42,542 nt of DNA from a virus, in IMG/VR virus record IMGVR_UViG_3300045988_144595, positions 1-42,542 of that record; one strand, 5' to 3'. The position numbers were made by a program, and so were the translations under genes. Under the pieces are notes generated by a model. That model did no database searches and was not told the origin of the DNA. It worked only from the letters and a program-made list of their open reading frames with translations. Within the stretch, counting starts at the first letter, position 1; every line of letters starts with the position of its first letter. Below, piece after piece: positions 1 through 42,542 of the stretch.

Positions 1-91
1 CGGCAAAGAAATAACTCTATGCCGAATTGAGGCACTCCGAGACTTCGCCAACGTGAAAGCAGGCGATAAAGGTGGCTTTATAGAAAACGAA
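1..91. repeat. Terminal direct repeat. Nt 1-91 are identical to nt 42452-42542 (circular assembly overlap or short terminal redundancy). Unique length is 42451 bp.
   Basis: Both ends compared base by base: exact 91/91 match. Confidence 0.95.
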
Positions 92-403
92 GATAATCTT
101 AGCCACGATGATAACTGCTGGGTCTACGACAACGCCAAGGTCTATGGCGATGCATGGGTGTATGGCAATGCATCAGTATGGTCTAATGCCGAAGTATATG
201 GCCAAGCCTGCATATATGACAATGCAGCTGTGTATGGCGATGCCGAAGTACATGGTAACGCTGCGATATATGACAATGCAACTGTGTATGGCGATGCCGA
301 AATATGTGGTTATGCAGAAGTCTTCGGCAACGCCGAAGTCTTCGGCGACTCTTTGGTATGGGGTAAATCCAAAGTATGTGGTAATTCCCATATAATGCAG
401 TAG
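2..403 (+). CDS. C-terminal part of hexapeptide-repeat protein 1, with about 15 consecutive 6-residue units of type xA(x)V(Y/W)G.
   Basis: Open frame from nt 2. Strict 18-nt periodicity: NAKVYG DAWVYG NASVWS NAEVYG and so on. Stop at 401-403. Confidence 0.75.
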   Translation, partial: GKEITLCRIEALRDFANVKAGDKGGFIENEDNLSHDDNCWVYDNAKVYGDAWVYGNASVWSNAEVYGQACIYDNAAVYGDAEVHGNAAIYDNATVYGDAEICGYAEVFGNAEVFGDSLVWGKSKVCGNSHIMQ

Positions 404-451
404 CGCCACAATATAAAGAAGGGTACAAAAAAAACAACCAACAAAAATACA

Positions 452-967
452 ATGGGAAAAAAATACAGATTAACAGACGAGACAATCACTGTTGAACGTG
501 ACGGCAAGAAAGTAACGTTGCACCGAATTGAAGCGCTGCGAGACTTCGGAAATATAAAAGCAGGCGATAAAGGTGGCTTTGTAAAAAGCGAAAAAAACCT
601 TAGCCACAACGGGGATTGTTGGATATTCGGCTGCGCCAAGGTGTACGGCTGCGCCGAGGTGTACAGCAGCGCCGAGGTGTACAGCAGCGCCGAGGTATGC
701 GGCAACGCAAAAGTATGCGGCAACGCATGGATATCCGGCCGCGCCGAGGTATGCGGCAACGCAAAAGTATGCGGCAACGCATGGATATCCGGCCGCGCCA
801 AGGTGTACGACAACGCATGGATATCCGGCTGCGCCAAGGTGTACGGCTGCGCCGAGGTATACGGCTGCGCCAAGGTATACAGCAGCGCCGAGGTGTACGG
901 CACGACTAAGGTATGCGGTGACACCATGCTGGGCGTAAACTCCGCGCCGGGACAAATCAACAAATAA
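452..967 (+). CDS. Hexapeptide-repeat protein 2, a tandem paralog of the wrap-around gene.
   Basis: 171-aa ORF. Its N-terminal domain (YRLTDETITVERDGKKVTLHRIEALRDFGNIKAGDKGGFVKSEKNLSH) parallels paralog 1 and is followed by CAKVYG/CAEVYS-type repeats. It shares the A-rich leader AAAAAACAACCAACAAAAA with the 42405 gene. Confidence 0.8.
   Translation: MGKKYRLTDETITVERDGKKVTLHRIEALRDFGNIKAGDKGGFVKSEKNLSHNGDCWIFGCAKVYGCAEVYSSAEVYSSAEVCGNAKVCGNAWISGRAEVCGNAKVCGNAWISGRAKVYDNAWISGCAKVYGCAEVYGCAKVYSSAEVYGTTKVCGDTMLGVNSAPGQINK
653..796 (+). repeat. Perfect in-frame tandem repeats inside the 452..967 CDS: 2 x 18 nt (653-688) followed by 2 x 54 nt (689-742 and 743-796).
   Basis: Units read directly: GCCGAGGTGTACAGCAGC twice, and GCCGAGGTATGCGGCAACGCAAAAGTATGCGGCAACGCATGGATATCCGGCCGC twice, both without mismatch. 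Confidence 0.9.
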
Positions 968-985
968 ACAACATAAAAAAATAAA

Positions 986-1276
986 ATGATACAACTAAGA
1001 CAGAAGACCAAGACGCAGGAAGTTCGCGAAAACCGCGACCGCGCAATTTATGAAGAATATGAGCAGCTGCTCCGAGACCCTCAACAGAGCCGCATCGAAG
1101 CGCAGCGATACCTTCAACGCAAGTACGGCTTTGCTCGACAGTGCACCATATACGACATTTGGCGCCGCGAGGCACGCCGCCGCGAAGCCGAAACCGCCAA
1201 AACGACCACCCTAGATAACGCGCCGACAATTCAACAGAATGACCGAGGCCGAACAGGCTCAAGCTCGCCGAGATAG
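986..1276 (+). CDS. Hypothetical early protein (basic).
   Basis: 96-aa ORF in the same orientation as the operon. No recognisable motif. Confidence 0.45.
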   Translation: MIQLRQKTKTQEVRENRDRAIYEEYEQLLRDPQQSRIEAQRYLQRKYGFARQCTIYDIWRREARRREAETAKTTTLDNAPTIQQNDRGRTGSSSPR

Positions 1277-1430
1277 CGAGATATATTCAATCGAAGACGC
1301 GCCGGCAGAAAGAGGTGGAACAGATTGGTCGGTCATCGCCGAACTGCGCGAAGATATGCGCCAAGACGACATCGACAGCCGGATGGACGGCTGGGAAAAA
1401 GATTACAACCGCATAGAACGGCCTTACTAA
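1239..1430 (+). CDS. Hypothetical small acidic early protein.
   Basis: 63-aa ORF rich in D/E. Overlaps the previous ORF by 38 nt. Confidence 0.4.
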   Translation: MTEAEQAQARRDSEIYSIEDAPAERGGTDWSVIAELREDMRQDDIDSRMDGWEKDYNRIERPY

Positions 1431-1443
1431 AAAAAACACTGAA

Positions 1444-1665
1444 ATGACACCGAAAAAAGCAACAACAATACAGATTGCGGCGACAGCTGCGCTGCTGGCC
1501 TTCATGGCCGGAAACCTGCTCCGTTCCGTAATGCAGCGAGTGGATGCGATAATTATTATCGGCTTTGGCATCGGGACGACAGCGGCATACGAGCTGCTTC
1601 GCACCGCCATTATAGAGCATCGCGATGCACGCCGCGAACAGAAAGAGAACGAACAACAGCAATGA
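1444..1665 (+). CDS. Small membrane protein (two hydrophobic helices).
   Basis: 73-aa ORF with hydrophobic stretches IQIAATAALLAFMAGNLL and IIIIGFGIGTTAAY. Confidence 0.5.
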   Translation: MTPKKATTIQIAATAALLAFMAGNLLRSVMQRVDAIIIIGFGIGTTAAYELLRTAIIEHRDARREQKENEQQQ

Positions 1666-1964
1666 CGATGAACGCAGAAGAACTATACAGTGCGCTCGAC
1701 AGCATAAAGACAGCGCTGACGGTCAACACCAAGAACGTCTGGGATGTCTCCGACCTCGCATCCTACCTCAAGGTCTCCGAGAGCCGCATCCGCCACCGCG
1801 TAGCCGCCGGCGAGATACCAAGCTACCGGCGACAAGGCCGGGTCTATTTCCGCCGCGAGGAGATAGAACAGTGGCTCACCGAGCATCCGCAGACGACCAC
1901 CGATGCGGTCTTGCGAAAAGAAGCCACGCGCCGAGCAATAAAAACACTTGAAAACAGCTTATAA
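1662..1964 (+). CDS. Excisionase/MerR-type helix-turn-helix DNA-binding protein (Xis-like).
   Basis: DLASYLKVSESRIRHRVAAGEIPSYRRQGRVYFRREEIEQWL is the typical HTH_17/excisionase pattern. ATGA overlap with the upstream ORF. Confidence 0.7.
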   Translation: MTMNAEELYSALDSIKTALTVNTKNVWDVSDLASYLKVSESRIRHRVAAGEIPSYRRQGRVYFRREEIEQWLTEHPQTTTDAVLRKEATRRAIKTLENSL

Positions 1965-1996
1965 CACCCCTATTTTTAACCAAATACTTATAAATT

Positions 1997-2893
1997 ATGA
2001 CCAACGAAATTATCGAAGTGAAGCAGGCCGAAATGCTGGCCGCTATCAACCGCACCGAAGTCGACATCCAAATCGCAACCGCAAAGACCTATCCTCGCGA
2101 CCTCGGACAAGTCCTCAACAAGATAGCCACCTACGCGACCATGGACAAAGAGACAGCCGAAGACTGCTTTTATATCCTGCGCCGCAAAGACGCGCAAGGG
2201 CAAGACACCGTCATCGAGGGGCTCTCGGTACGCATGGCCGAAATCATAGCCAGCGCTTGGGGCAACCTCCGCATTCAGACGCGCATCACCGGCAACGATG
2301 GCCGAATGATTACCGCGCAGGCGATGTGCCATGACCTCGAGAGCAACGTGGCCGTTTGCAAAGAGGTGCAACGCCGCATCACCACCAAGGCTGGAAAGAC
2401 CTACAGCGACGACATGCAGATTGTCACCGGCAACGCAGCCTCGGCCATAGCTTTCCGTAACGCAGTGCTGGCGGTCATACCGAAAGCGGTAACGAAGAAA
2501 ATCATCAACGAGACCAAGCGCGTGGCCATGGGCACCAGCATCGACCTCGAGAGCAGCCGACAGAATGTCATGGCGTATTACGCCAAGCTCGGGGTCAAGC
2601 CGGAACAACTGCTGGCATACCTTGGAGTGGGCAGCATTGACGACATAGACAAGTCAATGATTTTCGAGCTTCGCGCACTGCGCAACGCTATCGAGGAGGG
2701 CACGACGACCGTCAAGGAAACCTTTATCGACACCGAGAAAGAAGCCAAAGAGCAGGCCAAGGCGCTGCGCGAGGCCACGGACGCACAAGCCAAGGCAGCC
2801 GCTGCAATGGCAATGGCCACAGCTTCAGACCCTGAAACGGGCGAGGTAATCGACGTAAAGAATATCAAGCCCGTACAACTCCGCAAATCGTAA
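1997..2893 (+). CDS. Single-strand annealing protein (RecT/Red-beta-like recombinase).
   Basis: 298 aa. Sits just upstream of a YqaJ exonuclease. The central region (GLSVRMAEII...CHDLESNVAV...NAASAIAFRNAVLAVIP) resembles Bet/RecT-type cores. The assignment rests partly on synteny. Confidence 0.6.
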   Translation: MTNEIIEVKQAEMLAAINRTEVDIQIATAKTYPRDLGQVLNKIATYATMDKETAEDCFYILRRKDAQGQDTVIEGLSVRMAEIIASAWGNLRIQTRITGNDGRMITAQAMCHDLESNVAVCKEVQRRITTKAGKTYSDDMQIVTGNAASAIAFRNAVLAVIPKAVTKKIINETKRVAMGTSIDLESSRQNVMAYYAKLGVKPEQLLAYLGVGSIDDIDKSMIFELRALRNAIEEGTTTVKETFIDTEKEAKEQAKALREATDAQAKAAAAMAMATASDPETGEVIDVKNIKPVQLRKS

Positions 2894-2927
2894 AACAAAA
2901 ATTAACCAAAAAAATAACGAAATCAAA

Positions 2928-3236
2928 ATGACAAGAATGAAAGCCCTCGCAAAGCAAATGTTAAATTGGGCGAACGCCGAAAAAGCAACCCACGCCGTGA
3001 TAGTTATCGCATCCGAAAAGATTGACGATAAAAAAGCTGACGGCATCCTGTGTATAGGAGGCACCAACGAGAACCTCGTTTTAGGCCTCAAGGCCGCTCT
3101 CAAAGAGGAGTCCGCCCTCAAGGGAGCCCTCGCCGAGGCCGTGAAGCAGCTCACCATAGACGAAGCCCTCGACCGACTGCTTGCCGAAACAGACGATGAC
3201 CCCGACACCGAAACCGCCAAAACACAGAAACAATGA
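2928..3236 (+). CDS. Hypothetical protein.
   Basis: 102-aa ORF with an acidic C-terminus, tightly packed between the SSAP and the exonuclease. Confidence 0.55.
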   Translation: MTRMKALAKQMLNWANAEKATHAVIVIASEKIDDKKADGILCIGGTNENLVLGLKAALKEESALKGALAEAVKQLTIDEALDRLLAETDDDPDTETAKTQKQ

Positions 3237-4177
3237 AACGCACACGACTGACATTCACTGACCGCGACCAGTGGCTCGCAGCTCGCACGCAGGGCATCGG
3301 TGCGAGCGAAGTCGCGACCATAGTCGGCCTCAATCCGTGGGAAACTCCTTACCAGCTTTGGAGACGCAAGACCGGACTGGATGCGCCGAAGCCCGAAAAT
3401 ACAGCTATGGCCACCGGCCATATTCTCGAGGACGGAGTCGCGCAGTTTTGGGCACGCGCGACAGGGCGCGAAATCATACGCAACAGCCGCACCGACTTTA
3501 TGTTTGTAGACGCGCAACATCACGAATTGCGCGTATCGCCCGACCGCACATATTGGCTCGGCGGAATGCGTAACGATGACAACAAAGGCATTCTTGAATG
3601 CAAGACCACGCGCCTTGTCATAGACCAAGACGACATACCGCGTCACTGGTTTGTGCAAGTGCAAATGAATCTCGGAGTGGCAGGATACACGCAAGGCAGC
3701 CTCGCCTGGCTTTCCGCAGCGAAAGGCTTCGAATTTGGCTATCGCGACCTGCAATTTGTGCCGGAGTTTTACGAGTGGCTCAAGCACGAGACACTGCGCT
3801 TTTGGCACGACAATGTACTTGGAGGAGTAGAGCCTCCTGCCGTATCGCCGCAGGACGTAATACTCAAGTACGACCATAGCACCGCCGGGCTGACGGCCAC
3901 CGCCGACGAAGACACCTACCGCGCATATTGCGACCTCAAGGAGCTGCGCCGCGAGATTGACGCCTTAGAGGAGCGCAAGGCCGACCTCGAGGGCAAGCTC
4001 AAGGCAGCATTTAAGGACGCTGAGGCGATGGCTTACAACGGAGAGACCATCGCGACATGGCGCTCGCCCAAGCCCACTCGCCGCTTCGACACCAAACGCT
4101 TCCAAGCCGACTACCCGGATATGGCCGATGATTATTACATCGAGACGCAAGGCGCACGCAGACTGCTGCTCAAATAA
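3233..4177 (+). CDS. YqaJ-like viral recombinase exonuclease (PD-(D/E)XK).
   Basis: GIGASEVATIVGLNPWETPYQLWRRKTG, HILEDGV, SPDRTY...ILECKT motifs. Confidence 0.88.
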   Translation: MKRTRLTFTDRDQWLAARTQGIGASEVATIVGLNPWETPYQLWRRKTGLDAPKPENTAMATGHILEDGVAQFWARATGREIIRNSRTDFMFVDAQHHELRVSPDRTYWLGGMRNDDNKGILECKTTRLVIDQDDIPRHWFVQVQMNLGVAGYTQGSLAWLSAAKGFEFGYRDLQFVPEFYEWLKHETLRFWHDNVLGGVEPPAVSPQDVILKYDHSTAGLTATADEDTYRAYCDLKELRREIDALEERKADLEGKLKAAFKDAEAMAYNGETIATWRSPKPTRRFDTKRFQADYPDMADDYYIETQGARRLLLK

Positions 4178-4179
4178 AA

Positions 4180-4368
4180 ATGATTACCATCAGTAACTAC
4201 GACCGCGACCGCGCCGCTGCCTACATCGAAGCCTACGCCGAGACACTGGCAGCGGCTGCGCGGAGCAGCGCCAAGGCAGCCAACCGCCGCCGTATAGCAC
4301 TGCTGCTCGCGCGCAAGTTACGCCGCCGACCCGACGGGAAAACATCAGACCGCAATGCCCGAAAATAA
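4180..4368 (+). CDS. Hypothetical small basic protein.
   Basis: 62-aa ORF in operon context. Confidence 0.4.
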   Translation: MITISNYDRDRAAAYIEAYAETLAAAARSSAKAANRRRIALLLARKLRRRPDGKTSDRNARK

Positions 4369-5218
4369 AGGATGGATTAAACTACACCGCCGGCTGCTCG
4401 ATTGGGAGTGGTACAGCGACACCAACATGGTGCGCCTATTCCTGCACCTGCTGCTCAAGGCCAACAGCAGCGACCGCCGCTGGCAAGGCCGCGAAGTGCC
4501 GAAAGGTAGCCTGGTGACATCACGAGCAACGCTCGAAGCCGAGACCGGGCTGTCGCAAAAGACAATCCGCACCTGCCTTGCGCGACTTATAGCCACCGGG
4601 GAAATCGAGGTCGAGGCGACCAACCGATTTAGCCTTATAACTATTTGTAATTTCGATAATTACCAAGAGTCAGAGCAAGGCGAGCGGCCAACTGGCGGCC
4701 AAGTAAACGGCCAACAAACGGCCAACCAAACGGCCAAGTTAAAAGGTTATGCAAATACCAATGAAACAAGTGATTGCGAAGCTGAAAAAGAAACGAGCGG
4801 CCAAGTAAATGCGCAACAAACGGCCAACCAAACGGCCACACTTAAAGAATATAATAATATATATCTTGTTGTTGCTGATGCGCGCACGCGCGAGGAATTG
4901 ACTGCAGGGGACTTTTTGGCTAAACACTTCGGAAGTCGCGCCGCCATCGAACAAGCATGCATGGCGCTCCACATTACCGAAGCTGATTACCGCTCACTTG
5001 CAGCCGAGACCGCGAACGAATGGGAGCTCACCTGCGAACCGCCGCACGAAACATATACGGCAGCGGCGAAGCATCTCATTAATCAAATCCGCAAGAAAGC
5101 AGCCGCACAGAGCAGCCGACCGAGCGGACAGCCAAGCCGCCGCCGAGCATACAGCGCGGAAAGCCGCGAGGTCAACGACAGATGGAAAAATTCTAAATAC
5201 ACACCACCGAAAGAATAA
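4355..5218 (+). CDS. Replication initiator (winged-helix, DnaD/phage O-like) carrying an internal origin.
   Basis: GWIKLHRRLLDWEWYSD...SRATLEAETGLSQKTIRTCLARLIATGEIE wHTH-type N-terminus. Internal duplicated peptide GQVN(G/A)QQTANQTA(K/T)LK(G/E)Y encoded by the iteron clusters. Confidence 0.7.
   Translation: MPENKGWIKLHRRLLDWEWYSDTNMVRLFLHLLLKANSSDRRWQGREVPKGSLVTSRATLEAETGLSQKTIRTCLARLIATGEIEVEATNRFSLITICNFDNYQESEQGERPTGGQVNGQQTANQTAKLKGYANTNETSDCEAEKETSGQVNAQQTANQTATLKEYNNIYLVVADARTREELTAGDFLAKHFGSRAAIEQACMALHITEADYRSLAAETANEWELTCEPPHETYTAAAKHLINQIRKKAAAQSSRPSGQPSRRRAYSAESREVNDRWKNSKYTPPKE
4685..4839. repeat. Candidate origin iterons. CGGCCAA occurs at 4685, 4696, 4708, 4719 and 4731, and again at 4798, (4810 degenerate), 4821 and 4833. 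Spacing is 11-12 bp.
   Basis: Positions counted directly. Two clusters about 113 nt apart inside the initiator gene. Confidence 0.6.
4841..4875. other. AT-rich stretch next to the iterons (candidate DNA-unwinding element).
   Basis: CTTAAAGAATATAATAATATATATCTTGTTGTTG within otherwise GC-rich coding sequence. Confidence 0.5.
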
Positions 5219-5221
5219 AAA

Positions 5222-6001
5222 ATGGACTTACAAAGCATAATAAACCGCGTCACCGAGGGACGCACACTCCACGGAGTATGCCGAGGCAAGACCGCGACAT
5301 ACGACAATATGGGCAACGTACTGGCTTGCATCGAGGCAATCGGCAAGCAGTTCACAGACCGCTTCACGATTGACGACGACAACCGCTGGGCTTATAAGCA
5401 ATTCGCCAAGTGGGTAGCCGGAGACCCAACGATGCAGGCGCAGGACACTGCAGGAAACATCGTCACAGGCGACCTTTGCAAAGGCATATACATCAACGGG
5501 CGCACCGGCTCGGGCAAAAGCCTCGCGATGGCCGTAATGGCTCTTTTCGCCGAAGTCGACAGCCCGACCATATACGCAGGTGGAGACTTCCGCCTATTGC
5601 GCTGGCAGCCGCGAACCACCGCCGCGCAGATTTGGGACGAGGTCGCCACCGGCGCAGACGCCCTGCGAAAGTACACGAATATGCCGATACTTTGCATCCA
5701 AGACCTCGGTGCAGAGCCGGAGGGCGAAGCCGTGTACATGGGCGCACGCCGATTGCCGCTGCGCCAACTCATCGAGGCGCGAGGCGACCGAAACGACCTT
5801 ATAACGCTTTTTACAAGCAATTACGCACCCGATGACGAGCGCATCACCCGACTATATGGCGAGCGAGTAGCCAGCCGCCTCCGCGCAATGTGCAATATCC
5901 TCACCATCTCCGGCAAAGACCGCCGCAAATCACCGGTCGAAGCCGAAGCCACCGCGCAGATTTTTCCCGAAGCCGGACAAGATGATGGGTTGCCCTTCTA
6001 A
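5222..6001 (+). CDS. DnaC/IstB-like AAA+ ATPase (helicase loader).
   Basis: Walker A GRTGSGKS and Walker B ILCIQDLGAE. Directly follows the initiator. Confidence 0.8.
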   Translation: MDLQSIINRVTEGRTLHGVCRGKTATYDNMGNVLACIEAIGKQFTDRFTIDDDNRWAYKQFAKWVAGDPTMQAQDTAGNIVTGDLCKGIYINGRTGSGKSLAMAVMALFAEVDSPTIYAGGDFRLLRWQPRTTAAQIWDEVATGADALRKYTNMPILCIQDLGAEPEGEAVYMGARRLPLRQLIEARGDRNDLITLFTSNYAPDDERITRLYGERVASRLRAMCNILTISGKDRRKSPVEAEATAQIFPEAGQDDGLPF

Positions 6002-6012
6002 AAAGAACGACG

Positions 6013-6219
6013 ATGAAAAAGTTAAACGGCATTGTGCGTGACGGCAAATTCTACGAGGTTGTGGACAAAGATTTCCTTGGCTGTCAAGGATGTGCATTCA
6101 GCAACACGAGCTGCAAAGTCGTATGCCTGAGTTTTGAGGGCGATGTTATCTTCCGCCTCAATAAGCAAATCACTCAAAAGCTCAACGGCGAGAAACCGCT
6201 CAAAATTCGCCGAAAATGA
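6013..6219 (+). CDS. Hypothetical small Cys-containing protein.
   Basis: 68-aa ORF containing CQGCAFSNTSCKVVC. Confidence 0.45.
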   Translation: MKKLNGIVRDGKFYEVVDKDFLGCQGCAFSNTSCKVVCLSFEGDVIFRLNKQITQKLNGEKPLKIRRK

Positions 6220-6602
6220 CCCGAGACGATAAAACACCCGGCCGCCGCCGAAAAACGCAACAGCGGTACTCGCAGACCCATTCAGCGCCATCGTCCGACT
6301 TGTTCACCGCGACAGTCCGCAGCGACCTCCGCGCCGAATGCGTCCGCGAGTACCGCTTCCACCCGACACGCCGCTGGCGCTTTGATTACGCAATACCAGC
6401 GCACCGCATCGCCATCGAAGTCGAGGGTGGCGTGTGGACTGGCGGACGGCACACATCACCAAAGGGCTTCCTTGGCGACATGGAAAAATACAATACCGCA
6501 ACACTCATGGGCTGGCGAGTATTCCGCACGACACCGCAGGAGCTGTACTCAGCATCCACCCTGGCCATGCTTCGCGAAGCCATCGGAAACAAACAAAATT
6601 AA
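6216..6602 (+). CDS. PD-(D/E)XK endonuclease, Vsr/DUF559-like (possible resolvase or repair nuclease).
   Basis: RFDYAIPAHRIAIEVEGGVW...GDMEKYNTATLMGWRVFR matches the D...E-x-E/K core with the C-terminal GW-V-R pattern of this fold. Confidence 0.6.
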   Translation: MTRDDKTPGRRRKTQQRYSQTHSAPSSDLFTATVRSDLRAECVREYRFHPTRRWRFDYAIPAHRIAIEVEGGVWTGGRHTSPKGFLGDMEKYNTATLMGWRVFRTTPQELYSASTLAMLREAIGNKQN

Positions 6603-6643
6603 ATGATTATGATATAATCAGATTTTTAATTAACTTTGTGGCA

Positions 6644-7378
6644 ATGAAAGACGAAAACAAAAACGACATAACGATACCCGACTTCGGCAACTTCGATGTT
6701 CCCGACCTCGACCTTGACAATTTCGACCTTGACCTTGACGCCGAGGCCGACACAGCCAACCGCTACATCAAGCCGCGACTCGTACCAATGAAAGAGCGGC
6801 AAATTATGTTCGAACACGCCGCAGCGCTTGCCAACGAAATAGACCTCACCGAGCGCAGCCGATATGACTGCATCGTATCCGGCTCGTTTTTTTTTGGCGA
6901 TTTTATCGAGGCTTTTATGGTGCGCAATAACTGCAAGACCGTGCGAATGACCATCACCACGCTGTCGCTTTCGCAAGAGAACGTGGACAGCCTCGCGACA
7001 CTGATGCAGAAAGGATATATCGACCGGCTCGACATGATAGTTAGCGATTATTTCTTCAGCCACGAACGGCACTGCTTGATACCATACATGTACCAGGAGC
7101 TGGACATCGACAACCGCTTCCAACTGGCGGTGGCTTTCGTCCACACCAAGACCGTGCACTTCGAGACGCTCGGCGGTAAAAAGATTGTAATCCACGGCTC
7201 GGCGAACCTCCGCAGTTCGGGAAATGTCGAACAATTCACTATCGAGGAGAACGCCGAATTATACGATTTTTATAACGAAGCGTTCAGCCCGATTATTGAA
7301 CGCTTTAAGACGATTAATCACACCGCGCCGCGCAAAACGCAGTGGGCGGACATAACAAAAAAACAATTCAAAAATTAA
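6644..7378 (+). CDS. Phospholipase-D-family (HKD) nuclease-like protein with an acidic N-terminal tail.
   Basis: VHTKTVHFETLGGKKIVIHGSANLRSSGN matches HxK...GSxN. Start moved to the ATG at 6644 because the longer ORF (6434) overlaps the previous gene. Confidence 0.6.
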   Translation: MKDENKNDITIPDFGNFDVPDLDLDNFDLDLDAEADTANRYIKPRLVPMKERQIMFEHAAALANEIDLTERSRYDCIVSGSFFFGDFIEAFMVRNNCKTVRMTITTLSLSQENVDSLATLMQKGYIDRLDMIVSDYFFSHERHCLIPYMYQELDIDNRFQLAVAFVHTKTVHFETLGGKKIVIHGSANLRSSGNVEQFTIEENAELYDFYNEAFSPIIERFKTINHTAPRKTQWADITKKQFKN

Positions 7379-7511
7379 GATTATGGCAGGAAGCACAGGA
7401 AGTGGAAAATGGGCAGCCGTGAACCTCATGCGCTCAACGCGAGCAAGGAAAAGACGCGGATACACCAAGGCACAGACATTCGATGACGTGCCGTTTTAAT
7501 CGAAAATAGAT

Positions 7512-8165
7512 ATGACAGAAAAGAACGTCGAACTCATCCAAAGTATCGTCTTGCCTATTGACGAGGTCGAAAATAACACCGGGCAAGTGCCGGGGTTGAA
7601 CGCGAACCCCCGTGAAATCACAATCACGGAATACAAAAAGCTCAAAAAATCGTTGGCAAAAAATCGTGGTTTTACCGCGCTAAACGAGCTCAAAGTATTT
7701 CCTTGGCATGGCAAGTGGATAACAATCGGAGGCAACATGCGCCTGCAGGCCATGCGCGAGCTGGGATGGGCGGAAGTAATCGCCAAACCACTGCCCGAAG
7801 ATACAGACATCGAAACGCTCAACCGATATATTCTTCTCGATAACGCGAGTTTTGGCAAATGGGACTTCGATTGTCTCGCCAACGAGTACGACATCAACGA
7901 TATTGTCGATGCCGCGATTAACATTCCGACACCGGAAGAAGACGAAGGTGAGAGGAGAGAAGAAGACGAAAAGGGTGGAGTTTGCCGACACTTCACTTTT
8001 GCTCCGGAACAAGTCGAATTTATGAAAGACGTAATCCGCAAGGCGCGCGAACAGATGCCGAAAGATATTGCACAACGCACAGACAACGCGAACCGCAACG
8101 GGAATGCATTATTTTATATTTTTTGCCAATGGGAAAGAAACTACAACAACCGGTCGAAAGTATAG
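7512..8165 (+). CDS. ParB-like nuclease-domain protein 1.
   Basis: ELKVFPWHGKWITIGGNMRLQAMRELGWAEVIAKPLP is a ParB/Srx N-terminal domain pattern. Confidence 0.8.
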   Translation: MTEKNVELIQSIVLPIDEVENNTGQVPGLNANPREITITEYKKLKKSLAKNRGFTALNELKVFPWHGKWITIGGNMRLQAMRELGWAEVIAKPLPEDTDIETLNRYILLDNASFGKWDFDCLANEYDINDIVDAAINIPTPEEDEGERREEDEKGGVCRHFTFAPEQVEFMKDVIRKAREQMPKDIAQRTDNANRNGNALFYIFCQWERNYNNRSKV

Positions 8166-8794
8166 TCTTGCGAGTGGTCGACATAGACGCGAACACAGGA
8201 CAGATGCCGGGCATACCGGCCAATCCGCGCGAAATGGCGGAAATTGACTTTGAAACGCTAAAAACATCGATGCAACGAGATGCGGAGTATACAAAAATCA
8301 ACGAACTGATTGTATATCCGCACCAAGGCCGCTGGGTAGCGATATCGGGTAATATGCGCCTGCGTGCAGCCATTGCGTTAGGATGGGAAACAATCACAGC
8401 GAAAAAAATCCCCGAAGATACGCCGCCGGCAGTCGTTGCGAAATATATACTACTGGGCAACGCCAGCTTTGGGCAATGGGATTTCAACGCTTTGGTCGAT
8501 AAATGGTCGGCAGTAGACCTTGAGGCAACCAATATTACCGTGCCGTCCGATTTTGAGCAGCCGTCACCCGAAGACTTCGGGGACGATTTCTCGTTGCCCG
8601 AGGGCGAACAAACGAGAGAACGCACAATGACATTCACGCTCAGCGCGGAGCAATCCGACTATATCGACCGCATAATCGAGCAAGTCAAAAGCGCAGGCAT
8701 ACCAACTGGCGAATGCTTCGGCAATTCCGATGACGAAGCAAATATTATTTATGCAATTTCAAAACAATGGGACGAGCAAAAGAAATCATCATAA
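8129..8794 (+). CDS. ParB-like nuclease-domain protein 2 (tandem paralog).
   Basis: ELIVYPHQGRWVAISGNMRLRAAIALGWETITAKKIP. Collinear similarity to protein 1 (GNASFG(K/Q)WDF). Start chosen at MGKKLQQ. Confidence 0.8.
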   Translation: MGKKLQQPVESIVLRVVDIDANTGQMPGIPANPREMAEIDFETLKTSMQRDAEYTKINELIVYPHQGRWVAISGNMRLRAAIALGWETITAKKIPEDTPPAVVAKYILLGNASFGQWDFNALVDKWSAVDLEATNITVPSDFEQPSPEDFGDDFSLPEGEQTRERTMTFTLSAEQSDYIDRIIEQVKSAGIPTGECFGNSDDEANIIYAISKQWDEQKKSS

Positions 8795-9578
8795 AGGTCA
8801 TACCGGCGAGAATAGCCAATGCCTTTGTGCGAGCACATCATTACTCCGGGAAAGTCGTCAACAACAGCAGCCTTCACTTCGGTGCTTTTCTTGACGGACG
8901 ACTTCATGGCGTTCTCCAATACGAGCCAAGTATGGACAAGAGCAAAGTGCTGCCGCTCGTTGAGGGGACGGGCTGGAACGAAGCCCTCGAGCTGAACCGC
9001 ATGGCGTTCGACGATTATTTGCCAAGAAATTCAGAGTCCTTTTGCATCGGCAAAACGCTTCGCATGATTAAAAAGCAAGCGCCACACATCAAATGGGTAA
9101 TCTCGTTTGCAGACGGTGCGCAGTGCGGAGACGGCACGATATATCGCGCCTCAAATTTTGTACTTACCGGCATAAAGCCGAACAAGGCAATATATCATTC
9201 CCAAGCGGTGACCGTATCGCGAGCATGACAATAACGGCGAACTACGACAATCCTGCGATGCGCAGACAGTCGGCGTTTTTAGGCATACCGCACAAATATA
9301 GAGCTGTTGGCGAATGGATAAAACTCGGAGCAAAGCCGATACCCGGCTTCCAGTTGAGGTATATCTATTTTCTCGACAAGCGCTGCCGAGAAAAGTTGAC
9401 CGTGCCAATACTGCCGTTTTCAGAAATAGATCGAATGAATGCCGGCATGTACAAAGGAGAGAACATCGCCCAGGCAGAACGTCACGCAATTTTGACCGAT
9501 GGGCAGAAGCCAAGGCATAAAGACGCCGACAAGACAAACACCGAGCCGAACGAAGAAATCACCGAAAATGGCAAATGA
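8767..9578 (+). pseudogene. Mom-like (GNAT-fold DNA adenine-modification family) gene split by a frameshift at the (AT)3 tract 9190-9195. Part 1 is 8767..9228; part 2 continues in the -1 frame to 9578.
   Basis: N-terminal part: ANAFVRAHHYSGK...MAFDDYLPRNSESF...GTIYRASNFVLTG. Deleting one AT from ATATAT gives the continuous reading ...KPNKAISFPSGDRIASMTITANY.... Family call made from remembered motifs. Confidence 0.55.
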
Positions 9579-10029
9579 AAAAAACCTTGTCGCGCCGTGG
9601 AAGCCGGGACAGTCCGGCAATCCGAAAGGACGACCGAAAAACCGCGTAACCAACGAATGGCTCGTGGCGTGCTTCGGGCGCAAAGCCGCTCGCGCCATCA
9701 AGGCCTTGCGCCGCGAGGAAATCAACACGTGGGAACAGATTTTACTTGTTGCCAGCGCCGAGCAATTGACGGTCATCGCCAAATGGGCGGAGACACCGGC
9801 ATACGCGAAAAACCTCGCAATGGCGCTCCTTTACGACATCAAGGAGGGACGCACATCAACCATCGACCGCCTGCGCGAACGTCAGTACGGAAAGACTGCC
9901 GACCGGCTCGAAGTTACCGGCGCCGGTGGCGCACCGCTGATGCCGCAGCCGCTGACCATCGAAGTCATCGACAGCCGCGAGCAGGTGGAACAGACCGAAA
10001 CAGACAACGAAACCGAAACCGATGCCTAA
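9568..10029 (+). CDS. terS: Terminase small subunit (candidate).
   Basis: WKPGQSGNPKGRPKN N-terminal motif, common in phage small terminases. Immediately upstream of and overlapping terL. Confidence 0.6.
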   Translation: MANEKNLVAPWKPGQSGNPKGRPKNRVTNEWLVACFGRKAARAIKALRREEINTWEQILLVASAEQLTVIAKWAETPAYAKNLAMALLYDIKEGRTSTIDRLRERQYGKTADRLEVTGAGGAPLMPQPLTIEVIDSREQVEQTETDNETETDA

Positions 10030-11209
10030 AATACAGACAACGCGCATATTCCGCGACATCGAACAGGCCGTGGCGCAAGGGTATACAACCATTTCGCTGC
10101 AAGGCTCGGCGCGTTCGTCCAAGACATACAACGTCCTTATTTGGCTTATAGTCTATTGCCTAAGCCATCCGAATACACGCCTGAGTATCGTCCGCGCGAC
10201 TTTGCCGGCAATTAAAGGCTCGGTATTGGTGGACTTCAAGGAGATACTGCAGCGCATGGGCATATACAATGAACGGAGCCTCAATAAAAGTGAACTGATA
10301 TACACCTTTGCCAATGGCAGCTGGGCGGAGTTTTTCAGTACCGACAGCGAGCAGAAGCTGCGCGGACGCAAGCGCGACATCCTCTTTGTAAATGAGGCCA
10401 ACGAACTCGGCTTCATCGAATGGCAGCAGCTCAAGATGCGAACCACGCGGCTCAGTATTATCGATTACAATCCATCGTTCAGCGACGAGCACTGGATATG
10501 CGAAACCGTCAACCAAGACCCTCGCACGTTTCACAGCGTGACGACATACCTCGATAATCCATTCCTCGAACAGACCGTCATCGACGAAATCGAAAGCCTC
10601 CGCGAAAAGAACCAATCTCTTTGGCAGGTATACGGCCTCGGACAGCAGGCAGTCATCGAGGGGCTCGTTTTTAAGCATTTCGGCATTTGCGAGACAATAC
10701 CACCGCATGTCCGCCACCGCTTTATCGGCATGGACTTCGGCTTTACAAATGACCCAACCGCGATATGTGAGGTGGCGCTGGACGGAGACGCGCTTTATAT
10801 TGACGAAATCGCATACCGCACGCAGATGCTCTCGTCCGACATCATCACGACCCTGCGCGAGGCCGCGCCGAAAATGCGCATCATCTCCGAAAGCGCCGAC
10901 CCTCGGCTCATCCAAGAGATATATCGCGCCGGCATAGACATCCATCCGGTGAAAAAATTCCCCGGCAGCATAGAAGCCGGACTCTCCAAGATGCAGGAGT
11001 ACCGCATCATCATCACCAAGCGCAGCACCAACGTAGCGAAAGAGCTGCGCAACTACACATATCGACAAGACAAAGATGGCCGCTGGCTGAACGTTGCTAT
11101 CGACTGCTACAACCACGCGATAGATGCGGTGCGTTATGTGGTCATGGAGCAATTTATGGCCGGGCAGCGCCGCAAGATTGACCTCGGACGCCTCCAGCGC
11201 CTTGTATAA
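10022..11209 (+). CDS. terL: Terminase large subunit (PBSX/Terminase_3-like).
   Basis: Walker A GSARSSKT, Walker B ILFVNEANE, nuclease-domain acidic residues MDFGFTNDPTA. Confidence 0.9.
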   Translation: MPKIQTTRIFRDIEQAVAQGYTTISLQGSARSSKTYNVLIWLIVYCLSHPNTRLSIVRATLPAIKGSVLVDFKEILQRMGIYNERSLNKSELIYTFANGSWAEFFSTDSEQKLRGRKRDILFVNEANELGFIEWQQLKMRTTRLSIIDYNPSFSDEHWICETVNQDPRTFHSVTTYLDNPFLEQTVIDEIESLREKNQSLWQVYGLGQQAVIEGLVFKHFGICETIPPHVRHRFIGMDFGFTNDPTAICEVALDGDALYIDEIAYRTQMLSSDIITTLREAAPKMRIISESADPRLIQEIYRAGIDIHPVKKFPGSIEAGLSKMQEYRIIITKRSTNVAKELRNYTYRQDKDGRWLNVAIDCYNHAIDAVRYVVMEQFMAGQRRKIDLGRLQRLV

Positions 11210-11231
11210 CCTCACAAAACAGACATCAGAA

Positions 11232-12623
11232 ATGCCGACAATCAACGAAATCCTCGGCGGAGACCTCGCCGAAAAAGAGCGCATCGAAGCGCTACAACAA
11301 AAGACTTTGAACGTACCGGTTTGGGGTGGCCGACACGGCCTCCAAATGCAGTATGACCCCACCCTGCATCCGGTCATGGACAAATGCCGATACCCGGACA
11401 TCGTGCGAGACGGAGGCATCGAGTTCGTAACGCGCATAACTCTCGATTTTCAGCGCCTCGCCGCCAAGCGAATGAGCGAACTCGTTTGCGGCATCCCGAT
11501 AAAAAGAGTGTACAAGCCGGAGAACGATACGCAAAAGTTGATAGCTCAATACCTCGAGCGCATTTTTGACCGCAACCGCATAAATAGCGTCAACACTGAC
11601 CGCTGCACGCGCTTATTTTCGCAGTGCGAGATTTTCACTCTTTGGTATGCGGTAGAGCAGCGCAATACGCTTTATGGCTTTGATAGCCCACTGAAATTGC
11701 GTTGCCGAACATTCTCACCCAAGGAGGGAGACGAGTTATATCCGTTTTTCGACGAGTACGGAGACATGGTGGCAATGAGCATCGGTTATCGCCGCAAGGT
11801 CGGATGTAAGGACGTTTCATTTTTCGATACATACACCGGTGACCGGCATATCAAATGGAGTGATAACGGCGCCGGATGGGCGGTCGTGGAGGACGAGCAG
11901 ACAACCCTGCTCAAGATACCCGGCATATACGCATACCGACCTACGCCGATATGGGAGGACACCAGCCGAAACGTTTACGAGATGGAGTGGGCGCTCAGCC
12001 GCAACGGCAATTATCTTCGCGAAAATTCCAAGCCGCGCTTTGTTGTGTACGCAGATGAAATTATTGACTACGGAAACGAAAAATCTGGCAACCACGAATT
12101 CAAAAGCGTCCTGCAATTTCCGCCCGGAGCAAAGGCGGAATATATCACATGGTCGCAGGCGACCGAAAGCCTCAAGTACCACATCGAGACACTGCGCAGC
12201 CTATTTTTTACGCAACTGCAGCTGCCCGATTGGAGCTATGAAAAGATGAGCCAGCAGGCTTTGTCGGGCGAAAGCCGCAAACAAATGTTTATCGATGCCG
12301 AGCTCAAGGTGCAGGACGAAAGCGGACGCCTCCTCGAGTTTTTCGACCGCGAAGTCAACGTGGTAAAAGCGTTCCTCAAGCTGATGCTCGGCGAGCGTTA
12401 CCACGCCGACATTGACGCGCTCGCGGTTGAGAGCGTCATCACGCCATACCGCATCGGCGACCGAAAGGAAGAAGTCGAAGTGCTTCTCACGGCCAACGGC
12501 AACAAGCCAATCATGTCGCAGCGCGAGAGCATCGCGCAGTATGGCCAAAGCGATGACGTAGACCGCACGCTCGCCGAGATATCCGAAGAAAGCAAGGCCG
12601 ACGCCTTCGAGCTCACCGAATAA
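11232..12623 (+). CDS. Portal protein.
   Basis: 463 aa directly after terL and before the MuF-like gene. Start set at MPTINEIL to avoid overlap with terL. Confidence 0.8.
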   Translation: MPTINEILGGDLAEKERIEALQQKTLNVPVWGGRHGLQMQYDPTLHPVMDKCRYPDIVRDGGIEFVTRITLDFQRLAAKRMSELVCGIPIKRVYKPENDTQKLIAQYLERIFDRNRINSVNTDRCTRLFSQCEIFTLWYAVEQRNTLYGFDSPLKLRCRTFSPKEGDELYPFFDEYGDMVAMSIGYRRKVGCKDVSFFDTYTGDRHIKWSDNGAGWAVVEDEQTTLLKIPGIYAYRPTPIWEDTSRNVYEMEWALSRNGNYLRENSKPRFVVYADEIIDYGNEKSGNHEFKSVLQFPPGAKAEYITWSQATESLKYHIETLRSLFFTQLQLPDWSYEKMSQQALSGESRKQMFIDAELKVQDESGRLLEFFDREVNVVKAFLKLMLGERYHADIDALAVESVITPYRIGDRKEEVEVLLTANGNKPIMSQRESIAQYGQSDDVDRTLAEISEESKADAFELTE

Positions 12624-12625
12624 CC

Positions 12626-12853
12626 ATGAGACGGAGACGCGAGGAACAGAACGACAGGCCGCAGTATCGCTGTCGCGATTGCGCACATTCGTACGATTGG
12701 AGTAATACTTCATTCCACGACGGCCTGCCGATACTTTGCCGCTGCCGCTTCGACAGCAGGAGCAAGCATGGGCTTTTTTGCAAGTTCTTAAACGACCGCC
12801 AGTGCGAGCATTTCACACTTCGCAGCGCCAATGCCGATGCCGCAATTAAATAA
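12626..12853 (+). CDS. Small Cys-rich (zinc-ribbon-like) protein.
   Basis: 75 aa with CRDC...CRC...C..H spacing. Confidence 0.4.
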   Translation: MRRRREEQNDRPQYRCRDCAHSYDWSNTSFHDGLPILCRCRFDSRSKHGLFCKFLNDRQCEHFTLRSANADAAIK

Positions 12854-14768
12854 CAATTACGACAAAAAGCACCTGCGCAACATCGCAGTGATATGCGCAC
12901 GCATCGACCGCATCTTTAACAAGGCTGCGGAAGAAGCTGCGCTTATCGGCGCGACCATTAAGGACGACCTCGGCGACAGAATTTTTTCTTTTCGCGATTA
13001 TCCGCAAACGCGCGAACAGGTTGAGGCACTGACCGAGGAGCTGCACGCTTCGCTCGAAACGACAATCGTTAATGGCATTGACGGTGCCTGGGCATTATCT
13101 AACGGAAAGAACGACGACCTCGTCCGCCGCGTTTTCGGGCGTAAGGCGGACGACCTGCCCGAAGCGCAGCGCCGCCGCTATTTTAATAACAACGCGCAGG
13201 CGCTCGAAGCATTCCTCGCACGCAAGACGCAAGGCCTCGGGCTTTCCGACCGCGTATGGCGATACACCGACGCCTTCAAGAACGAAATCGAACTGGGGCT
13301 CGACCTCGGCATCCGTTCGGGCAAAAGCGCCGCAGCCATGACGCGCGACCTGCGCCAATATTTGCAGCATCCCGATAAGCTATTCCGCCGAGTGCGAGAC
13401 GAACACGGCCTGCTCAAACTTTCCCAAGCAGCCAAAGACTTCCACCCGGGACGCGGAGTGTACCGCAGCTCGTATATGAACGCACGGCGCCTCGCCGCGA
13501 CCGAAACCAATATCGCGTATCGCACCGCCGACCACCTGCGCTGGCAAAAAATGGATTTCGTTGTCGGCATCGAAATCGTGCTGAGCAACAACCACACCAT
13601 CCGCCTCCAACCGGGCGAAAAGACCTCGGACTTGCCGGGGCAAATGCGAGCAGACGGAACGCCCAAGGCCAACGCGGTGCGCACGCTCACGGACATCTGC
13701 GACACACTCGCAGGACGATACCCAAAGGACTTCAAGTTTACGGGCTGGCATCCGCATTGCCGCTGCCGCGCCGTCACCATCCTCAAAACTGAGGAGGAGA
13801 TGGCACGCGACACCAAGCGCATCCTTGACGGCAGGCAGCCGTCGGCGGACAGCGCCAACGCCGTCACCGATACGCCCGAAGCATTCAAGGGCTGGGTGGA
13901 GAATAACCGCGACCGCATCGCCAACGGCCACTCGCTGCCGTACTTCATTCGCGACAATGCCAATTATACCGGCATCACCGCCAAGCAGGCACGCACATCA
14001 TCGACAACGCTCGACATCGCCGCCGAGCGCCACGCCAAGCGCACCGCCAAAAACGTATCGAGCATGCCAACAACACTTGATGACTTACGGGAAGAATATA
14101 GCGTTGCGTTTCGGGATGCAAATGAATCAGAATTTTATAACGGAGCAGCCGCCAAACTTGATTATCTTTCTGTAAAGCGTCAAGTAAACGAAGCTTTGTC
14201 TGATGTCGGCATTACAGATATGGAAACGCCAAGATTATACATTGAAGGGAATGGCCATTTTTCCATTTCTTTCCAAGGCTACCTCAGAAGGGATGATTTT
14301 CTTTTAAGACGCGATTTTTACGACCGGGGAAATGATGGAATTATGGTCGAGCATTCTCTCTTTGAACTTCCGTCTCACGCACAAGGGAAGGGAGTTTCAA
14401 AAAAGATATTAGGCATTTTTTTTGAGCAATACAAACGCATGGGCGTAGTCGAAATAAGAGTGTGTGCGAATATAGATGTGGGAGGATATACGTGGGCTCG
14501 ATACGGCTTCTGTGCGTATGATAAAAGGGAGGCGCTACAGGCAATCCGAAAGAAAGCGCTGACTGCGGAGGAATTCCAAGAAGCTCGCTCCATTGTAGAT
14601 GGTTACTATAAAAAAACCGGCTTATCAAAAAAAGAGCCATTCCCGATGTATCTAATCGCAGATAAGCCGTGGGGGAAAAAGGCACTTCTCAATTCAAGCT
14701 GGCAGGGAGTATTGAGCCTCAAAAATCCTGCGCATGTTGCACGATTTGAAAAGTATTTAAGGAGTTGA
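12831..14768 (+). CDS. MuF/SPP1-gp7-like head morphogenesis protein fused to a C-terminal GNAT acetyltransferase-like domain.
   Basis: MuF core: ATETNIAYRTADH...FTGWHPHCRCRAVTILK. C-terminus: LFELPSHAQGKGVSKKILGIFFEQYKRMGVVEIRVCANIDVGGYTWARYGF aligns with GNAT motif A and the beta5-alpha4 region. Confidence 0.85.
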   Translation: MPMPQLNNNYDKKHLRNIAVICARIDRIFNKAAEEAALIGATIKDDLGDRIFSFRDYPQTREQVEALTEELHASLETTIVNGIDGAWALSNGKNDDLVRRVFGRKADDLPEAQRRRYFNNNAQALEAFLARKTQGLGLSDRVWRYTDAFKNEIELGLDLGIRSGKSAAAMTRDLRQYLQHPDKLFRRVRDEHGLLKLSQAAKDFHPGRGVYRSSYMNARRLAATETNIAYRTADHLRWQKMDFVVGIEIVLSNNHTIRLQPGEKTSDLPGQMRADGTPKANAVRTLTDICDTLAGRYPKDFKFTGWHPHCRCRAVTILKTEEEMARDTKRILDGRQPSADSANAVTDTPEAFKGWVENNRDRIANGHSLPYFIRDNANYTGITAKQARTSSTTLDIAAERHAKRTAKNVSSMPTTLDDLREEYSVAFRDANESEFYNGAAAKLDYLSVKRQVNEALSDVGITDMETPRLYIEGNGHFSISFQGYLRRDDFLLRRDFYDRGNDGIMVEHSLFELPSHAQGKGVSKKILGIFFEQYKRMGVVEIRVCANIDVGGYTWARYGFCAYDKREALQAIRKKALTAEEFQEARSIVDGYYKKTGLSKKEPFPMYLIADKPWGKKALLNSSWQGVLSLKNPAHVARFEKYLRS

Positions 14769-14963
14769 CGACATCACCCTATCGATATTATCGTCATATT
14801 CGCTCTCCGTGAGATTGTATTTTTGGAGACCTTCTGCCTTAGAAAGGCCGCCACTAATTGCGCCATACGCAGCCATGACACGGAAATCAAATTCCGACAT
14901 TTCACAACTCATCAATTCGTAGTGCATTTCGGCTGTTAGTTCTTCTTTTAGTTTATGTTCCAT
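14757..14963 (-). CDS. Hypothetical 68-aa protein, convergent with and overlapping the MuF-GNAT stop by 12 nt. Candidate partner or immunity protein.
   Basis: ORF lies inside the same low-GC patch as the GNAT domain. Confidence 0.5.
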   Translation of the reverse strand: MEHKLKEELTAEMHYELMSCEMSEFDFRVMAAYGAISGGLSKAEGLQKYNLTESEYDDNIDRVMSSTP

Positions 14964-15021
14964 CTTATTAAAATATCGGGTTACGTAATCGCATTTTCAT
15001 CCTTTATTCTCTTATCGAGAT

Positions 15022-15053
15022 GCGACCGCGCCATGTAGAGCAGACGCGGTCGC
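15022..15053. terminator. Stem-loop GCGACCGCG-N14-CGCGGTCGC followed by a T-rich tract on the + strand.
   Basis: Perfect 9-bp stem. Downstream sequence is TTTCGCTTTTATTT. Sits just after the stop of the reverse gene 15062..15814. Confidence 0.5.
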
Positions 15054-15061
15054 TTTCGCTT

Positions 15062-15814
15062 TTATTTCGTCTCAGAAGCCGAGACTGCTTCAAGACGCAG
15101 ACCAAGCGCCTCGCAGATTTTGGCGACCGTGTCGATGGTCACGTTCATGCGTCCGTTTTCGATACGGCAGAGATGGCCGGCATCAAGACCGCAGCGGTCG
15201 GCGAGGTCGCGAACCGAAAGCCCTGCGGCGTTGCGAGCTTGAGCAATGGCCAGGCCTACGGCCTTGCGAGTAGTGCGCCCGATAGCGGTCGACCAAGTCG
15301 AGCAGCCGGGCTTCCGAGTATAGGTCTCAGACTTGATGACCTTACCGGCGGCATCGGTCAGCGTCATAGACGCGCCTTTGCCCTCCTTGATTTCGGCATC
15401 GGTAAAGGGGTGAGCAGGGATGCAGTAGTCCTCACAATAGTAATCAGTGCCATACACCGCCTCAGCGCCAAGCACGAACTCCTTCGTGTACACATTGGTG
15501 GTTTTTTCCGCTTCCGAAAGCAGCGCACCGGCATCCAGTTCGCCATCGATATCCTCGGGGTTGTAGTCGCAACGGGCGACCGATACCCACACTTTGAGGA
15601 AATCGTCCTCATCCTCATAATTGCAGAAGCAGTCACGGCAGTTGTTGACGTTGTAGGCTTCCAACGCCTTGAGCGCTTCGGCTTCAGTCTCGTAGACTTC
15701 GGCCGGGTAATTGATTTCGTAATAGTGGCCGTTGTAGGTGGCAGCATCAATGTCGATAACGTATGCAGTTTTCATATTGGTAGCCTGCTGTTTGGGTGTC
15801 ATGTTGTTTGTCAT
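15062..15814 (-). CDS. Two-domain protein: unknown N-terminal domain plus C-terminal XRE-type HTH.
   Basis: C-terminus is AQARNAAGLSVRDLADRCGLDAGHLCRIENGRMNVTIDTVAKICEALGL. An alternative start is MKTAYV at 15775. Confidence 0.7.
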   Translation of the reverse strand: MTNNMTPKQQATNMKTAYVIDIDAATYNGHYYEINYPAEVYETEAEALKALEAYNVNNCRDCFCNYEDEDDFLKVWVSVARCDYNPEDIDGELDAGALLSEAEKTTNVYTKEFVLGAEAVYGTDYYCEDYCIPAHPFTDAEIKEGKGASMTLTDAAGKVIKSETYTRKPGCSTWSTAIGRTTRKAVGLAIAQARNAAGLSVRDLADRCGLDAGHLCRIENGRMNVTIDTVAKICEALGLRLEAVSASETK

Positions 15815-15867
15815 ATCGCTTTAGGTGTTTAGTGCAGGGCTGGGCGTGCCAGCCCTGCTGTGGTTAT

Positions 15868-16317
15868 TTAATAAATTACAAGCTCGTCCAATCCGCATTT
15901 GTGCGCAGTGTAAACTGCTTTGCCCCAACGCGGCTGGCTATACAAACCAATAAAGAACCATTTGAATGTCTCTGCCGTTTCGCCCAGCTGGTATGCCAGC
16001 TGGCGGCTTATACCTGTAAGGCTGTGGGCTTCGCCGTAAAGCTCGCCAGCTCCAAACTTGCCATGCTGTATGCGCTTTGCGATGTAAAGCACAGCTGCTG
16101 TGGCGGCTGCATCAAGGTCAGCAGCCCAAGCTCCGCGAAACTCGCGAGGCAGGCTACTGAACAGGGCGCAATGTGTTGCACTGATTGTGTCGTAGCCATT
16201 GCGCTGCTCATCGTTTATCTCCTGTGCATAGCTGTTAAGCTCGTCCTGTTCGGCCTCGCTAAGGTTGTAGGCTTTAACTATGGCCTTAATGTCTGTTTTG
16301 GTAAGTATCTTTTTCAT
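15868..16317 (-). CDS. Hypothetical protein (first gene of the reverse-strand island).
   Basis: 149 aa from MKKILTK. No recognisable motif. Confidence 0.55.
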   Translation of the reverse strand: MKKILTKTDIKAIVKAYNLSEAEQDELNSYAQEINDEQRNGYDTISATHCALFSSLPREFRGAWAADLDAAATAAVLYIAKRIQHGKFGAGELYGEAHSLTGISRQLAYQLGETAETFKWFFIGLYSQPRWGKAVYTAHKCGLDELVIY

Positions 16318-16489
16318 TTCGTTTTCAGTTTTGGTGGCGCGTCTATGTTGCACGCCTTTGTTTACACTGCAAAGTTCGGAATTTTTTTTGATGTTGCAAA
16401 ATAATACAACAAAATAATTAGGCGTTTAACTTTATTTAACTATACAAGAAAGGTGTTTACCATATAACCATTTTCTCGGAAATAATTAC

Positions 16490-16497
16490 TATCTTTG
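16490..16497 (+). promoter_or_regulatory. Bacteroidota-type -7 box TATCTTTG upstream of the scaffold/capsid genes.
   Basis: Matches TAnnTTTG, 28 nt before the ATG at 16525. No clear -33 TTTG. Confidence 0.45.
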
Positions 16498-16524
16498 CGC
16501 AAACCTAAAATCAATTAAAACAGG

Positions 16525-17187
16525 ATGAAAAAGAAAATACTCGAAGCGCTGAAAACCAAATTCGAGGGGGTCAGCGAGACGATACTTGACAGGATAGCGA
16601 CGAAGCTCGCGAAAACTGCCTCAACAGAAGACCAAGTCGCAACCGCAGTGGAGGGGGTGACTTTGCAACAAGTAATCGAAAGCTATGGGGACAGCCGCGC
16701 GACAGAGGCGCAGCAGACCGCCGTCCGAAATTACGAGGCCAAACACAACCTCAAGGACGGAAAGCCGGAGAAAATCGACGGGGACGAGCCGAACAAAGGC
16801 AAAGCAACCGAACCGAGCGGAGCGGAGGACACTCCTGCGTGGGTAAAGACACTAACCGACCGCCTCGACCGCCTCGAGGCTTCCAGAACCGCAGAAAATC
16901 GAAAACAACAGCTCGGCAAAGTTATCGACCGGCTGCCCGAGAACCTACGAAAAGCCTATGAACGGCTGCCGCTTGACGGATATTCCGACGAGCAATTCAG
17001 CACCGTGCTGGGCGAAATCACGACCGAGGTGGAGGGCATAGCCGGAGAGACCGCAGCCAAAGGCGGAGTTTTCGGAAAGCCGTCAGTCGCCAATGGGAAC
17101 AACAACCAGCAGGCGCTGACGGAAGCGCAGCTCAAAGCAATCTCGCATCGAGAGGGTGTGCCTGCGCAAGGGGAAAATCCTTTTTAG
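16525..17187 (+). CDS. Scaffolding protein (candidate).
   Basis: 220 aa, charged and helical, positioned before the capsid gene. Confidence 0.6.
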   Translation: MKKKILEALKTKFEGVSETILDRIATKLAKTASTEDQVATAVEGVTLQQVIESYGDSRATEAQQTAVRNYEAKHNLKDGKPEKIDGDEPNKGKATEPSGAEDTPAWVKTLTDRLDRLEASRTAENRKQQLGKVIDRLPENLRKAYERLPLDGYSDEQFSTVLGEITTEVEGIAGETAAKGGVFGKPSVANGNNNQQALTEAQLKAISHREGVPAQGENPF

Positions 17188-17213
17188 TTTAACACAAAAA
17201 AATCAAGACCAAA

Positions 17214-17792
17214 ATGTCAATGACAATCAAGCGCAGAAAGGACATCGAGACACCTCGCGTCCTGATGCACAAAATCGCAGACATTCGCGGTGGCGTTAGC
17301 ATCGCCACCTCCGACCTCGGCGGTGACTATATACCCGAGGGTGCCGTCATCAGTGCAGCCGTCAATGGCGTTCGCCACGTTGTCAAGCTGGGCAAAGTGG
17401 CGAACGCTGTTGAGGCAGCTGCAACCGCCATAAAAGTATCCAAATATCACAACTTCAAGGTGGGCGACTTCGTACTCGCCAAGACCGGCGACAAGGCCGT
17501 GGCCATTACCGCAATCGACACGACAAACAAATCGTATGATACACTGACCATCGGCTCGGCGCTCGGCGCAATCGCCAAGGACGCCTACATCGCCGAAGCC
17601 GAAGCCGCAGCCACCGGCGCAGACTCCAGCAAATCGGCGCTGAAGTACGCCGCACAAGCCGTTGTCGGAACAGGCAAGGTCGCCGAAAGAGGTGACAATG
17701 TGATAACCGATGCCTGGGTTATCGGCGTGACCAAAGGCCTTGCGCTGCCCGACTTCATCGCCGACGGGCTCAAGGGTATTGTTAATATTTAA
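17214..17792 (+). CDS. Head decoration-like or accessory capsid protein (candidate).
   Basis: Ala-rich 192-aa ORF immediately upstream of an E-like capsid gene, analogous to the lambda D position. Confidence 0.4.
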   Translation: MSMTIKRRKDIETPRVLMHKIADIRGGVSIATSDLGGDYIPEGAVISAAVNGVRHVVKLGKVANAVEAAATAIKVSKYHNFKVGDFVLAKTGDKAVAITAIDTTNKSYDTLTIGSALGAIAKDAYIAEAEAAATGADSSKSALKYAAQAVVGTGKVAERGDNVITDAWVIGVTKGLALPDFIADGLKGIVNI

Positions 17793-17803
17793 TTTCAGAA
17801 AAA

Positions 17804-18907
17804 ATGAGCACTGGAACAGTAGTAAATTCACTTATATACGGCCTTTCGCAACAGATGGTGCAGGCTCGACTGAACACCATCGACACCAAGCCGTTCCTTT
17901 TTGGCACGTACTTTCCCGTTAAGAAAGTCACAGGTTTCAACTGGAACATGTTGACCAACCAAATCGCGAGACGCAACGTTGCAGCCGACCTCCACGCTGA
18001 TAACGGAACAATCCTGCGCAAGCGCCGTCCGATTTTCCAAAGCGCTAAGGGGGACATTCCATACATCTCCATATCGCGCGAGATGACGCGCTCGGAAATA
18101 AAAAGCTATCAGACCGAACTCGCCCTCGCCAAAGACGAGGACGCAACCAAGCTGGTGCAGTTTTGGGGTGAAGACGTAGATTTTTGCTTCAACGGCATAC
18201 AATCCGAGTTAGAATATATCGCGTGGGCATTGGCATCCAACGCAGGCGTTCTGCATTTCGACACCGCCAACAACGCGACCTTTGCGAATGAGTTCGACCT
18301 TGATTATGACGTTGACGCAGAGCAAAAGCTGGCAACCACCTCGGACTGGGGAAACAGAACCTCCGCCGATGTTATCGGCGACCTTGTAACCATAATCCGA
18401 GCCGCGAAAGCCAAAGGGCTGAACCCCAAGTTCGCCTTTGTCAACCTCAACGAGCTGTATCGCATAGCCTCGACAGACCAAGTCATCAAGGCCTGCGCAT
18501 CATTTGCCGCCAACGCCCTGGGCGTACAGCAGACGCCGACACTTGAGCAAATCAACACAATGCTCGGACAACAGGCATGGCTCAACGGCTTGCAGCTGCG
18601 CGTGATAGACCAAGACGTGACGCGCGAGTTTGCCGACGGCACATCGACCACCGGCAATCCGTTTGCGGACAACCGCCTCATCCTTTCCGAGACCGAGCGC
18701 CTCGGCAGCACGCAGTACGACATCCTCAATGATGCCAACGCCAACGCATGCATCCTCCGCGCCGAGCGTGCGCATACCGTTGTCAAGAAGTACGGAACGA
18801 TTGAGCCGACCAGCGAAGTCACCATCGGCGAGGCTGACGCGATACCCGTACTTGACACTGCATATCGCAATATTTACGTACGCACCGACAAGACCGAATG
18901 GTCTTGA
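17804..18907 (+). CDS. Major capsid protein (lambda gpE-like family).
   Basis: 367 aa. The N-terminal KPFLFGTYFPVKKV segment and overall length and position resemble Phage_cap_E proteins. Confidence 0.8.
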   Translation: MSTGTVVNSLIYGLSQQMVQARLNTIDTKPFLFGTYFPVKKVTGFNWNMLTNQIARRNVAADLHADNGTILRKRRPIFQSAKGDIPYISISREMTRSEIKSYQTELALAKDEDATKLVQFWGEDVDFCFNGIQSELEYIAWALASNAGVLHFDTANNATFANEFDLDYDVDAEQKLATTSDWGNRTSADVIGDLVTIIRAAKAKGLNPKFAFVNLNELYRIASTDQVIKACASFAANALGVQQTPTLEQINTMLGQQAWLNGLQLRVIDQDVTREFADGTSTTGNPFADNRLILSETERLGSTQYDILNDANANACILRAERAHTVVKKYGTIEPTSEVTIGEADAIPVLDTAYRNIYVRTDKTEWS

Positions 18908-18924
18908 CCTGACGACTGGCCGCG

Positions 18925-19257
18925 ATGACAATCCTCGACGCACTCCGAAGCGTAAGCGCCTACCCGATACCGCTGCGGACTCTTTCCGATACCGCAGAAT
19001 TTCGTGGGGTGGAGCTCGAAGCCACAGCCACAGCACAGGTGATGACGACCAAGGCCTACCGCCTTGCCAAAGCAGACCTGCTGCTTTGGCTGGCCTTCGC
19101 GCCGAACATCTCGCAAGGAGGGCAAAGCTACTCTTTTGATGCAGCGCAGCGCCTCGAATTTCGCCGCCGCGCCAACGCGATATATAAAGAGCTTGAGCCG
19201 GACAAAGAGGATGCCGCCATATGCGCAACTTTTGGCTATAAAGGAGACCGGCTATGA
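18925..19257 (+). CDS. Head-tail connector/adaptor (candidate).
   Basis: 110-aa ORF directly after the capsid gene. Confidence 0.5.
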   Translation: MTILDALRSVSAYPIPLRTLSDTAEFRGVELEATATAQVMTTKAYRLAKADLLLWLAFAPNISQGGQSYSFDAAQRLEFRRRANAIYKELEPDKEDAAICATFGYKGDRL

Positions 19258-19580
19258 TTATTCAGAACGGAACAATCGAATTTAAGGCCAAGACCGCCGG
19301 CGGCATAGACCCTGAAACAGGCTATCCGACAGCCGCGACCGCAGGGTGGAGCGAACCGATACCTTGCCAGTGGTTGCCAAAATACAGCAACCTACTGGCG
19401 AGGATACTCGGGGAACGCTTCGAGCAAGCAGCCTACGAGGTCTTGCTCGAGGAGCAGCCGCTGCCCGATAGCGAGCAAGTCAGACTGACGGACGCCGATG
19501 GCGAGAGCATCGGGGAGTTTTCCCTGCGCTCGCGTCCCGAGCGCCTCGAAGCCGTAGGATTAATCCGCCTAATGTTTTAA
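19254..19580 (+). CDS. Head closure/adaptor protein (candidate).
   Basis: 108-aa ORF with ATGA overlap in the neck module. Confidence 0.5.
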   Translation: MIIQNGTIEFKAKTAGGIDPETGYPTAATAGWSEPIPCQWLPKYSNLLARILGERFEQAAYEVLLEEQPLPDSEQVRLTDADGESIGEFSLRSRPERLEAVGLIRLMF

Positions 19581-19583
19581 GCC

Positions 19584-20021
19584 TTGGCAATTGAGCAGAC
19601 CACGCCGCAGGCCGAGATTGACGCTTACCTCGAGTGGCAGCTCAATCGGCGAATGCAAGCCACCATCCGCGCAATGCAGTATGTGGGTGAAGCGTGCCTC
19701 AACGCAGCTCGGGCGTCAAAGGCTTATAAAGACCAGACGGGGAACTTGCGAAGTTCGGTCGGCTATGTAATCAGCGTTGACGGAAAAATCGTGGAGGAAA
19801 GCTCGTTTGCAGTCGTGGCCAACGGTAGCGCCGGCGCGAAAGATGGCGCAGAATATGCCAAGAAACTCGCTCGGCAATACCCGAAAGGCATCACCTTGAT
19901 AATGGTCGCAGGAATGGATTATGCCGCATACGTATCGGCGACAGGCCGCGACGTTCTCGACAGCGCGGAACTACTCGCGCAGTCGCTCGTACCTAAATTA
20001 TTGAAGCAACTCGGAATTTAA
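19584..20021 (+). CDS. HK97 gp10-like neck/tail-completion protein (TTG start).
   Basis: GNLRSSVGYVISVDGK...AEYAKKLARQYPKG...GMDYAAYV resembles the HK97 gp10 family. Confidence 0.6.
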   Translation: MAIEQTTPQAEIDAYLEWQLNRRMQATIRAMQYVGEACLNAARASKAYKDQTGNLRSSVGYVISVDGKIVEESSFAVVANGSAGAKDGAEYAKKLARQYPKGITLIMVAGMDYAAYVSATGRDVLDSAELLAQSLVPKLLKQLGI

Positions 20022-20026
20022 TAGCA

Positions 20027-20449
20027 ATGACGAAGACAGGCAAGCAGGTACAGACGGACATCCGCCGAATGCTCCTCGGCTCGGCACTCGCCGAAGCCGT
20101 CAGCGGTAGCGTATACCGCAACGGCTACCGACCGCGAGACAGCCGAATGGAGGACATCGTCGTGACGTTCACAGCAGGCCTTGCCGAGCAGATACAGACG
20201 GGAGTCGTGACCGTTGATATCTACATTCCCGACATTGACTCTGACGCGAACGGAACGTGGGTCGAAGACGGGCGCCGCACCGAAGCGCTCGAAGCAGCTG
20301 CCCAAGCGTGGGCGGATAGCTTGACGACCAAGGCCGCCGGCGGCTACAAATTCCGATTGCAACAAACAATTTACACCGAAGCCGCCGAAGACATTCGACA
20401 GCATTTTGTCGTTGTAAAACTCGCGTATGAGTATTTCGGCGAAGACTAA
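20027..20449 (+). CDS. Tail terminator/tail completion protein (candidate).
   Basis: 140-aa ORF between the gp10-like gene and the major tail gene. Confidence 0.45.
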   Translation: MTKTGKQVQTDIRRMLLGSALAEAVSGSVYRNGYRPRDSRMEDIVVTFTAGLAEQIQTGVVTVDIYIPDIDSDANGTWVEDGRRTEALEAAAQAWADSLTTKAAGGYKFRLQQTIYTEAAEDIRQHFVVVKLAYEYFGED

Positions 20450-20478
20450 TTTATTAACATTTTCAAAATCTTAGATTT

Positions 20479-20943
20479 ATGGCAATACTTTCGTGGGGCA
20501 AACCCACAATCGAAACAGCCGCGTCCACCGACGGCGCTCCGGGCGCTTCCGCATCGTGGAAAGCCATCGACACACCGAAAGATGGGACGACACAGCTCAC
20601 AACAACCGCCGGCACGGAAACCGAGGCCGTAGAGGAGGGAGGCGAGGTCGTAGACAGCCGCACCGGCAAGAACAAGTACCAGCTCGAATTTGACCTTTTC
20701 GTTAAAAAAGACGTTGAGCCACCGTTCGAGGACACCGATGGTGTTATCGTCGGCGAGCATGCTATCCGCGTCACACCCGAGGACGACACTTGCAAGGGCA
20801 TTCTCATAGACCGCTGCACCATCCGCGCCGAGCATAGCTACACCACCGCCGATGGAGCTATCATCAAGTACATTTGCAAAGTCTTGAAGCCCAAGACCGG
20901 CAAGATGGTCAAGGAATACAAAAAGGCGAACCCTGGCGGTTGA
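20479..20943 (+). CDS. Major tail protein (candidate).
   Basis: 154-aa ORF in the slot before the chaperone and tape measure genes. Confidence 0.55.
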   Translation: MAILSWGKPTIETAASTDGAPGASASWKAIDTPKDGTTQLTTTAGTETEAVEEGGEVVDSRTGKNKYQLEFDLFVKKDVEPPFEDTDGVIVGEHAIRVTPEDDTCKGILIDRCTIRAEHSYTTADGAIIKYICKVLKPKTGKMVKEYKKANPGG

Positions 20944-20953
20944 CGCACGACGT

Positions 20954-21025
20954 AGCGAGGTAGGACAACAGGCAGTCCGCCGCACAAATAGCGCGGAGAT
21001 GTGAGTTCAAGTCTCGCCCTCGCAC
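20954..21025 (+). ncRNA. tRNA-shaped element with a non-canonical anticodon loop and no encoded CCA.
   Basis: Acceptor AGCGAGG/CCTCGCA (6 bp plus an A-A pair). D-arm GGAC-AACAGGCA-GTCC. T-arm GTGAG-TTCAAGT-CTCGC. Anticodon stem CCGC(A)/(C)GCGG with loop CAAATAG, which lacks U33. Confidence 0.45.
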
Positions 21026-21055
21026 CTAATAAAACACCTAATAAAAATTGACGAT

Positions 21056-21583
21056 ATGAAAACGATAGAACAGAAGACCGCAGAGACGCTGCTCCAGCAG
21101 CCGGAAGCCGTCAATGTGGGAGGAAAAACATATATGATTGCACCGCCGAGCATCGCGACACTCGTGCTGGCTTCGCGGTGCATCGCGGAGCTTCCGCACA
21201 TCCGCCTTGACCAAGACCGCGTGCTTGAAAGTTCGCTGGCAATAGCCAAGAACTGCGAGAACATAGGCGACATTGCCGCTATACTGATACTCGGCGCAAA
21301 GCGCTGTTTTGAGCCAAAGACGATTATCCGCAGAGAATCGAAGCGCGTACTTTGGGGATTATTCCATTTTTCGTATCGAAAGGCCGAAACCATCACGCGC
21401 CGAGAAGCACTCGCGCGTGAATTGATGGAAAATCTTACGCCGCAGCAGATGCACAAACTTATCGGCCAAGCGCTACTAAAAATGCAGGTCGGCGATTTTT
21501 TCGGTCTTACCACTTTCCTGACCGAAATCAATCTGACGAGGCCGACGAAAGTGGAAACCGGAGCGATAGCGTCTGGGCGATAG
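21056..21583 (+). CDS. Tail assembly chaperone (gpG-like, zero-frame product).
   Basis: 175-aa ORF immediately upstream of the tape measure gene. Confidence 0.7.
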   Translation: MKTIEQKTAETLLQQPEAVNVGGKTYMIAPPSIATLVLASRCIAELPHIRLDQDRVLESSLAIAKNCENIGDIAAILILGAKRCFEPKTIIRRESKRVLWGLFHFSYRKAETITRREALARELMENLTPQQMHKLIGQALLKMQVGDFFGLTTFLTEINLTRPTKVETGAIASGR

Positions 21584-21795
21584 TTGCCGGCACTGCAAAG
21601 GCGTTCGGCCTGCCGATAGAATATGTGCTTTATGAAATGAGCTATGCCAATCTCATCCTTTATGGTGCAAGCCTGCCGACCTATTCAAGCAAAAAGGATA
21701 AAAACAAAAGCCGAAGCCAAGACGAAGAAATAATAAAAGCGGACGACCCTCGAAACAACGACCGAGTGCAGGCGTTTCTTGATGCGGTCGACTAA
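21056..21795 (+). CDS. Tail assembly chaperone -1 frameshift fusion (gpGT-like).
   Basis: The -1 frame is open from 21427 to the TAA at 21793-21795. Slippery T_TTT_TTC at 21496-21502. The extension ends 12 nt before the tape measure start. Confidence 0.65.
21496..21502 (+). other. Slippery heptamer T TTT TTC (X XXY YYZ) for -1 programmed frameshifting.
   Basis: The zero-frame codons GAT TTT TTC were read directly. Confidence 0.65.
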
Positions 21796-21807
21796 ACCAA
21801 AAAAACA

Positions 21808-24800
21808 ATGCAGAACGACAAAGGCAAAATCAGTTTCGCCACCGGCATAGACAACTCGCAGTTGCAAGCGGACGCACAACGTGCACGCGACATCCTCCAT
21901 GGCATAGGCGACACCGCCAAGCAGGAGGGTGCAGGCATTGACTCGGCATTCTCAAAGGTTGCCAAAACCATCGGCGGCATTTTTGCAGTCAAGGGTATAG
22001 CCGATTTTGCCAAGTCCATAGTTTCGGTGCGCAGCGAGGTTCAATCTTTGCAAATATCGTTCGAGACGCTTCTCGGCAGCAAAGATAAGGCCACCGCGCT
22101 ATTTGGCGAAATACGCAAATTCGCTGCCAACACGCCAATGATGCTCAAAGACCTTGCGAGCGGTGCGCAGACGATGCTGGCCTTCAATATCTCCGCAGAA
22201 AAGGTCATGCCGATGCTTCACGCCATCGGCGATATTAGCATGGGCGACGCGCAGAAGTTCGGGTCGCTAACGCTGGCATTTTCGCAGATGAGCGCAACCG
22301 GCAAGCTCATGGGACAGGACTTGTTGCAAATGATTAATGCAGGTTTTAATCCGCTCGCGGAAATCAGCGCGAAGACCGGCAAGACTATCGGCGAGCTCAA
22401 GGAGGAGATGGAGAAAGGGAAAATCTCCGTTGACATGGTTACGGATGCCTTTCTTTCGGCCACCACCGAGGGCGGAAAGTTTCACGGAATGCTTGAAAAG
22501 CAAAGCCACGGTATCGCCGGTGCGATGTCGAACCTGCAAGGAGCGGTGGACGATATGTTCAACGACATCGGCGAGGCTTCCGAGGGCATTATTGCCGGTG
22601 CTATTTCAGGCGCGACATACGTTGTCAAGCATTACCAGGAGGTGGGAGAGGCGCTGGCAGTTGCAGCCGCGATGTATGGCACATATAAAGCTGCGGTAAT
22701 GGCGACCGTGGCCGTAGAAACAGCCGCCGCAGGAGCGAGCGCCGCGAAAATGGCCGCAATACAAGCCGAGCTCGCAGCCGTGGGCGTACTCACCGGCGAG
22801 AGCAAGCTGTCGGCAGACGCGGACATCGCCGCCGCCGTAGCAAAAGGAACGCTCACAGAAGCCGAGGGGTTGCAAATACTCGCGCTCAAGCAGGAGGCTG
22901 CCGCTCGCGTTGCTGCGCTAAACCTTGCGGCAGAGCAAGCCGCAGCTTCCTTACTCGCCGCGAGAGCAGCGCACAAGGAAGCCGAAGCAAGGGTATTTGC
23001 CTCAGCGCAAGTCGTTGCAAACGCACAAGCCGAACTCGCAGCAGCCACTGCCAAAGGCGATATGTTTGTAATCAACGCCGCCAAGCAAAATCTCGAAACC
23101 GCCGCAGCCGAGCGAGATACAGCCGTCAAGCAAGCCAACGCAGCAGCCGAAGTTGAGCGGACAGCAGCAAAGCGTGCCTCAACAACCGCATCAGCCGCGC
23201 AGACCGCGCAGACAGAACTGGAAACCGTCAACACGCAGGTCAATACTATTGCGCAGGAGACGAACTCCAAGGCCACCACCGTGCTCGCAGCAGCCAAAGC
23301 TAAACTAATAGGCGTAATAAAAAAACTTTGGGCAGCGCTGACGGCACATCCGTTTGCGCTCGTTGCCGCTGCGGTCATCGGCGCGGCTTACGCCATATAC
23401 AAGTTTATCACTGCAGAGAGCGACGCCGAAGCAGCGCAGCGCAAGCTCCACGAAACCATCGACGAGTGCAATCGCAGTATCGCATCAGAGCGTGTACAGA
23501 TAGACACGCTTTTTAATCGTTTGCGCCGGGCGAAGAAAGGAACAGAAGAATACAAGACTGCCAAAGAGGCCATCATTAGCCAATATGGGCAATATCTTCA
23601 AGGTCTAAGCGCGGAAGTCCAGTCTTTGCAAGACGTGGAGGCAGCGTACAAAGCTATCACCGCAGCAGCGCTTGAAGCTGCACGCGCTCGCGCCTTAGAA
23701 AAGGCGACAAAGGACGCCGGCGATACCTATGCCGAAAAAGAAACCGATGCGTATGAACGCATTGAAGACGCACTCAAAGACGCATACGGAGAAACGCCGA
23801 GAAAGGGAGGAGGAAAGGCCTGGGAGTATTGGTATGGCGTGATAAAAGAACAGCTCGAAAATGGCAAGACCGATAAATATGGTTTACACGATTTCGAAAA
23901 AGACAGCGCCTGGATAAACAACTTCAAGAAAAGAGGCGGCGAATACGGTAAGATATCGTGGGCTATTATAGACCTTGAGAAAGCGAAAAAAACGCTTAAC
24001 GACACCATCGCTGAAGCAGAACGGCACCTCGGCGGAGGAAGCGCAGCCAAGACAGCCTCCAAGCCCGAAGAAAAGAAAGAAAAATCGAGAACCGAATATA
24101 ACGCAAACGATTGGGAAAAATATAAAAAACAGAAAGAAGACGAGTACAAGGCTCTGACCGAAGCCGAGCGCACCTCGGCGAAAGGCCGGAAAATTAAGCA
24201 GGAAATCGCAGAAGCCGACAAGAAACTCAAGGGCTGGGATACCGGAACGAGCGGAACACGCACAGGCGGAGGCGCGACCAGCGACGCTGCGCAGATTGCA
24301 CGCGAGACCGCCGAGCGCACGCAGCGCATCAAAGACTCCGCCGAGGCTATCAAGCAGGCGCAGCGCGAAGCCGAGCTGGACATCCGGCAGGAGGAAATCA
24401 ACCTCATGCAAGACGGAGTGGATAAAGAACTGGCGCAAAACGAACTGAATTATCAGAGACTCGAAAACGCCAACATTCAGCGCCGCAATGAAATGCTTGA
24501 AAAAATACGCGACATCAAGGAGCTGGAGTGGGAAAACGCGAACCCGAAAGCCAAGAAAGAGGGGAAAACGTTCGACCGCTCATCAATCGGCGATGATTAT
24601 ATTTCACAAGCCAATATCGACAACCTCCGCGCTGCCGGGAACGAAGCCGAAGCGAAGCAGTTGGAAGATATGCTGCGCCAATTGCAGGAGTATGAACGCA
24701 TCGCCGGCCAAATTCGCGACAAGGGCAACCGCGAAGTGCTGGAGAAGATGCTCGCAGACGTTTTGACATATCAACAGCAGCGCGAAAAAATCGAAAAAGA

Positions 24801-26595
24801 GTACGCCGCCAAGCGTGCCAACCTATACACCACCGACAAGGACGGGAACAAGACGTTGCGCAATGGCGTGACGCAGGGCAACCTTGATGAGTTGCAGCTG
24901 CAGGAGACCAAGGCGCTCGAAGCCGTAGACGAGCAGTTCGCACAACGCGAAGAAACATATCAGTCGTGGTGTTCGCAGATAGCGAGCATCACGCTTGACG
25001 AGTTGACCAAAGTGCTTCAAGAGGCGCAGACGCAGCTGGACGCGCTCGAAAAGAGTGGTAATGCAGACCCTCAGCAATTGGCCGTTGCTCGCGCTAAGGT
25101 AGCCAAGGCGCAGGACGAACTCAACAAGCGCAACGCGAACAAAAATACGAACCTTTCGCCGGGCAAACGCTCAGTGAAAGAGTGGGAAGACCTATACAAG
25201 ACGCTGTCGGAGGTCGAGAAAGAGTTTGTAGACCTCGGCAAGACCGTGGGCGGAACGCTCGGCGACATCATAAGCATCTGCGGCTCGTTCGCGACATCGA
25301 CGCTGACGATGATTAACGGCATCATGACACTGGCGCAATGGTCGACACGCGCCACCGAGATGGCCGCTCAAGGTGCATCAAAGGCGATACAGCAGGTAGA
25401 AAAAGCCTCGGTAATACTTACCATCATATCCGCCTCGCTGCAAATCGCAATGCAGATTGCGAACCTTTTCAATAACGACGCGCAGAAGCAGAAAGAAATC
25501 GAAGCGCTACAGAACCGCATCGACCAATTGCAATGGGAGTTGGACAACGCCGACACCCTGCGGTGGCAACGCGAGTACGGCAGCGCGCTTGTTATTGTAA
25601 ATAAAGCGCTGGGCGAGGCACGCACCGCAATTGCAGCCAACAGCCGAGGCTGGGGCAAGCTCGTGGCACAGACAGCAAGAGCATCGAAGAACGCCTCAGT
25701 CATGGCAGACACGGTCGACCGCATAGCCAAAGCTTACGCGAATATGTCCTACACAGCCGACAAGGCGCTCGGCGCGGATAAATTCTCGGGCGCAATAGAC
25801 AAACTGCGCAACATCGCGCAACAGCAAGTCCTAATAAACGAACAGATAGAGCTCGAAGCATCGAAGAAAGACAAAGACAGCTCCAAAATCGCCGATTGGA
25901 AACAGAAGATAGAGGAACTCGGGCAGGACGCGCTCGACATCATAAACGAGATGGTCGAAGACATCATCGGCGACACCTCCAGTGGCATTGCAGAAGAACT
26001 CGCGAATGCATTCTTTGATGCTTTCGAAGCCGGCGAGGACGCGGCGCAGGCGTGGGGAGACAAAGTCAACGAGATAGTCGCCGACGTCCTCAAGCGCATG
26101 TTGATATCCAAATTCCTCGAAGAACCACTCGGCAAGGTTTTAGACAAATACAAGTCGAAGTGGTTCAAGGATGGCGAATTTATGGGCATTGACAACGTAA
26201 TCAAATCGATGCAGAGCTTCGGCGACGACCTCAACAACGTAGGGACGAACTGGAACGCGATATGGGACGTGCTGCCCGACACGCTCAAGGAGACGATGAA
26301 GAACGCATCGCAGAGTGCGCGAGAGGGCGCCTCGGAGGGCATAGCGCAGGCTTCGCAGGACAGCGTGGACGAACTCAACGGACGCGCCACAGCCATACAA
26401 TCGCACACATACAGCATCAGCGAAAACACCAAGCTGCTGCTCAACAACACCAACTCGATTTTGCAAAGTGTGATGCACATCGAGAGCGAAACCGATGGCA
26501 TGAGCGCTCGGCTCGCACGTATAGAGACACAGACAAAGACCATGGGTGACACGCTGGACGACATAGCACTTCGCGGAATTAAGCTAAAAAATTGA
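21808..26595 (+). CDS. Tail tape measure protein.
   Basis: 1595 aa. Long Ala/Glu/Lys-rich coiled-coil regions. Canonical position after the frameshifting chaperone. Confidence 0.9.
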   Translation: MQNDKGKISFATGIDNSQLQADAQRARDILHGIGDTAKQEGAGIDSAFSKVAKTIGGIFAVKGIADFAKSIVSVRSEVQSLQISFETLLGSKDKATALFGEIRKFAANTPMMLKDLASGAQTMLAFNISAEKVMPMLHAIGDISMGDAQKFGSLTLAFSQMSATGKLMGQDLLQMINAGFNPLAEISAKTGKTIGELKEEMEKGKISVDMVTDAFLSATTEGGKFHGMLEKQSHGIAGAMSNLQGAVDDMFNDIGEASEGIIAGAISGATYVVKHYQEVGEALAVAAAMYGTYKAAVMATVAVETAAAGASAAKMAAIQAELAAVGVLTGESKLSADADIAAAVAKGTLTEAEGLQILALKQEAAARVAALNLAAEQAAASLLAARAAHKEAEARVFASAQVVANAQAELAAATAKGDMFVINAAKQNLETAAAERDTAVKQANAAAEVERTAAKRASTTASAAQTAQTELETVNTQVNTIAQETNSKATTVLAAAKAKLIGVIKKLWAALTAHPFALVAAAVIGAAYAIYKFITAESDAEAAQRKLHETIDECNRSIASERVQIDTLFNRLRRAKKGTEEYKTAKEAIISQYGQYLQGLSAEVQSLQDVEAAYKAITAAALEAARARALEKATKDAGDTYAEKETDAYERIEDALKDAYGETPRKGGGKAWEYWYGVIKEQLENGKTDKYGLHDFEKDSAWINNFKKRGGEYGKISWAIIDLEKAKKTLNDTIAEAERHLGGGSAAKTASKPEEKKEKSRTEYNANDWEKYKKQKEDEYKALTEAERTSAKGRKIKQEIAEADKKLKGWDTGTSGTRTGGGATSDAAQIARETAERTQRIKDSAEAIKQAQREAELDIRQEEINLMQDGVDKELAQNELNYQRLENANIQRRNEMLEKIRDIKELEWENANPKAKKEGKTFDRSSIGDDYISQANIDNLRAAGNEAEAKQLEDMLRQLQEYERIAGQIRDKGNREVLEKMLADVLTYQQQREKIEKEYAAKRANLYTTDKDGNKTLRNGVTQGNLDELQLQETKALEAVDEQFAQREETYQSWCSQIASITLDELTKVLQEAQTQLDALEKSGNADPQQLAVARAKVAKAQDELNKRNANKNTNLSPGKRSVKEWEDLYKTLSEVEKEFVDLGKTVGGTLGDIISICGSFATSTLTMINGIMTLAQWSTRATEMAAQGASKAIQQVEKASVILTIISASLQIAMQIANLFNNDAQKQKEIEALQNRIDQLQWELDNADTLRWQREYGSALVIVNKALGEARTAIAANSRGWGKLVAQTARASKNASVMADTVDRIAKAYANMSYTADKALGADKFSGAIDKLRNIAQQQVLINEQIELEASKKDKDSSKIADWKQKIEELGQDALDIINEMVEDIIGDTSSGIAEELANAFFDAFEAGEDAAQAWGDKVNEIVADVLKRMLISKFLEEPLGKVLDKYKSKWFKDGEFMGIDNVIKSMQSFGDDLNNVGTNWNAIWDVLPDTLKETMKNASQSAREGASEGIAQASQDSVDELNGRATAIQSHTYSISENTKLLLNNTNSILQSVMHIESETDGMSARLARIETQTKTMGDTLDDIALRGIKLKN

Positions 26596-26599
26596 TATT

Positions 26600-27091
26600 A
26601 TGGACTACAACGAATTACTCCGCAACACATACGCGCAGTGGCGAGCCGCCAAAGAGCTGCGCCGCATTCATTGCGAGCGATGCAACCGCGAAGACGTTGC
26701 GCAGCAGCTCGCCATGTGCGAGCTTTTCAAGGGGACGGAGACAGTCGAGGAGTTGGCCAAAGTATTCACTTCGCCGCAAGGCACCGAATTTTGCCTTGCG
26801 ACAGGCTTTCCAAATATCGCGACATTTCGCCTTTTCAAAAGCTTCAACCCGGAGCGTTTCGGCATCTATATAGACGCAGGAACGATAACGCTACACAATC
26901 CGGAGACCGCAGTGCTTATCGGGCGCACAAGCGCGACCATACGCTGCGACAGCTGCAGCCGGCATGACATCATAGCCATGCACGGAGGGACAGCCACCGT
27001 GCTCGCATCCAAATGGGCGGTAGTGCGCGTTCAAGCCGGCGCAGGCTCAAATATTGTTCGCCGTACAACAGATAATGCCGTGATACTATGA
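26600..27091 (+). CDS. Hypothetical tail-module protein (two CxxC pairs).
   Basis: 163-aa ORF containing HCERCN and RCDSCS. Confidence 0.5.
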   Translation: MDYNELLRNTYAQWRAAKELRRIHCERCNREDVAQQLAMCELFKGTETVEELAKVFTSPQGTEFCLATGFPNIATFRLFKSFNPERFGIYIDAGTITLHNPETAVLIGRTSATIRCDSCSRHDIIAMHGGTATVLASKWAVVRVQAGAGSNIVRRTTDNAVIL

Positions 27092-28011
27092 TGACGGGGA
27101 GGCTTTTTGTTGACGGCAAAGACGCATACACCGAATGGGGGGTGTTTGTTTTGGAGCAGGGCTATAACGACCTTGTGGCAATGCCGCCGCTCAAGCCATT
27201 CGACAGCAACGACTGGCAGGAGGAGGATGGCATCGAGGCAGACCTCTCCGCGCCGGTACTCAACACCAAGGACGTCTCCATACAATTTGCATTCAGCGGC
27301 CTTTATAATCGCTTTGACGATTTCGTCAACCACCTCGCCGATGGCGCATATCATACGTTTGACTGCCGGAGCATCGGGAGGACATACTCGCTGCGGATGA
27401 CGCAGATGCCGAACTTGACACAGGCACAGTATCTCGGGATTTTCGCACTAAAATTCGCGGATGATTATCCGCTCAAAAATTACACATACCAAGCACCGAA
27501 CAGCAGCATCGCCGAAGTGCGCGATTACACGCTGGACGACATCTCGTTCACCAAGTACGGCTGTCGTATTTGCGCAGGAACGCTCGCAAGCGTAAAGAAA
27601 GCAGCAGACGTCAAGACCAATCTCCTGCGCAATATCGCGCGCAAAAGTGGCGCGATTTACGATGGCGCAAGAGTGACATTAAAGAGCAAGGAAGTCAAAC
27701 TGGTTGTGCACGCACGCGCGACCACGCTCGCTGCGCTTTGGCGCAATTACGACGCACTGCTTTACGACCTTACACGACCGGACGAGCGCACGCTTTACGT
27801 TGCCGCGATAGAGCAGGAGTTTCCCTGCGCTTACAAGAGTTGCAGTGTCAAGGCATTTTATCCGCAAGACGTATGGCTTGATTTCGAGTTGACACTGACA
27901 TTCACGCGCGACTTTCGCCTCAACGCAGACGAGACACTCCTTGCCACCGAGGACGGAACGCTCGTATTTACAGAAGATGAAATTAATGCAATAGATTTAA
28001 TGAAATCATGA
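27088..28011 (+). CDS. Distal tail protein (Dit-like).
   Basis: The N-terminus GRLFVDGKDAYTEWGVFVLEQGYNDLVAMPPLKPFDSNDWQEEDGIE resembles siphovirus Dit N-termini. Lies downstream of the tape measure gene. Confidence 0.55.
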   Translation: MMTGRLFVDGKDAYTEWGVFVLEQGYNDLVAMPPLKPFDSNDWQEEDGIEADLSAPVLNTKDVSIQFAFSGLYNRFDDFVNHLADGAYHTFDCRSIGRTYSLRMTQMPNLTQAQYLGIFALKFADDYPLKNYTYQAPNSSIAEVRDYTLDDISFTKYGCRICAGTLASVKKAADVKTNLLRNIARKSGAIYDGARVTLKSKEVKLVVHARATTLAALWRNYDALLYDLTRPDERTLYVAAIEQEFPCAYKSCSVKAFYPQDVWLDFELTLTFTRDFRLNADETLLATEDGTLVFTEDEINAIDLMKS

Positions 28012-29537
28012 AGAAAATCAAAATATCCGAATTACCACAAAGCACGACCTACAACAATCTCGTGACAATCGGAACCAATGCCGACAACGCCTCGGTCAAA
28101 GTCTCGCTTGCACCAGTGGGCGAAATTGACAGCATCAAGGCCTCCGCCGCCGCCGAACACACTGCCATACGACAGAGCCTCGCCAACGCGGTGAGCGAGC
28201 AGCACAATACACTTGGCATCAGCGGTATCGTGGCCTTTGATGGATTTGTCGGAGACGTGACAGACGATACTTCAACGGCTGCGCCGATAGTGCGCGACCC
28301 CAAGGGCAAGGAGCAGCAGGGAGCGGCGACCGTGCATTTTTCGACCGCTGACGGCAACTTTTTAGTCAAGCAGGACGGCTCGTATTATCCAATATGGGAT
28401 GACGATTATTTGTGGCAAGACCGAAATCAGGAGCCGTGGAGCGACAAGGCTTATTACAATGTCAACGACGGCAAGCTGTACAAGATTGGTTCTGACAATC
28501 AGCTGCACGAGATAGCACTGACCAAGCTGCGCGACGACACAGGCATATTGCCGTGTCGCGTGCGCATGGCCGCGCCGCTGGCTGAGCCGACAACCGGGTA
28601 TCCGACCGCGCATAATTACACGATATGGTGGTCGCAGACTGCCAAGGCGTTTTTTGCGGCACTCGGCTATGACGAAGCAGCGCAAGACGATGCGATAGAA
28701 AACTACAATTATTATCCTCTCAGCGTCTGCGACGAGTACACCGATTACTGTACGCTGAGCGGAAGCACACAGACCGCCACGCCGCGCACCGACCGCATCT
28801 TCCGCAGCGGCAACGCCCTGTGGCAGTATGATGCCGCCACAGGGAAGCTGGCCAAACTCATAAACGACCGAAGCCAAACGTGGTTTCGTGATTATTGGAA
28901 TATGTTGTGCGGACAGATACTCACAGAACAAGACAAGTCATACGGAGGCTATGATTATGCAACCGACACCTACACGCTCAACGGTTTGACACTGACCGAG
29001 GCCGAAGCGCGGAGAATTGCGCTTTATGCCGACAAGTCCATCATCAACAGCGACACCGACAGCCGCTTCTCCGGCAATACAGAACGCACGGTTCTGCCAA
29101 TATTTATAATAGGACGAGCAACCGGACGCTCTATGCAACGCGCATTCGGATACGATGCCAGAAAAGAGGCCATCACGTTTCGCCATGGCCAAAACGATGC
29201 GCGCTGCGTTTCAGACATCTCCGAAGCTTTCGCCGGCAACACATCGCTGAAAAGCATCGACGGTCTCAGGCTTGCGCATGGTGCGCAGACCGTTTATGCC
29301 TTTTGGCATTGCTACGCATTAGAAACATTACAGCTCTACAACCTCGACAGCGACCTCAACCTTGGCGACTGCTCCGAGTTGACAATCGACTCGGTAATGT
29401 TTATCCTGGCGCGTTCAGCAGCGACTACGAAACGCACCCTGACCTTGCACCACAATGTATATTCACAGCTGACACCGGTACATATAGCAGAAGCACTTAA
29501 CAAAAACATCTCCATCGCCGAAGCCGCAGAACAATAA
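28008..29537 (+). CDS. Tail-associated protein with a C-terminal BspA-like leucine-rich repeat region (candidate receptor-binding or adhesin protein).
   Basis: AFAGNTSLKSIDGLRLAHGAQTVYAFWHCYALETLQLYNLDSDLNLGDCSELT. Confidence 0.5.
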   Translation: MKKIKISELPQSTTYNNLVTIGTNADNASVKVSLAPVGEIDSIKASAAAEHTAIRQSLANAVSEQHNTLGISGIVAFDGFVGDVTDDTSTAAPIVRDPKGKEQQGAATVHFSTADGNFLVKQDGSYYPIWDDDYLWQDRNQEPWSDKAYYNVNDGKLYKIGSDNQLHEIALTKLRDDTGILPCRVRMAAPLAEPTTGYPTAHNYTIWWSQTAKAFFAALGYDEAAQDDAIENYNYYPLSVCDEYTDYCTLSGSTQTATPRTDRIFRSGNALWQYDAATGKLAKLINDRSQTWFRDYWNMLCGQILTEQDKSYGGYDYATDTYTLNGLTLTEAEARRIALYADKSIINSDTDSRFSGNTERTVLPIFIIGRATGRSMQRAFGYDARKEAITFRHGQNDARCVSDISEAFAGNTSLKSIDGLRLAHGAQTVYAFWHCYALETLQLYNLDSDLNLGDCSELTIDSVMFILARSAATTKRTLTLHHNVYSQLTPVHIAEALNKNISIAEAAEQ

Positions 29538-29543
29538 ACGCTT

Positions 29544-30617
29544 ATGACCAAAATAAACTACAAATCAGATTTCGACTTTATTCTCACCTTGCGTGATGCG
29601 CAAGGCAACGACATTGGCTTCCCAAAATTCAACTGGGAGGCGCGTTTTTGGACTTTCTCGCCGATGTGCGCAATGACAGCCTCATGCCACGATGGCGAGT
29701 GCGTCAACTGCTTTAACGATAACGGCAAAATCCACATCGTTTTTAATGCGCCGACCTTGGGCTGCAGACAGCTGCGTGTCGAATTGGTGACGCACCGCGA
29801 AAACGATATTTACCCCGATGGCGAGCGCACGCTGTACACACCGGACGTTCTCGACATTGAGCTCGTCAGCGGAAAGGGCGATGCGGAGGACGTCAACGCC
29901 GATATTGTTTTCCCTGCGACCGGGACGGCGAAAGTCCTGCCAAGGATTGAAGTCCGTGTGTGCCGAGATAAAAACGTTGACGGCAAAGACCCAACAAATA
30001 ATGGTCGTGCCTACTTGCGCTTGCTTAACGCACAACCGTATTTGGATGCAGGATACAAACCTATTTTGTTACGTAAATGCGTGCGCAAGCAGCAGTACCG
30101 CAAAAAAGGAGGAGATGATAACCGATGGGACGTGCACACAAAAGGCTGGCATATACGCGGAAGTCAGGAAACTTTGCGCTTGACGCCAACGCAGCTCGGC
30201 AGCTTTGACGACAACATCGAACACATTGTGGCGATTACCGAGGACGAATTCTTTAATTTCGCCAGTATAAACTACTCCTTAAAAGCCATTGATTTTGTTA
30301 AGCCACATCCTCCGAAATTCAATGGCGTCGAATGGCCAAACCCGAACGACATCGTTGTATCATGGGGTACTCGTCGTATACGCATATACGATGACGACGG
30401 CAGCGAAGATGGCAGCGCTTCAATCAACGCACCAATTCGCTTCAAGTTCGGCATAGCCTTTCAAAAAGACTCGAACTTCGACAAAACGCAGCTCAATTTG
30501 CCGATTAGCGAAATCGTTTCTAATATAGCGACATTTTCGGTTCTTTTTAATGGGTCACAGACTTCCATCGACAAGAAAGACGCGACAAATGCAGATTGTT
30601 ACCGCTTTGGATATTAG
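29544..30617 (+). CDS. Hypothetical structural protein.
   Basis: 357-aa ORF in the tail region. Confidence 0.5.
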   Translation: MTKINYKSDFDFILTLRDAQGNDIGFPKFNWEARFWTFSPMCAMTASCHDGECVNCFNDNGKIHIVFNAPTLGCRQLRVELVTHRENDIYPDGERTLYTPDVLDIELVSGKGDAEDVNADIVFPATGTAKVLPRIEVRVCRDKNVDGKDPTNNGRAYLRLLNAQPYLDAGYKPILLRKCVRKQQYRKKGGDDNRWDVHTKGWHIRGSQETLRLTPTQLGSFDDNIEHIVAITEDEFFNFASINYSLKAIDFVKPHPPKFNGVEWPNPNDIVVSWGTRRIRIYDDDGSEDGSASINAPIRFKFGIAFQKDSNFDKTQLNLPISEIVSNIATFSVLFNGSQTSIDKKDATNADCYRFGY

Positions 30618-30630
30618 CCAAACAAAAAAA

Positions 30631-30707
30631 GCGGTTCGTTACACGAGCCGCCTATCTCGCTGTTCGTCACACGAGCAGCCTATACCGTGGTTCGTCACAC
30701 GAGCCAC
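30631..30707 (+). repeat. Three tandem 21-nt hairpins with a 28-nt period and compensatory stem changes.
   Basis: GCGGTTCG-TTACA-CGAGCCGC (30631-51), GCTGTTCG-TCACA-CGAGCAGC (30659-79), GTGGTTCG-TCACA-CGAGCCAC (30687-707). The spacers are CTATCTC and CTATACC. Confidence 0.85.
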
Positions 30708-30751
30708 GACGCAACAAAGATATATATTTTTTTCTAACAGCACAAAAGAAT

Positions 30752-31087
30752 ATGCTAAAAATAACAGATAAAGGACAATACAGAGAGATTACAGCCACTT
30801 CTGGCTACCTGCACCGCATCGGCACGGAGGTATACGCAAAGTCATGCATAATGCTACCGACAGATAAGGAGGAAGATTTTGAAGAAGTGGCAGCAGTGCC
30901 GAAATACACAGAGAGGGACTACAAGGAACGCGTTGAACGCCTTATCCGAGAACGCTACTCCGTTGCGGACGAGCTGGGCATACTGCGCCAGCGCGACACC
31001 AAGCCCGAAGAATATGCCGAGTATTACGCCTTTGCAGAAGCCTGCAAGGCGAAAGCACGCGCCGAAATCGCCGCGAACGGAAACTAA
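30752..31087 (+). CDS. Hypothetical protein (XkdW/tail-fibre-assembly-like C-terminus, weak).
   Basis: 111 aa from MLKITDK. Contains ERYSVADELGILRQRDTKPEEYAEYYAFAEACK. Confidence 0.45.
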   Translation: MLKITDKGQYREITATSGYLHRIGTEVYAKSCIMLPTDKEEDFEEVAAVPKYTERDYKERVERLIRERYSVADELGILRQRDTKPEEYAEYYAFAEACKAKARAEIAANGN

Positions 31088-31147
31088 AATAACGCAGTCG
31101 CTTATTTTAGTTTCGCCGATTAAAATAAAATAAACTGCAAGCAAACC

Positions 31148-31450
31148 ATGGCAACGCTAAACAACCTCGAAAGACCGACAATGCACTTCTCGCGCCACCG
31201 GCACAGCTACGGTATCGTGGTATACGCCGAGTTTGAAGACACGTACGGAGTGAGCCGTTGGCATCCGGTGCGGAATTTCGGCGACAATCAAAGCGAAGCA
31301 TACTACTTTATGCGGTATGCTTACGAGTTGAAAGAGTCGCGATTAAGGATGCTCGTAGAAAGCTACGACCCTGAAGTGGTAGTCGTCAACGGTGACCGCA
31401 AATTCGGAGAATTTAACAAAATTAAAAAGAAACACGAACAACAAACGTAA
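31148..31450 (+). CDS. Hypothetical protein.
   Basis: 100-aa ORF. Confidence 0.5.
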   Translation: MATLNNLERPTMHFSRHRHSYGIVVYAEFEDTYGVSRWHPVRNFGDNQSEAYYFMRYAYELKESRLRMLVESYDPEVVVVNGDRKFGEFNKIKKKHEQQT

Positions 31451-31455
31451 AACAC

Positions 31456-31974
31456 ATGAGCCAACACATTAACGACATCGCACGCTGGATTTTCGCCTTA
31501 GCAGGCGGAGTGCTGACAATTCTCGAGCCGACTGCACCTTATTTGCTAATTTGTACATTGTTGATTTTCGCGGATTGCATCTCTGCGTGGTCGCTTGCAC
31601 GACGCGCGGCAAAAACGCATCCGGACAAAGTGCACAAAGACGCGCACAAATTTCAAAGCCACCACTTCGGCCATGTGCTGCAGACGCTTATCAAGAGCTA
31701 CGCGCTGATTATCATGGCGTATCTCATCGGCAGACATATTACCGATAGCATACCCATCGACTTGGCCAAAGTAGCCGCAGGCGCAATATGTTTTTGGCAA
31801 ATTTGGTCGATTTTGGAAAACGAGAGCTCGTGCAACGGCGCCCATTGGGCAAAGGTCGCGCAGAAGATACTGGTCGACAAGACCAGCCGGCACTTCGACA
31901 TCGACCTCAGCGGATTGTGTAACGACACCGAAAAAGATACCAAAGCCGCCGAGAAGCAGGAGGAAAACAAATGA
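31456..31974 (+). CDS. Holin (phage holin 4_1-like family).
   Basis: Multiple TM helices, FADCISAW and FWQIWSILENESSCNG motifs, charged C-terminal tail. Confidence 0.65.
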   Translation: MSQHINDIARWIFALAGGVLTILEPTAPYLLICTLLIFADCISAWSLARRAAKTHPDKVHKDAHKFQSHHFGHVLQTLIKSYALIIMAYLIGRHITDSIPIDLAKVAAGAICFWQIWSILENESSCNGAHWAKVAQKILVDKTSRHFDIDLSGLCNDTEKDTKAAEKQEENK

Positions 31975-34900
31975 AAATATATAGCGCAGACAAAACATTA
32001 TTGCTTGATGTCGAAGTTGACGATAACAGCTATCGCAACCGCTCCATCATGGGCGAAGACAACCTCATCCTATATTATTCGCTTGCCGAGCATGTAGAAG
32101 TGCCGGTCGGCGCGTATTGCGTGTTTGAGGGGCGCACATACACGCTGTTGCGACCGCAAGACATCAAGATGCAGCACACGCGGAATTTTGTCTACACGGT
32201 CACTTTTTCCGCAGACCAAGACAAGGCAAAAACGTGGAAGTTCCGCAATACCGTGGACGGACGGCTGCGCTTCTCTCTTACAGCCAAGCCGCACGAACAT
32301 TTGCAGATGTTTGTCGACAATATGAACCGCCGCGACAGCGGCTGGACTATCGGCGAGTGCATCACCGACACCGAAAAGCTCGTCACGTACGACCATGATT
32401 ATTGCTATACAGCATTATCCAAGATAGCATCAGCGTTCGAGACCGAATACGAAATCAACGGCAAGCAGGTGTCGCTGCATAAAGTCGAGTACAACAAGAG
32501 CAATCCGCTGGCGCTGGCGTATGGCAAGGGCAACGGACTCAAGCCGGGCGTTGGCCGCAGCAACAGCGGCGACACACCGGCGATTGAAATCTTATATGTG
32601 CAGGGTGGCGACCGCAACATCGACCGAAGCAAGTACCCGGAGGACGAGAACCTCCGCGCTACAAGCAACGGCTGCCTGCTGTTGCCGGTCGGCCAAACGT
32701 TGGCATACGATGGCGAGCATTTCGAGGACGAGCAAGGCTTTGTTGCCGCCAACGCTCGGCATTATAAGGTCGACAATCAAGGTCTCAGCATCACCAACAC
32801 CGACCGCACTCCCTCGTCTTATGCAGAGGACAGCCTCGACCGCTCAGACGATTACCCTAAGCGCGTGGGGACAATTTCGAGCGTTGTCGCGGTAGACGCC
32901 GAGCAACATTTTTATGATTTTGTTGACGCGAGTATTCCGCAAAACCTTGATTATTCCAAATGTATTATCGGAGATGAAAAAATGTCCGTTATCTTCCAGT
33001 CTGGCGAGTTGGCCGGGCGCGAATTTGACGTGAAATATTATCACGAAGCCGTGGGCAACAAGGCCGCTCGCCGCTTCGAGATAATACCGCAGGAGATAGA
33101 CGGAGTGACCATGCCGGGCGGAACGTTTTTGCCAAAGGCAGATGACACCTACGCGGTATTCGGCTGCATGCTGCCGCAAGCATATATTTGCGATAATGAC
33201 TCCAAGAGCGGTGCATCGTGGGGCATGTTTCGCGCAGCCGTAAAATACTTATTTGACAACGAGGACACCAAGTTAACCTTCACCGGCGAGCTTGACGGAA
33301 TATGGGCAAAAAAAGACTGGACGAACATCGGCGCCAAAATACGCCTCGGCGGCTTCGTGCGCTTCACAGACGCACGTCTTGCACCGAATGGAGTGCTCAT
33401 CCGCATCACCGGCATCAAGGATTATATCAACAATCCGCATGCGCCGAAGATTGAGCTGAGCAACGAGACGGTCTCGGGCAGCGTTTCGACCACAATTAAA
33501 ACAATCAAGAGCGCAACAGAGGTATCAATTGACGAGAGCCATCGCGACGCAATACAATTCACAAAACGGCGCTTCCGCGATGCCAAGGAGACGATGGAGA
33601 TGCTCGAGGCAGCGCTCGCGGACGATTTTTCCAGCCGCATAAACCCGATAGCAGTGGAGACCATGCAGATGCTTGTCGGAGACGAGAGTTTGCAGTTCCG
33701 CTTTGTCAAGTCGGTCGACAATCCGACACCGGCAGCGCATAGTGTCGCGTGGAACGCAGAGACCAAAAAGCTGACCGCGCAGGCCGGTATTATCCAACAC
33801 TTGACGCTCGGCATCAAGACGCTCAGCGCCGAGCATAAGCCGACCGAGTACCGCTACTGGTCGGTGGCCGCGTTCGAGAGCGCAGCGCTGGAGGACGCCT
33901 CCGCAAAGTATTTTCTCTATATTCGAGCCGCGCGACAGTCCATATCATCGCCGGGCGCTGCGACATTCCGCCTTGAGACCACACCGCACGCGCTTAGCGA
34001 TGGAAACTACTACTGGCTGCTCGTGGGCATTCTCAATAGCGAGTATGACGGAGAACGCAGCTTCGCTACACTTTACGGCTACACGGAGATATTACCCGGG
34101 CGCATCACGACCGAACGCATCACGAATACAGACGGAGACGCCTACTTTGATTTGCAGGCCTCGGCGTTCAAACTAAAAGACCGCCTCGATTTCAACACCG
34201 CAGGTGATGGCGAGCTGCGGCTCAAAGGGACACTCGTGCAGAGCCGAGGGGGAGAGGTAGAGACACCGCTCGGCTGCTTTCGTGGCGAGTACAACGCGAC
34301 ATATACCTATTATTATGGCGACGACGTCACATATCAGCCGGAGGCCGACCAACCCACATCGACATACCGCTGTATCTCGACAACACCAATATCCAACGTA
34401 TGGCCGACCGACACCTCCAAGTGGCAGGTCATCGCGCAAGGCGTGGCAGGAGAGCCGGGCGCTCCGGGCATACACCCGGCAGCAGTATATCGCGGATATT
34501 TTCGCACGGGGCAAACCTATTACGGCAACACCAACCGCGTGGACATCGTCAAGAGCGGCAGCACTTATTATATTGCCAAGACAGACGCGCCGAACGGAAT
34601 GGGCGGATTTTCGGGTACGGCAGTCGCACCGCCGAACCCGACATATTGGCTGAACTTCGGTGCGTCTTTCGACAGCGTAGCCACCGCGCTCCTGCTCGCG
34701 GAGAATGCGAATATCGCCAATCTTATATTTCGCAACGAGCGACTCGAAAGCTCTGCGCAGACCAACGGCGTACCGAACTTCTACCTCGATGGCCTGCAGA
34801 ATGTCGCATCATTCGCAGCAGGAAATGTGCGCTTTGATGGCGCGTCCGCCAAAATAGGATGGATGTATATTGATGGCAGAGACCTTGTGGGCATTGACAA

Positions 34901-35591
34901 CACCGGCATCGAGCGCATACGCATAACACCGAATGCATTGCCAAGTGCGACAGCTGCAGGGACGACCGAGATACTCGTAATCAAGGCGTACGGAGGTAAT
35001 GCCGAGTATACGGGCGAAACAGACACCGAGGTGTCGTTTACTTATCAAGCCGCCTTCGACGACAGCTCCGAAATACAGGTCTATGACAACATGCTATCGG
35101 CATACGTTGAGTATGACATTGCCGAGGCTTCGACGCGCATCGACCTGCGTCAAATACAGTATACAATCAACCTCAAGAACGGAACTGGTCAGACAGTCTC
35201 GCCGACGACCATCCGATGCTCGGCAAGGGCATACAGGCAGGTCGGCAGTGCGTGGGACTTCGTTACGAGCGCATCCATATCGGACGGACAGCTCGAAGTG
35301 ACGCTGCCAAAGGCCGGAAGATACCGAATTTGGATTACCCTCGAAGTATACGCGCCGGCAGTATCCGCGTGGAGTGGACTGATAGGTATATCCGCGCAAG
35401 GCATCACCGCGAAAACGGCAAAGGAGAAATTCTTTGCTGCAAAGGACGGAATTATGGCAATATATAATAGCAATTACTTTCGCTTCGACTCCACCGAGGG
35501 CTTTATTGTTCGCGTTGGTAATTACGGAATGCTTATTAATTCAGCCGGCATCAAAAAGATGACGGACGGCAAGACATGGCAAGATTTTTAA
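31971..35591 (+). CDS. Tail-associated lysin/baseplate hub protein (Tal-like) with a long C-terminal fibre or host-recognition region.
   Basis: 1206 aa. The N-terminus MKIYSADKTLLLDVEVDDNSYRNRSIMGEDNLILYYSL...GRTYTLLRPQ resembles the prophage tail endopeptidase/Tal family. Confidence 0.7.
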   Translation: MKIYSADKTLLLDVEVDDNSYRNRSIMGEDNLILYYSLAEHVEVPVGAYCVFEGRTYTLLRPQDIKMQHTRNFVYTVTFSADQDKAKTWKFRNTVDGRLRFSLTAKPHEHLQMFVDNMNRRDSGWTIGECITDTEKLVTYDHDYCYTALSKIASAFETEYEINGKQVSLHKVEYNKSNPLALAYGKGNGLKPGVGRSNSGDTPAIEILYVQGGDRNIDRSKYPEDENLRATSNGCLLLPVGQTLAYDGEHFEDEQGFVAANARHYKVDNQGLSITNTDRTPSSYAEDSLDRSDDYPKRVGTISSVVAVDAEQHFYDFVDASIPQNLDYSKCIIGDEKMSVIFQSGELAGREFDVKYYHEAVGNKAARRFEIIPQEIDGVTMPGGTFLPKADDTYAVFGCMLPQAYICDNDSKSGASWGMFRAAVKYLFDNEDTKLTFTGELDGIWAKKDWTNIGAKIRLGGFVRFTDARLAPNGVLIRITGIKDYINNPHAPKIELSNETVSGSVSTTIKTIKSATEVSIDESHRDAIQFTKRRFRDAKETMEMLEAALADDFSSRINPIAVETMQMLVGDESLQFRFVKSVDNPTPAAHSVAWNAETKKLTAQAGIIQHLTLGIKTLSAEHKPTEYRYWSVAAFESAALEDASAKYFLYIRAARQSISSPGAATFRLETTPHALSDGNYYWLLVGILNSEYDGERSFATLYGYTEILPGRITTERITNTDGDAYFDLQASAFKLKDRLDFNTAGDGELRLKGTLVQSRGGEVETPLGCFRGEYNATYTYYYGDDVTYQPEADQPTSTYRCISTTPISNVWPTDTSKWQVIAQGVAGEPGAPGIHPAAVYRGYFRTGQTYYGNTNRVDIVKSGSTYYIAKTDAPNGMGGFSGTAVAPPNPTYWLNFGASFDSVATALLLAENANIANLIFRNERLESSAQTNGVPNFYLDGLQNVASFAAGNVRFDGASAKIGWMYIDGRDLVGIDNTGIERIRITPNALPSATAAGTTEILVIKAYGGNAEYTGETDTEVSFTYQAAFDDSSEIQVYDNMLSAYVEYDIAEASTRIDLRQIQYTINLKNGTGQTVSPTTIRCSARAYRQVGSAWDFVTSASISDGQLEVTLPKAGRYRIWITLEVYAPAVSAWSGLIGISAQGITAKTAKEKFFAAKDGIMAIYNSNYFRFDSTEGFIVRVGNYGMLINSAGIKKMTDGKTWQDF

Positions 35592-35630
35592 CCGAGTTTT
35601 AACCGAATTATTAACCGAGTTTTTAACCGA
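35588..35630. repeat. Four direct copies of TTAACCGA at 11-12 bp spacing, between the Tal stop and the endolysin start.
   Basis: Copies start at 35588, 35599, 35611 and 35623. Confidence 0.8.
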
Positions 35631-35646
35631 TAAACACAGGAATACA

Positions 35647-36240
35647 ATGATTGTACTGATTGACAACGGCCACGGGGTGGAGACACCCGGCAAGCGCAGC
35701 CCCGACGGACGACTGCGCGAGTACGCGTGGGCGCGCGAGATTGCCCAGCTCATAGCCATATCCCTGCAGCGCGAGGGCGTCGAGGCACGGCTGCTCGTAC
35801 CTGAGACCACCGACATACCGCTGCGTGTGCGCACGCGACGCGTCAACGAGGTATGCGACGCCGAGGGCGCACGCAATGTCTGCCTCGTCAGCATCCACAA
35901 CAACGCAGCAGGCGCTGACGGAAAATGGCACGATGCTCGTGGCTGGTCGGTATATGTTTACGATGCAGCAGGACGAGGCAGCCGAAAACTGGCAGAGATG
36001 CTGACGGCTGAAGCCAAGAGGCGTGACCTTATGGGCAACCGCTATGTACCGACCTGCGGCTATTGGATGGGCAATTTGGCCATTCTCCGCGACACAAAGT
36101 GCGCAGCGGTACTGACCGAAAATTTATTTCAAGACAACCGCGAAGACGTTGCATATTTGCTCAGCGAGACCGGCAAAGCCGAACTGACCGACCTGCACGT
36201 CCGAGCCATCACCGAGTATGTAAAGCAATGCGAGCAATAG
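35647..36240 (+). CDS. N-acetylmuramoyl-L-alanine amidase (Amidase_3-type endolysin).
   Basis: IDNGHGVETPGKRSPDG, VSIHNNAAG, LAILRDTKCAAVLTENLFQDN. Confidence 0.9.
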   Translation: MIVLIDNGHGVETPGKRSPDGRLREYAWAREIAQLIAISLQREGVEARLLVPETTDIPLRVRTRRVNEVCDAEGARNVCLVSIHNNAAGADGKWHDARGWSVYVYDAAGRGSRKLAEMLTAEAKRRDLMGNRYVPTCGYWMGNLAILRDTKCAAVLTENLFQDNREDVAYLLSETGKAELTDLHVRAITEYVKQCEQ

Positions 36241-36710
36241 CAATACCGCTGCTTATTGTGGCGCTGGCAGGATGCCGCAGCCACAAGGAGAGCGACCTCA
36301 GCATCGCCGAGCAGACGCGAACTCAGACGACCGAGCAGACGCAGACGCGGACGGACAGCCGCACAGAGACGCGTGTCGAGCAGACCGAGGCAGCCGATAG
36401 CATCGTATGGACGATGACAGCCGACAGCGTGGTGCAGACCAAAGCCGACGGAACGCGCGAGGTGCAGCATCGCGTGCTGAAGAAGCGCACGACATACCGA
36501 CCGACCGCGACCGCCAAAGCATCGGCGACCGCGCAGCAGATTGACACCACATCCGCCGTGACGCAAAAGCAGGCGCAGCGACAGACCGCCGCGCAGAGCC
36601 ACAGCGAGAGCAGCCGAGGTGGCAGACCATGGTGGCTCTCCTTGGTTGCTCTCGCCTTGAGTATGGCCAGCATCGCATGCATCTTAGACACCTATCGCCG
36701 CAACAGATAA
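36228..36710 (+). CDS. Unimolecular spanin candidate: N-terminal lipoprotein signal plus C-terminal TM anchor.
   Basis: MRAIAIPLLIVALAGC lipobox. C-terminal WWLSLVALALSMASIACIL. Overlaps the end of the endolysin gene. Confidence 0.6.
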   Translation: MRAIAIPLLIVALAGCRSHKESDLSIAEQTRTQTTEQTQTRTDSRTETRVEQTEAADSIVWTMTADSVVQTKADGTREVQHRVLKKRTTYRPTATAKASATAQQIDTTSAVTQKQAQRQTAAQSHSESSRGGRPWWLSLVALALSMASIACILDTYRRNR

Positions 36711-36799
36711 AATAATTTGGTTGATAATAGGGTAACAGTGACAGGTGTCGCGAGCCGTGAGGCTGGTGGCACTTTTTAATATTAATTAACGCCATATGT

Positions 36800-36830
36800 T
36801 TTGCATTATATAATATATTATATAACTTTG
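36800..36830 (+). promoter_or_regulatory. Promoter: -33 TTTG (36800-03) and -7 TAACTTTG (36823-30), overlapped by a perfect 20-bp AT palindrome (36806-25).
   Basis: 19-nt spacing between the boxes. The palindrome TTATATAATATATTATATAA equals its own reverse complement. Confidence 0.55.
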
Positions 36831-36890
36831 CATCGTAAAACATAACCAACAAAAGCTCCGGCGCAGGAGGGTAATCACTGCACAAAAGAC

Positions 36891-37229
36891 ATGGCAACAG
36901 CAAAGAAAGCTCAGTATTTTATCAGCTTGTATGTTCTCGACCAAAACGACCGAGTGGCTGAAGACGTTTTCGACTGGCAACGATACGAGACGGAAGAACA
37001 GGCGCTGGATGCGGCGCATGACCTTGAGGGGGACTCCCGAACCGCATACAACATGGCGAGAAAATACACCGGCACGCCTTACCTTATCAATTTCGAAGTG
37101 AACAAGCAGGTCGGAATATTTGACGCCGATGGCGACCTGTCGCAAGAGGACTACACGGAGTCCCTCGGCGAAATCGAATACAGATACAGCGAGGATGGCA
37201 AATGCCTTGACGAGCACTGCACGCTTTAA
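36891..37229 (+). CDS. Hypothetical protein (moron cassette gene 1).
   Basis: 112-aa ORF downstream of its own promoter. Confidence 0.55.
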   Translation: MATAKKAQYFISLYVLDQNDRVAEDVFDWQRYETEEQALDAAHDLEGDSRTAYNMARKYTGTPYLINFEVNKQVGIFDADGDLSQEDYTESLGEIEYRYSEDGKCLDEHCTL

Positions 37230-37265
37230 TAATCACCCCCCCAAAAAAAACAAACAACACATAAT

Positions 37266-37622
37266 ATGAATAGCTCAACAATCCACGCAACAGAACATCA
37301 CCCGAACCTTTCGAGGGTAGAACAATATGTCAAATTCTTACACGACAACTTCGACAGTTGCGCTAAAAAACGTCAAGCGGTAGACCCGGAACTCGACGAA
37401 ATGACATGGTACTGCACCTACGTAAGCAGATACACTCACATGATACTCGAGCGCCTGGCGGTAATGCCAGAGAGAGACCACCTCGAGTTTTTGGCCGCGA
37501 TAGGCTCTGGCAAAGAAAATATCGACATCGAGATTTTACCCGAACACCGCGAGTGGCAACGCACAGCCGACGAAGCCTTGCGTGCACAATTTAGCAAAGC
37601 CGCATTATATATAATAGTATGA
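37266..37622 (+). CDS. Hypothetical protein (moron cassette gene 2).
   Basis: 118-aa ORF. Confidence 0.55.
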   Translation: MNSSTIHATEHHPNLSRVEQYVKFLHDNFDSCAKKRQAVDPELDEMTWYCTYVSRYTHMILERLAVMPERDHLEFLAAIGSGKENIDIEILPEHREWQRTADEALRAQFSKAALYIIV

Positions 37623-38038
37623 CGCAATACAGCACCACAAAAGACAATGGCGAGGTCACCATGCGTGACCTTGCCACCGGCGTCACCCTCCAGTGGATGG
37701 AGGGTGAACCGAACACACTCCGCACCACATCAATGGGCAACACGCGCAGAAGCGAGTACATCCGCATCGCGCAGGCGATGACCACCTACGCCTACGACCA
37801 TGGCTTGCTTGGCGAGACGACACCAAGCGTACTGATTAAGCAGGCCGCTCGGCAAGCGGTCGGACAACAAGTGCGACAAGCGCGAGAAACAAAGGGCTTG
37901 ACCGGACAGCAGCTCGCCGAACGCTGCGGACTGGCTCAGCCGCACATCGCACGCATCGAAGCCGGTCGATACAACGTGACCACCGACATCCTCGCGATTA
38001 TTGCGCACGCGCTCGGGACGGAAATCATCGTTAAGTAA
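37619..38038 (+). CDS. Two-domain protein with a C-terminal XRE-type HTH. The HTH is paralogous to that of 15062..15814.
   Basis: RQARETKGLTGQQLAERCGLAQPHIARIEAGRYNVTTDILAIIAHALG. Confidence 0.7.
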   Translation: MTQYSTTKDNGEVTMRDLATGVTLQWMEGEPNTLRTTSMGNTRRSEYIRIAQAMTTYAYDHGLLGETTPSVLIKQAARQAVGQQVRQARETKGLTGQQLAERCGLAQPHIARIEAGRYNVTTDILAIIAHALGTEIIVK

Positions 38039-38055
38039 CTAACACCACCACTCAG

Positions 38056-38092
38056 AAAAAAGGCGCGGATAAACGTATTCCGCGCCTTTTTT
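38056..38092. terminator. Bidirectional intrinsic terminator.
   Basis: AAAAAA-GGCGCGGA-loop-TCCGCGCC-TTTTTT. 8-bp GC-rich stem. Confidence 0.8.
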
Positions 38093-38101
38093 CTGCATAT
38101 T

Positions 38102-38329
38102 TGGTGCGTTTTCGGTGCGCCCCAAACGCACCACCGCCGTAAAATATTCATTATTAATCAATCACGCCAATTTTGCGTTTTTCGTCTGCAAAAGCCCCGA
38201 CAAAAACAAACGCACACCGATAGCAGTCGAGCGCACGCAGGTAGCGGCTTTGCAAGCGCGAAGTTAGTAATTTTTTCCGAAAAAGTGCGCGTATATGCCT
38301 GCCTTATGCTAATTTTGTGGTGCGTTTTT
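38102..38329. repeat. GGTGCGTTT motif copies in both orientations upstream of int (candidate arm-type, operator or attP region).
   Basis: TGGTGCGTTT at 38102-11 is inverted with AAACGCACCA at 38124-33. AAACGCAC at 38208-15. GGTGCGTTTTT at 38319-29. Confidence 0.35.
38310..38317 (+). promoter_or_regulatory. -7 box TAATTTTG upstream of the integrase gene.
   Basis: Matches TAnnTTTG, 49 nt before the ATG at 38366. Confidence 0.4.
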
Positions 38330-38365
38330 GTTGCGCGGAAAAAACAGCCCTCAACCAATATAGAC

Positions 38366-39499
38366 ATGCCGAAAAAAAAATACTCCAAAGAATGCGTCTA
38401 CCTCCGTCAGCGTAGCCGAGCTAATGGACTTATAGCGCTATATCTCGACATCAACACTGGAGGCCGACGCCGAAGTGAATATTTGCGGCTCTACCTCGTG
38501 CAGGAGAACACGCGCGAGGACAGAGTCAAAAACCGCGAGACGCTCAAAGTTGCGAACGCGATAAAGGCGCAGCGCATCATCGACGTTCAGCGCGAGAAGC
38601 AGGGGCTCGCCAGTAGCGGTGAACATGTATTATTTTTTGATTTTGCCGAAGCGTTTGCAAAAAAGCACACGAATGCACAGGGCGAAGTGTCTGCGCCATG
38701 GCAAAGTACGATTATCAGACTACACACATACGAGCGTCATGGAGATATTACTTTTTCGCAAATCACGCAAAAATGGGTCGAAGGCTTTCGCCGACACCTT
38801 TCTATGTCGCTATCGCGGAGGGGGAAAAACGGGCAACCATTGTCGCCCAACTCGGCTAAGTTATATTTTACCAAGCTCAAGGCCATACTCAACAAAGCCG
38901 TGGCGCAAGGCATCATCAGCAAGTCTCCGGCCTCCGCCGTCGGCAATATTAAAGGAGTAGAGACCACACGACAGTACCTCACCATTGACGAGCTGAGCAG
39001 ACTTGCCGAGACACCGTGCCGCAACAGCATACTGCGCAGAGCTTTCCTTTTTTCCTGCTTGACCGGCCTCAGATATAGTGATGTTTCCACGCTTACGTGG
39101 GGAGAGGTTCATCGGCAGGGCGATTTTACGCGCATCGTTTTCGCACAAAGAAAGACCGGCGGCCTCGAGTACCTCGACATTTCGCCACAGGCCGTGATGC
39201 TGATGGGCGACCGAGCCGAACCACAAGCCCTGGTCTTTGCCGGGTTGCCAATATTAACAAGCGCCAATTATACGCTAAGCGCATGGAGCCGCCTTGCCGG
39301 CATCGACAAACATATTACATTTCATTGCGCTCGGCATACCTTCGCGGTTATGATGCTCGACCTCGGCGTTGACATATACACAGTCAGCAAGCTGCTCGGA
39401 CACCGCAACCTTGCGACAACGCAGATATACGCAAAAGTGTTGGACAAGAAGAAGCAGGCCGCAGCATTGCTGATACCGAACATCCTACCTAACGAATAG
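38366..39499 (+). CDS. int: Tyrosine site-specific integrase (Bacteroidota phage-integrase type).
   Basis: C-terminal catalytic region ITFHCARHTFAVMMLDLG...LLGHRNLATTQIYAKV (R, HxxR, H, Y). Start set at MPKKKYSK. Confidence 0.9.
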   Translation: MPKKKYSKECVYLRQRSRANGLIALYLDINTGGRRRSEYLRLYLVQENTREDRVKNRETLKVANAIKAQRIIDVQREKQGLASSGEHVLFFDFAEAFAKKHTNAQGEVSAPWQSTIIRLHTYERHGDITFSQITQKWVEGFRRHLSMSLSRRGKNGQPLSPNSAKLYFTKLKAILNKAVAQGIISKSPASAVGNIKGVETTRQYLTIDELSRLAETPCRNSILRRAFLFSCLTGLRYSDVSTLTWGEVHRQGDFTRIVFAQRKTGGLEYLDISPQAVMLMGDRAEPQALVFAGLPILTSANYTLSAWSRLAGIDKHITFHCARHTFAVMMLDLGVDIYTVSKLLGHRNLATTQIYAKVLDKKKQAAALLIPNILPNE

Positions 39500-39504
39500 A
39501 TGTG

Positions 39505-39527
39505 TTTGTTCACTACTATTGAACAAA
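39505..39527. repeat. Inverted repeat TTTGTTCA-N7-TGAACAAA immediately after the int stop (candidate recombinase core-type site). A third ATTGAACA lies at 39536-39543.
   Basis: 8-bp arms read directly. The 7-nt spacer is CTACTAT. Confidence 0.35.
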
Positions 39528-39558
39528 TGAGATTTATTGAACATTTGCAATCGAAAAA

Positions 39559-39591
39559 GGGTGGAAACCGGGAACGGCTTCACCCTTTTTT
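39559..39591. terminator. Bidirectional intrinsic terminator between int and the reverse lysogeny operon.
   Basis: AAAAA-GGGTGGAAACCGGGAACGGCTTCACCC-TTTTTT. Confidence 0.7.
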
Positions 39592-39844
39592 ATTTGCGGT
39601 AGAACTCGCCGCTGCCGGTGAGCAGCCAATCGGCACTGACGCCGTAGTCGCGCACGAGGAACGACAGCCAGCAGGGCTGGAAGATGTCGCGACTTACATC
39701 TTTTTCAAGGCTGTTTAAGTTCCAGCGATTAATTCCGTAACGCGCCGTAAAGGTTTGTTTGCCGCGAATACGACGGTCGGCCTTGAGGCGGTACAGCGCC
39801 TCGAAGAAGCGTCGTACCACTTCCTGGCTTTCGGGAGTATTCAT
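39590..39844 (-). CDS. Small HTH DNA-binding protein (Bacteroidales phage-regulator type).
   Basis: 84 aa ending in the DYGVSADWLLTGSGEF motif typical of XRE-like regulators in this phylum. Confidence 0.6.
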   Translation of the reverse strand: MNTPESQEVVRRFFEALYRLKADRRIRGKQTFTARYGINRWNLNSLEKDVSRDIFQPCWLSFLVRDYGVSADWLLTGSGEFYRK

Positions 39845-39847
39845 AAT

Positions 39848-40984
39848 TTATTTTTTATCGGCATAAAGAGCAGCTGCCGCACAGAGAGCCTCGGCGAAAT
39901 TATAAATATCGTCCAAGGACTTTATTTCGTGCTTGGTTTCGCGCCTTTCGGCGTCAAGCAACCCGATATATTTTACCGATTTGGCATTCAGACGCAGACG
40001 GCATATCGGGCGACGATTATTGTCGTCCATAAGCACCGAGAAGTAATCCTGCGCATCGCGGTACGTAACGCGCGAAACATCCACCACTGAACGGACAATT
40101 GCCTTTACTATAAGATACCCATCTATTTCCTCCTGCGTGGTGACCGTTCCGCGTTCCTCGTCAATAGCAACAACACCATCGGGCAGTTCGCGAGGGGCTG
40201 CAGACGCCGGCGCGGTAGACACATCCTCCGCCGTATTTTCGGGCGCAGCAGCCTCGGTCTTGGGTGTATCTTCGACCGTCCGCATCGCGATACCGAGACG
40301 GGCGGAAATCGCATCATTAACGATACCCGAAATAGCCTTTTTAATGAGCGGCGTGAACTGGTCTAATACCTTTTGATTGACGACACCATCGTAAACCTGC
40401 TTTGTAAAAAACTTGACGAAATCGGGAGACGGCGAGGAGAATTCAGACGAGAGGACGCTGCGAAGCTGCGTTGTATATTTCAGTTCCTGCGCCGTTCCGA
40501 GAATATTTGCCAAATCATAATACGATTTATGGAATTTTTTCAGTTGCTCAATATCCGCATCTGAAAGGTCGAGCATATCCACCACCAAGAACGGTTTGTC
40601 GTCCATGATATTTTGCTTATCCAAATCGGTATAAAAGCGATACTCGATGCCATTGGTAAGGACGCCGAACCGGGCGTTTGTAGCCGCGAAATAACGCCGC
40701 AGCTGGGTGTCATGCAGACTGAGATTTTTATCGCATTGCTTGCATTCGATAAGCAGGACAATCTCGCCGTCCATTTTGATAGCGTAATCCACTTTTTCGC
40801 CTTTCTTTTTATTTAGGTCGCAATCCACTTCGGGAACGACCTCAAAGGGGTTGAACACATCATACCCGAGAGTGGCGATAAGTGGGAGGATAAACGCATT
40901 TTTGGTCGCTTCTTCGGTGGCGACTTCGCCTTTTTGTTTGCCGATGCGTTCGGCGAGCTGGAGGATGCAGTCCTTAAAGTCCAT
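39848..40984 (-). CDS. HsdR-N-terminal-domain-like PD-(D/E)XK restriction endonuclease-like protein.
   Basis: NAFILPLIATLGYDVFNPFEVVPEVD...KVDYAIKMDGEIVLLIECK is a nuclease core. C-terminal domain TQEEIDGYLIVKAIV...DDNNRRPICRL. Confidence 0.65.
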   Translation of the reverse strand: MDFKDCILQLAERIGKQKGEVATEEATKNAFILPLIATLGYDVFNPFEVVPEVDCDLNKKKGEKVDYAIKMDGEIVLLIECKQCDKNLSLHDTQLRRYFAATNARFGVLTNGIEYRFYTDLDKQNIMDDKPFLVVDMLDLSDADIEQLKKFHKSYYDLANILGTAQELKYTTQLRSVLSSEFSSPSPDFVKFFTKQVYDGVVNQKVLDQFTPLIKKAISGIVNDAISARLGIAMRTVEDTPKTEAAAPENTAEDVSTAPASAAPRELPDGVVAIDEERGTVTTQEEIDGYLIVKAIVRSVVDVSRVTYRDAQDYFSVLMDDNNRRPICRLRLNAKSVKYIGLLDAERRETKHEIKSLDDIYNFAEALCAAAALYADKK

Positions 40985-40992
40985 GGTTGTAT

Positions 40993-41403
40993 TTATTTGG
41001 TTTGATTTTCGATGATGGTGATGAGACGGTCGATTTGCGTATCACGCTTTTCGAGTAAGTCGAGCGTGCGTTCCGCCAACTTTCGCTGGGCGCCCATTTC
41101 TTTAAGAAAACGGTCGACATCAGCAGAAGAATTCACACTATTTCCACTGCCGTTGACATTCGGAGAATAGTCGCCGGTTGAAGATTGTTTAATGGAGGCC
41201 TTCAACATATCGCCCTCGCCACGCACCAACCACTCGTAAGACAACTCCGGGTAGGCGTGTAGAAGACTTTCTAATTTATCAACCCCGAGTGAGCCTTTGA
41301 AATTTTTTATGTAACCATTTGAAAGTCCGGCTTGCCGCTCAAATTCGGCGACAGAAACGCCCAAGCTTTGGATGTAGATAAGAAGTCTTTGTTTTAAGTC
41401 CAT
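40993..41403 (-). CDS. CI-like repressor (N-terminal HTH plus coiled-coil C-terminus).
   Basis: SVAEFERQAGLSNGYIKNFKG...YEWLVRGEGDM. Divergent from the early operon. Confidence 0.7.
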   Translation of the reverse strand: MDLKQRLLIYIQSLGVSVAEFERQAGLSNGYIKNFKGSLGVDKLESLLHAYPELSYEWLVRGEGDMLKASIKQSSTGDYSPNVNGSGNSVNSSADVDRFLKEMGAQRKLAERTLDLLEKRDTQIDRLITIIENQTK

Positions 41404-41446
41404 TTTATTTATTAACTCTTTTTAACGGAATATTTTCCATTTTAAT

Positions 41447-41477
41447 TTTGTTGTTTAGAATATCTTCCTTACCTTTG
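41447..41477 (+). promoter_or_regulatory. Early rightward promoter: -33 TTTG (41447-50) and -7 TACCTTTG (41470-77).
   Basis: 19-nt spacing. 83 nt upstream of the ATG at 41560. Confidence 0.55.
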
Positions 41478-41559
41478 CATCGGTAACGGAAGCGAACACG
41501 CGCAAAGTTACGAAAAAGTAAACGATAACGAAAATCATAACATCTAAAAAGATACTACG

Positions 41560-41958
41560 ATGACAAAGGAAGAATTTGAGACGCGCACAGGCGCAAGCGT
41601 AACATCTGGAGAATACGCAGGAATAGAACAGATATACCTCTACGCAAAGAATATGGAAAAAGACGAGTTCTGCAGCAACCGGAAAACAAAGACCGGCCGC
41701 AGGGCGATAATGGCTGCCCTTGTCAAACAGATATATACCCTGGAAGAAAAAAACCACAATACAGGACTCATCAACGCCGAGCTCAAGGAAAAACAAGATG
41801 GAATTATCGACTTCCTGGTTGGAAGTCCGGATGCCGGCGAGATGCGGCAAAAAGCCATAGAACTCCTTGGCGACGAACGCGAATATATCCGCCGCAAGTG
41901 CGAGCGCAGCCTCCCACTTGATGACGAAGATAAAGCCGCGATACTTCGGCTACTATAA
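41560..41958 (+). CDS. Hypothetical first early protein (Cro position, no obvious HTH).
   Basis: 132-aa ORF. Confidence 0.6.
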   Translation: MTKEEFETRTGASVTSGEYAGIEQIYLYAKNMEKDEFCSNRKTKTGRRAIMAALVKQIYTLEEKNHNTGLINAELKEKQDGIIDFLVGSPDAGEMRQKAIELLGDEREYIRRKCERSLPLDDEDKAAILRLL

Positions 41959-41990
41959 GATTTTTAAGTGGTTAGAGAGACACCAAAAGC

Positions 41991-42099
41991 GCTCAGCTCG
42001 GGAGAGTGCAGGCGCCAGCCCGGAGGGACACTGCGTGCGAGAGGCAAGCTCGCTATAACGTAGAACGCGCAGGCGCCGGTTCGACTCCGGCGACGGGCA
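41991..42099 (+). ncRNA. Partial tRNA-like module: D-arm-like hairpin, anticodon-arm-like hairpin, perfect T-arm and an acceptor 3' strand.
   Basis: GCTC-AGCTCGGGA-GAGT (41991-42007). GCGAG-AGGCAAG-CTCGC (42037-53). GCCGG-TTCGACT-CCGGC-GACGGGC-A (42075-99). Only 5 nt of a 5' acceptor partner (GCCCG, 42018-22). Confidence 0.3.
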
Positions 42100-42114
42100 C
42101 AACGATAAAAGCTC

Positions 42115-42214
42115 ATATGCAAATGACAGGGGCGAGGCGCGCTGCAGAGGCAGCCCCCGAGGGACAGGCCGCGAGGCCGCACCCCGAAGCGCAAGGGGCG
42201 ACGATTTAGCATAT
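42115..42214 (+). ncRNA. Candidate four-helix (cloverleaf-topology) structured RNA.
   Basis: Closing helix ATATGCAAAT/ATTT(A)GCATAT. GGGGC/GCCCC (42129-33/42153-57). GGCC-GCGA-GGCC (42167-78, GNRA loop). CCCC/GGGG (42182-85/42195-98). Folded by eye only. Confidence 0.3.
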
Positions 42215-42266
42215 TTGTCCAAAAAAATAACATGCAATTCTTTCATCATTCTCGCCGCCCCGACAA

Positions 42267-42373
42267 CCCTCGGAAGAACGCGCGATTGTGGAATGCCGCG
42301 CGTAGGATTTTGCCGGGCATTACCTACGACCCTTAGGAAACAACGCTACGCGGTTCGACTCCGCGCCGAGGGA
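42267..42373 (+). ncRNA. 107-nt tRNA-like RNA: 7-bp acceptor helix plus a perfect T-arm, with oversized internal arms.
   Basis: CCCTCGG (42267-73) pairs with CCGAGGG (42366-72). T-arm CGCGG-TTCGACT-CCGCG (42349-65). Discriminator A at 42373. No CCA. Confidence 0.45.
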
Positions 42374-42404
42374 CACAAAAAACAACCAACAAAAAACAAA
42401 GACA

Positions 42405-42542
42405 ATGCGAAAGTACAAATTAACAGAGGATACGGTTCAAATCACGCGTAACGGCAAAGAAATAACTCTATGCCGAATTGAGGCACTCCGAGACTTCGCC
42501 AACGTGAAAGCAGGCGATAAAGGTGGCTTTATAGAAAACGAA
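42405..42542 (+). CDS. N-terminal part of hexapeptide-repeat (beta-helix-like) protein 1. The gene wraps across the window junction and continues at 2..403 (149 aa in total).
   Basis: ATG at 42405 encodes MRKYKLTEDTVQITRNGKEITLCRIEALRDFANVKAGDKGGFIENE. The frame is continuous with 2..403 after removing the 91-nt overlap. The N-terminus is homologous to the 452..967 paralog. Confidence 0.75.
   Translation, partial: MRKYKLTEDTVQITRNGKEITLCRIEALRDFANVKAGDKGGFIENE
42452..42542. repeat. Second copy of the 91-nt terminal repeat.
   Basis: Identical to nt 1-91. Confidence 0.95.

Follow-up and report, generated by a model that had tools for sequence, protein, structure and literature searches.

In a phage of the Bacteroidota, a tandem array of three short hairpins is kept for its structure, through compensatory base changes, as it is in every related Bacteroidota phage that we found. 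Here we analyse this array within a 42,542-nt stretch of viral DNA (IMG/VR record IMGVR_UViG_3300045988_144595, positions 1 to 42,542; hereafter the window) and, with moderate confidence, interpret it as most likely the gene of a predicted small RNA of about 88 nt, encoded on the minus strand and antisense to the gap that follows a tail-fibre-like gene. The locus combines a conserved predicted promoter, three covarying hairpins, the geometry of a terminator and co-inheritance with the C-terminal domain of the fibre-like protein.

The array and its genomic setting

The window is assigned to a temperate Bacteroidota siphovirus with a host in that phylum. No gene of the window carries a Shine-Dalgarno sequence, and relatives of its capsid proteins were encountered only in phages of Porphyromonas, Riemerella and Cellulophaga. 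Read directly on the plus strand, positions 30631–30707 are GCGGTTCGTTACACGAGCCGC-CTATCTC-GCTGTTCGTCACACGAGCAGC-CTATACC-GTGGTTCGTCACACGAGCCAC, a 21-nt hairpin unit occurring three times with a period of 28 nt, which Tandem Repeats Finder reports as 30631–30705 (period 28, 2.7 copies, score 108). The core GTTCGTYACACGAGC has three matches in the whole window at two or fewer mismatches, all of them inside the array; shuffled windows contain a mean of 0.21 matches, and none of 100 reached three. The triple array is therefore present as a preliminary description of this DNA had it, and the details given there all match the sequence: the outer stems (GCGG/CCGC, GCTG/CAGC and GTGG/CCAC in hairpins 1, 2 and 3, respectively), one T·G pair in each hairpin, the 7-nt spacers, an A7 run abutting hairpin 1 and a T7 run about 20 nt off. 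Its three 21-nt extents stand, with the amendment that hairpin 3 can be extended by one C–G pair (30686/30708). Loops are of 3 nt, or of 5 nt when the closing U–A pair opens. The features of the locus, with minus-strand hairpins primed, are as follows.

29544–30617, plus strand: probable tail-fibre or receptor-binding protein of 357 aa, with a conserved N-terminal anchor domain (residues 1–124) and an exchangeable C-terminal part
30003–30772: module common to phage L024, comprising the fibre C-terminal half, the three hairpins and the predicted promoter (blastn, 73% identity)
30624–30711, minus strand: predicted small RNA of about 88 nt, 5′-hairpin 3′-GGUAUAG-hairpin 2′-GAGAUAG-hairpin 1′-U7, its 5′ end placed at about 30709–30712
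30624–30630, plus strand: A7 run abutting hairpin 1
30624–30630, minus strand: the same run as a U7 tract, starting 6 nt past the TAG with which the convergent fibre-like gene ends
30631–30651: hairpin 1, GCGGTTCGTTACACGAGCCGC on the plus strand; terminator hairpin of the predicted minus-strand RNA
30652–30658: spacer CTATCTC, GAGAUAG in the predicted minus-strand RNA
30659–30679: hairpin 2, GCTGTTCGTCACACGAGCAGC on the plus strand
30680–30686: spacer CTATACC, without G on the plus strand; GGUAUAG in the predicted minus-strand RNA
30686–30708: hairpin 3 in its extended form, CGTGGTTCGTCACACGAGCCACG on the plus strand; first hairpin of the predicted minus-strand RNA
30715–30722, minus strand: predicted −7 element TATCTTTG (TAnnTTTG; consensus from PMC7366714)
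30727–30733, plus strand: T7 run, about 20 nt beyond hairpin 3
30743–30746, minus strand: predicted −33 element TTTG (CAAA on the plus strand), of the sigma-ABfr-type consensus
30752–31087, plus strand: conserved small gene of 111 aa, divergent from the predicted small RNA promoter and presumed to be read, across the array, on one transcript with the fibre gene

The array occupies a non-coding gap of 134 nt (30618–30751) with plus-strand open reading frames on both sides, and starts 13 nt past the TAG stop codon (30615–30617) of the frame at 29544–30617. A longer frame, 30596–31087, is open through the array here; we rejected a coding reading and treat the array as non-coding because the same frame carries one to four stops in 10 of 12 relatives. 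A 22-codon minus-strand frame spotted by eye was dropped for its lack of conservation, as was a −1 frameshift site built from A7 and the hairpins, given that the TAG precedes A7 and the downstream frame is closed in relatives.

Sequence comparison with Pfam, PHROG, PADLOC and the PDB returned no match for the 357-aa protein. Its N-terminal domain is common to proteins with collagen, BspA-LRR or DUF285 domains, a tblastn search of deposited phages gave only an N-terminal match (Dulem virus 40), and its structure model is all-beta with low confidence (pLDDT 64), matching nothing beyond generic Ig-like and pilin-like structures. The neighbouring genes showed no RNA-binding or nuclease domain and no PADLOC match. 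The small gene opens with ATG(C/A)TAAAAAT(A/C)ACAGA in all tail-module relatives.

The otherwise unrelated phage L024 shares a single substantial blastn match with the window, 30003–30772, and the product of the 357-aa gene is the only protein near the array that the two have in common. Both promoter boxes and the hairpins are kept in L024 though the small gene has decayed, and homologues of the small gene that directly follow other fibres have no array. The array and the C-terminal domain of the fibre are inherited together, as a single module. Two earlier suggestions lose ground here. What had been described as an accessory insert between Dit and Tal consists of regular tail-module members in relatives (the 357-aa gene, the array and the small gene), and a barrier that separates tail transcripts is unlikely, as the array accompanies the fibre C-terminal domain into a non-tail context in L024.

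Compensatory change in related phages

All 13 distinct relatives recovered carry the array, as three hairpins in the same position. By stem sequence the arrays divide into four classes that bear no relation to one another (clades A, B, C and D; clade A comprises the window, L049 and L024) and have one architecture. Whole stems have been exchanged for unrelated ones with the three hairpins kept, which bears out the initial proposal that selection acts on pairing and not on sequence. Across 32 distinct hairpins, 90.9% of stem positions are paired compared with 61.3% in shuffles (0 of 500 as high), and 9 of 10 stem pairs have changes on both sides (covariation score of 0.77 versus 0.24). Covariation was counted on a gapless alignment of individual hairpins, and within clades, because MAFFT alignment of the full RNA across clades misaligns the hairpins. 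RNAalifold gives three hairpins on the minus strand for clades A and B.

The two strands fold differently well in different clades. The plus strand of the window (88 nt) forms exactly three hairpins at −42.9 kcal/mol (z = −8.1; equalled by 0 of 200 shuffles), and the minus strand forms three at −33.8 kcal/mol (z = −2.6). Throughout clade A, 100% of stem cells are paired on the plus strand versus 87% on the minus, each minus-strand hairpin having a C·A mismatch and each plus-strand hairpin a T·G wobble. The balance is the reverse in clade B (95% on the minus strand versus 91% on the plus) and clade C (99% versus 79%). Plus-strand hairpins of clade C contain one or two A·C mismatches each and fold at −1.6 to −9.7 kcal/mol, with one exception at −13.3 kcal/mol, and the polarity of non-Watson–Crick pairs in this clade is one-sided (18 G·U versus 0). 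Minus-strand hairpins fold in every clade, at −6.8 to −16 kcal/mol. In an unbiased scan, minus-strand triple arrays came from 11 loci of clades B, C and D; plus-strand ones came from the three loci of clade A and no others. The preliminary description had chosen the plus strand because of the conserved G–T pair; this choice is right for the window's own clade A and fails in the other three clades, in which the non-Watson–Crick pairs read A·C on the plus strand and G·U on the minus.

The predicted transcript and its alternatives

Promoters recognized by the Bacteroidota primary sigma factor, sigma-ABfr, have the consensus TAnnTTTG at −7 and TTTG at about −33, separated by an AT-rich spacer (PMC7366714); a sigma-70 promoter scan was set aside as irrelevant for a Bacteroidota host. 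The pattern TTTG-N18–22-TAnnTTTG has three matches on both strands of the 42.5-kb window, with 0.58 expected; one of them (30746 to 30715, minus strand) points into hairpin 3, and another precedes the repressor–integrase operon. The TA and TTTG of the −7 box are invariant in 13 of 13 relatives, with varying nn (TC, AC or CC) and a varying promoter spacer, and 12 of 13 have an exact TTTG −33 box at a distance of 17–20 nt from it. Within clades, the base of hairpin 3′ is a fixed distance from the −7 box, 6 nt in A and B and 9 nt in C and D. The single TAnnTTTG within 4.4 kb in L071 is the one at the array, and no relative has a plus-strand promoter upstream of hairpin 1. The predicted sigma-ABfr promoter is thus correctly placed upstream of hairpin 3′.

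At the other end, all 13 relatives have a U-rich run immediately after hairpin 1′, and a terminator scan called canonical minus-strand intrinsic terminators at the orthologous hairpin 1′ of L074 (9 bp, U7) and L071 (11 bp, U7). Applied to the window, the scan called neither its own hairpin 1′ with U7, on account of an internal C·A mismatch, nor any plus-strand terminator. We predict a Rho-independent terminator at the 3′ end of the minus-strand RNA; it is, like the promoter, a prediction from sequence. The plus strand after hairpin 3 reads GACGCAACAAAG, and plus-strand hairpins of relatives likewise lack a U-tract. With no U-tract 0–2 nt past a hairpin and no plus-strand call, the array is not a single plus-strand terminator, in agreement with the preliminary description. 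The A7 and T7 runs, taken at first for loose flanking features, have more definite places: A7 would be the U-tract of the predicted minus-strand terminator, and T7 falls in the AT-rich promoter spacer.

In the model that we favour, host RNA polymerase with sigma-ABfr would start from the −33 TTTG (30746–30743) and the −7 TATCTTTG (30722–30715), transcribe hairpins 3′, 2′ and 1′ in that order, and stop at hairpin 1′ and U7 (30630–30624), leaving 6 nt between the end of the RNA and the stop codon of the fibre-like gene, which runs towards it. Three stem-loops and two 7-nt purine-rich linkers would make up the product, about 88 nt in all. As its promoter is of the host housekeeping class, the RNA is probably made in the lysogen or early in infection. 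Its sequence would be the exact complement of the late mRNA in the region separating the fibre-like gene from the small gene, and that intercistronic region is expected to form the mirror-image hairpins noticed in the preliminary description. There is no consensus promoter between the flanking plus-strand genes, and the late mRNA, itself a postulated transcript, must therefore read through 30618–30751.

The RNA could act on this late transcript by duplex formation, by cleavage or decay, or by interfering with read-through. Such cis-antisense regulation is a possibility that we raise tentatively. Loop–loop kissing is typical of antisense RNAs, and loops of 3–5 nt are poor for it; a pure cis-antisense role would also leave unexplained the identical core of the three hairpins of one genome. 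Comparison of relatives gave no conserved single-stranded seed in the RNA, and a search for trans targets within the phage gave nothing above chance.

The main competitor to a minus-strand gene, which we consider unlikely, is an element that works only in the plus-strand mRNA, as a 3′-exonuclease barrier or processing site stabilizing the fibre segment or setting the ratio of upstream to downstream products. REP hairpins play such a role in the malE–malF operon of E. coli. The position of the array, just past a stop codon within a plus-strand operon, suits this reading, and as no promoter is dedicated to the downstream genes, the mRNA must contain the hairpins. In the window's clade, moreover, the plus strand folds better than the minus, by paired cells and, in the window itself, by z score, and its hairpins are perfect with a conserved G·U pair. 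The −7 and −33 boxes also sit in the leader of the small gene, so that a plus-strand role could account for some of their conservation. A function confined to the mRNA would nevertheless leave unexplained the invariant minus-strand boxes and the U-run after hairpin 1′; it is further at odds with the decay of the plus-strand hairpins in clade C, the lack of a U-tract after any plus-strand hairpin, and L024, in which the element is intact though its downstream partner gene is gone.

The internal sameness of the arrays raises a different question, that of function. Within a genome the three hairpins have a common core of inner stem and loop, with outer stems that differ, and between clades the core is wholly different; all three clade A units carry the same C-to-T change, despite a hairpin 2 that is recognizably orthologous between clades A and B. 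This pattern, together with the missing seed, would suit a three-site platform or decoy RNA, on either strand, for a co-evolving, sequence-specific hairpin-binding partner, for example an RNA-binding protein of the phage or a nuclease that the host uses in defence or processing. This reading, which can go with a minus-strand gene and would give it a function other than antisense, we rate as rather improbable. No neighbouring gene has an RNA-binding or nuclease domain, identical cores can also come from short-tract conversion or template switching between tandem quasi-palindromes, and the core class merely tracks the linked fibre C-terminal domain, as linkage alone predicts. We give a similarly low probability to a new class of phage small RNA, with identical-core hairpins kept alike by selection as docking sites for a sequence-specific partner. 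Were that so, the RNA would dock a protein of the phage or titrate a factor of the host, one of RNA-targeting defence or of processing, and the RNA and receptor-binding fibre head would be exchanged between phages as one cassette, linking host range to RNA-based counter-defence or regulation.

An element acting as DNA seems very unlikely to us, whether the palindromes would serve a dimeric DNA-binding protein as three operators, form a cruciform or mark the module boundary as a recombination hotspot. Three similar imperfect palindromes do lie beside a promoter, an arrangement that recalls tripartite phage operators, the family as a whole has mismatches of either polarity, and the array is inside a segment exchanged between phages. 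Half-site recognition, however, does not predict outer stems that differ and yet stay complementary at the levels of pairing and covariation given above, and the one-sided polarity within clades, as in clade C, points to single-stranded RNA. The breakpoints of homology to L024, at 30003 and 30772, are away from the array.

Searches beyond the relatives bear on the remaining alternative, that of a known repeat. A two-unit pattern of the clade A core (periods of 28–88 nt) run over 185,579 species genomes and a metagenome collection matched only L024 and its copies; of the four cores, the genome-wide scan covered that of clade A, in paired units. The locus had no match among 50,697 deposited phages (megablast and blastn). 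Rfam, proposed earlier as a check, gave no match at the gathering threshold for the window and six relatives, and a relaxed scan gave only noise (best E = 0.1). Among viral contigs, a single-unit core scan returned 24 chance singletons and L024, scans with the clade B and clade C cores returned chance singletons only, and protein-pattern searches returned only L024/L057 and N-terminal-only relatives, the latter without an array downstream. The array breaks metagenome assemblies.

A 28-nt hairpin unit in tandem, beside a protein gene on a mobile genome, might suggest a CRISPR-repeat mimic (an RNA anti-CRISPR or mini-array), a host REP/BIME or a type III toxin–antitoxin RNA repeat, which we judge most improbable as a group given that the two-unit clade A scan met no CRISPR array or dispersed copies, that Rfam and the PADLOC comparison of neighbouring genes are empty, and that, unlike ToxI, the repeats come after their conserved partner gene and read from the other strand. 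We rejected each in turn: the dispersed host repeat, which the preliminary description had named as the finding that would overturn it, because all three copies in the window are in the array and the two-unit pattern met no related array in the 185,579 genomes; the CRISPR forms, in line with that description, because array spacers are of 7–8 nt and the clade A core is in no CRISPR-like array of the genome and metagenome scans; and the toxin–antitoxin form because the predicted RNA is opposite to both neighbours, which have no PADLOC, Pfam or PHROG nuclease match.

Relation to known small RNAs and repeats

The predicted minus-strand RNA probably represents a new family of a known kind. To our knowledge, the regulatory RNAs of Bacteroidota phages are almost unexplored. 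If the prediction holds, the locus would be a compact prophage small RNA gene that fits its promoter, three hairpins and terminator into 125 nt, is conserved in gut Bacteroidales siphoviruses under four classes of sequence, and travels with the exchangeable C-terminal domain of a fibre-like protein. It would offer a clean natural case of two processes, the turnover of whole stems under a preserved structure and the concerted evolution of hairpins in tandem. For arrays of this sort in Bacteroidota phages, the promoter consensus to bear in mind is that of sigma-ABfr and not that of sigma-70.

Like the array, REP/BIME elements of enterobacteria are tandem palindromes found right after a stop codon in an operon. 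Their hairpins can stabilize mRNA, and a single host genome has hundreds of dispersed REP copies, whereas the array is single-copy and found only in one phage gene context. Phage CRISPR-repeat mimics and ToxI repeats resemble it as structured tandem RNA units of about 28–36 nt on phage genomes. Cognate CRISPR arrays have spacers of about 30–40 nt, and in ToxIN-like systems the RNA repeats lie upstream of the endoribonuclease toxin gene, on the same strand. The array differs from both in that its unit sequence is replaced wholesale between clades with the structure kept, and in that no cognate CRISPR repeat and no ToxN-like or Cas6-like partner gene was found for it.

A likeness in form is offered by ColE1 RNA I, an antisense RNA of about 100 nt with three consecutive stem-loops and a target that has the complementary three. 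RNA I controls plasmid replication, and its loops start kissing complexes. Its loops are of 6–7 nt and its hairpins unrelated to one another, whereas the predicted RNA has loops of 3–5 nt and one common core.

Among the small RNAs of Bacteroides, those classed as ‘high-confidence’ are defined by a sigma-ABfr promoter and a Rho-independent terminator (PMC7366714). The predicted RNA resembles the canonical intergenic and the DonS-like cis-antisense small RNAs of Bacteroides in promoter, terminator and size range, and differs from them in being phage-encoded and in having no Rfam family and a three-repeat-hairpin architecture that is not described there (PMC7366714). Lambda OOP RNA and P22 sar RNA are similar in size (about 70–90 nt), in belonging to temperate phages, in having their own host-type promoter and intrinsic terminator, and in being convergent with an upstream protein gene and ending at its 3′ end. 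The predicted RNA has no sequence relation to either and would stop 6 nt short of the coding sequence, with no overlap; it would consist of three near-identical tandem hairpins, be encoded in the tail module instead of the immunity region, and be expressed from a sigma-ABfr-type promoter.

The hairpin array and its covariation

The array lies in a 134-nt gap between two plus-strand ORFs, 29544–30617 (stop codon 30615–30617), which encodes a tail-fibre-like protein of 357 amino acids, and 30752–31087, referred to here as the small gene. The sequence at 30631–30707 agrees with the preliminary description of three 21-nt hairpins, 7-nt spacers and flanking A7 and T7 runs.

Elements of the array (plus-strand sequence)
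30631 onward: hairpin 1, 21 nt, GCGGTTCG-TTACA-CGAGCCGC
middle of the array: hairpin 2, 21 nt, GCTGTTCG-TCACA-CGAGCAGC
last of the array: hairpin 3, 21 nt, GTGGTTCG-TCACA-CGAGCCAC
spacers: CTATCTC (hairpins 1/2) and CTATACC (hairpins 2/3)
30624–30630: A7 run, abutting hairpin 1
30727–30733: T7 run, about 20 nt past hairpin 3

Tandem Repeats Finder reports a period of 28 nt and 2.7 copies, and all three copies of the hairpin core in the 42.5 kb (0.21 expected) lie within the array. The plus strand folds into exactly these three hairpins (z = −6.6 over 161 nt; z = −8.1 over 88 nt). A coding reading through ORF 30596–31087 was rejected because in 10 of the 12 relatives one to four stops interrupt the same frame; that this ORF is open across the array is an accident of the window genome.

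Relatives, found by tracing homologues of the 357-aa protein to their contigs (L-numbers), carry three hairpins at the same position wherever the contig reaches past the stop codon of the fibre-like gene, and their hairpin sequences form four classes, clades A–D. When 32 distinct hairpins are aligned without gaps, 90.9% of the stem cells are paired; shuffles give 61.3%, and 0 of 500 reach the observed level. Nine of the ten stem pairs have changed on both sides and the covariation score is 0.77 versus 0.24, with slid controls far lower. Selection on pairing, already proposed from the window, is thus well supported by these sequence comparisons. Metagenome contigs of four relatives (L051, L066, L067 and L072) end within the array; short-read assembly evidently fails at the repeat, and the element may be concealed in databases as a result.

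Strand polarity and minus-strand signals

Non-Watson–Crick stem positions are nearly all transition-type and one-sided within each clade. The conserved T·G pair had been taken to indicate a plus-strand structure, which holds for clade A; across the family the picture is reversed.

Hairpin classes: members; plus-strand stem-loop; G·U pairs; paired cells
Clade A: window, L049, L024; GGTTCG-TYRCA-CGAGCC; plus 8, minus 0; plus 100%, minus 87%
Clade B: L052–55, L064, L067, L074; GGCTCG-...-CGAGCC; plus 1, minus 6; plus 91%, minus 95%
Clade C: L056, L068, L069, L071–73; GGATGAGG-ANA-CCCCAYCC; plus 0, minus 18; plus 79%, minus 99%
Clade D: L213; GAGAGC-NNN-GCTCTC

Minus-strand hairpins are stable in all clades (−6.8 to −16 kcal/mol), and the plus-strand hairpins of clade C are weak (−1.6 to −9.7 kcal/mol, with one exception at −13.3). 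When triple tandem hairpins with stems of 7 bp or more were sought in an unbiased scan, 11 loci (clades B, C and D) had the array on the minus strand and only the three clade A loci had it on the plus strand. This clade-specific wobble polarity is an unusual feature of the element. A plus-strand stabiliser or processing barrier, although it fits clade A, fails in clade C and leaves the minus-strand signals out of account, making it an unlikely explanation. Action at the DNA level, as operators, a cruciform or a recombination hotspot, is very improbable: it predicts neither complementary outer-stem variation among the sites of one genome nor one-sided wobbles, and homology breakpoints fall outside the array.

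The window is a temperate siphovirus with genes for terminase, portal, major head protein, a 1595-aa tape measure protein, a Dit-like tail protein, a 1206-aa Tal-like protein, an amidase endolysin, an HTH repressor-like protein and integrase. Its host is a member of the Bacteroidota: a Shine–Dalgarno sequence is absent from every gene in the window, deposited relatives of the capsid protein are confined to Porphyromonas, Riemerella and Cellulophaga phages, and one head protein has a Bxa-like PHROG match. The host group matters for promoter reading, as promoters in Bacteroidota do not follow the sigma-70 pattern: sigma-ABfr, their primary sigma factor, reads TAnnTTTG centred at −7, with a second element, TTTG, at about −33 and an AT-rich spacer in between (PMC7366714). 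The consensus TTTG-N18–22-TAnnTTTG has three full matches in the window versus 0.58 expected.

Promoter consensus matches in the window
30746 to 30715, minus strand: predicted promoter, full match, TTTGTGCTGTTAGAAAAAAATATATATCTTTG
36800–36830, plus strand: upstream of operon 36891–38038, whose last gene is HTH repressor-like and precedes the integrase gene (38285–39499)
41447–41477, plus strand: upstream of ORF 41560–41958

The minus-strand −7 box is kept in 13 of 13 relatives, its TA and TTTG invariant and its nn variable; an exact −33 TTTG is found in 12 of the 13, 17–20 nt from the −7 box, across a spacer whose sequence drifts. From the −7 box to the base of hairpin 3′ (primes denote minus-strand counterparts) the distance is 6 nt in clades A and B and 9 nt in clades C and D. 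No relative has a plus-strand −7 box upstream of hairpin 1, and 4.4 kb of L071 contain just one such box, that on the minus strand. A U-run follows hairpin 1′ in every relative, completing a conserved geometry of predicted promoter and terminator. A terminator scan made minus-strand calls in L074 (GTGGCTCGTGTTACGAGCCAC-TTTTTTT) and L071 (11-bp stem and U7); the window has hairpin 1′ and U7, yet received no call in the simple scan owing to a C·A mismatch in hairpin 1′. The A7 and T7 runs therefore stand as located but take on new roles, as putative terminator U-tract and AT-rich promoter spacer, respectively, of the minus strand.

Several other features of the window were recorded. The coding (plus) strand has a strong A-over-T excess throughout (AT skew up to 0.48) at a GC content of about 53%. 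A 645-aa protein (12831–14768) has head-morphogenesis (minor head protein) PHROG matches and a strong 'Bxa ADP-ribosyl transferase' PHROG match; it is possibly an effector delivered with the capsid. The long tandem repeats near the window's start (139–301 and 624–918; units of 18 nt and 54 nt) are coding, as six-codon units of the V-Y-G-x-A-x type inside ORFs 108–395 and 452–967 (a hexapeptide-repeat-like protein), so that an iteron reading was rejected. Four direct copies of (A/G)TTTTTAACCGA at 35584–35630 fill the interval from the Tal-like gene stop (35591) to the start of the endolysin gene (35647), a possible site of regulation for the lysis genes.

Linkage to the fibre-like protein and distribution

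The 357-aa protein is modular. Residues 1–124 are 72–95% identical among all tail-module homologues and form a domain common to proteins with collagen, BspA-LRR or DUF285 domains; residues 125–357 are 59–98% identical in clades A and B and only 24–40% in clades C and D. In L024 (IMGVR_UViG_3300013426_000045), an otherwise unrelated phage, the homologue joins a different N-terminal domain (25% identity) to a clade A/B C-terminal part (63–69%), and DNA shared with the window is essentially only 30003–30772, at 73% identity. There, in the region 886–7958 near a contig end, the fibre-like gene and hairpin module are flanked by a DNA methyltransferase/RusA/RecT/exonuclease cluster on one side and a DnaN-like clamp gene on the other, a setting outside any tail module; the small gene has a decayed start, while the hairpins and the two promoter boxes remain intact. 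No array was found downstream of fibres sharing only the N-terminal domain. The hairpin class thus tracks the C-terminal domain, and this domain, the hairpins and the promoter are co-inherited, exchanged as a single module, which speaks against a function bound to the tail operon itself.

This exchange also speaks against the earlier view of the region as accessory material inserted between Dit and Tal; in L056, L064, L068 and L074 the same gene order belongs to the regular tail module. In L052–L055, L069 and L073 the fibre gene, array and small gene are the final phage genes, an arrangement seen in clade B and in some prophages of clade C. Varied host or defence genes follow, among them those for a type I restriction-modification system, a KAP NTPase and a mechanosensitive channel; tail-module order therefore varies between relatives.

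The element is not represented in Rfam, the window and six relatives giving no match at gathering thresholds and noise only at relaxed ones, and deposited phage genomes hold no match to the locus. A two-unit pattern of the clade A core allowing periods of 28–88 nt, which also brings CRISPR arrays within reach, found nothing related in 185,579 species (one genome each) and, in the metagenome collection, only two copies of a single phage, L024, recovered earlier by the viral-contig scan. These clade A scans reject a host REP-like repeat and a mimic of any sampled CRISPR repeat and, with domain searches, leave the known classes, ToxI included, highly improbable.

The predicted small RNA

The promoter and terminator positions delimit one transcript.

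about 30711 to 30624, minus strand: predicted RNA, about 88 nt

Its predicted fold has three hairpins (−33.8 kcal/mol, z = −2.6), which RNAalifold recovers in clades A and B. As the units are near-identical palindromes, the RNAs of clades B and C have an alternative fold, a single long extended hairpin. We consider it probable that the element is a self-contained minus-strand small RNA gene, which would be read by the host RNA polymerase. Its product would be antisense to the late mRNA between the two cistrons, a stretch that would necessarily bear the mirror-image hairpins; we infer its production, its timing and its action on the sense transcript. A cis-antisense mechanism is a tentative proposal, to which we give about half the credence of the gene itself. 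A search of the phage for trans targets gave none.

Counting against this gene and mechanism are the C·A mismatch in each clade A minus-strand hairpin, the small loops and the identical core of one genome's three hairpins despite differing outer stems. The last implies either concerted evolution, three concertedly evolving hairpins being a further unusual feature, or a sequence-specific partner binding each hairpin. An alternative reading built on such a partner seems distinctly unlikely, and annotation and domain searches of the window revealed no recognisable candidate gene.

Without homology to any of them, the small RNA gene as proposed resembles three known systems. Its sequence has, as predictions, the two features used to define Bacteroides 'high-confidence' small RNAs, a sigma-ABfr promoter and an intrinsic terminator (PMC7366714); in shape it recalls ColE1 RNA I, a three-stem-loop antisense RNA; and in its putative mode of action the closest likeness would be to lambda OOP, a phage cis-antisense small RNA.

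Follow-up and report, generated by a model that had tools for sequence, protein, structure and literature searches.

A predicted multi-domain structured RNA with tRNA-like modules in the early operon of a gut Bacteroidales prophage

The window analyzed here is the whole of IMG/VR record IMGVR_UViG_3300045988_144595 (42,542 nucleotides). Its early operon is faced by a Bacteroidota-type promoter, TTTG-N19-TACCTTTG (TTTG-N19-TAccTTTG), read from the sequence at 41447..41477 on the + strand; the call relies on the Bacteroidota consensus TTTG/TAnnTTTG. A repressor-like gene with a weak PHROG match (40993-41403, - strand) is divergent from this promoter. The first early gene (41560..41958, +), of family phrog_15742, encodes 132 aa and has 34 homologues with 53-89% identity. 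Directly after its stop codon begins a non-coding interval (41959-42404, +) that separates two early genes and holds a structured RNA of ~420 bases. The last part of the interval is an A/C-rich, unstructured translation leader (42374..42404, +), which recurs before a second hexapeptide gene at 429-447. The first part of the downstream beta-solenoid/hexapeptide gene, of the phrog_5070 family, covers 42405..42542 (+); since the window is circular (1-92 = 42451-42542), the rest lies at 93-403. The source phage is a gut Bacteroidales prophage; its junction (attP) lies at window position ~38179, 3.8 kb from the RNA, where the host side is a protein gene and a tRNA is absent. For the single host protein checked, the nearest named relatives came from Muribaculaceae genomes. 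The initial annotation had placed the RNA on the early transcript, and this placement, in the early operon and 3' of a good Bacteroidota-type promoter, holds in all relatives examined, always in the sense orientation.

The interval was described initially as having no credible ORF, and comparison between clades agrees with this description, since no ORF is kept and indels of 5, 1, 2, 6, 37 and ~107 nt distinguish the clades. A small ORF in module c, described below (MTGARRAAEAAPEG...), was dropped, as its frame is not the same between clades. The sequence strings on which the tRNA-like modules had been proposed were all recovered, at most 2 nt from the positions given for them: CCCTCGG (42267-73), CGCGG-TTCGACT-CCGCG (42349-65) and CCGAGGG-A (42366-73), read directly in what we call element a, and GCCGG-TTCGACT-CCGGC-GACGGGC-A (42075-99) in module b, with a further hairpin at 42037-53. 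The T-loop motif GGTTCRANTCC has two copies in the whole 42.5-kb sequence, neither of them outside the RNA region (0.10 copies expected), and CCGAGGGACA, with at most one mismatch, occurs six times against 2.0 expected, half of these copies lying inside the region. Folding energies relative to shuffled sequences were marginal (z = -2.3 for element a, -0.2 for module b, -0.4 for module c and -1.5 for the whole region). Since folding energy alone is unremarkable, the case for a structured RNA rests on the relatives. Comparison of the relatives revealed compensatory changes in helices of a, b, c and hairpin X, and the pair counts for modules b, c and hairpin X include many G-U pairs on the + strand only. 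The sample comprises about 4-5 independent lineages, so the covariation statistics do not represent independent events. Based on this comparison, positions 41959-42404 are predicted to encode a + strand, multi-domain structured non-coding RNA. Its domains are, in order, a GNRA-hairpin domain, the cloverleaf-like module b, the ultra-conserved module c, the GC hairpin X and the tRNA top-half mimic, element a.

The RNA is carried by 16 loci, found among IMG/VR gut viral contigs, metagenomes and protein-anchored contigs (designated by L numbers below), with 14 distinct versions of element a. It is absent from the close relatives L098, L102, L103 and L106, giving a patchy and mosaic distribution among near kin. 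Homologs with an ordinary gene in the interval, named initially as a finding that would speak against a structured RNA, were encountered only in the sense that some relatives are without the element. That those four loci simply lack it shows the element to be accessory and does not make it coding; expression of the downstream genes does not need it, because close relatives do without the whole of it. When the region and a 25-kb part of the genome were compared by BLAST with 50,697 phage records, there was no match, and no divergent copies were found upstream of more distant homologues of the hexapeptide gene. The RNA is an accessory, horizontally shuffled cassette of the early (lytic) operon in temperate phages that form a small clade and have uncultured Bacteroidales as hosts.

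At its 5' side, a conserved segment, UAAGAUUUUUAAGUGGUUAGAGAGAC (41959..41988, +), is kept with the RNA whatever gene lies upstream; in the alignment, ATARG-TTTTT-A-GGTTAG is retained in the window, L104, the L002 clade and L097. This segment could be the 5' part of the RNA or its own promoter. It is followed by helix Pb1 (GCGCU/GGCGC, 41989-93 / 42011-15, +), with two compensatory pairs plus wobble changes, which encloses hairpin Pb2 (GCUC-GGGA-GAGU, 41996-42007, +). The loop of Pb2 is always a GNRA tetraloop (GGGA, GAGA or GUGA) and one U-A pair is replaced by C-G in L097. The GCTC...GAGT stretch that had been read as a D arm of module b is thus a hairpin of the form GCUC-GNRA-GAGU instead. 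Module b itself (42018..42099, +) is a cloverleaf-like junction ending at A42099, then C. The initial annotation had denied it a complete 5' closing strand; one is present, as GCCCG (42018-22) pairs with CGGGC (42094-98) to form Pb3 (+), with two compensatory pairs. Its long arm consists of Pb4 (42031-36 / 42067-72, +; three compensatory pairs) and Pb5 (42037-41 / 42049-53, +; two compensatory pairs). On the 3' side of this arm lies the unpaired stretch UAUAACGUAGAAC (42054..42066, +), which is nearly invariant, changing only from A to C in L097 and from G to U in L101; no complementary site for it was found elsewhere in the phage genome. The T-arm-like hairpin Pb6 (CGCCGG-UUCGACU-CCGGCG, 42074-92, +) has three compensatory pairs. 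The T arm attributed to module b stands only in part: the window clade has the T loop, whereas the L002 and L097 clades have a 6-bp hairpin with the loop GGCAGCA. Over the six helices of the module b region, 13 of the 31 pairs have compensatory changes, and Pb6 and Pb3 together make a 12-position stack in all clades.

Between b and a lies module c (42129..42192, +), in which some 60 nt do not differ at all between the window clade and the L002 clade. It contains the helix GGG(G)/CCCC (42129-32 / 42155-58, +), the hairpin GCUGC-AGAG-GCAGC (42141-54, +), which becomes GCUAC/GUAGC in L097, L099, L075 and L088, and a second GNRA hairpin, GGCC-GCGA-GGCC (42167-78, +), in which GCGA changes to GAGA and the GNRA character is kept. 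A long-range helix, GCGC/GCGC (42137-40 / 42189-92, +), would form a pseudoknot; read by hand, it becomes GUGU/ACAC or GUGU/ACGC in L075/L088. Hairpin X (42195..42261, +) has a GC stem, GGGGCGACGA / UCGCCGCCCC, and a 47-nt AU-rich loop. Its variants GAGGCGGCGGC/GCCGCCGCCUC, GGGGCGGC/GCCGCCCC and GGGGAUGGCG/CGCCAUCCCC supply several compensatory pairs, the loop ranging from 15 to about 50 nt, and the hairpin always ends exactly 5 nt 5' of element a.

Element a (42267..42373, +), defined through RNAalifold, pair counts and a covariance model, is the anticodon-less tRNA mimic of the region. Its 7-bp acceptor stem (CCCUCGG/CCGAGGG, 42267-73 / 42366-72, +) is followed by a 4-nt linker and a 7-bp D-like hairpin with a GG-containing loop (42278-84 / 42297-303, ACGCGCG/CGCGCGT, +), which has three compensatory pairs. 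Then comes a variable insert (42304-48, +), wholly missing in some relatives, and a 5-bp T arm (42349-53 / 42361-65, +) whose loop, UUCGACU (42354-60), is a canonical UUCRACU. The discriminator A (42373, +) is followed by an invariant C. The first pair is C1-G72, and the stem is followed by A-C only, CCA not being encoded. The three helices were recovered independently by RNAalifold; 96-97% of cells are paired, none of 500 shuffles reached the covariation score, and slid controls collapsed. Three mutually exclusive internal helices had been proposed for this element. The D-like ACGCGCG/CGCGCGT helix was borne out, but the other two were unsupported: AATGCC/GGCATT is uncompensated in relatives, and of CGTAGG/CCTACG only UAGG/CCUA survives, in some variants only. 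The position of the anticodon arm is variable, with nothing there in the L001 and L072 types. The GG loop is placed so as to form a tRNA elbow and the T-loop consensus is complete, but an anticodon arm is absent.

The 12-bp acceptor/T stack is kept, as 7+5 or 6+6, in all copies except L101, which is without pair 7-66; elsewhere G7-C66 alternates with an additional G-C pair of the T stem (5 + 7 of 12 sequences), and L072 has one T-stem mismatch. T-loop position 57 is only ever G or A. The acceptor and T stems show no covariation, being invariant even where the adjacent protein is only 53% identical (L097), and the same sequence is present in L097, L099 and L104, loci that were found without using it. 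A processing signal recognized purely by shape should have freedom to drift; this invariance implies that something sequence-specific also constrains the acceptor/T half. Element a behaves as a portable constant, located after three unrelated upstream RNA regions and before four different genes, always in the sense orientation and always at the junction between RNA and ORF. With a covariance model of element a (R1), family members scored 79-114 bits against 15-37 bits for genuine phage tRNAs; the model cross-matches real tRNAs and weakly matches module b. Modules b and a both end in a 12-position coaxial helix with a 7-nt-loop hairpin, then A-C, which is the geometry of a tRNA acceptor/T minihelix.

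The reading of the region as a cluster of tRNA-like or cloverleaf-like RNAs that do not decode was upheld, as ARAGORN and Rfam are silent and the place of an anticodon arm varies or is unoccupied. In the window, as in 14 related loci, ARAGORN reported neither a tRNA nor a tmRNA for this region. Rfam searches of the window and five related stretches, at gathering and permissive thresholds, returned only junk snoRNA-type matches and one partial twister, and the tRNA family (RF00005) gave no match at E <= 10. Element a does have the consensus T loop and T arm on an acceptor stem with a discriminator A. It shares with canonical tRNAs (RF00005) and the tmRNA domain G53, U54, U55, C56, R57, A58 and C61, the 12-bp stack, the discriminator A and the GG loop, and differs from canonical tRNAs in having no anticodon arm, a 7-bp "D" stem, a 4-nt instead of a 2-nt linker, C1-G72 and no CCA. 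A tmRNA was rejected: besides the silence of ARAGORN and Rfam, the third acceptor pair is C-G and not G3-U70, the acceptor strands are only 80-115 nt apart across versions, and there is neither a tag reading frame nor a pseudoknot series. A Y-RNA-like module, suggested initially, was not supported, given that there is no Rfam match, the topology differs, the acceptor ends are open and no Ro-like protein occurs among the scanned ORFs. GOLLD and ROOL are large ornate phage RNAs beside tRNAs. They resemble this region as several-hundred-nt prophage RNAs linked to a tRNA(-like) unit, with GNRA loops and pseudoknot-type pairs, whereas the RNA described here has no Rfam match and is smaller, modular and very narrowly distributed. 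A catalogue of 10,006 viral RNA candidates mentions tRNA-like candidates.

Other candidates were considered and set aside. The ncRNA arrays of UG27 adjoin a reverse transcriptase and two accessory ORFs (bioRxiv 10.64898/2026.09.22.753630); this class was rejected for want of a reverse transcriptase, as no RT domain or defence-RT model was matched by the early-region ORFs of the window or of the L081 neighbours, and the neighbours in other loci are repressor, recombination and hexapeptide genes. The twister match (RF03154) concerns L097 only, with 22.1 bits against a threshold of 39.9 and 36 model positions missing; the loop of the P3-like hairpin concerned is not retained by the L002 clade, and the window itself gave no twister match. 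A hammerhead-like CUGAUGAG...CGAAA 5' of element a in L003 is not conserved in L076, its stem II is unpaired and Rfam is silent.

In every context, a tRNA-like fold that does not decode lies at a transcript junction, as t-elements do. In plant mitochondria, t-elements are tRNA-like sequences that define mRNA ends (PMC1920247); they share with the present modules a tRNA shape, the lack of a decoding role, a position at the junction of transcript segments and a retained acceptor/T half. The differences are that the modules belong to a bacterial virus and not an organelle, that cleavage in the manner of t-elements is a prediction here, and that a 7-bp hairpin takes the place of the D arm, the anticodon arm is absent or replaced and the acceptor/T sequence is invariant. 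Our leading interpretation, in line with the RNase P/Z punctuation suggested in the initial annotation and held tentatively, at somewhat less than an even chance, is that the tRNA-like modules are cut marks of the t-element type that would bring RNase P, RNase Z and the CCA-adding enzyme onto the early transcript. Cleavage by the RNase P of the host would fall on the 5' side of C42267. Processing by RNase Z or an exonuclease, together with the CCA-adding enzyme, would follow A42373 and perhaps also A42099. The early polycistronic transcript would then give three products: a ~165-nt small RNA made of module c and hairpin X, with its 3' end shielded by hairpin X; a free tRNA-like RNA; and a separate mRNA for the downstream gene, starting with the unstructured A/C-rich leader.

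Similar arrangements exist in eukaryotes: mascRNA/MALAT1 and, in murine gammaherpesvirus 68, tRNA-like-plus-pre-miRNA units, in each of which both parts are set free by the tRNA-processing enzymes of the host. These systems share with the present one a tRNA-like module fused to a non-coding RNA, and in them a stable structure guards the new 3' end; hairpin X, 5 nt 5' of element a, would take the 3'-end-protecting part as in mascRNA/MALAT1. Unlike here, where an ORF follows the element, those units are eukaryotic and nuclear. The dispensable anticodon-arm position favours punctuation, and it is the acceptor/T half, which is kept, that serves RNase P, RNase Z and the CCA-adding enzyme for recognition. 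The portability of element a, the fixed spacing of hairpin X and the alike 3' trailers of b and a within a clade also speak for it, and t-elements and the phage RNase P substrates named below are precedents. Against it, besides the invariance of the acceptor and T stems, bacterial RNase P is not ideally served by C1-G72 or by a CCA that is not encoded, module b is without a T loop in two of three clades, and the whole element is dispensable in the four relatives that lack it.

The invariance of the acceptor/T half, maintained over a distance at which the flanking protein and the remaining helices have changed, would also fit an element a that works in trans, as an early, anticodon-less tRNA top half that titrates, inhibits or hijacks a host factor. 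Possible targets would be an acceptor-end-modifying toxin or abortive-infection enzyme, a tRNA-directed nuclease, a synthetase, EF-Tu or the CCA-adding enzyme. The early-operon position and the patchy, mosaic, cassette-like spread in the early region, typical of accessory counter-defence genes, are in line with such a mimic. We nevertheless consider it unlikely, as no defence-related protein is linked to the element and modules b, c and X are left unexplained. Moreover, among the tRNAs of 185,579 species genomes none has the 3' end of element a, so that no particular host tRNA is mimicked over the length of its 3' half. The decoy suggested in the initial annotation is unlikely if aimed at anticodon nucleases, because there is no anticodon loop with which the known enzymes could be decoyed. 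A mixed arrangement, in which element a, produced as soon as infection or induction begins, would act in trans through its invariant acceptor/T half on a host enzyme or immune factor that works on tRNA top halves, decoying, blocking or hijacking it, while b and a also punctuate the transcript and excise the ~165-nt c + X RNA, seems to us a minority possibility as well.

A role in cis over the early operon appears rather improbable. The region would be a processive antiterminator of the kind known as put in HK022 and nut in lambda, a structured spacer that counters Rho, or a conformational switch, the latter with CCCUCGG pairing with the CCGAGGG of either module c (42157-66) or element a (42366-75). 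Its position does fit that of nutR/putR, after the first early gene, 3' of the divergent repressor/promoter and 5' of recombination/replication genes. The copies of CCGAGGGACA in c and a are both kept in the window, L002 and L097 clades, and the lack of any variation in the acceptor strands would follow from a three-way pairing constraint. However, there is no + strand intrinsic terminator in the 6 kb downstream and no boxA/boxB-like element, close relatives with the same downstream genes lack the element, and the invariant T arm is unexplained. In addition, the L002 clade does not keep the first CCGAGGG copy (42021-30), and L075/L088 have only a degenerate copy in their module c'. Phage RNAs that are RNase P substrates, with works listed among the references of PMC5499578, include P4 CI RNA, P1/P7 C4 RNA and phi80 M3 RNA, and with these precedents a processed antisense immunity RNA of the C4/CI type, a tRNA-like RNA cut by RNase P and pairing with targets in the same operon, was weighed. 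Its topology is shared by the present RNA: in a temperate phage, a tRNA-like leader RNA whose 5' and 3' ends pair lies within a regulatory or early operon, and short motifs are repeated nearby. Yet we judge it highly improbable and reject the assignment: there is no sequence or model similarity (no Rfam match to C4, RF01695, even at E <= 10), element a has a true T loop, and no complementary sites were found beyond chance. The conserved loops have no complement on any phage transcript, the only long matches being direct repeats, and the repeated motifs are direct and not inverted. A non-functional relic, either decayed tRNA genes or tRNA-derived att fragments as had been proposed, is largely refuted and has very little probability. 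Phages of this kind carry odd tRNAs, and b and a do resemble paralogous units of a tRNA gene array, with alike 3' trailers within a clade (ACAAC/ACACA in one, ACGAAG.../ACGAAA... in the other). Still, the helices are maintained via compensatory and wobble changes, the T loop is perfect and unchanged, and no host tRNA has the 3' end of element a. Since the prophage integrates at ~38179 beside a protein gene, the modules are not att relics.

If our interpretation is correct, these loci represent a new family of structured phage RNA that Rfam 15 does not contain, carried by temperate phages of uncultured gut Bacteroidales, a group that has been studied little. Bacterial viruses would then use stripped-down, anticodon-less tRNA shapes as cut marks, or as mimics acting on tRNA-binding factors, an idea with documented cases in plant organelles, in the nuclei of mammals and in one herpesvirus, whereas among E. 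coli phages it concerns no more than a few RNAs. The cassette-like, patchy spread would make the element a candidate for an accessory or counter-defence function borne by an RNA and not by a protein. For the requirements of the Bacteroidales RNase P, RNase Z and CCA-adding enzyme, the 78-nt element a carried by L001 would offer a natural minimal substrate, and natural insertion variants of it exist.

The interval between the 132-aa early gene and the first hexapeptide gene (41959-42404, plus strand) holds a real cluster of structured, tRNA-like RNAs, so that the initial annotation, which proposed it from the sequence alone, was largely right, with details corrected here. The strings it quoted are all present in the window at the positions given, and the T-loop-type motif GGTTCRANTCC, expected 0.1 times in the genome, occurs twice, both times inside these 446 nt; CCGAGGGACA repeats are also enriched in the region. 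Folding energy barely beats that of shuffled sequences (element a reaches z = -2.3, modules b and c about 0), and stability by itself is therefore no proof. No credible ORF had been seen, and in agreement no reading frame is conserved, indels between clades break the frame, and the start frames of a small ORF in module c differ between clades. The RNA family is absent from Rfam 15 and we found no published description of it; it is a non-decoding tRNA-like element, a previously known kind, with a narrow distribution and a putative function.

The ends of the window are identical (1-92 and 42451-42542), and the window is thus a complete, circularly permuted genome (circular or terminally redundant) of ~42,450 bp, in which the hexapeptide gene starting at 42405 runs across the circle junction to 403. 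The phage is temperate and of Bacteroidota type. Its tyrosine integrase (38285-39499) has Arm-DNA-bind_5 and SAM_5 domains, and the minus strand carries an HSDR_N endonuclease gene and a weakly matching repressor-like gene (40993-41403). A Bacteroidota-type promoter, TTTG-N19-TACCTTTG, is predicted at 41447-77, where the sequence closely fits the Bacteroidota consensus. Then follow, on the plus strand, the 132-aa gene (41560-41958, function not assigned), the RNA region, two beta-solenoid/hexapeptide genes, and RecE-like and DnaD/DnaC-like genes. The A/C-rich leader AAAAAACAACCAACAAAAA, probably a Bacteroidota translation leader that lacks a Shine-Dalgarno sequence, stands before both hexapeptide genes (42377-42395 and 429-447) and three times on the minus strand of the related locus L076, downstream of 6595. 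A Mom-family protein (DNA-modification type) is encoded at 8767-9228, just before the terminase region. No DNA-level relatives of the window genome were found among 50,697 deposited phages. An integrated copy lies within a 117-kb metagenomic contig whose host RsgA shares ~70% identity with Muribaculaceae genome proteins. Homology to this copy begins at window position 38179, beside a host WG-repeat gene, and attP, the prophage/host junction, is just upstream of the integrase (window ~38150-38200; locus L107, 6645-6825). The integration site is intergenic, and the WG-repeat protein gene beside it belongs to a Muribaculaceae-like genome.

Relatives (loci with L numbers) were reached by scanning IMG/VR and metagenome contigs for an exact pattern taken from the 3' end of element a and, independently of that pattern, through contigs encoding homologues (53-89% identity) of the upstream 132-aa protein. 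The second route added six element-bearing loci (L097, L099, L100, L101, L104 and L105) and four close relatives without the RNA cassette (L098, L102, L103 and L106). In L098, a 350-aa hexapeptide gene (2896-3948) directly abuts the first early gene; hexapeptide genes among the relatives range from 113 to 350 aa, and their copy number is also highly variable. Fourteen distinct versions of element a fall into roughly five contexts: the window clade; the L002 clade, with other flanking genes and with modules b and c set ~107 nt further apart; L097; L075/L088, where module c has diverged and module b is missing; and L003/L076, where a different, apparently structured GC-rich region of ~480 nt precedes element a (L003 10720-11186; L076 6709-7200, minus strand). 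This last region has no Rfam match, and in at least one of its hairpins a change is compensated (CGGGU-AGC-ACCCG versus GGGG-CAA-CCCC). L101 is a mosaic, combining modules b and c and element a of window type with a hairpin X of L002 type. The RNA always has the orientation of the flanking genes and lies between a divergent repressor gene upstream and recombination or replication genes downstream. The RNA is an accessory, mosaic cassette.

For element a (42267-42373), unguided RNAalifold yields three helices, which are the acceptor stem, the T arm and a hairpin of 7 bp. In pair counts 96-97% of cells are paired, the covariation score is matched by 0 of 500 shuffles, and the pairing signal collapses once partners are slid. 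The three compensatory pairs all fall within the 7-bp hairpin (ACGCGCG/CGCGCGU, AUGCGCG/CGCGCAU, GUGUGCG/CGCACAC), whose loop has GG in every version, where a D loop would contact the T loop. This hairpin is the one internal helix of the initial annotation that was confirmed; changes in AATGCC/GGCATT are uncompensated, and of CGTAGG/CCTACG only UAGG/CCUA remains, in some variants. The acceptor strand CCCUCGR, although outside the search pattern, is always present 80-115 nt upstream. Where G7 becomes A7, an A just before the T stem becomes G and C66 re-pairs there (5 + 7 of 12 sequences), and the 12-bp acceptor/T stack is preserved as 7+5 or 6+6, with L101 as the sole exception. The T loop reads either UUCGACU or UUCAACU, with a tRNA-like purine at position 57. 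The sequence of the acceptor/T half is invariant, even where, as in L097, the adjacent protein is 53% identical and module b has many substitutions. From the hairpin to the T arm there are 15 nt (L001, L099 and L104; total 78 nt) up to ~60 nt, with at least four unrelated inserts, one of which itself contains a compensated change (ACAGC/GCUGU versus ACUGC/GCAGU); element a therefore has no conserved anticodon arm. With its covariance model, family members reach 79-114 bits against 15-37 bits for genuine phage tRNAs, and nothing elsewhere in the window exceeds noise.

Module b (42018-42099, with its 5' domain from 41989) has compensatory changes in 13 of 31 pairs, and several of its pairs are G-U wobbles that would read A-C on the opposite strand. 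Its supposed D arm is a hairpin capped by a GNRA loop (GCUC-GNRA-GAGU) and enclosed by the helix Pb1 (41989-93/42011-15), with GGGA, GAGA or GUGA in the loop and a U-A to C-G change in the stem in L097. The acceptor 3' strand, reported to lack a complete 5' counterpart, does have a partner: GCCCG (42018-22) pairs with CGGGC (42094-98), and this closing helix shows two compensatory pairs and reads GCCUCG/CGAGGC in other clades. The junction that it closes holds a long arm (CUGCGU/GCGCAG stacked on GCGAG/CUCGC in the window clade; CCGCAUG/CAUGCGG or CCGCGC/GCGCGG, with GCGGA/UCCGC, elsewhere), an almost invariant unpaired UAUAACGUAGAAC, and a T-arm-like hairpin of 6 bp with a 7-nt loop, which is a T loop in the window clade only and GGCAGCA in the others. 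In all clades hairpin and closing helix stack over 12 positions, and A-C follows, as in element a. Since the sequences 3' of the two are alike within each clade, modules b and a look like paralogous units. The motif GGAAUGUCGAAUGU, a candidate signal for protein binding or processing, recurs in L002-clade trailers of both (L002 1805-1840 and 2164-2200; L082), and the D-like loop of the window element a contains a related UGUGGAAUG.

Module c (42129-42192) is identical over ~60 nt between the window and L002 clades, and its variation comes from L097, L099 and L075/L088. There the hairpin GCUGC/GCAGC becomes GCUAC/GUAGC, the loop changes from GCGA to GAGA with GNRA preserved, and the long-range pair GCGC/GCGC becomes GCGC/GCGU, GUGU/ACAC or GUGU/ACGC. 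Because this pair crosses GGGG/CCCC, a pseudoknot is likely. Hairpin X (42195-42261) retains 8-11 bp across several double changes around a loop of 15 to ~50 nt, and its 3' end stands exactly 5 nt before element a in every case.

Several known identities were discarded. A decoding tRNA, already doubted in the initial annotation, is out, and so is a tmRNA, as ARAGORN finds nothing in the region and Rfam gives zero matches at curated thresholds and noise only at E of 10 or less. Decayed tRNA or att fragments, which had also been suggested, are out, since the junction has no tRNA gene and the 3'-end pattern of element a has only two chance matches in 185,579 species genomes, both within coding sequence. 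As far as tested, so is a C4/CI-type antisense RNA, with no model match and no complementary site genome-wide. The UG27 arrays of Bacteroides prophages require an adjacent reverse transcriptase (bioRxiv 10.64898/2026.09.22.753630), and none is adjacent here. Among known ribozymes, there was one partial, sub-threshold twister-like match, in L097 only, with half of the model missing and no conservation.

The region thus encodes a conserved, plus-strand, multi-domain RNA with two modules of acceptor/T-minihelix geometry, one of them bearing every hallmark of a tRNA top half, at a constant place at the RNA/ORF junction of an early operon. The features kept (12-bp stack, T loop, GG loop for the elbow, discriminator A plus C) are those read by RNase P, RNase Z and the CCA-adding enzyme, and the decoding part appears dispensable. 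Given these, the stable hairpin X at its constant place 5 nt upstream and another minihelix 5' of the most conserved segment, tRNA-type punctuation would be the simplest mechanism, and we tentatively favor it at slightly less than an even chance. The transcript would be cleaved at 42266/42267, behind 42373 and possibly behind 42099, yielding module c joined to hairpin X (~165 nt), a tRNA-like RNA and the mRNA downstream of it. The mascRNA and the tRNA-like/pre-miRNA units of gammaherpesviruses are precedents. Others are plant mitochondrial t-elements (PMC1920247) and, among the references in PMC5499578, the E. coli phage RNase P substrates C4, CI and M3.

The main objection to punctuation is that the acceptor/T sequence invariance exceeds what shape recognition alone demands. 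A trans-acting mimic whose acceptor/T half is recognized sequence-specifically would explain this invariance and agrees with the patchy, cassette-like distribution; we consider it unlikely. A cis switch, with CCCUCGG alternating between the two conserved CCGAGGG copies as its pairing partner, would account for the invariance too; the cis-regulatory readings, even taken jointly, seem quite improbable.

Other tRNA-like sequences were observed. The only ARAGORN call in the window (20954-21026, late region) is a tRNA-Ile with anticodon AAT, unusual for bacteria, with acceptor GCGAGG/CCUCGC and no encoded CCA; this could be a further tRNA or tRNA-like RNA of non-standard type. A 75-nt tRNA-like sequence, CCCCTCGCTAGCCC...GGTTCGAATCCGAGGCGAGGGAC, preceded by the palindrome ATATCTACAGTAACACAACTACTATAGATAT, is identical in L005 (8365-8439) and ~45 other IMG/VR loci (L006-L071), and ARAGORN calls it 'tRNA-???' with the four-base anticodon tcaa, or tRNA-Leu(caa). 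Eight further phage sequences of 70-152 nt combine a T arm with a CCCUCGG-type acceptor without an ARAGORN call (L023 2555-2639, L027 2708-2792, L049 2413-2539, L040 5853-6004, L070 2707-2858, L011 4343-4412, L031 6318-6387 and L059 268-337), and could represent further tRNA-like elements that carry large inserts.
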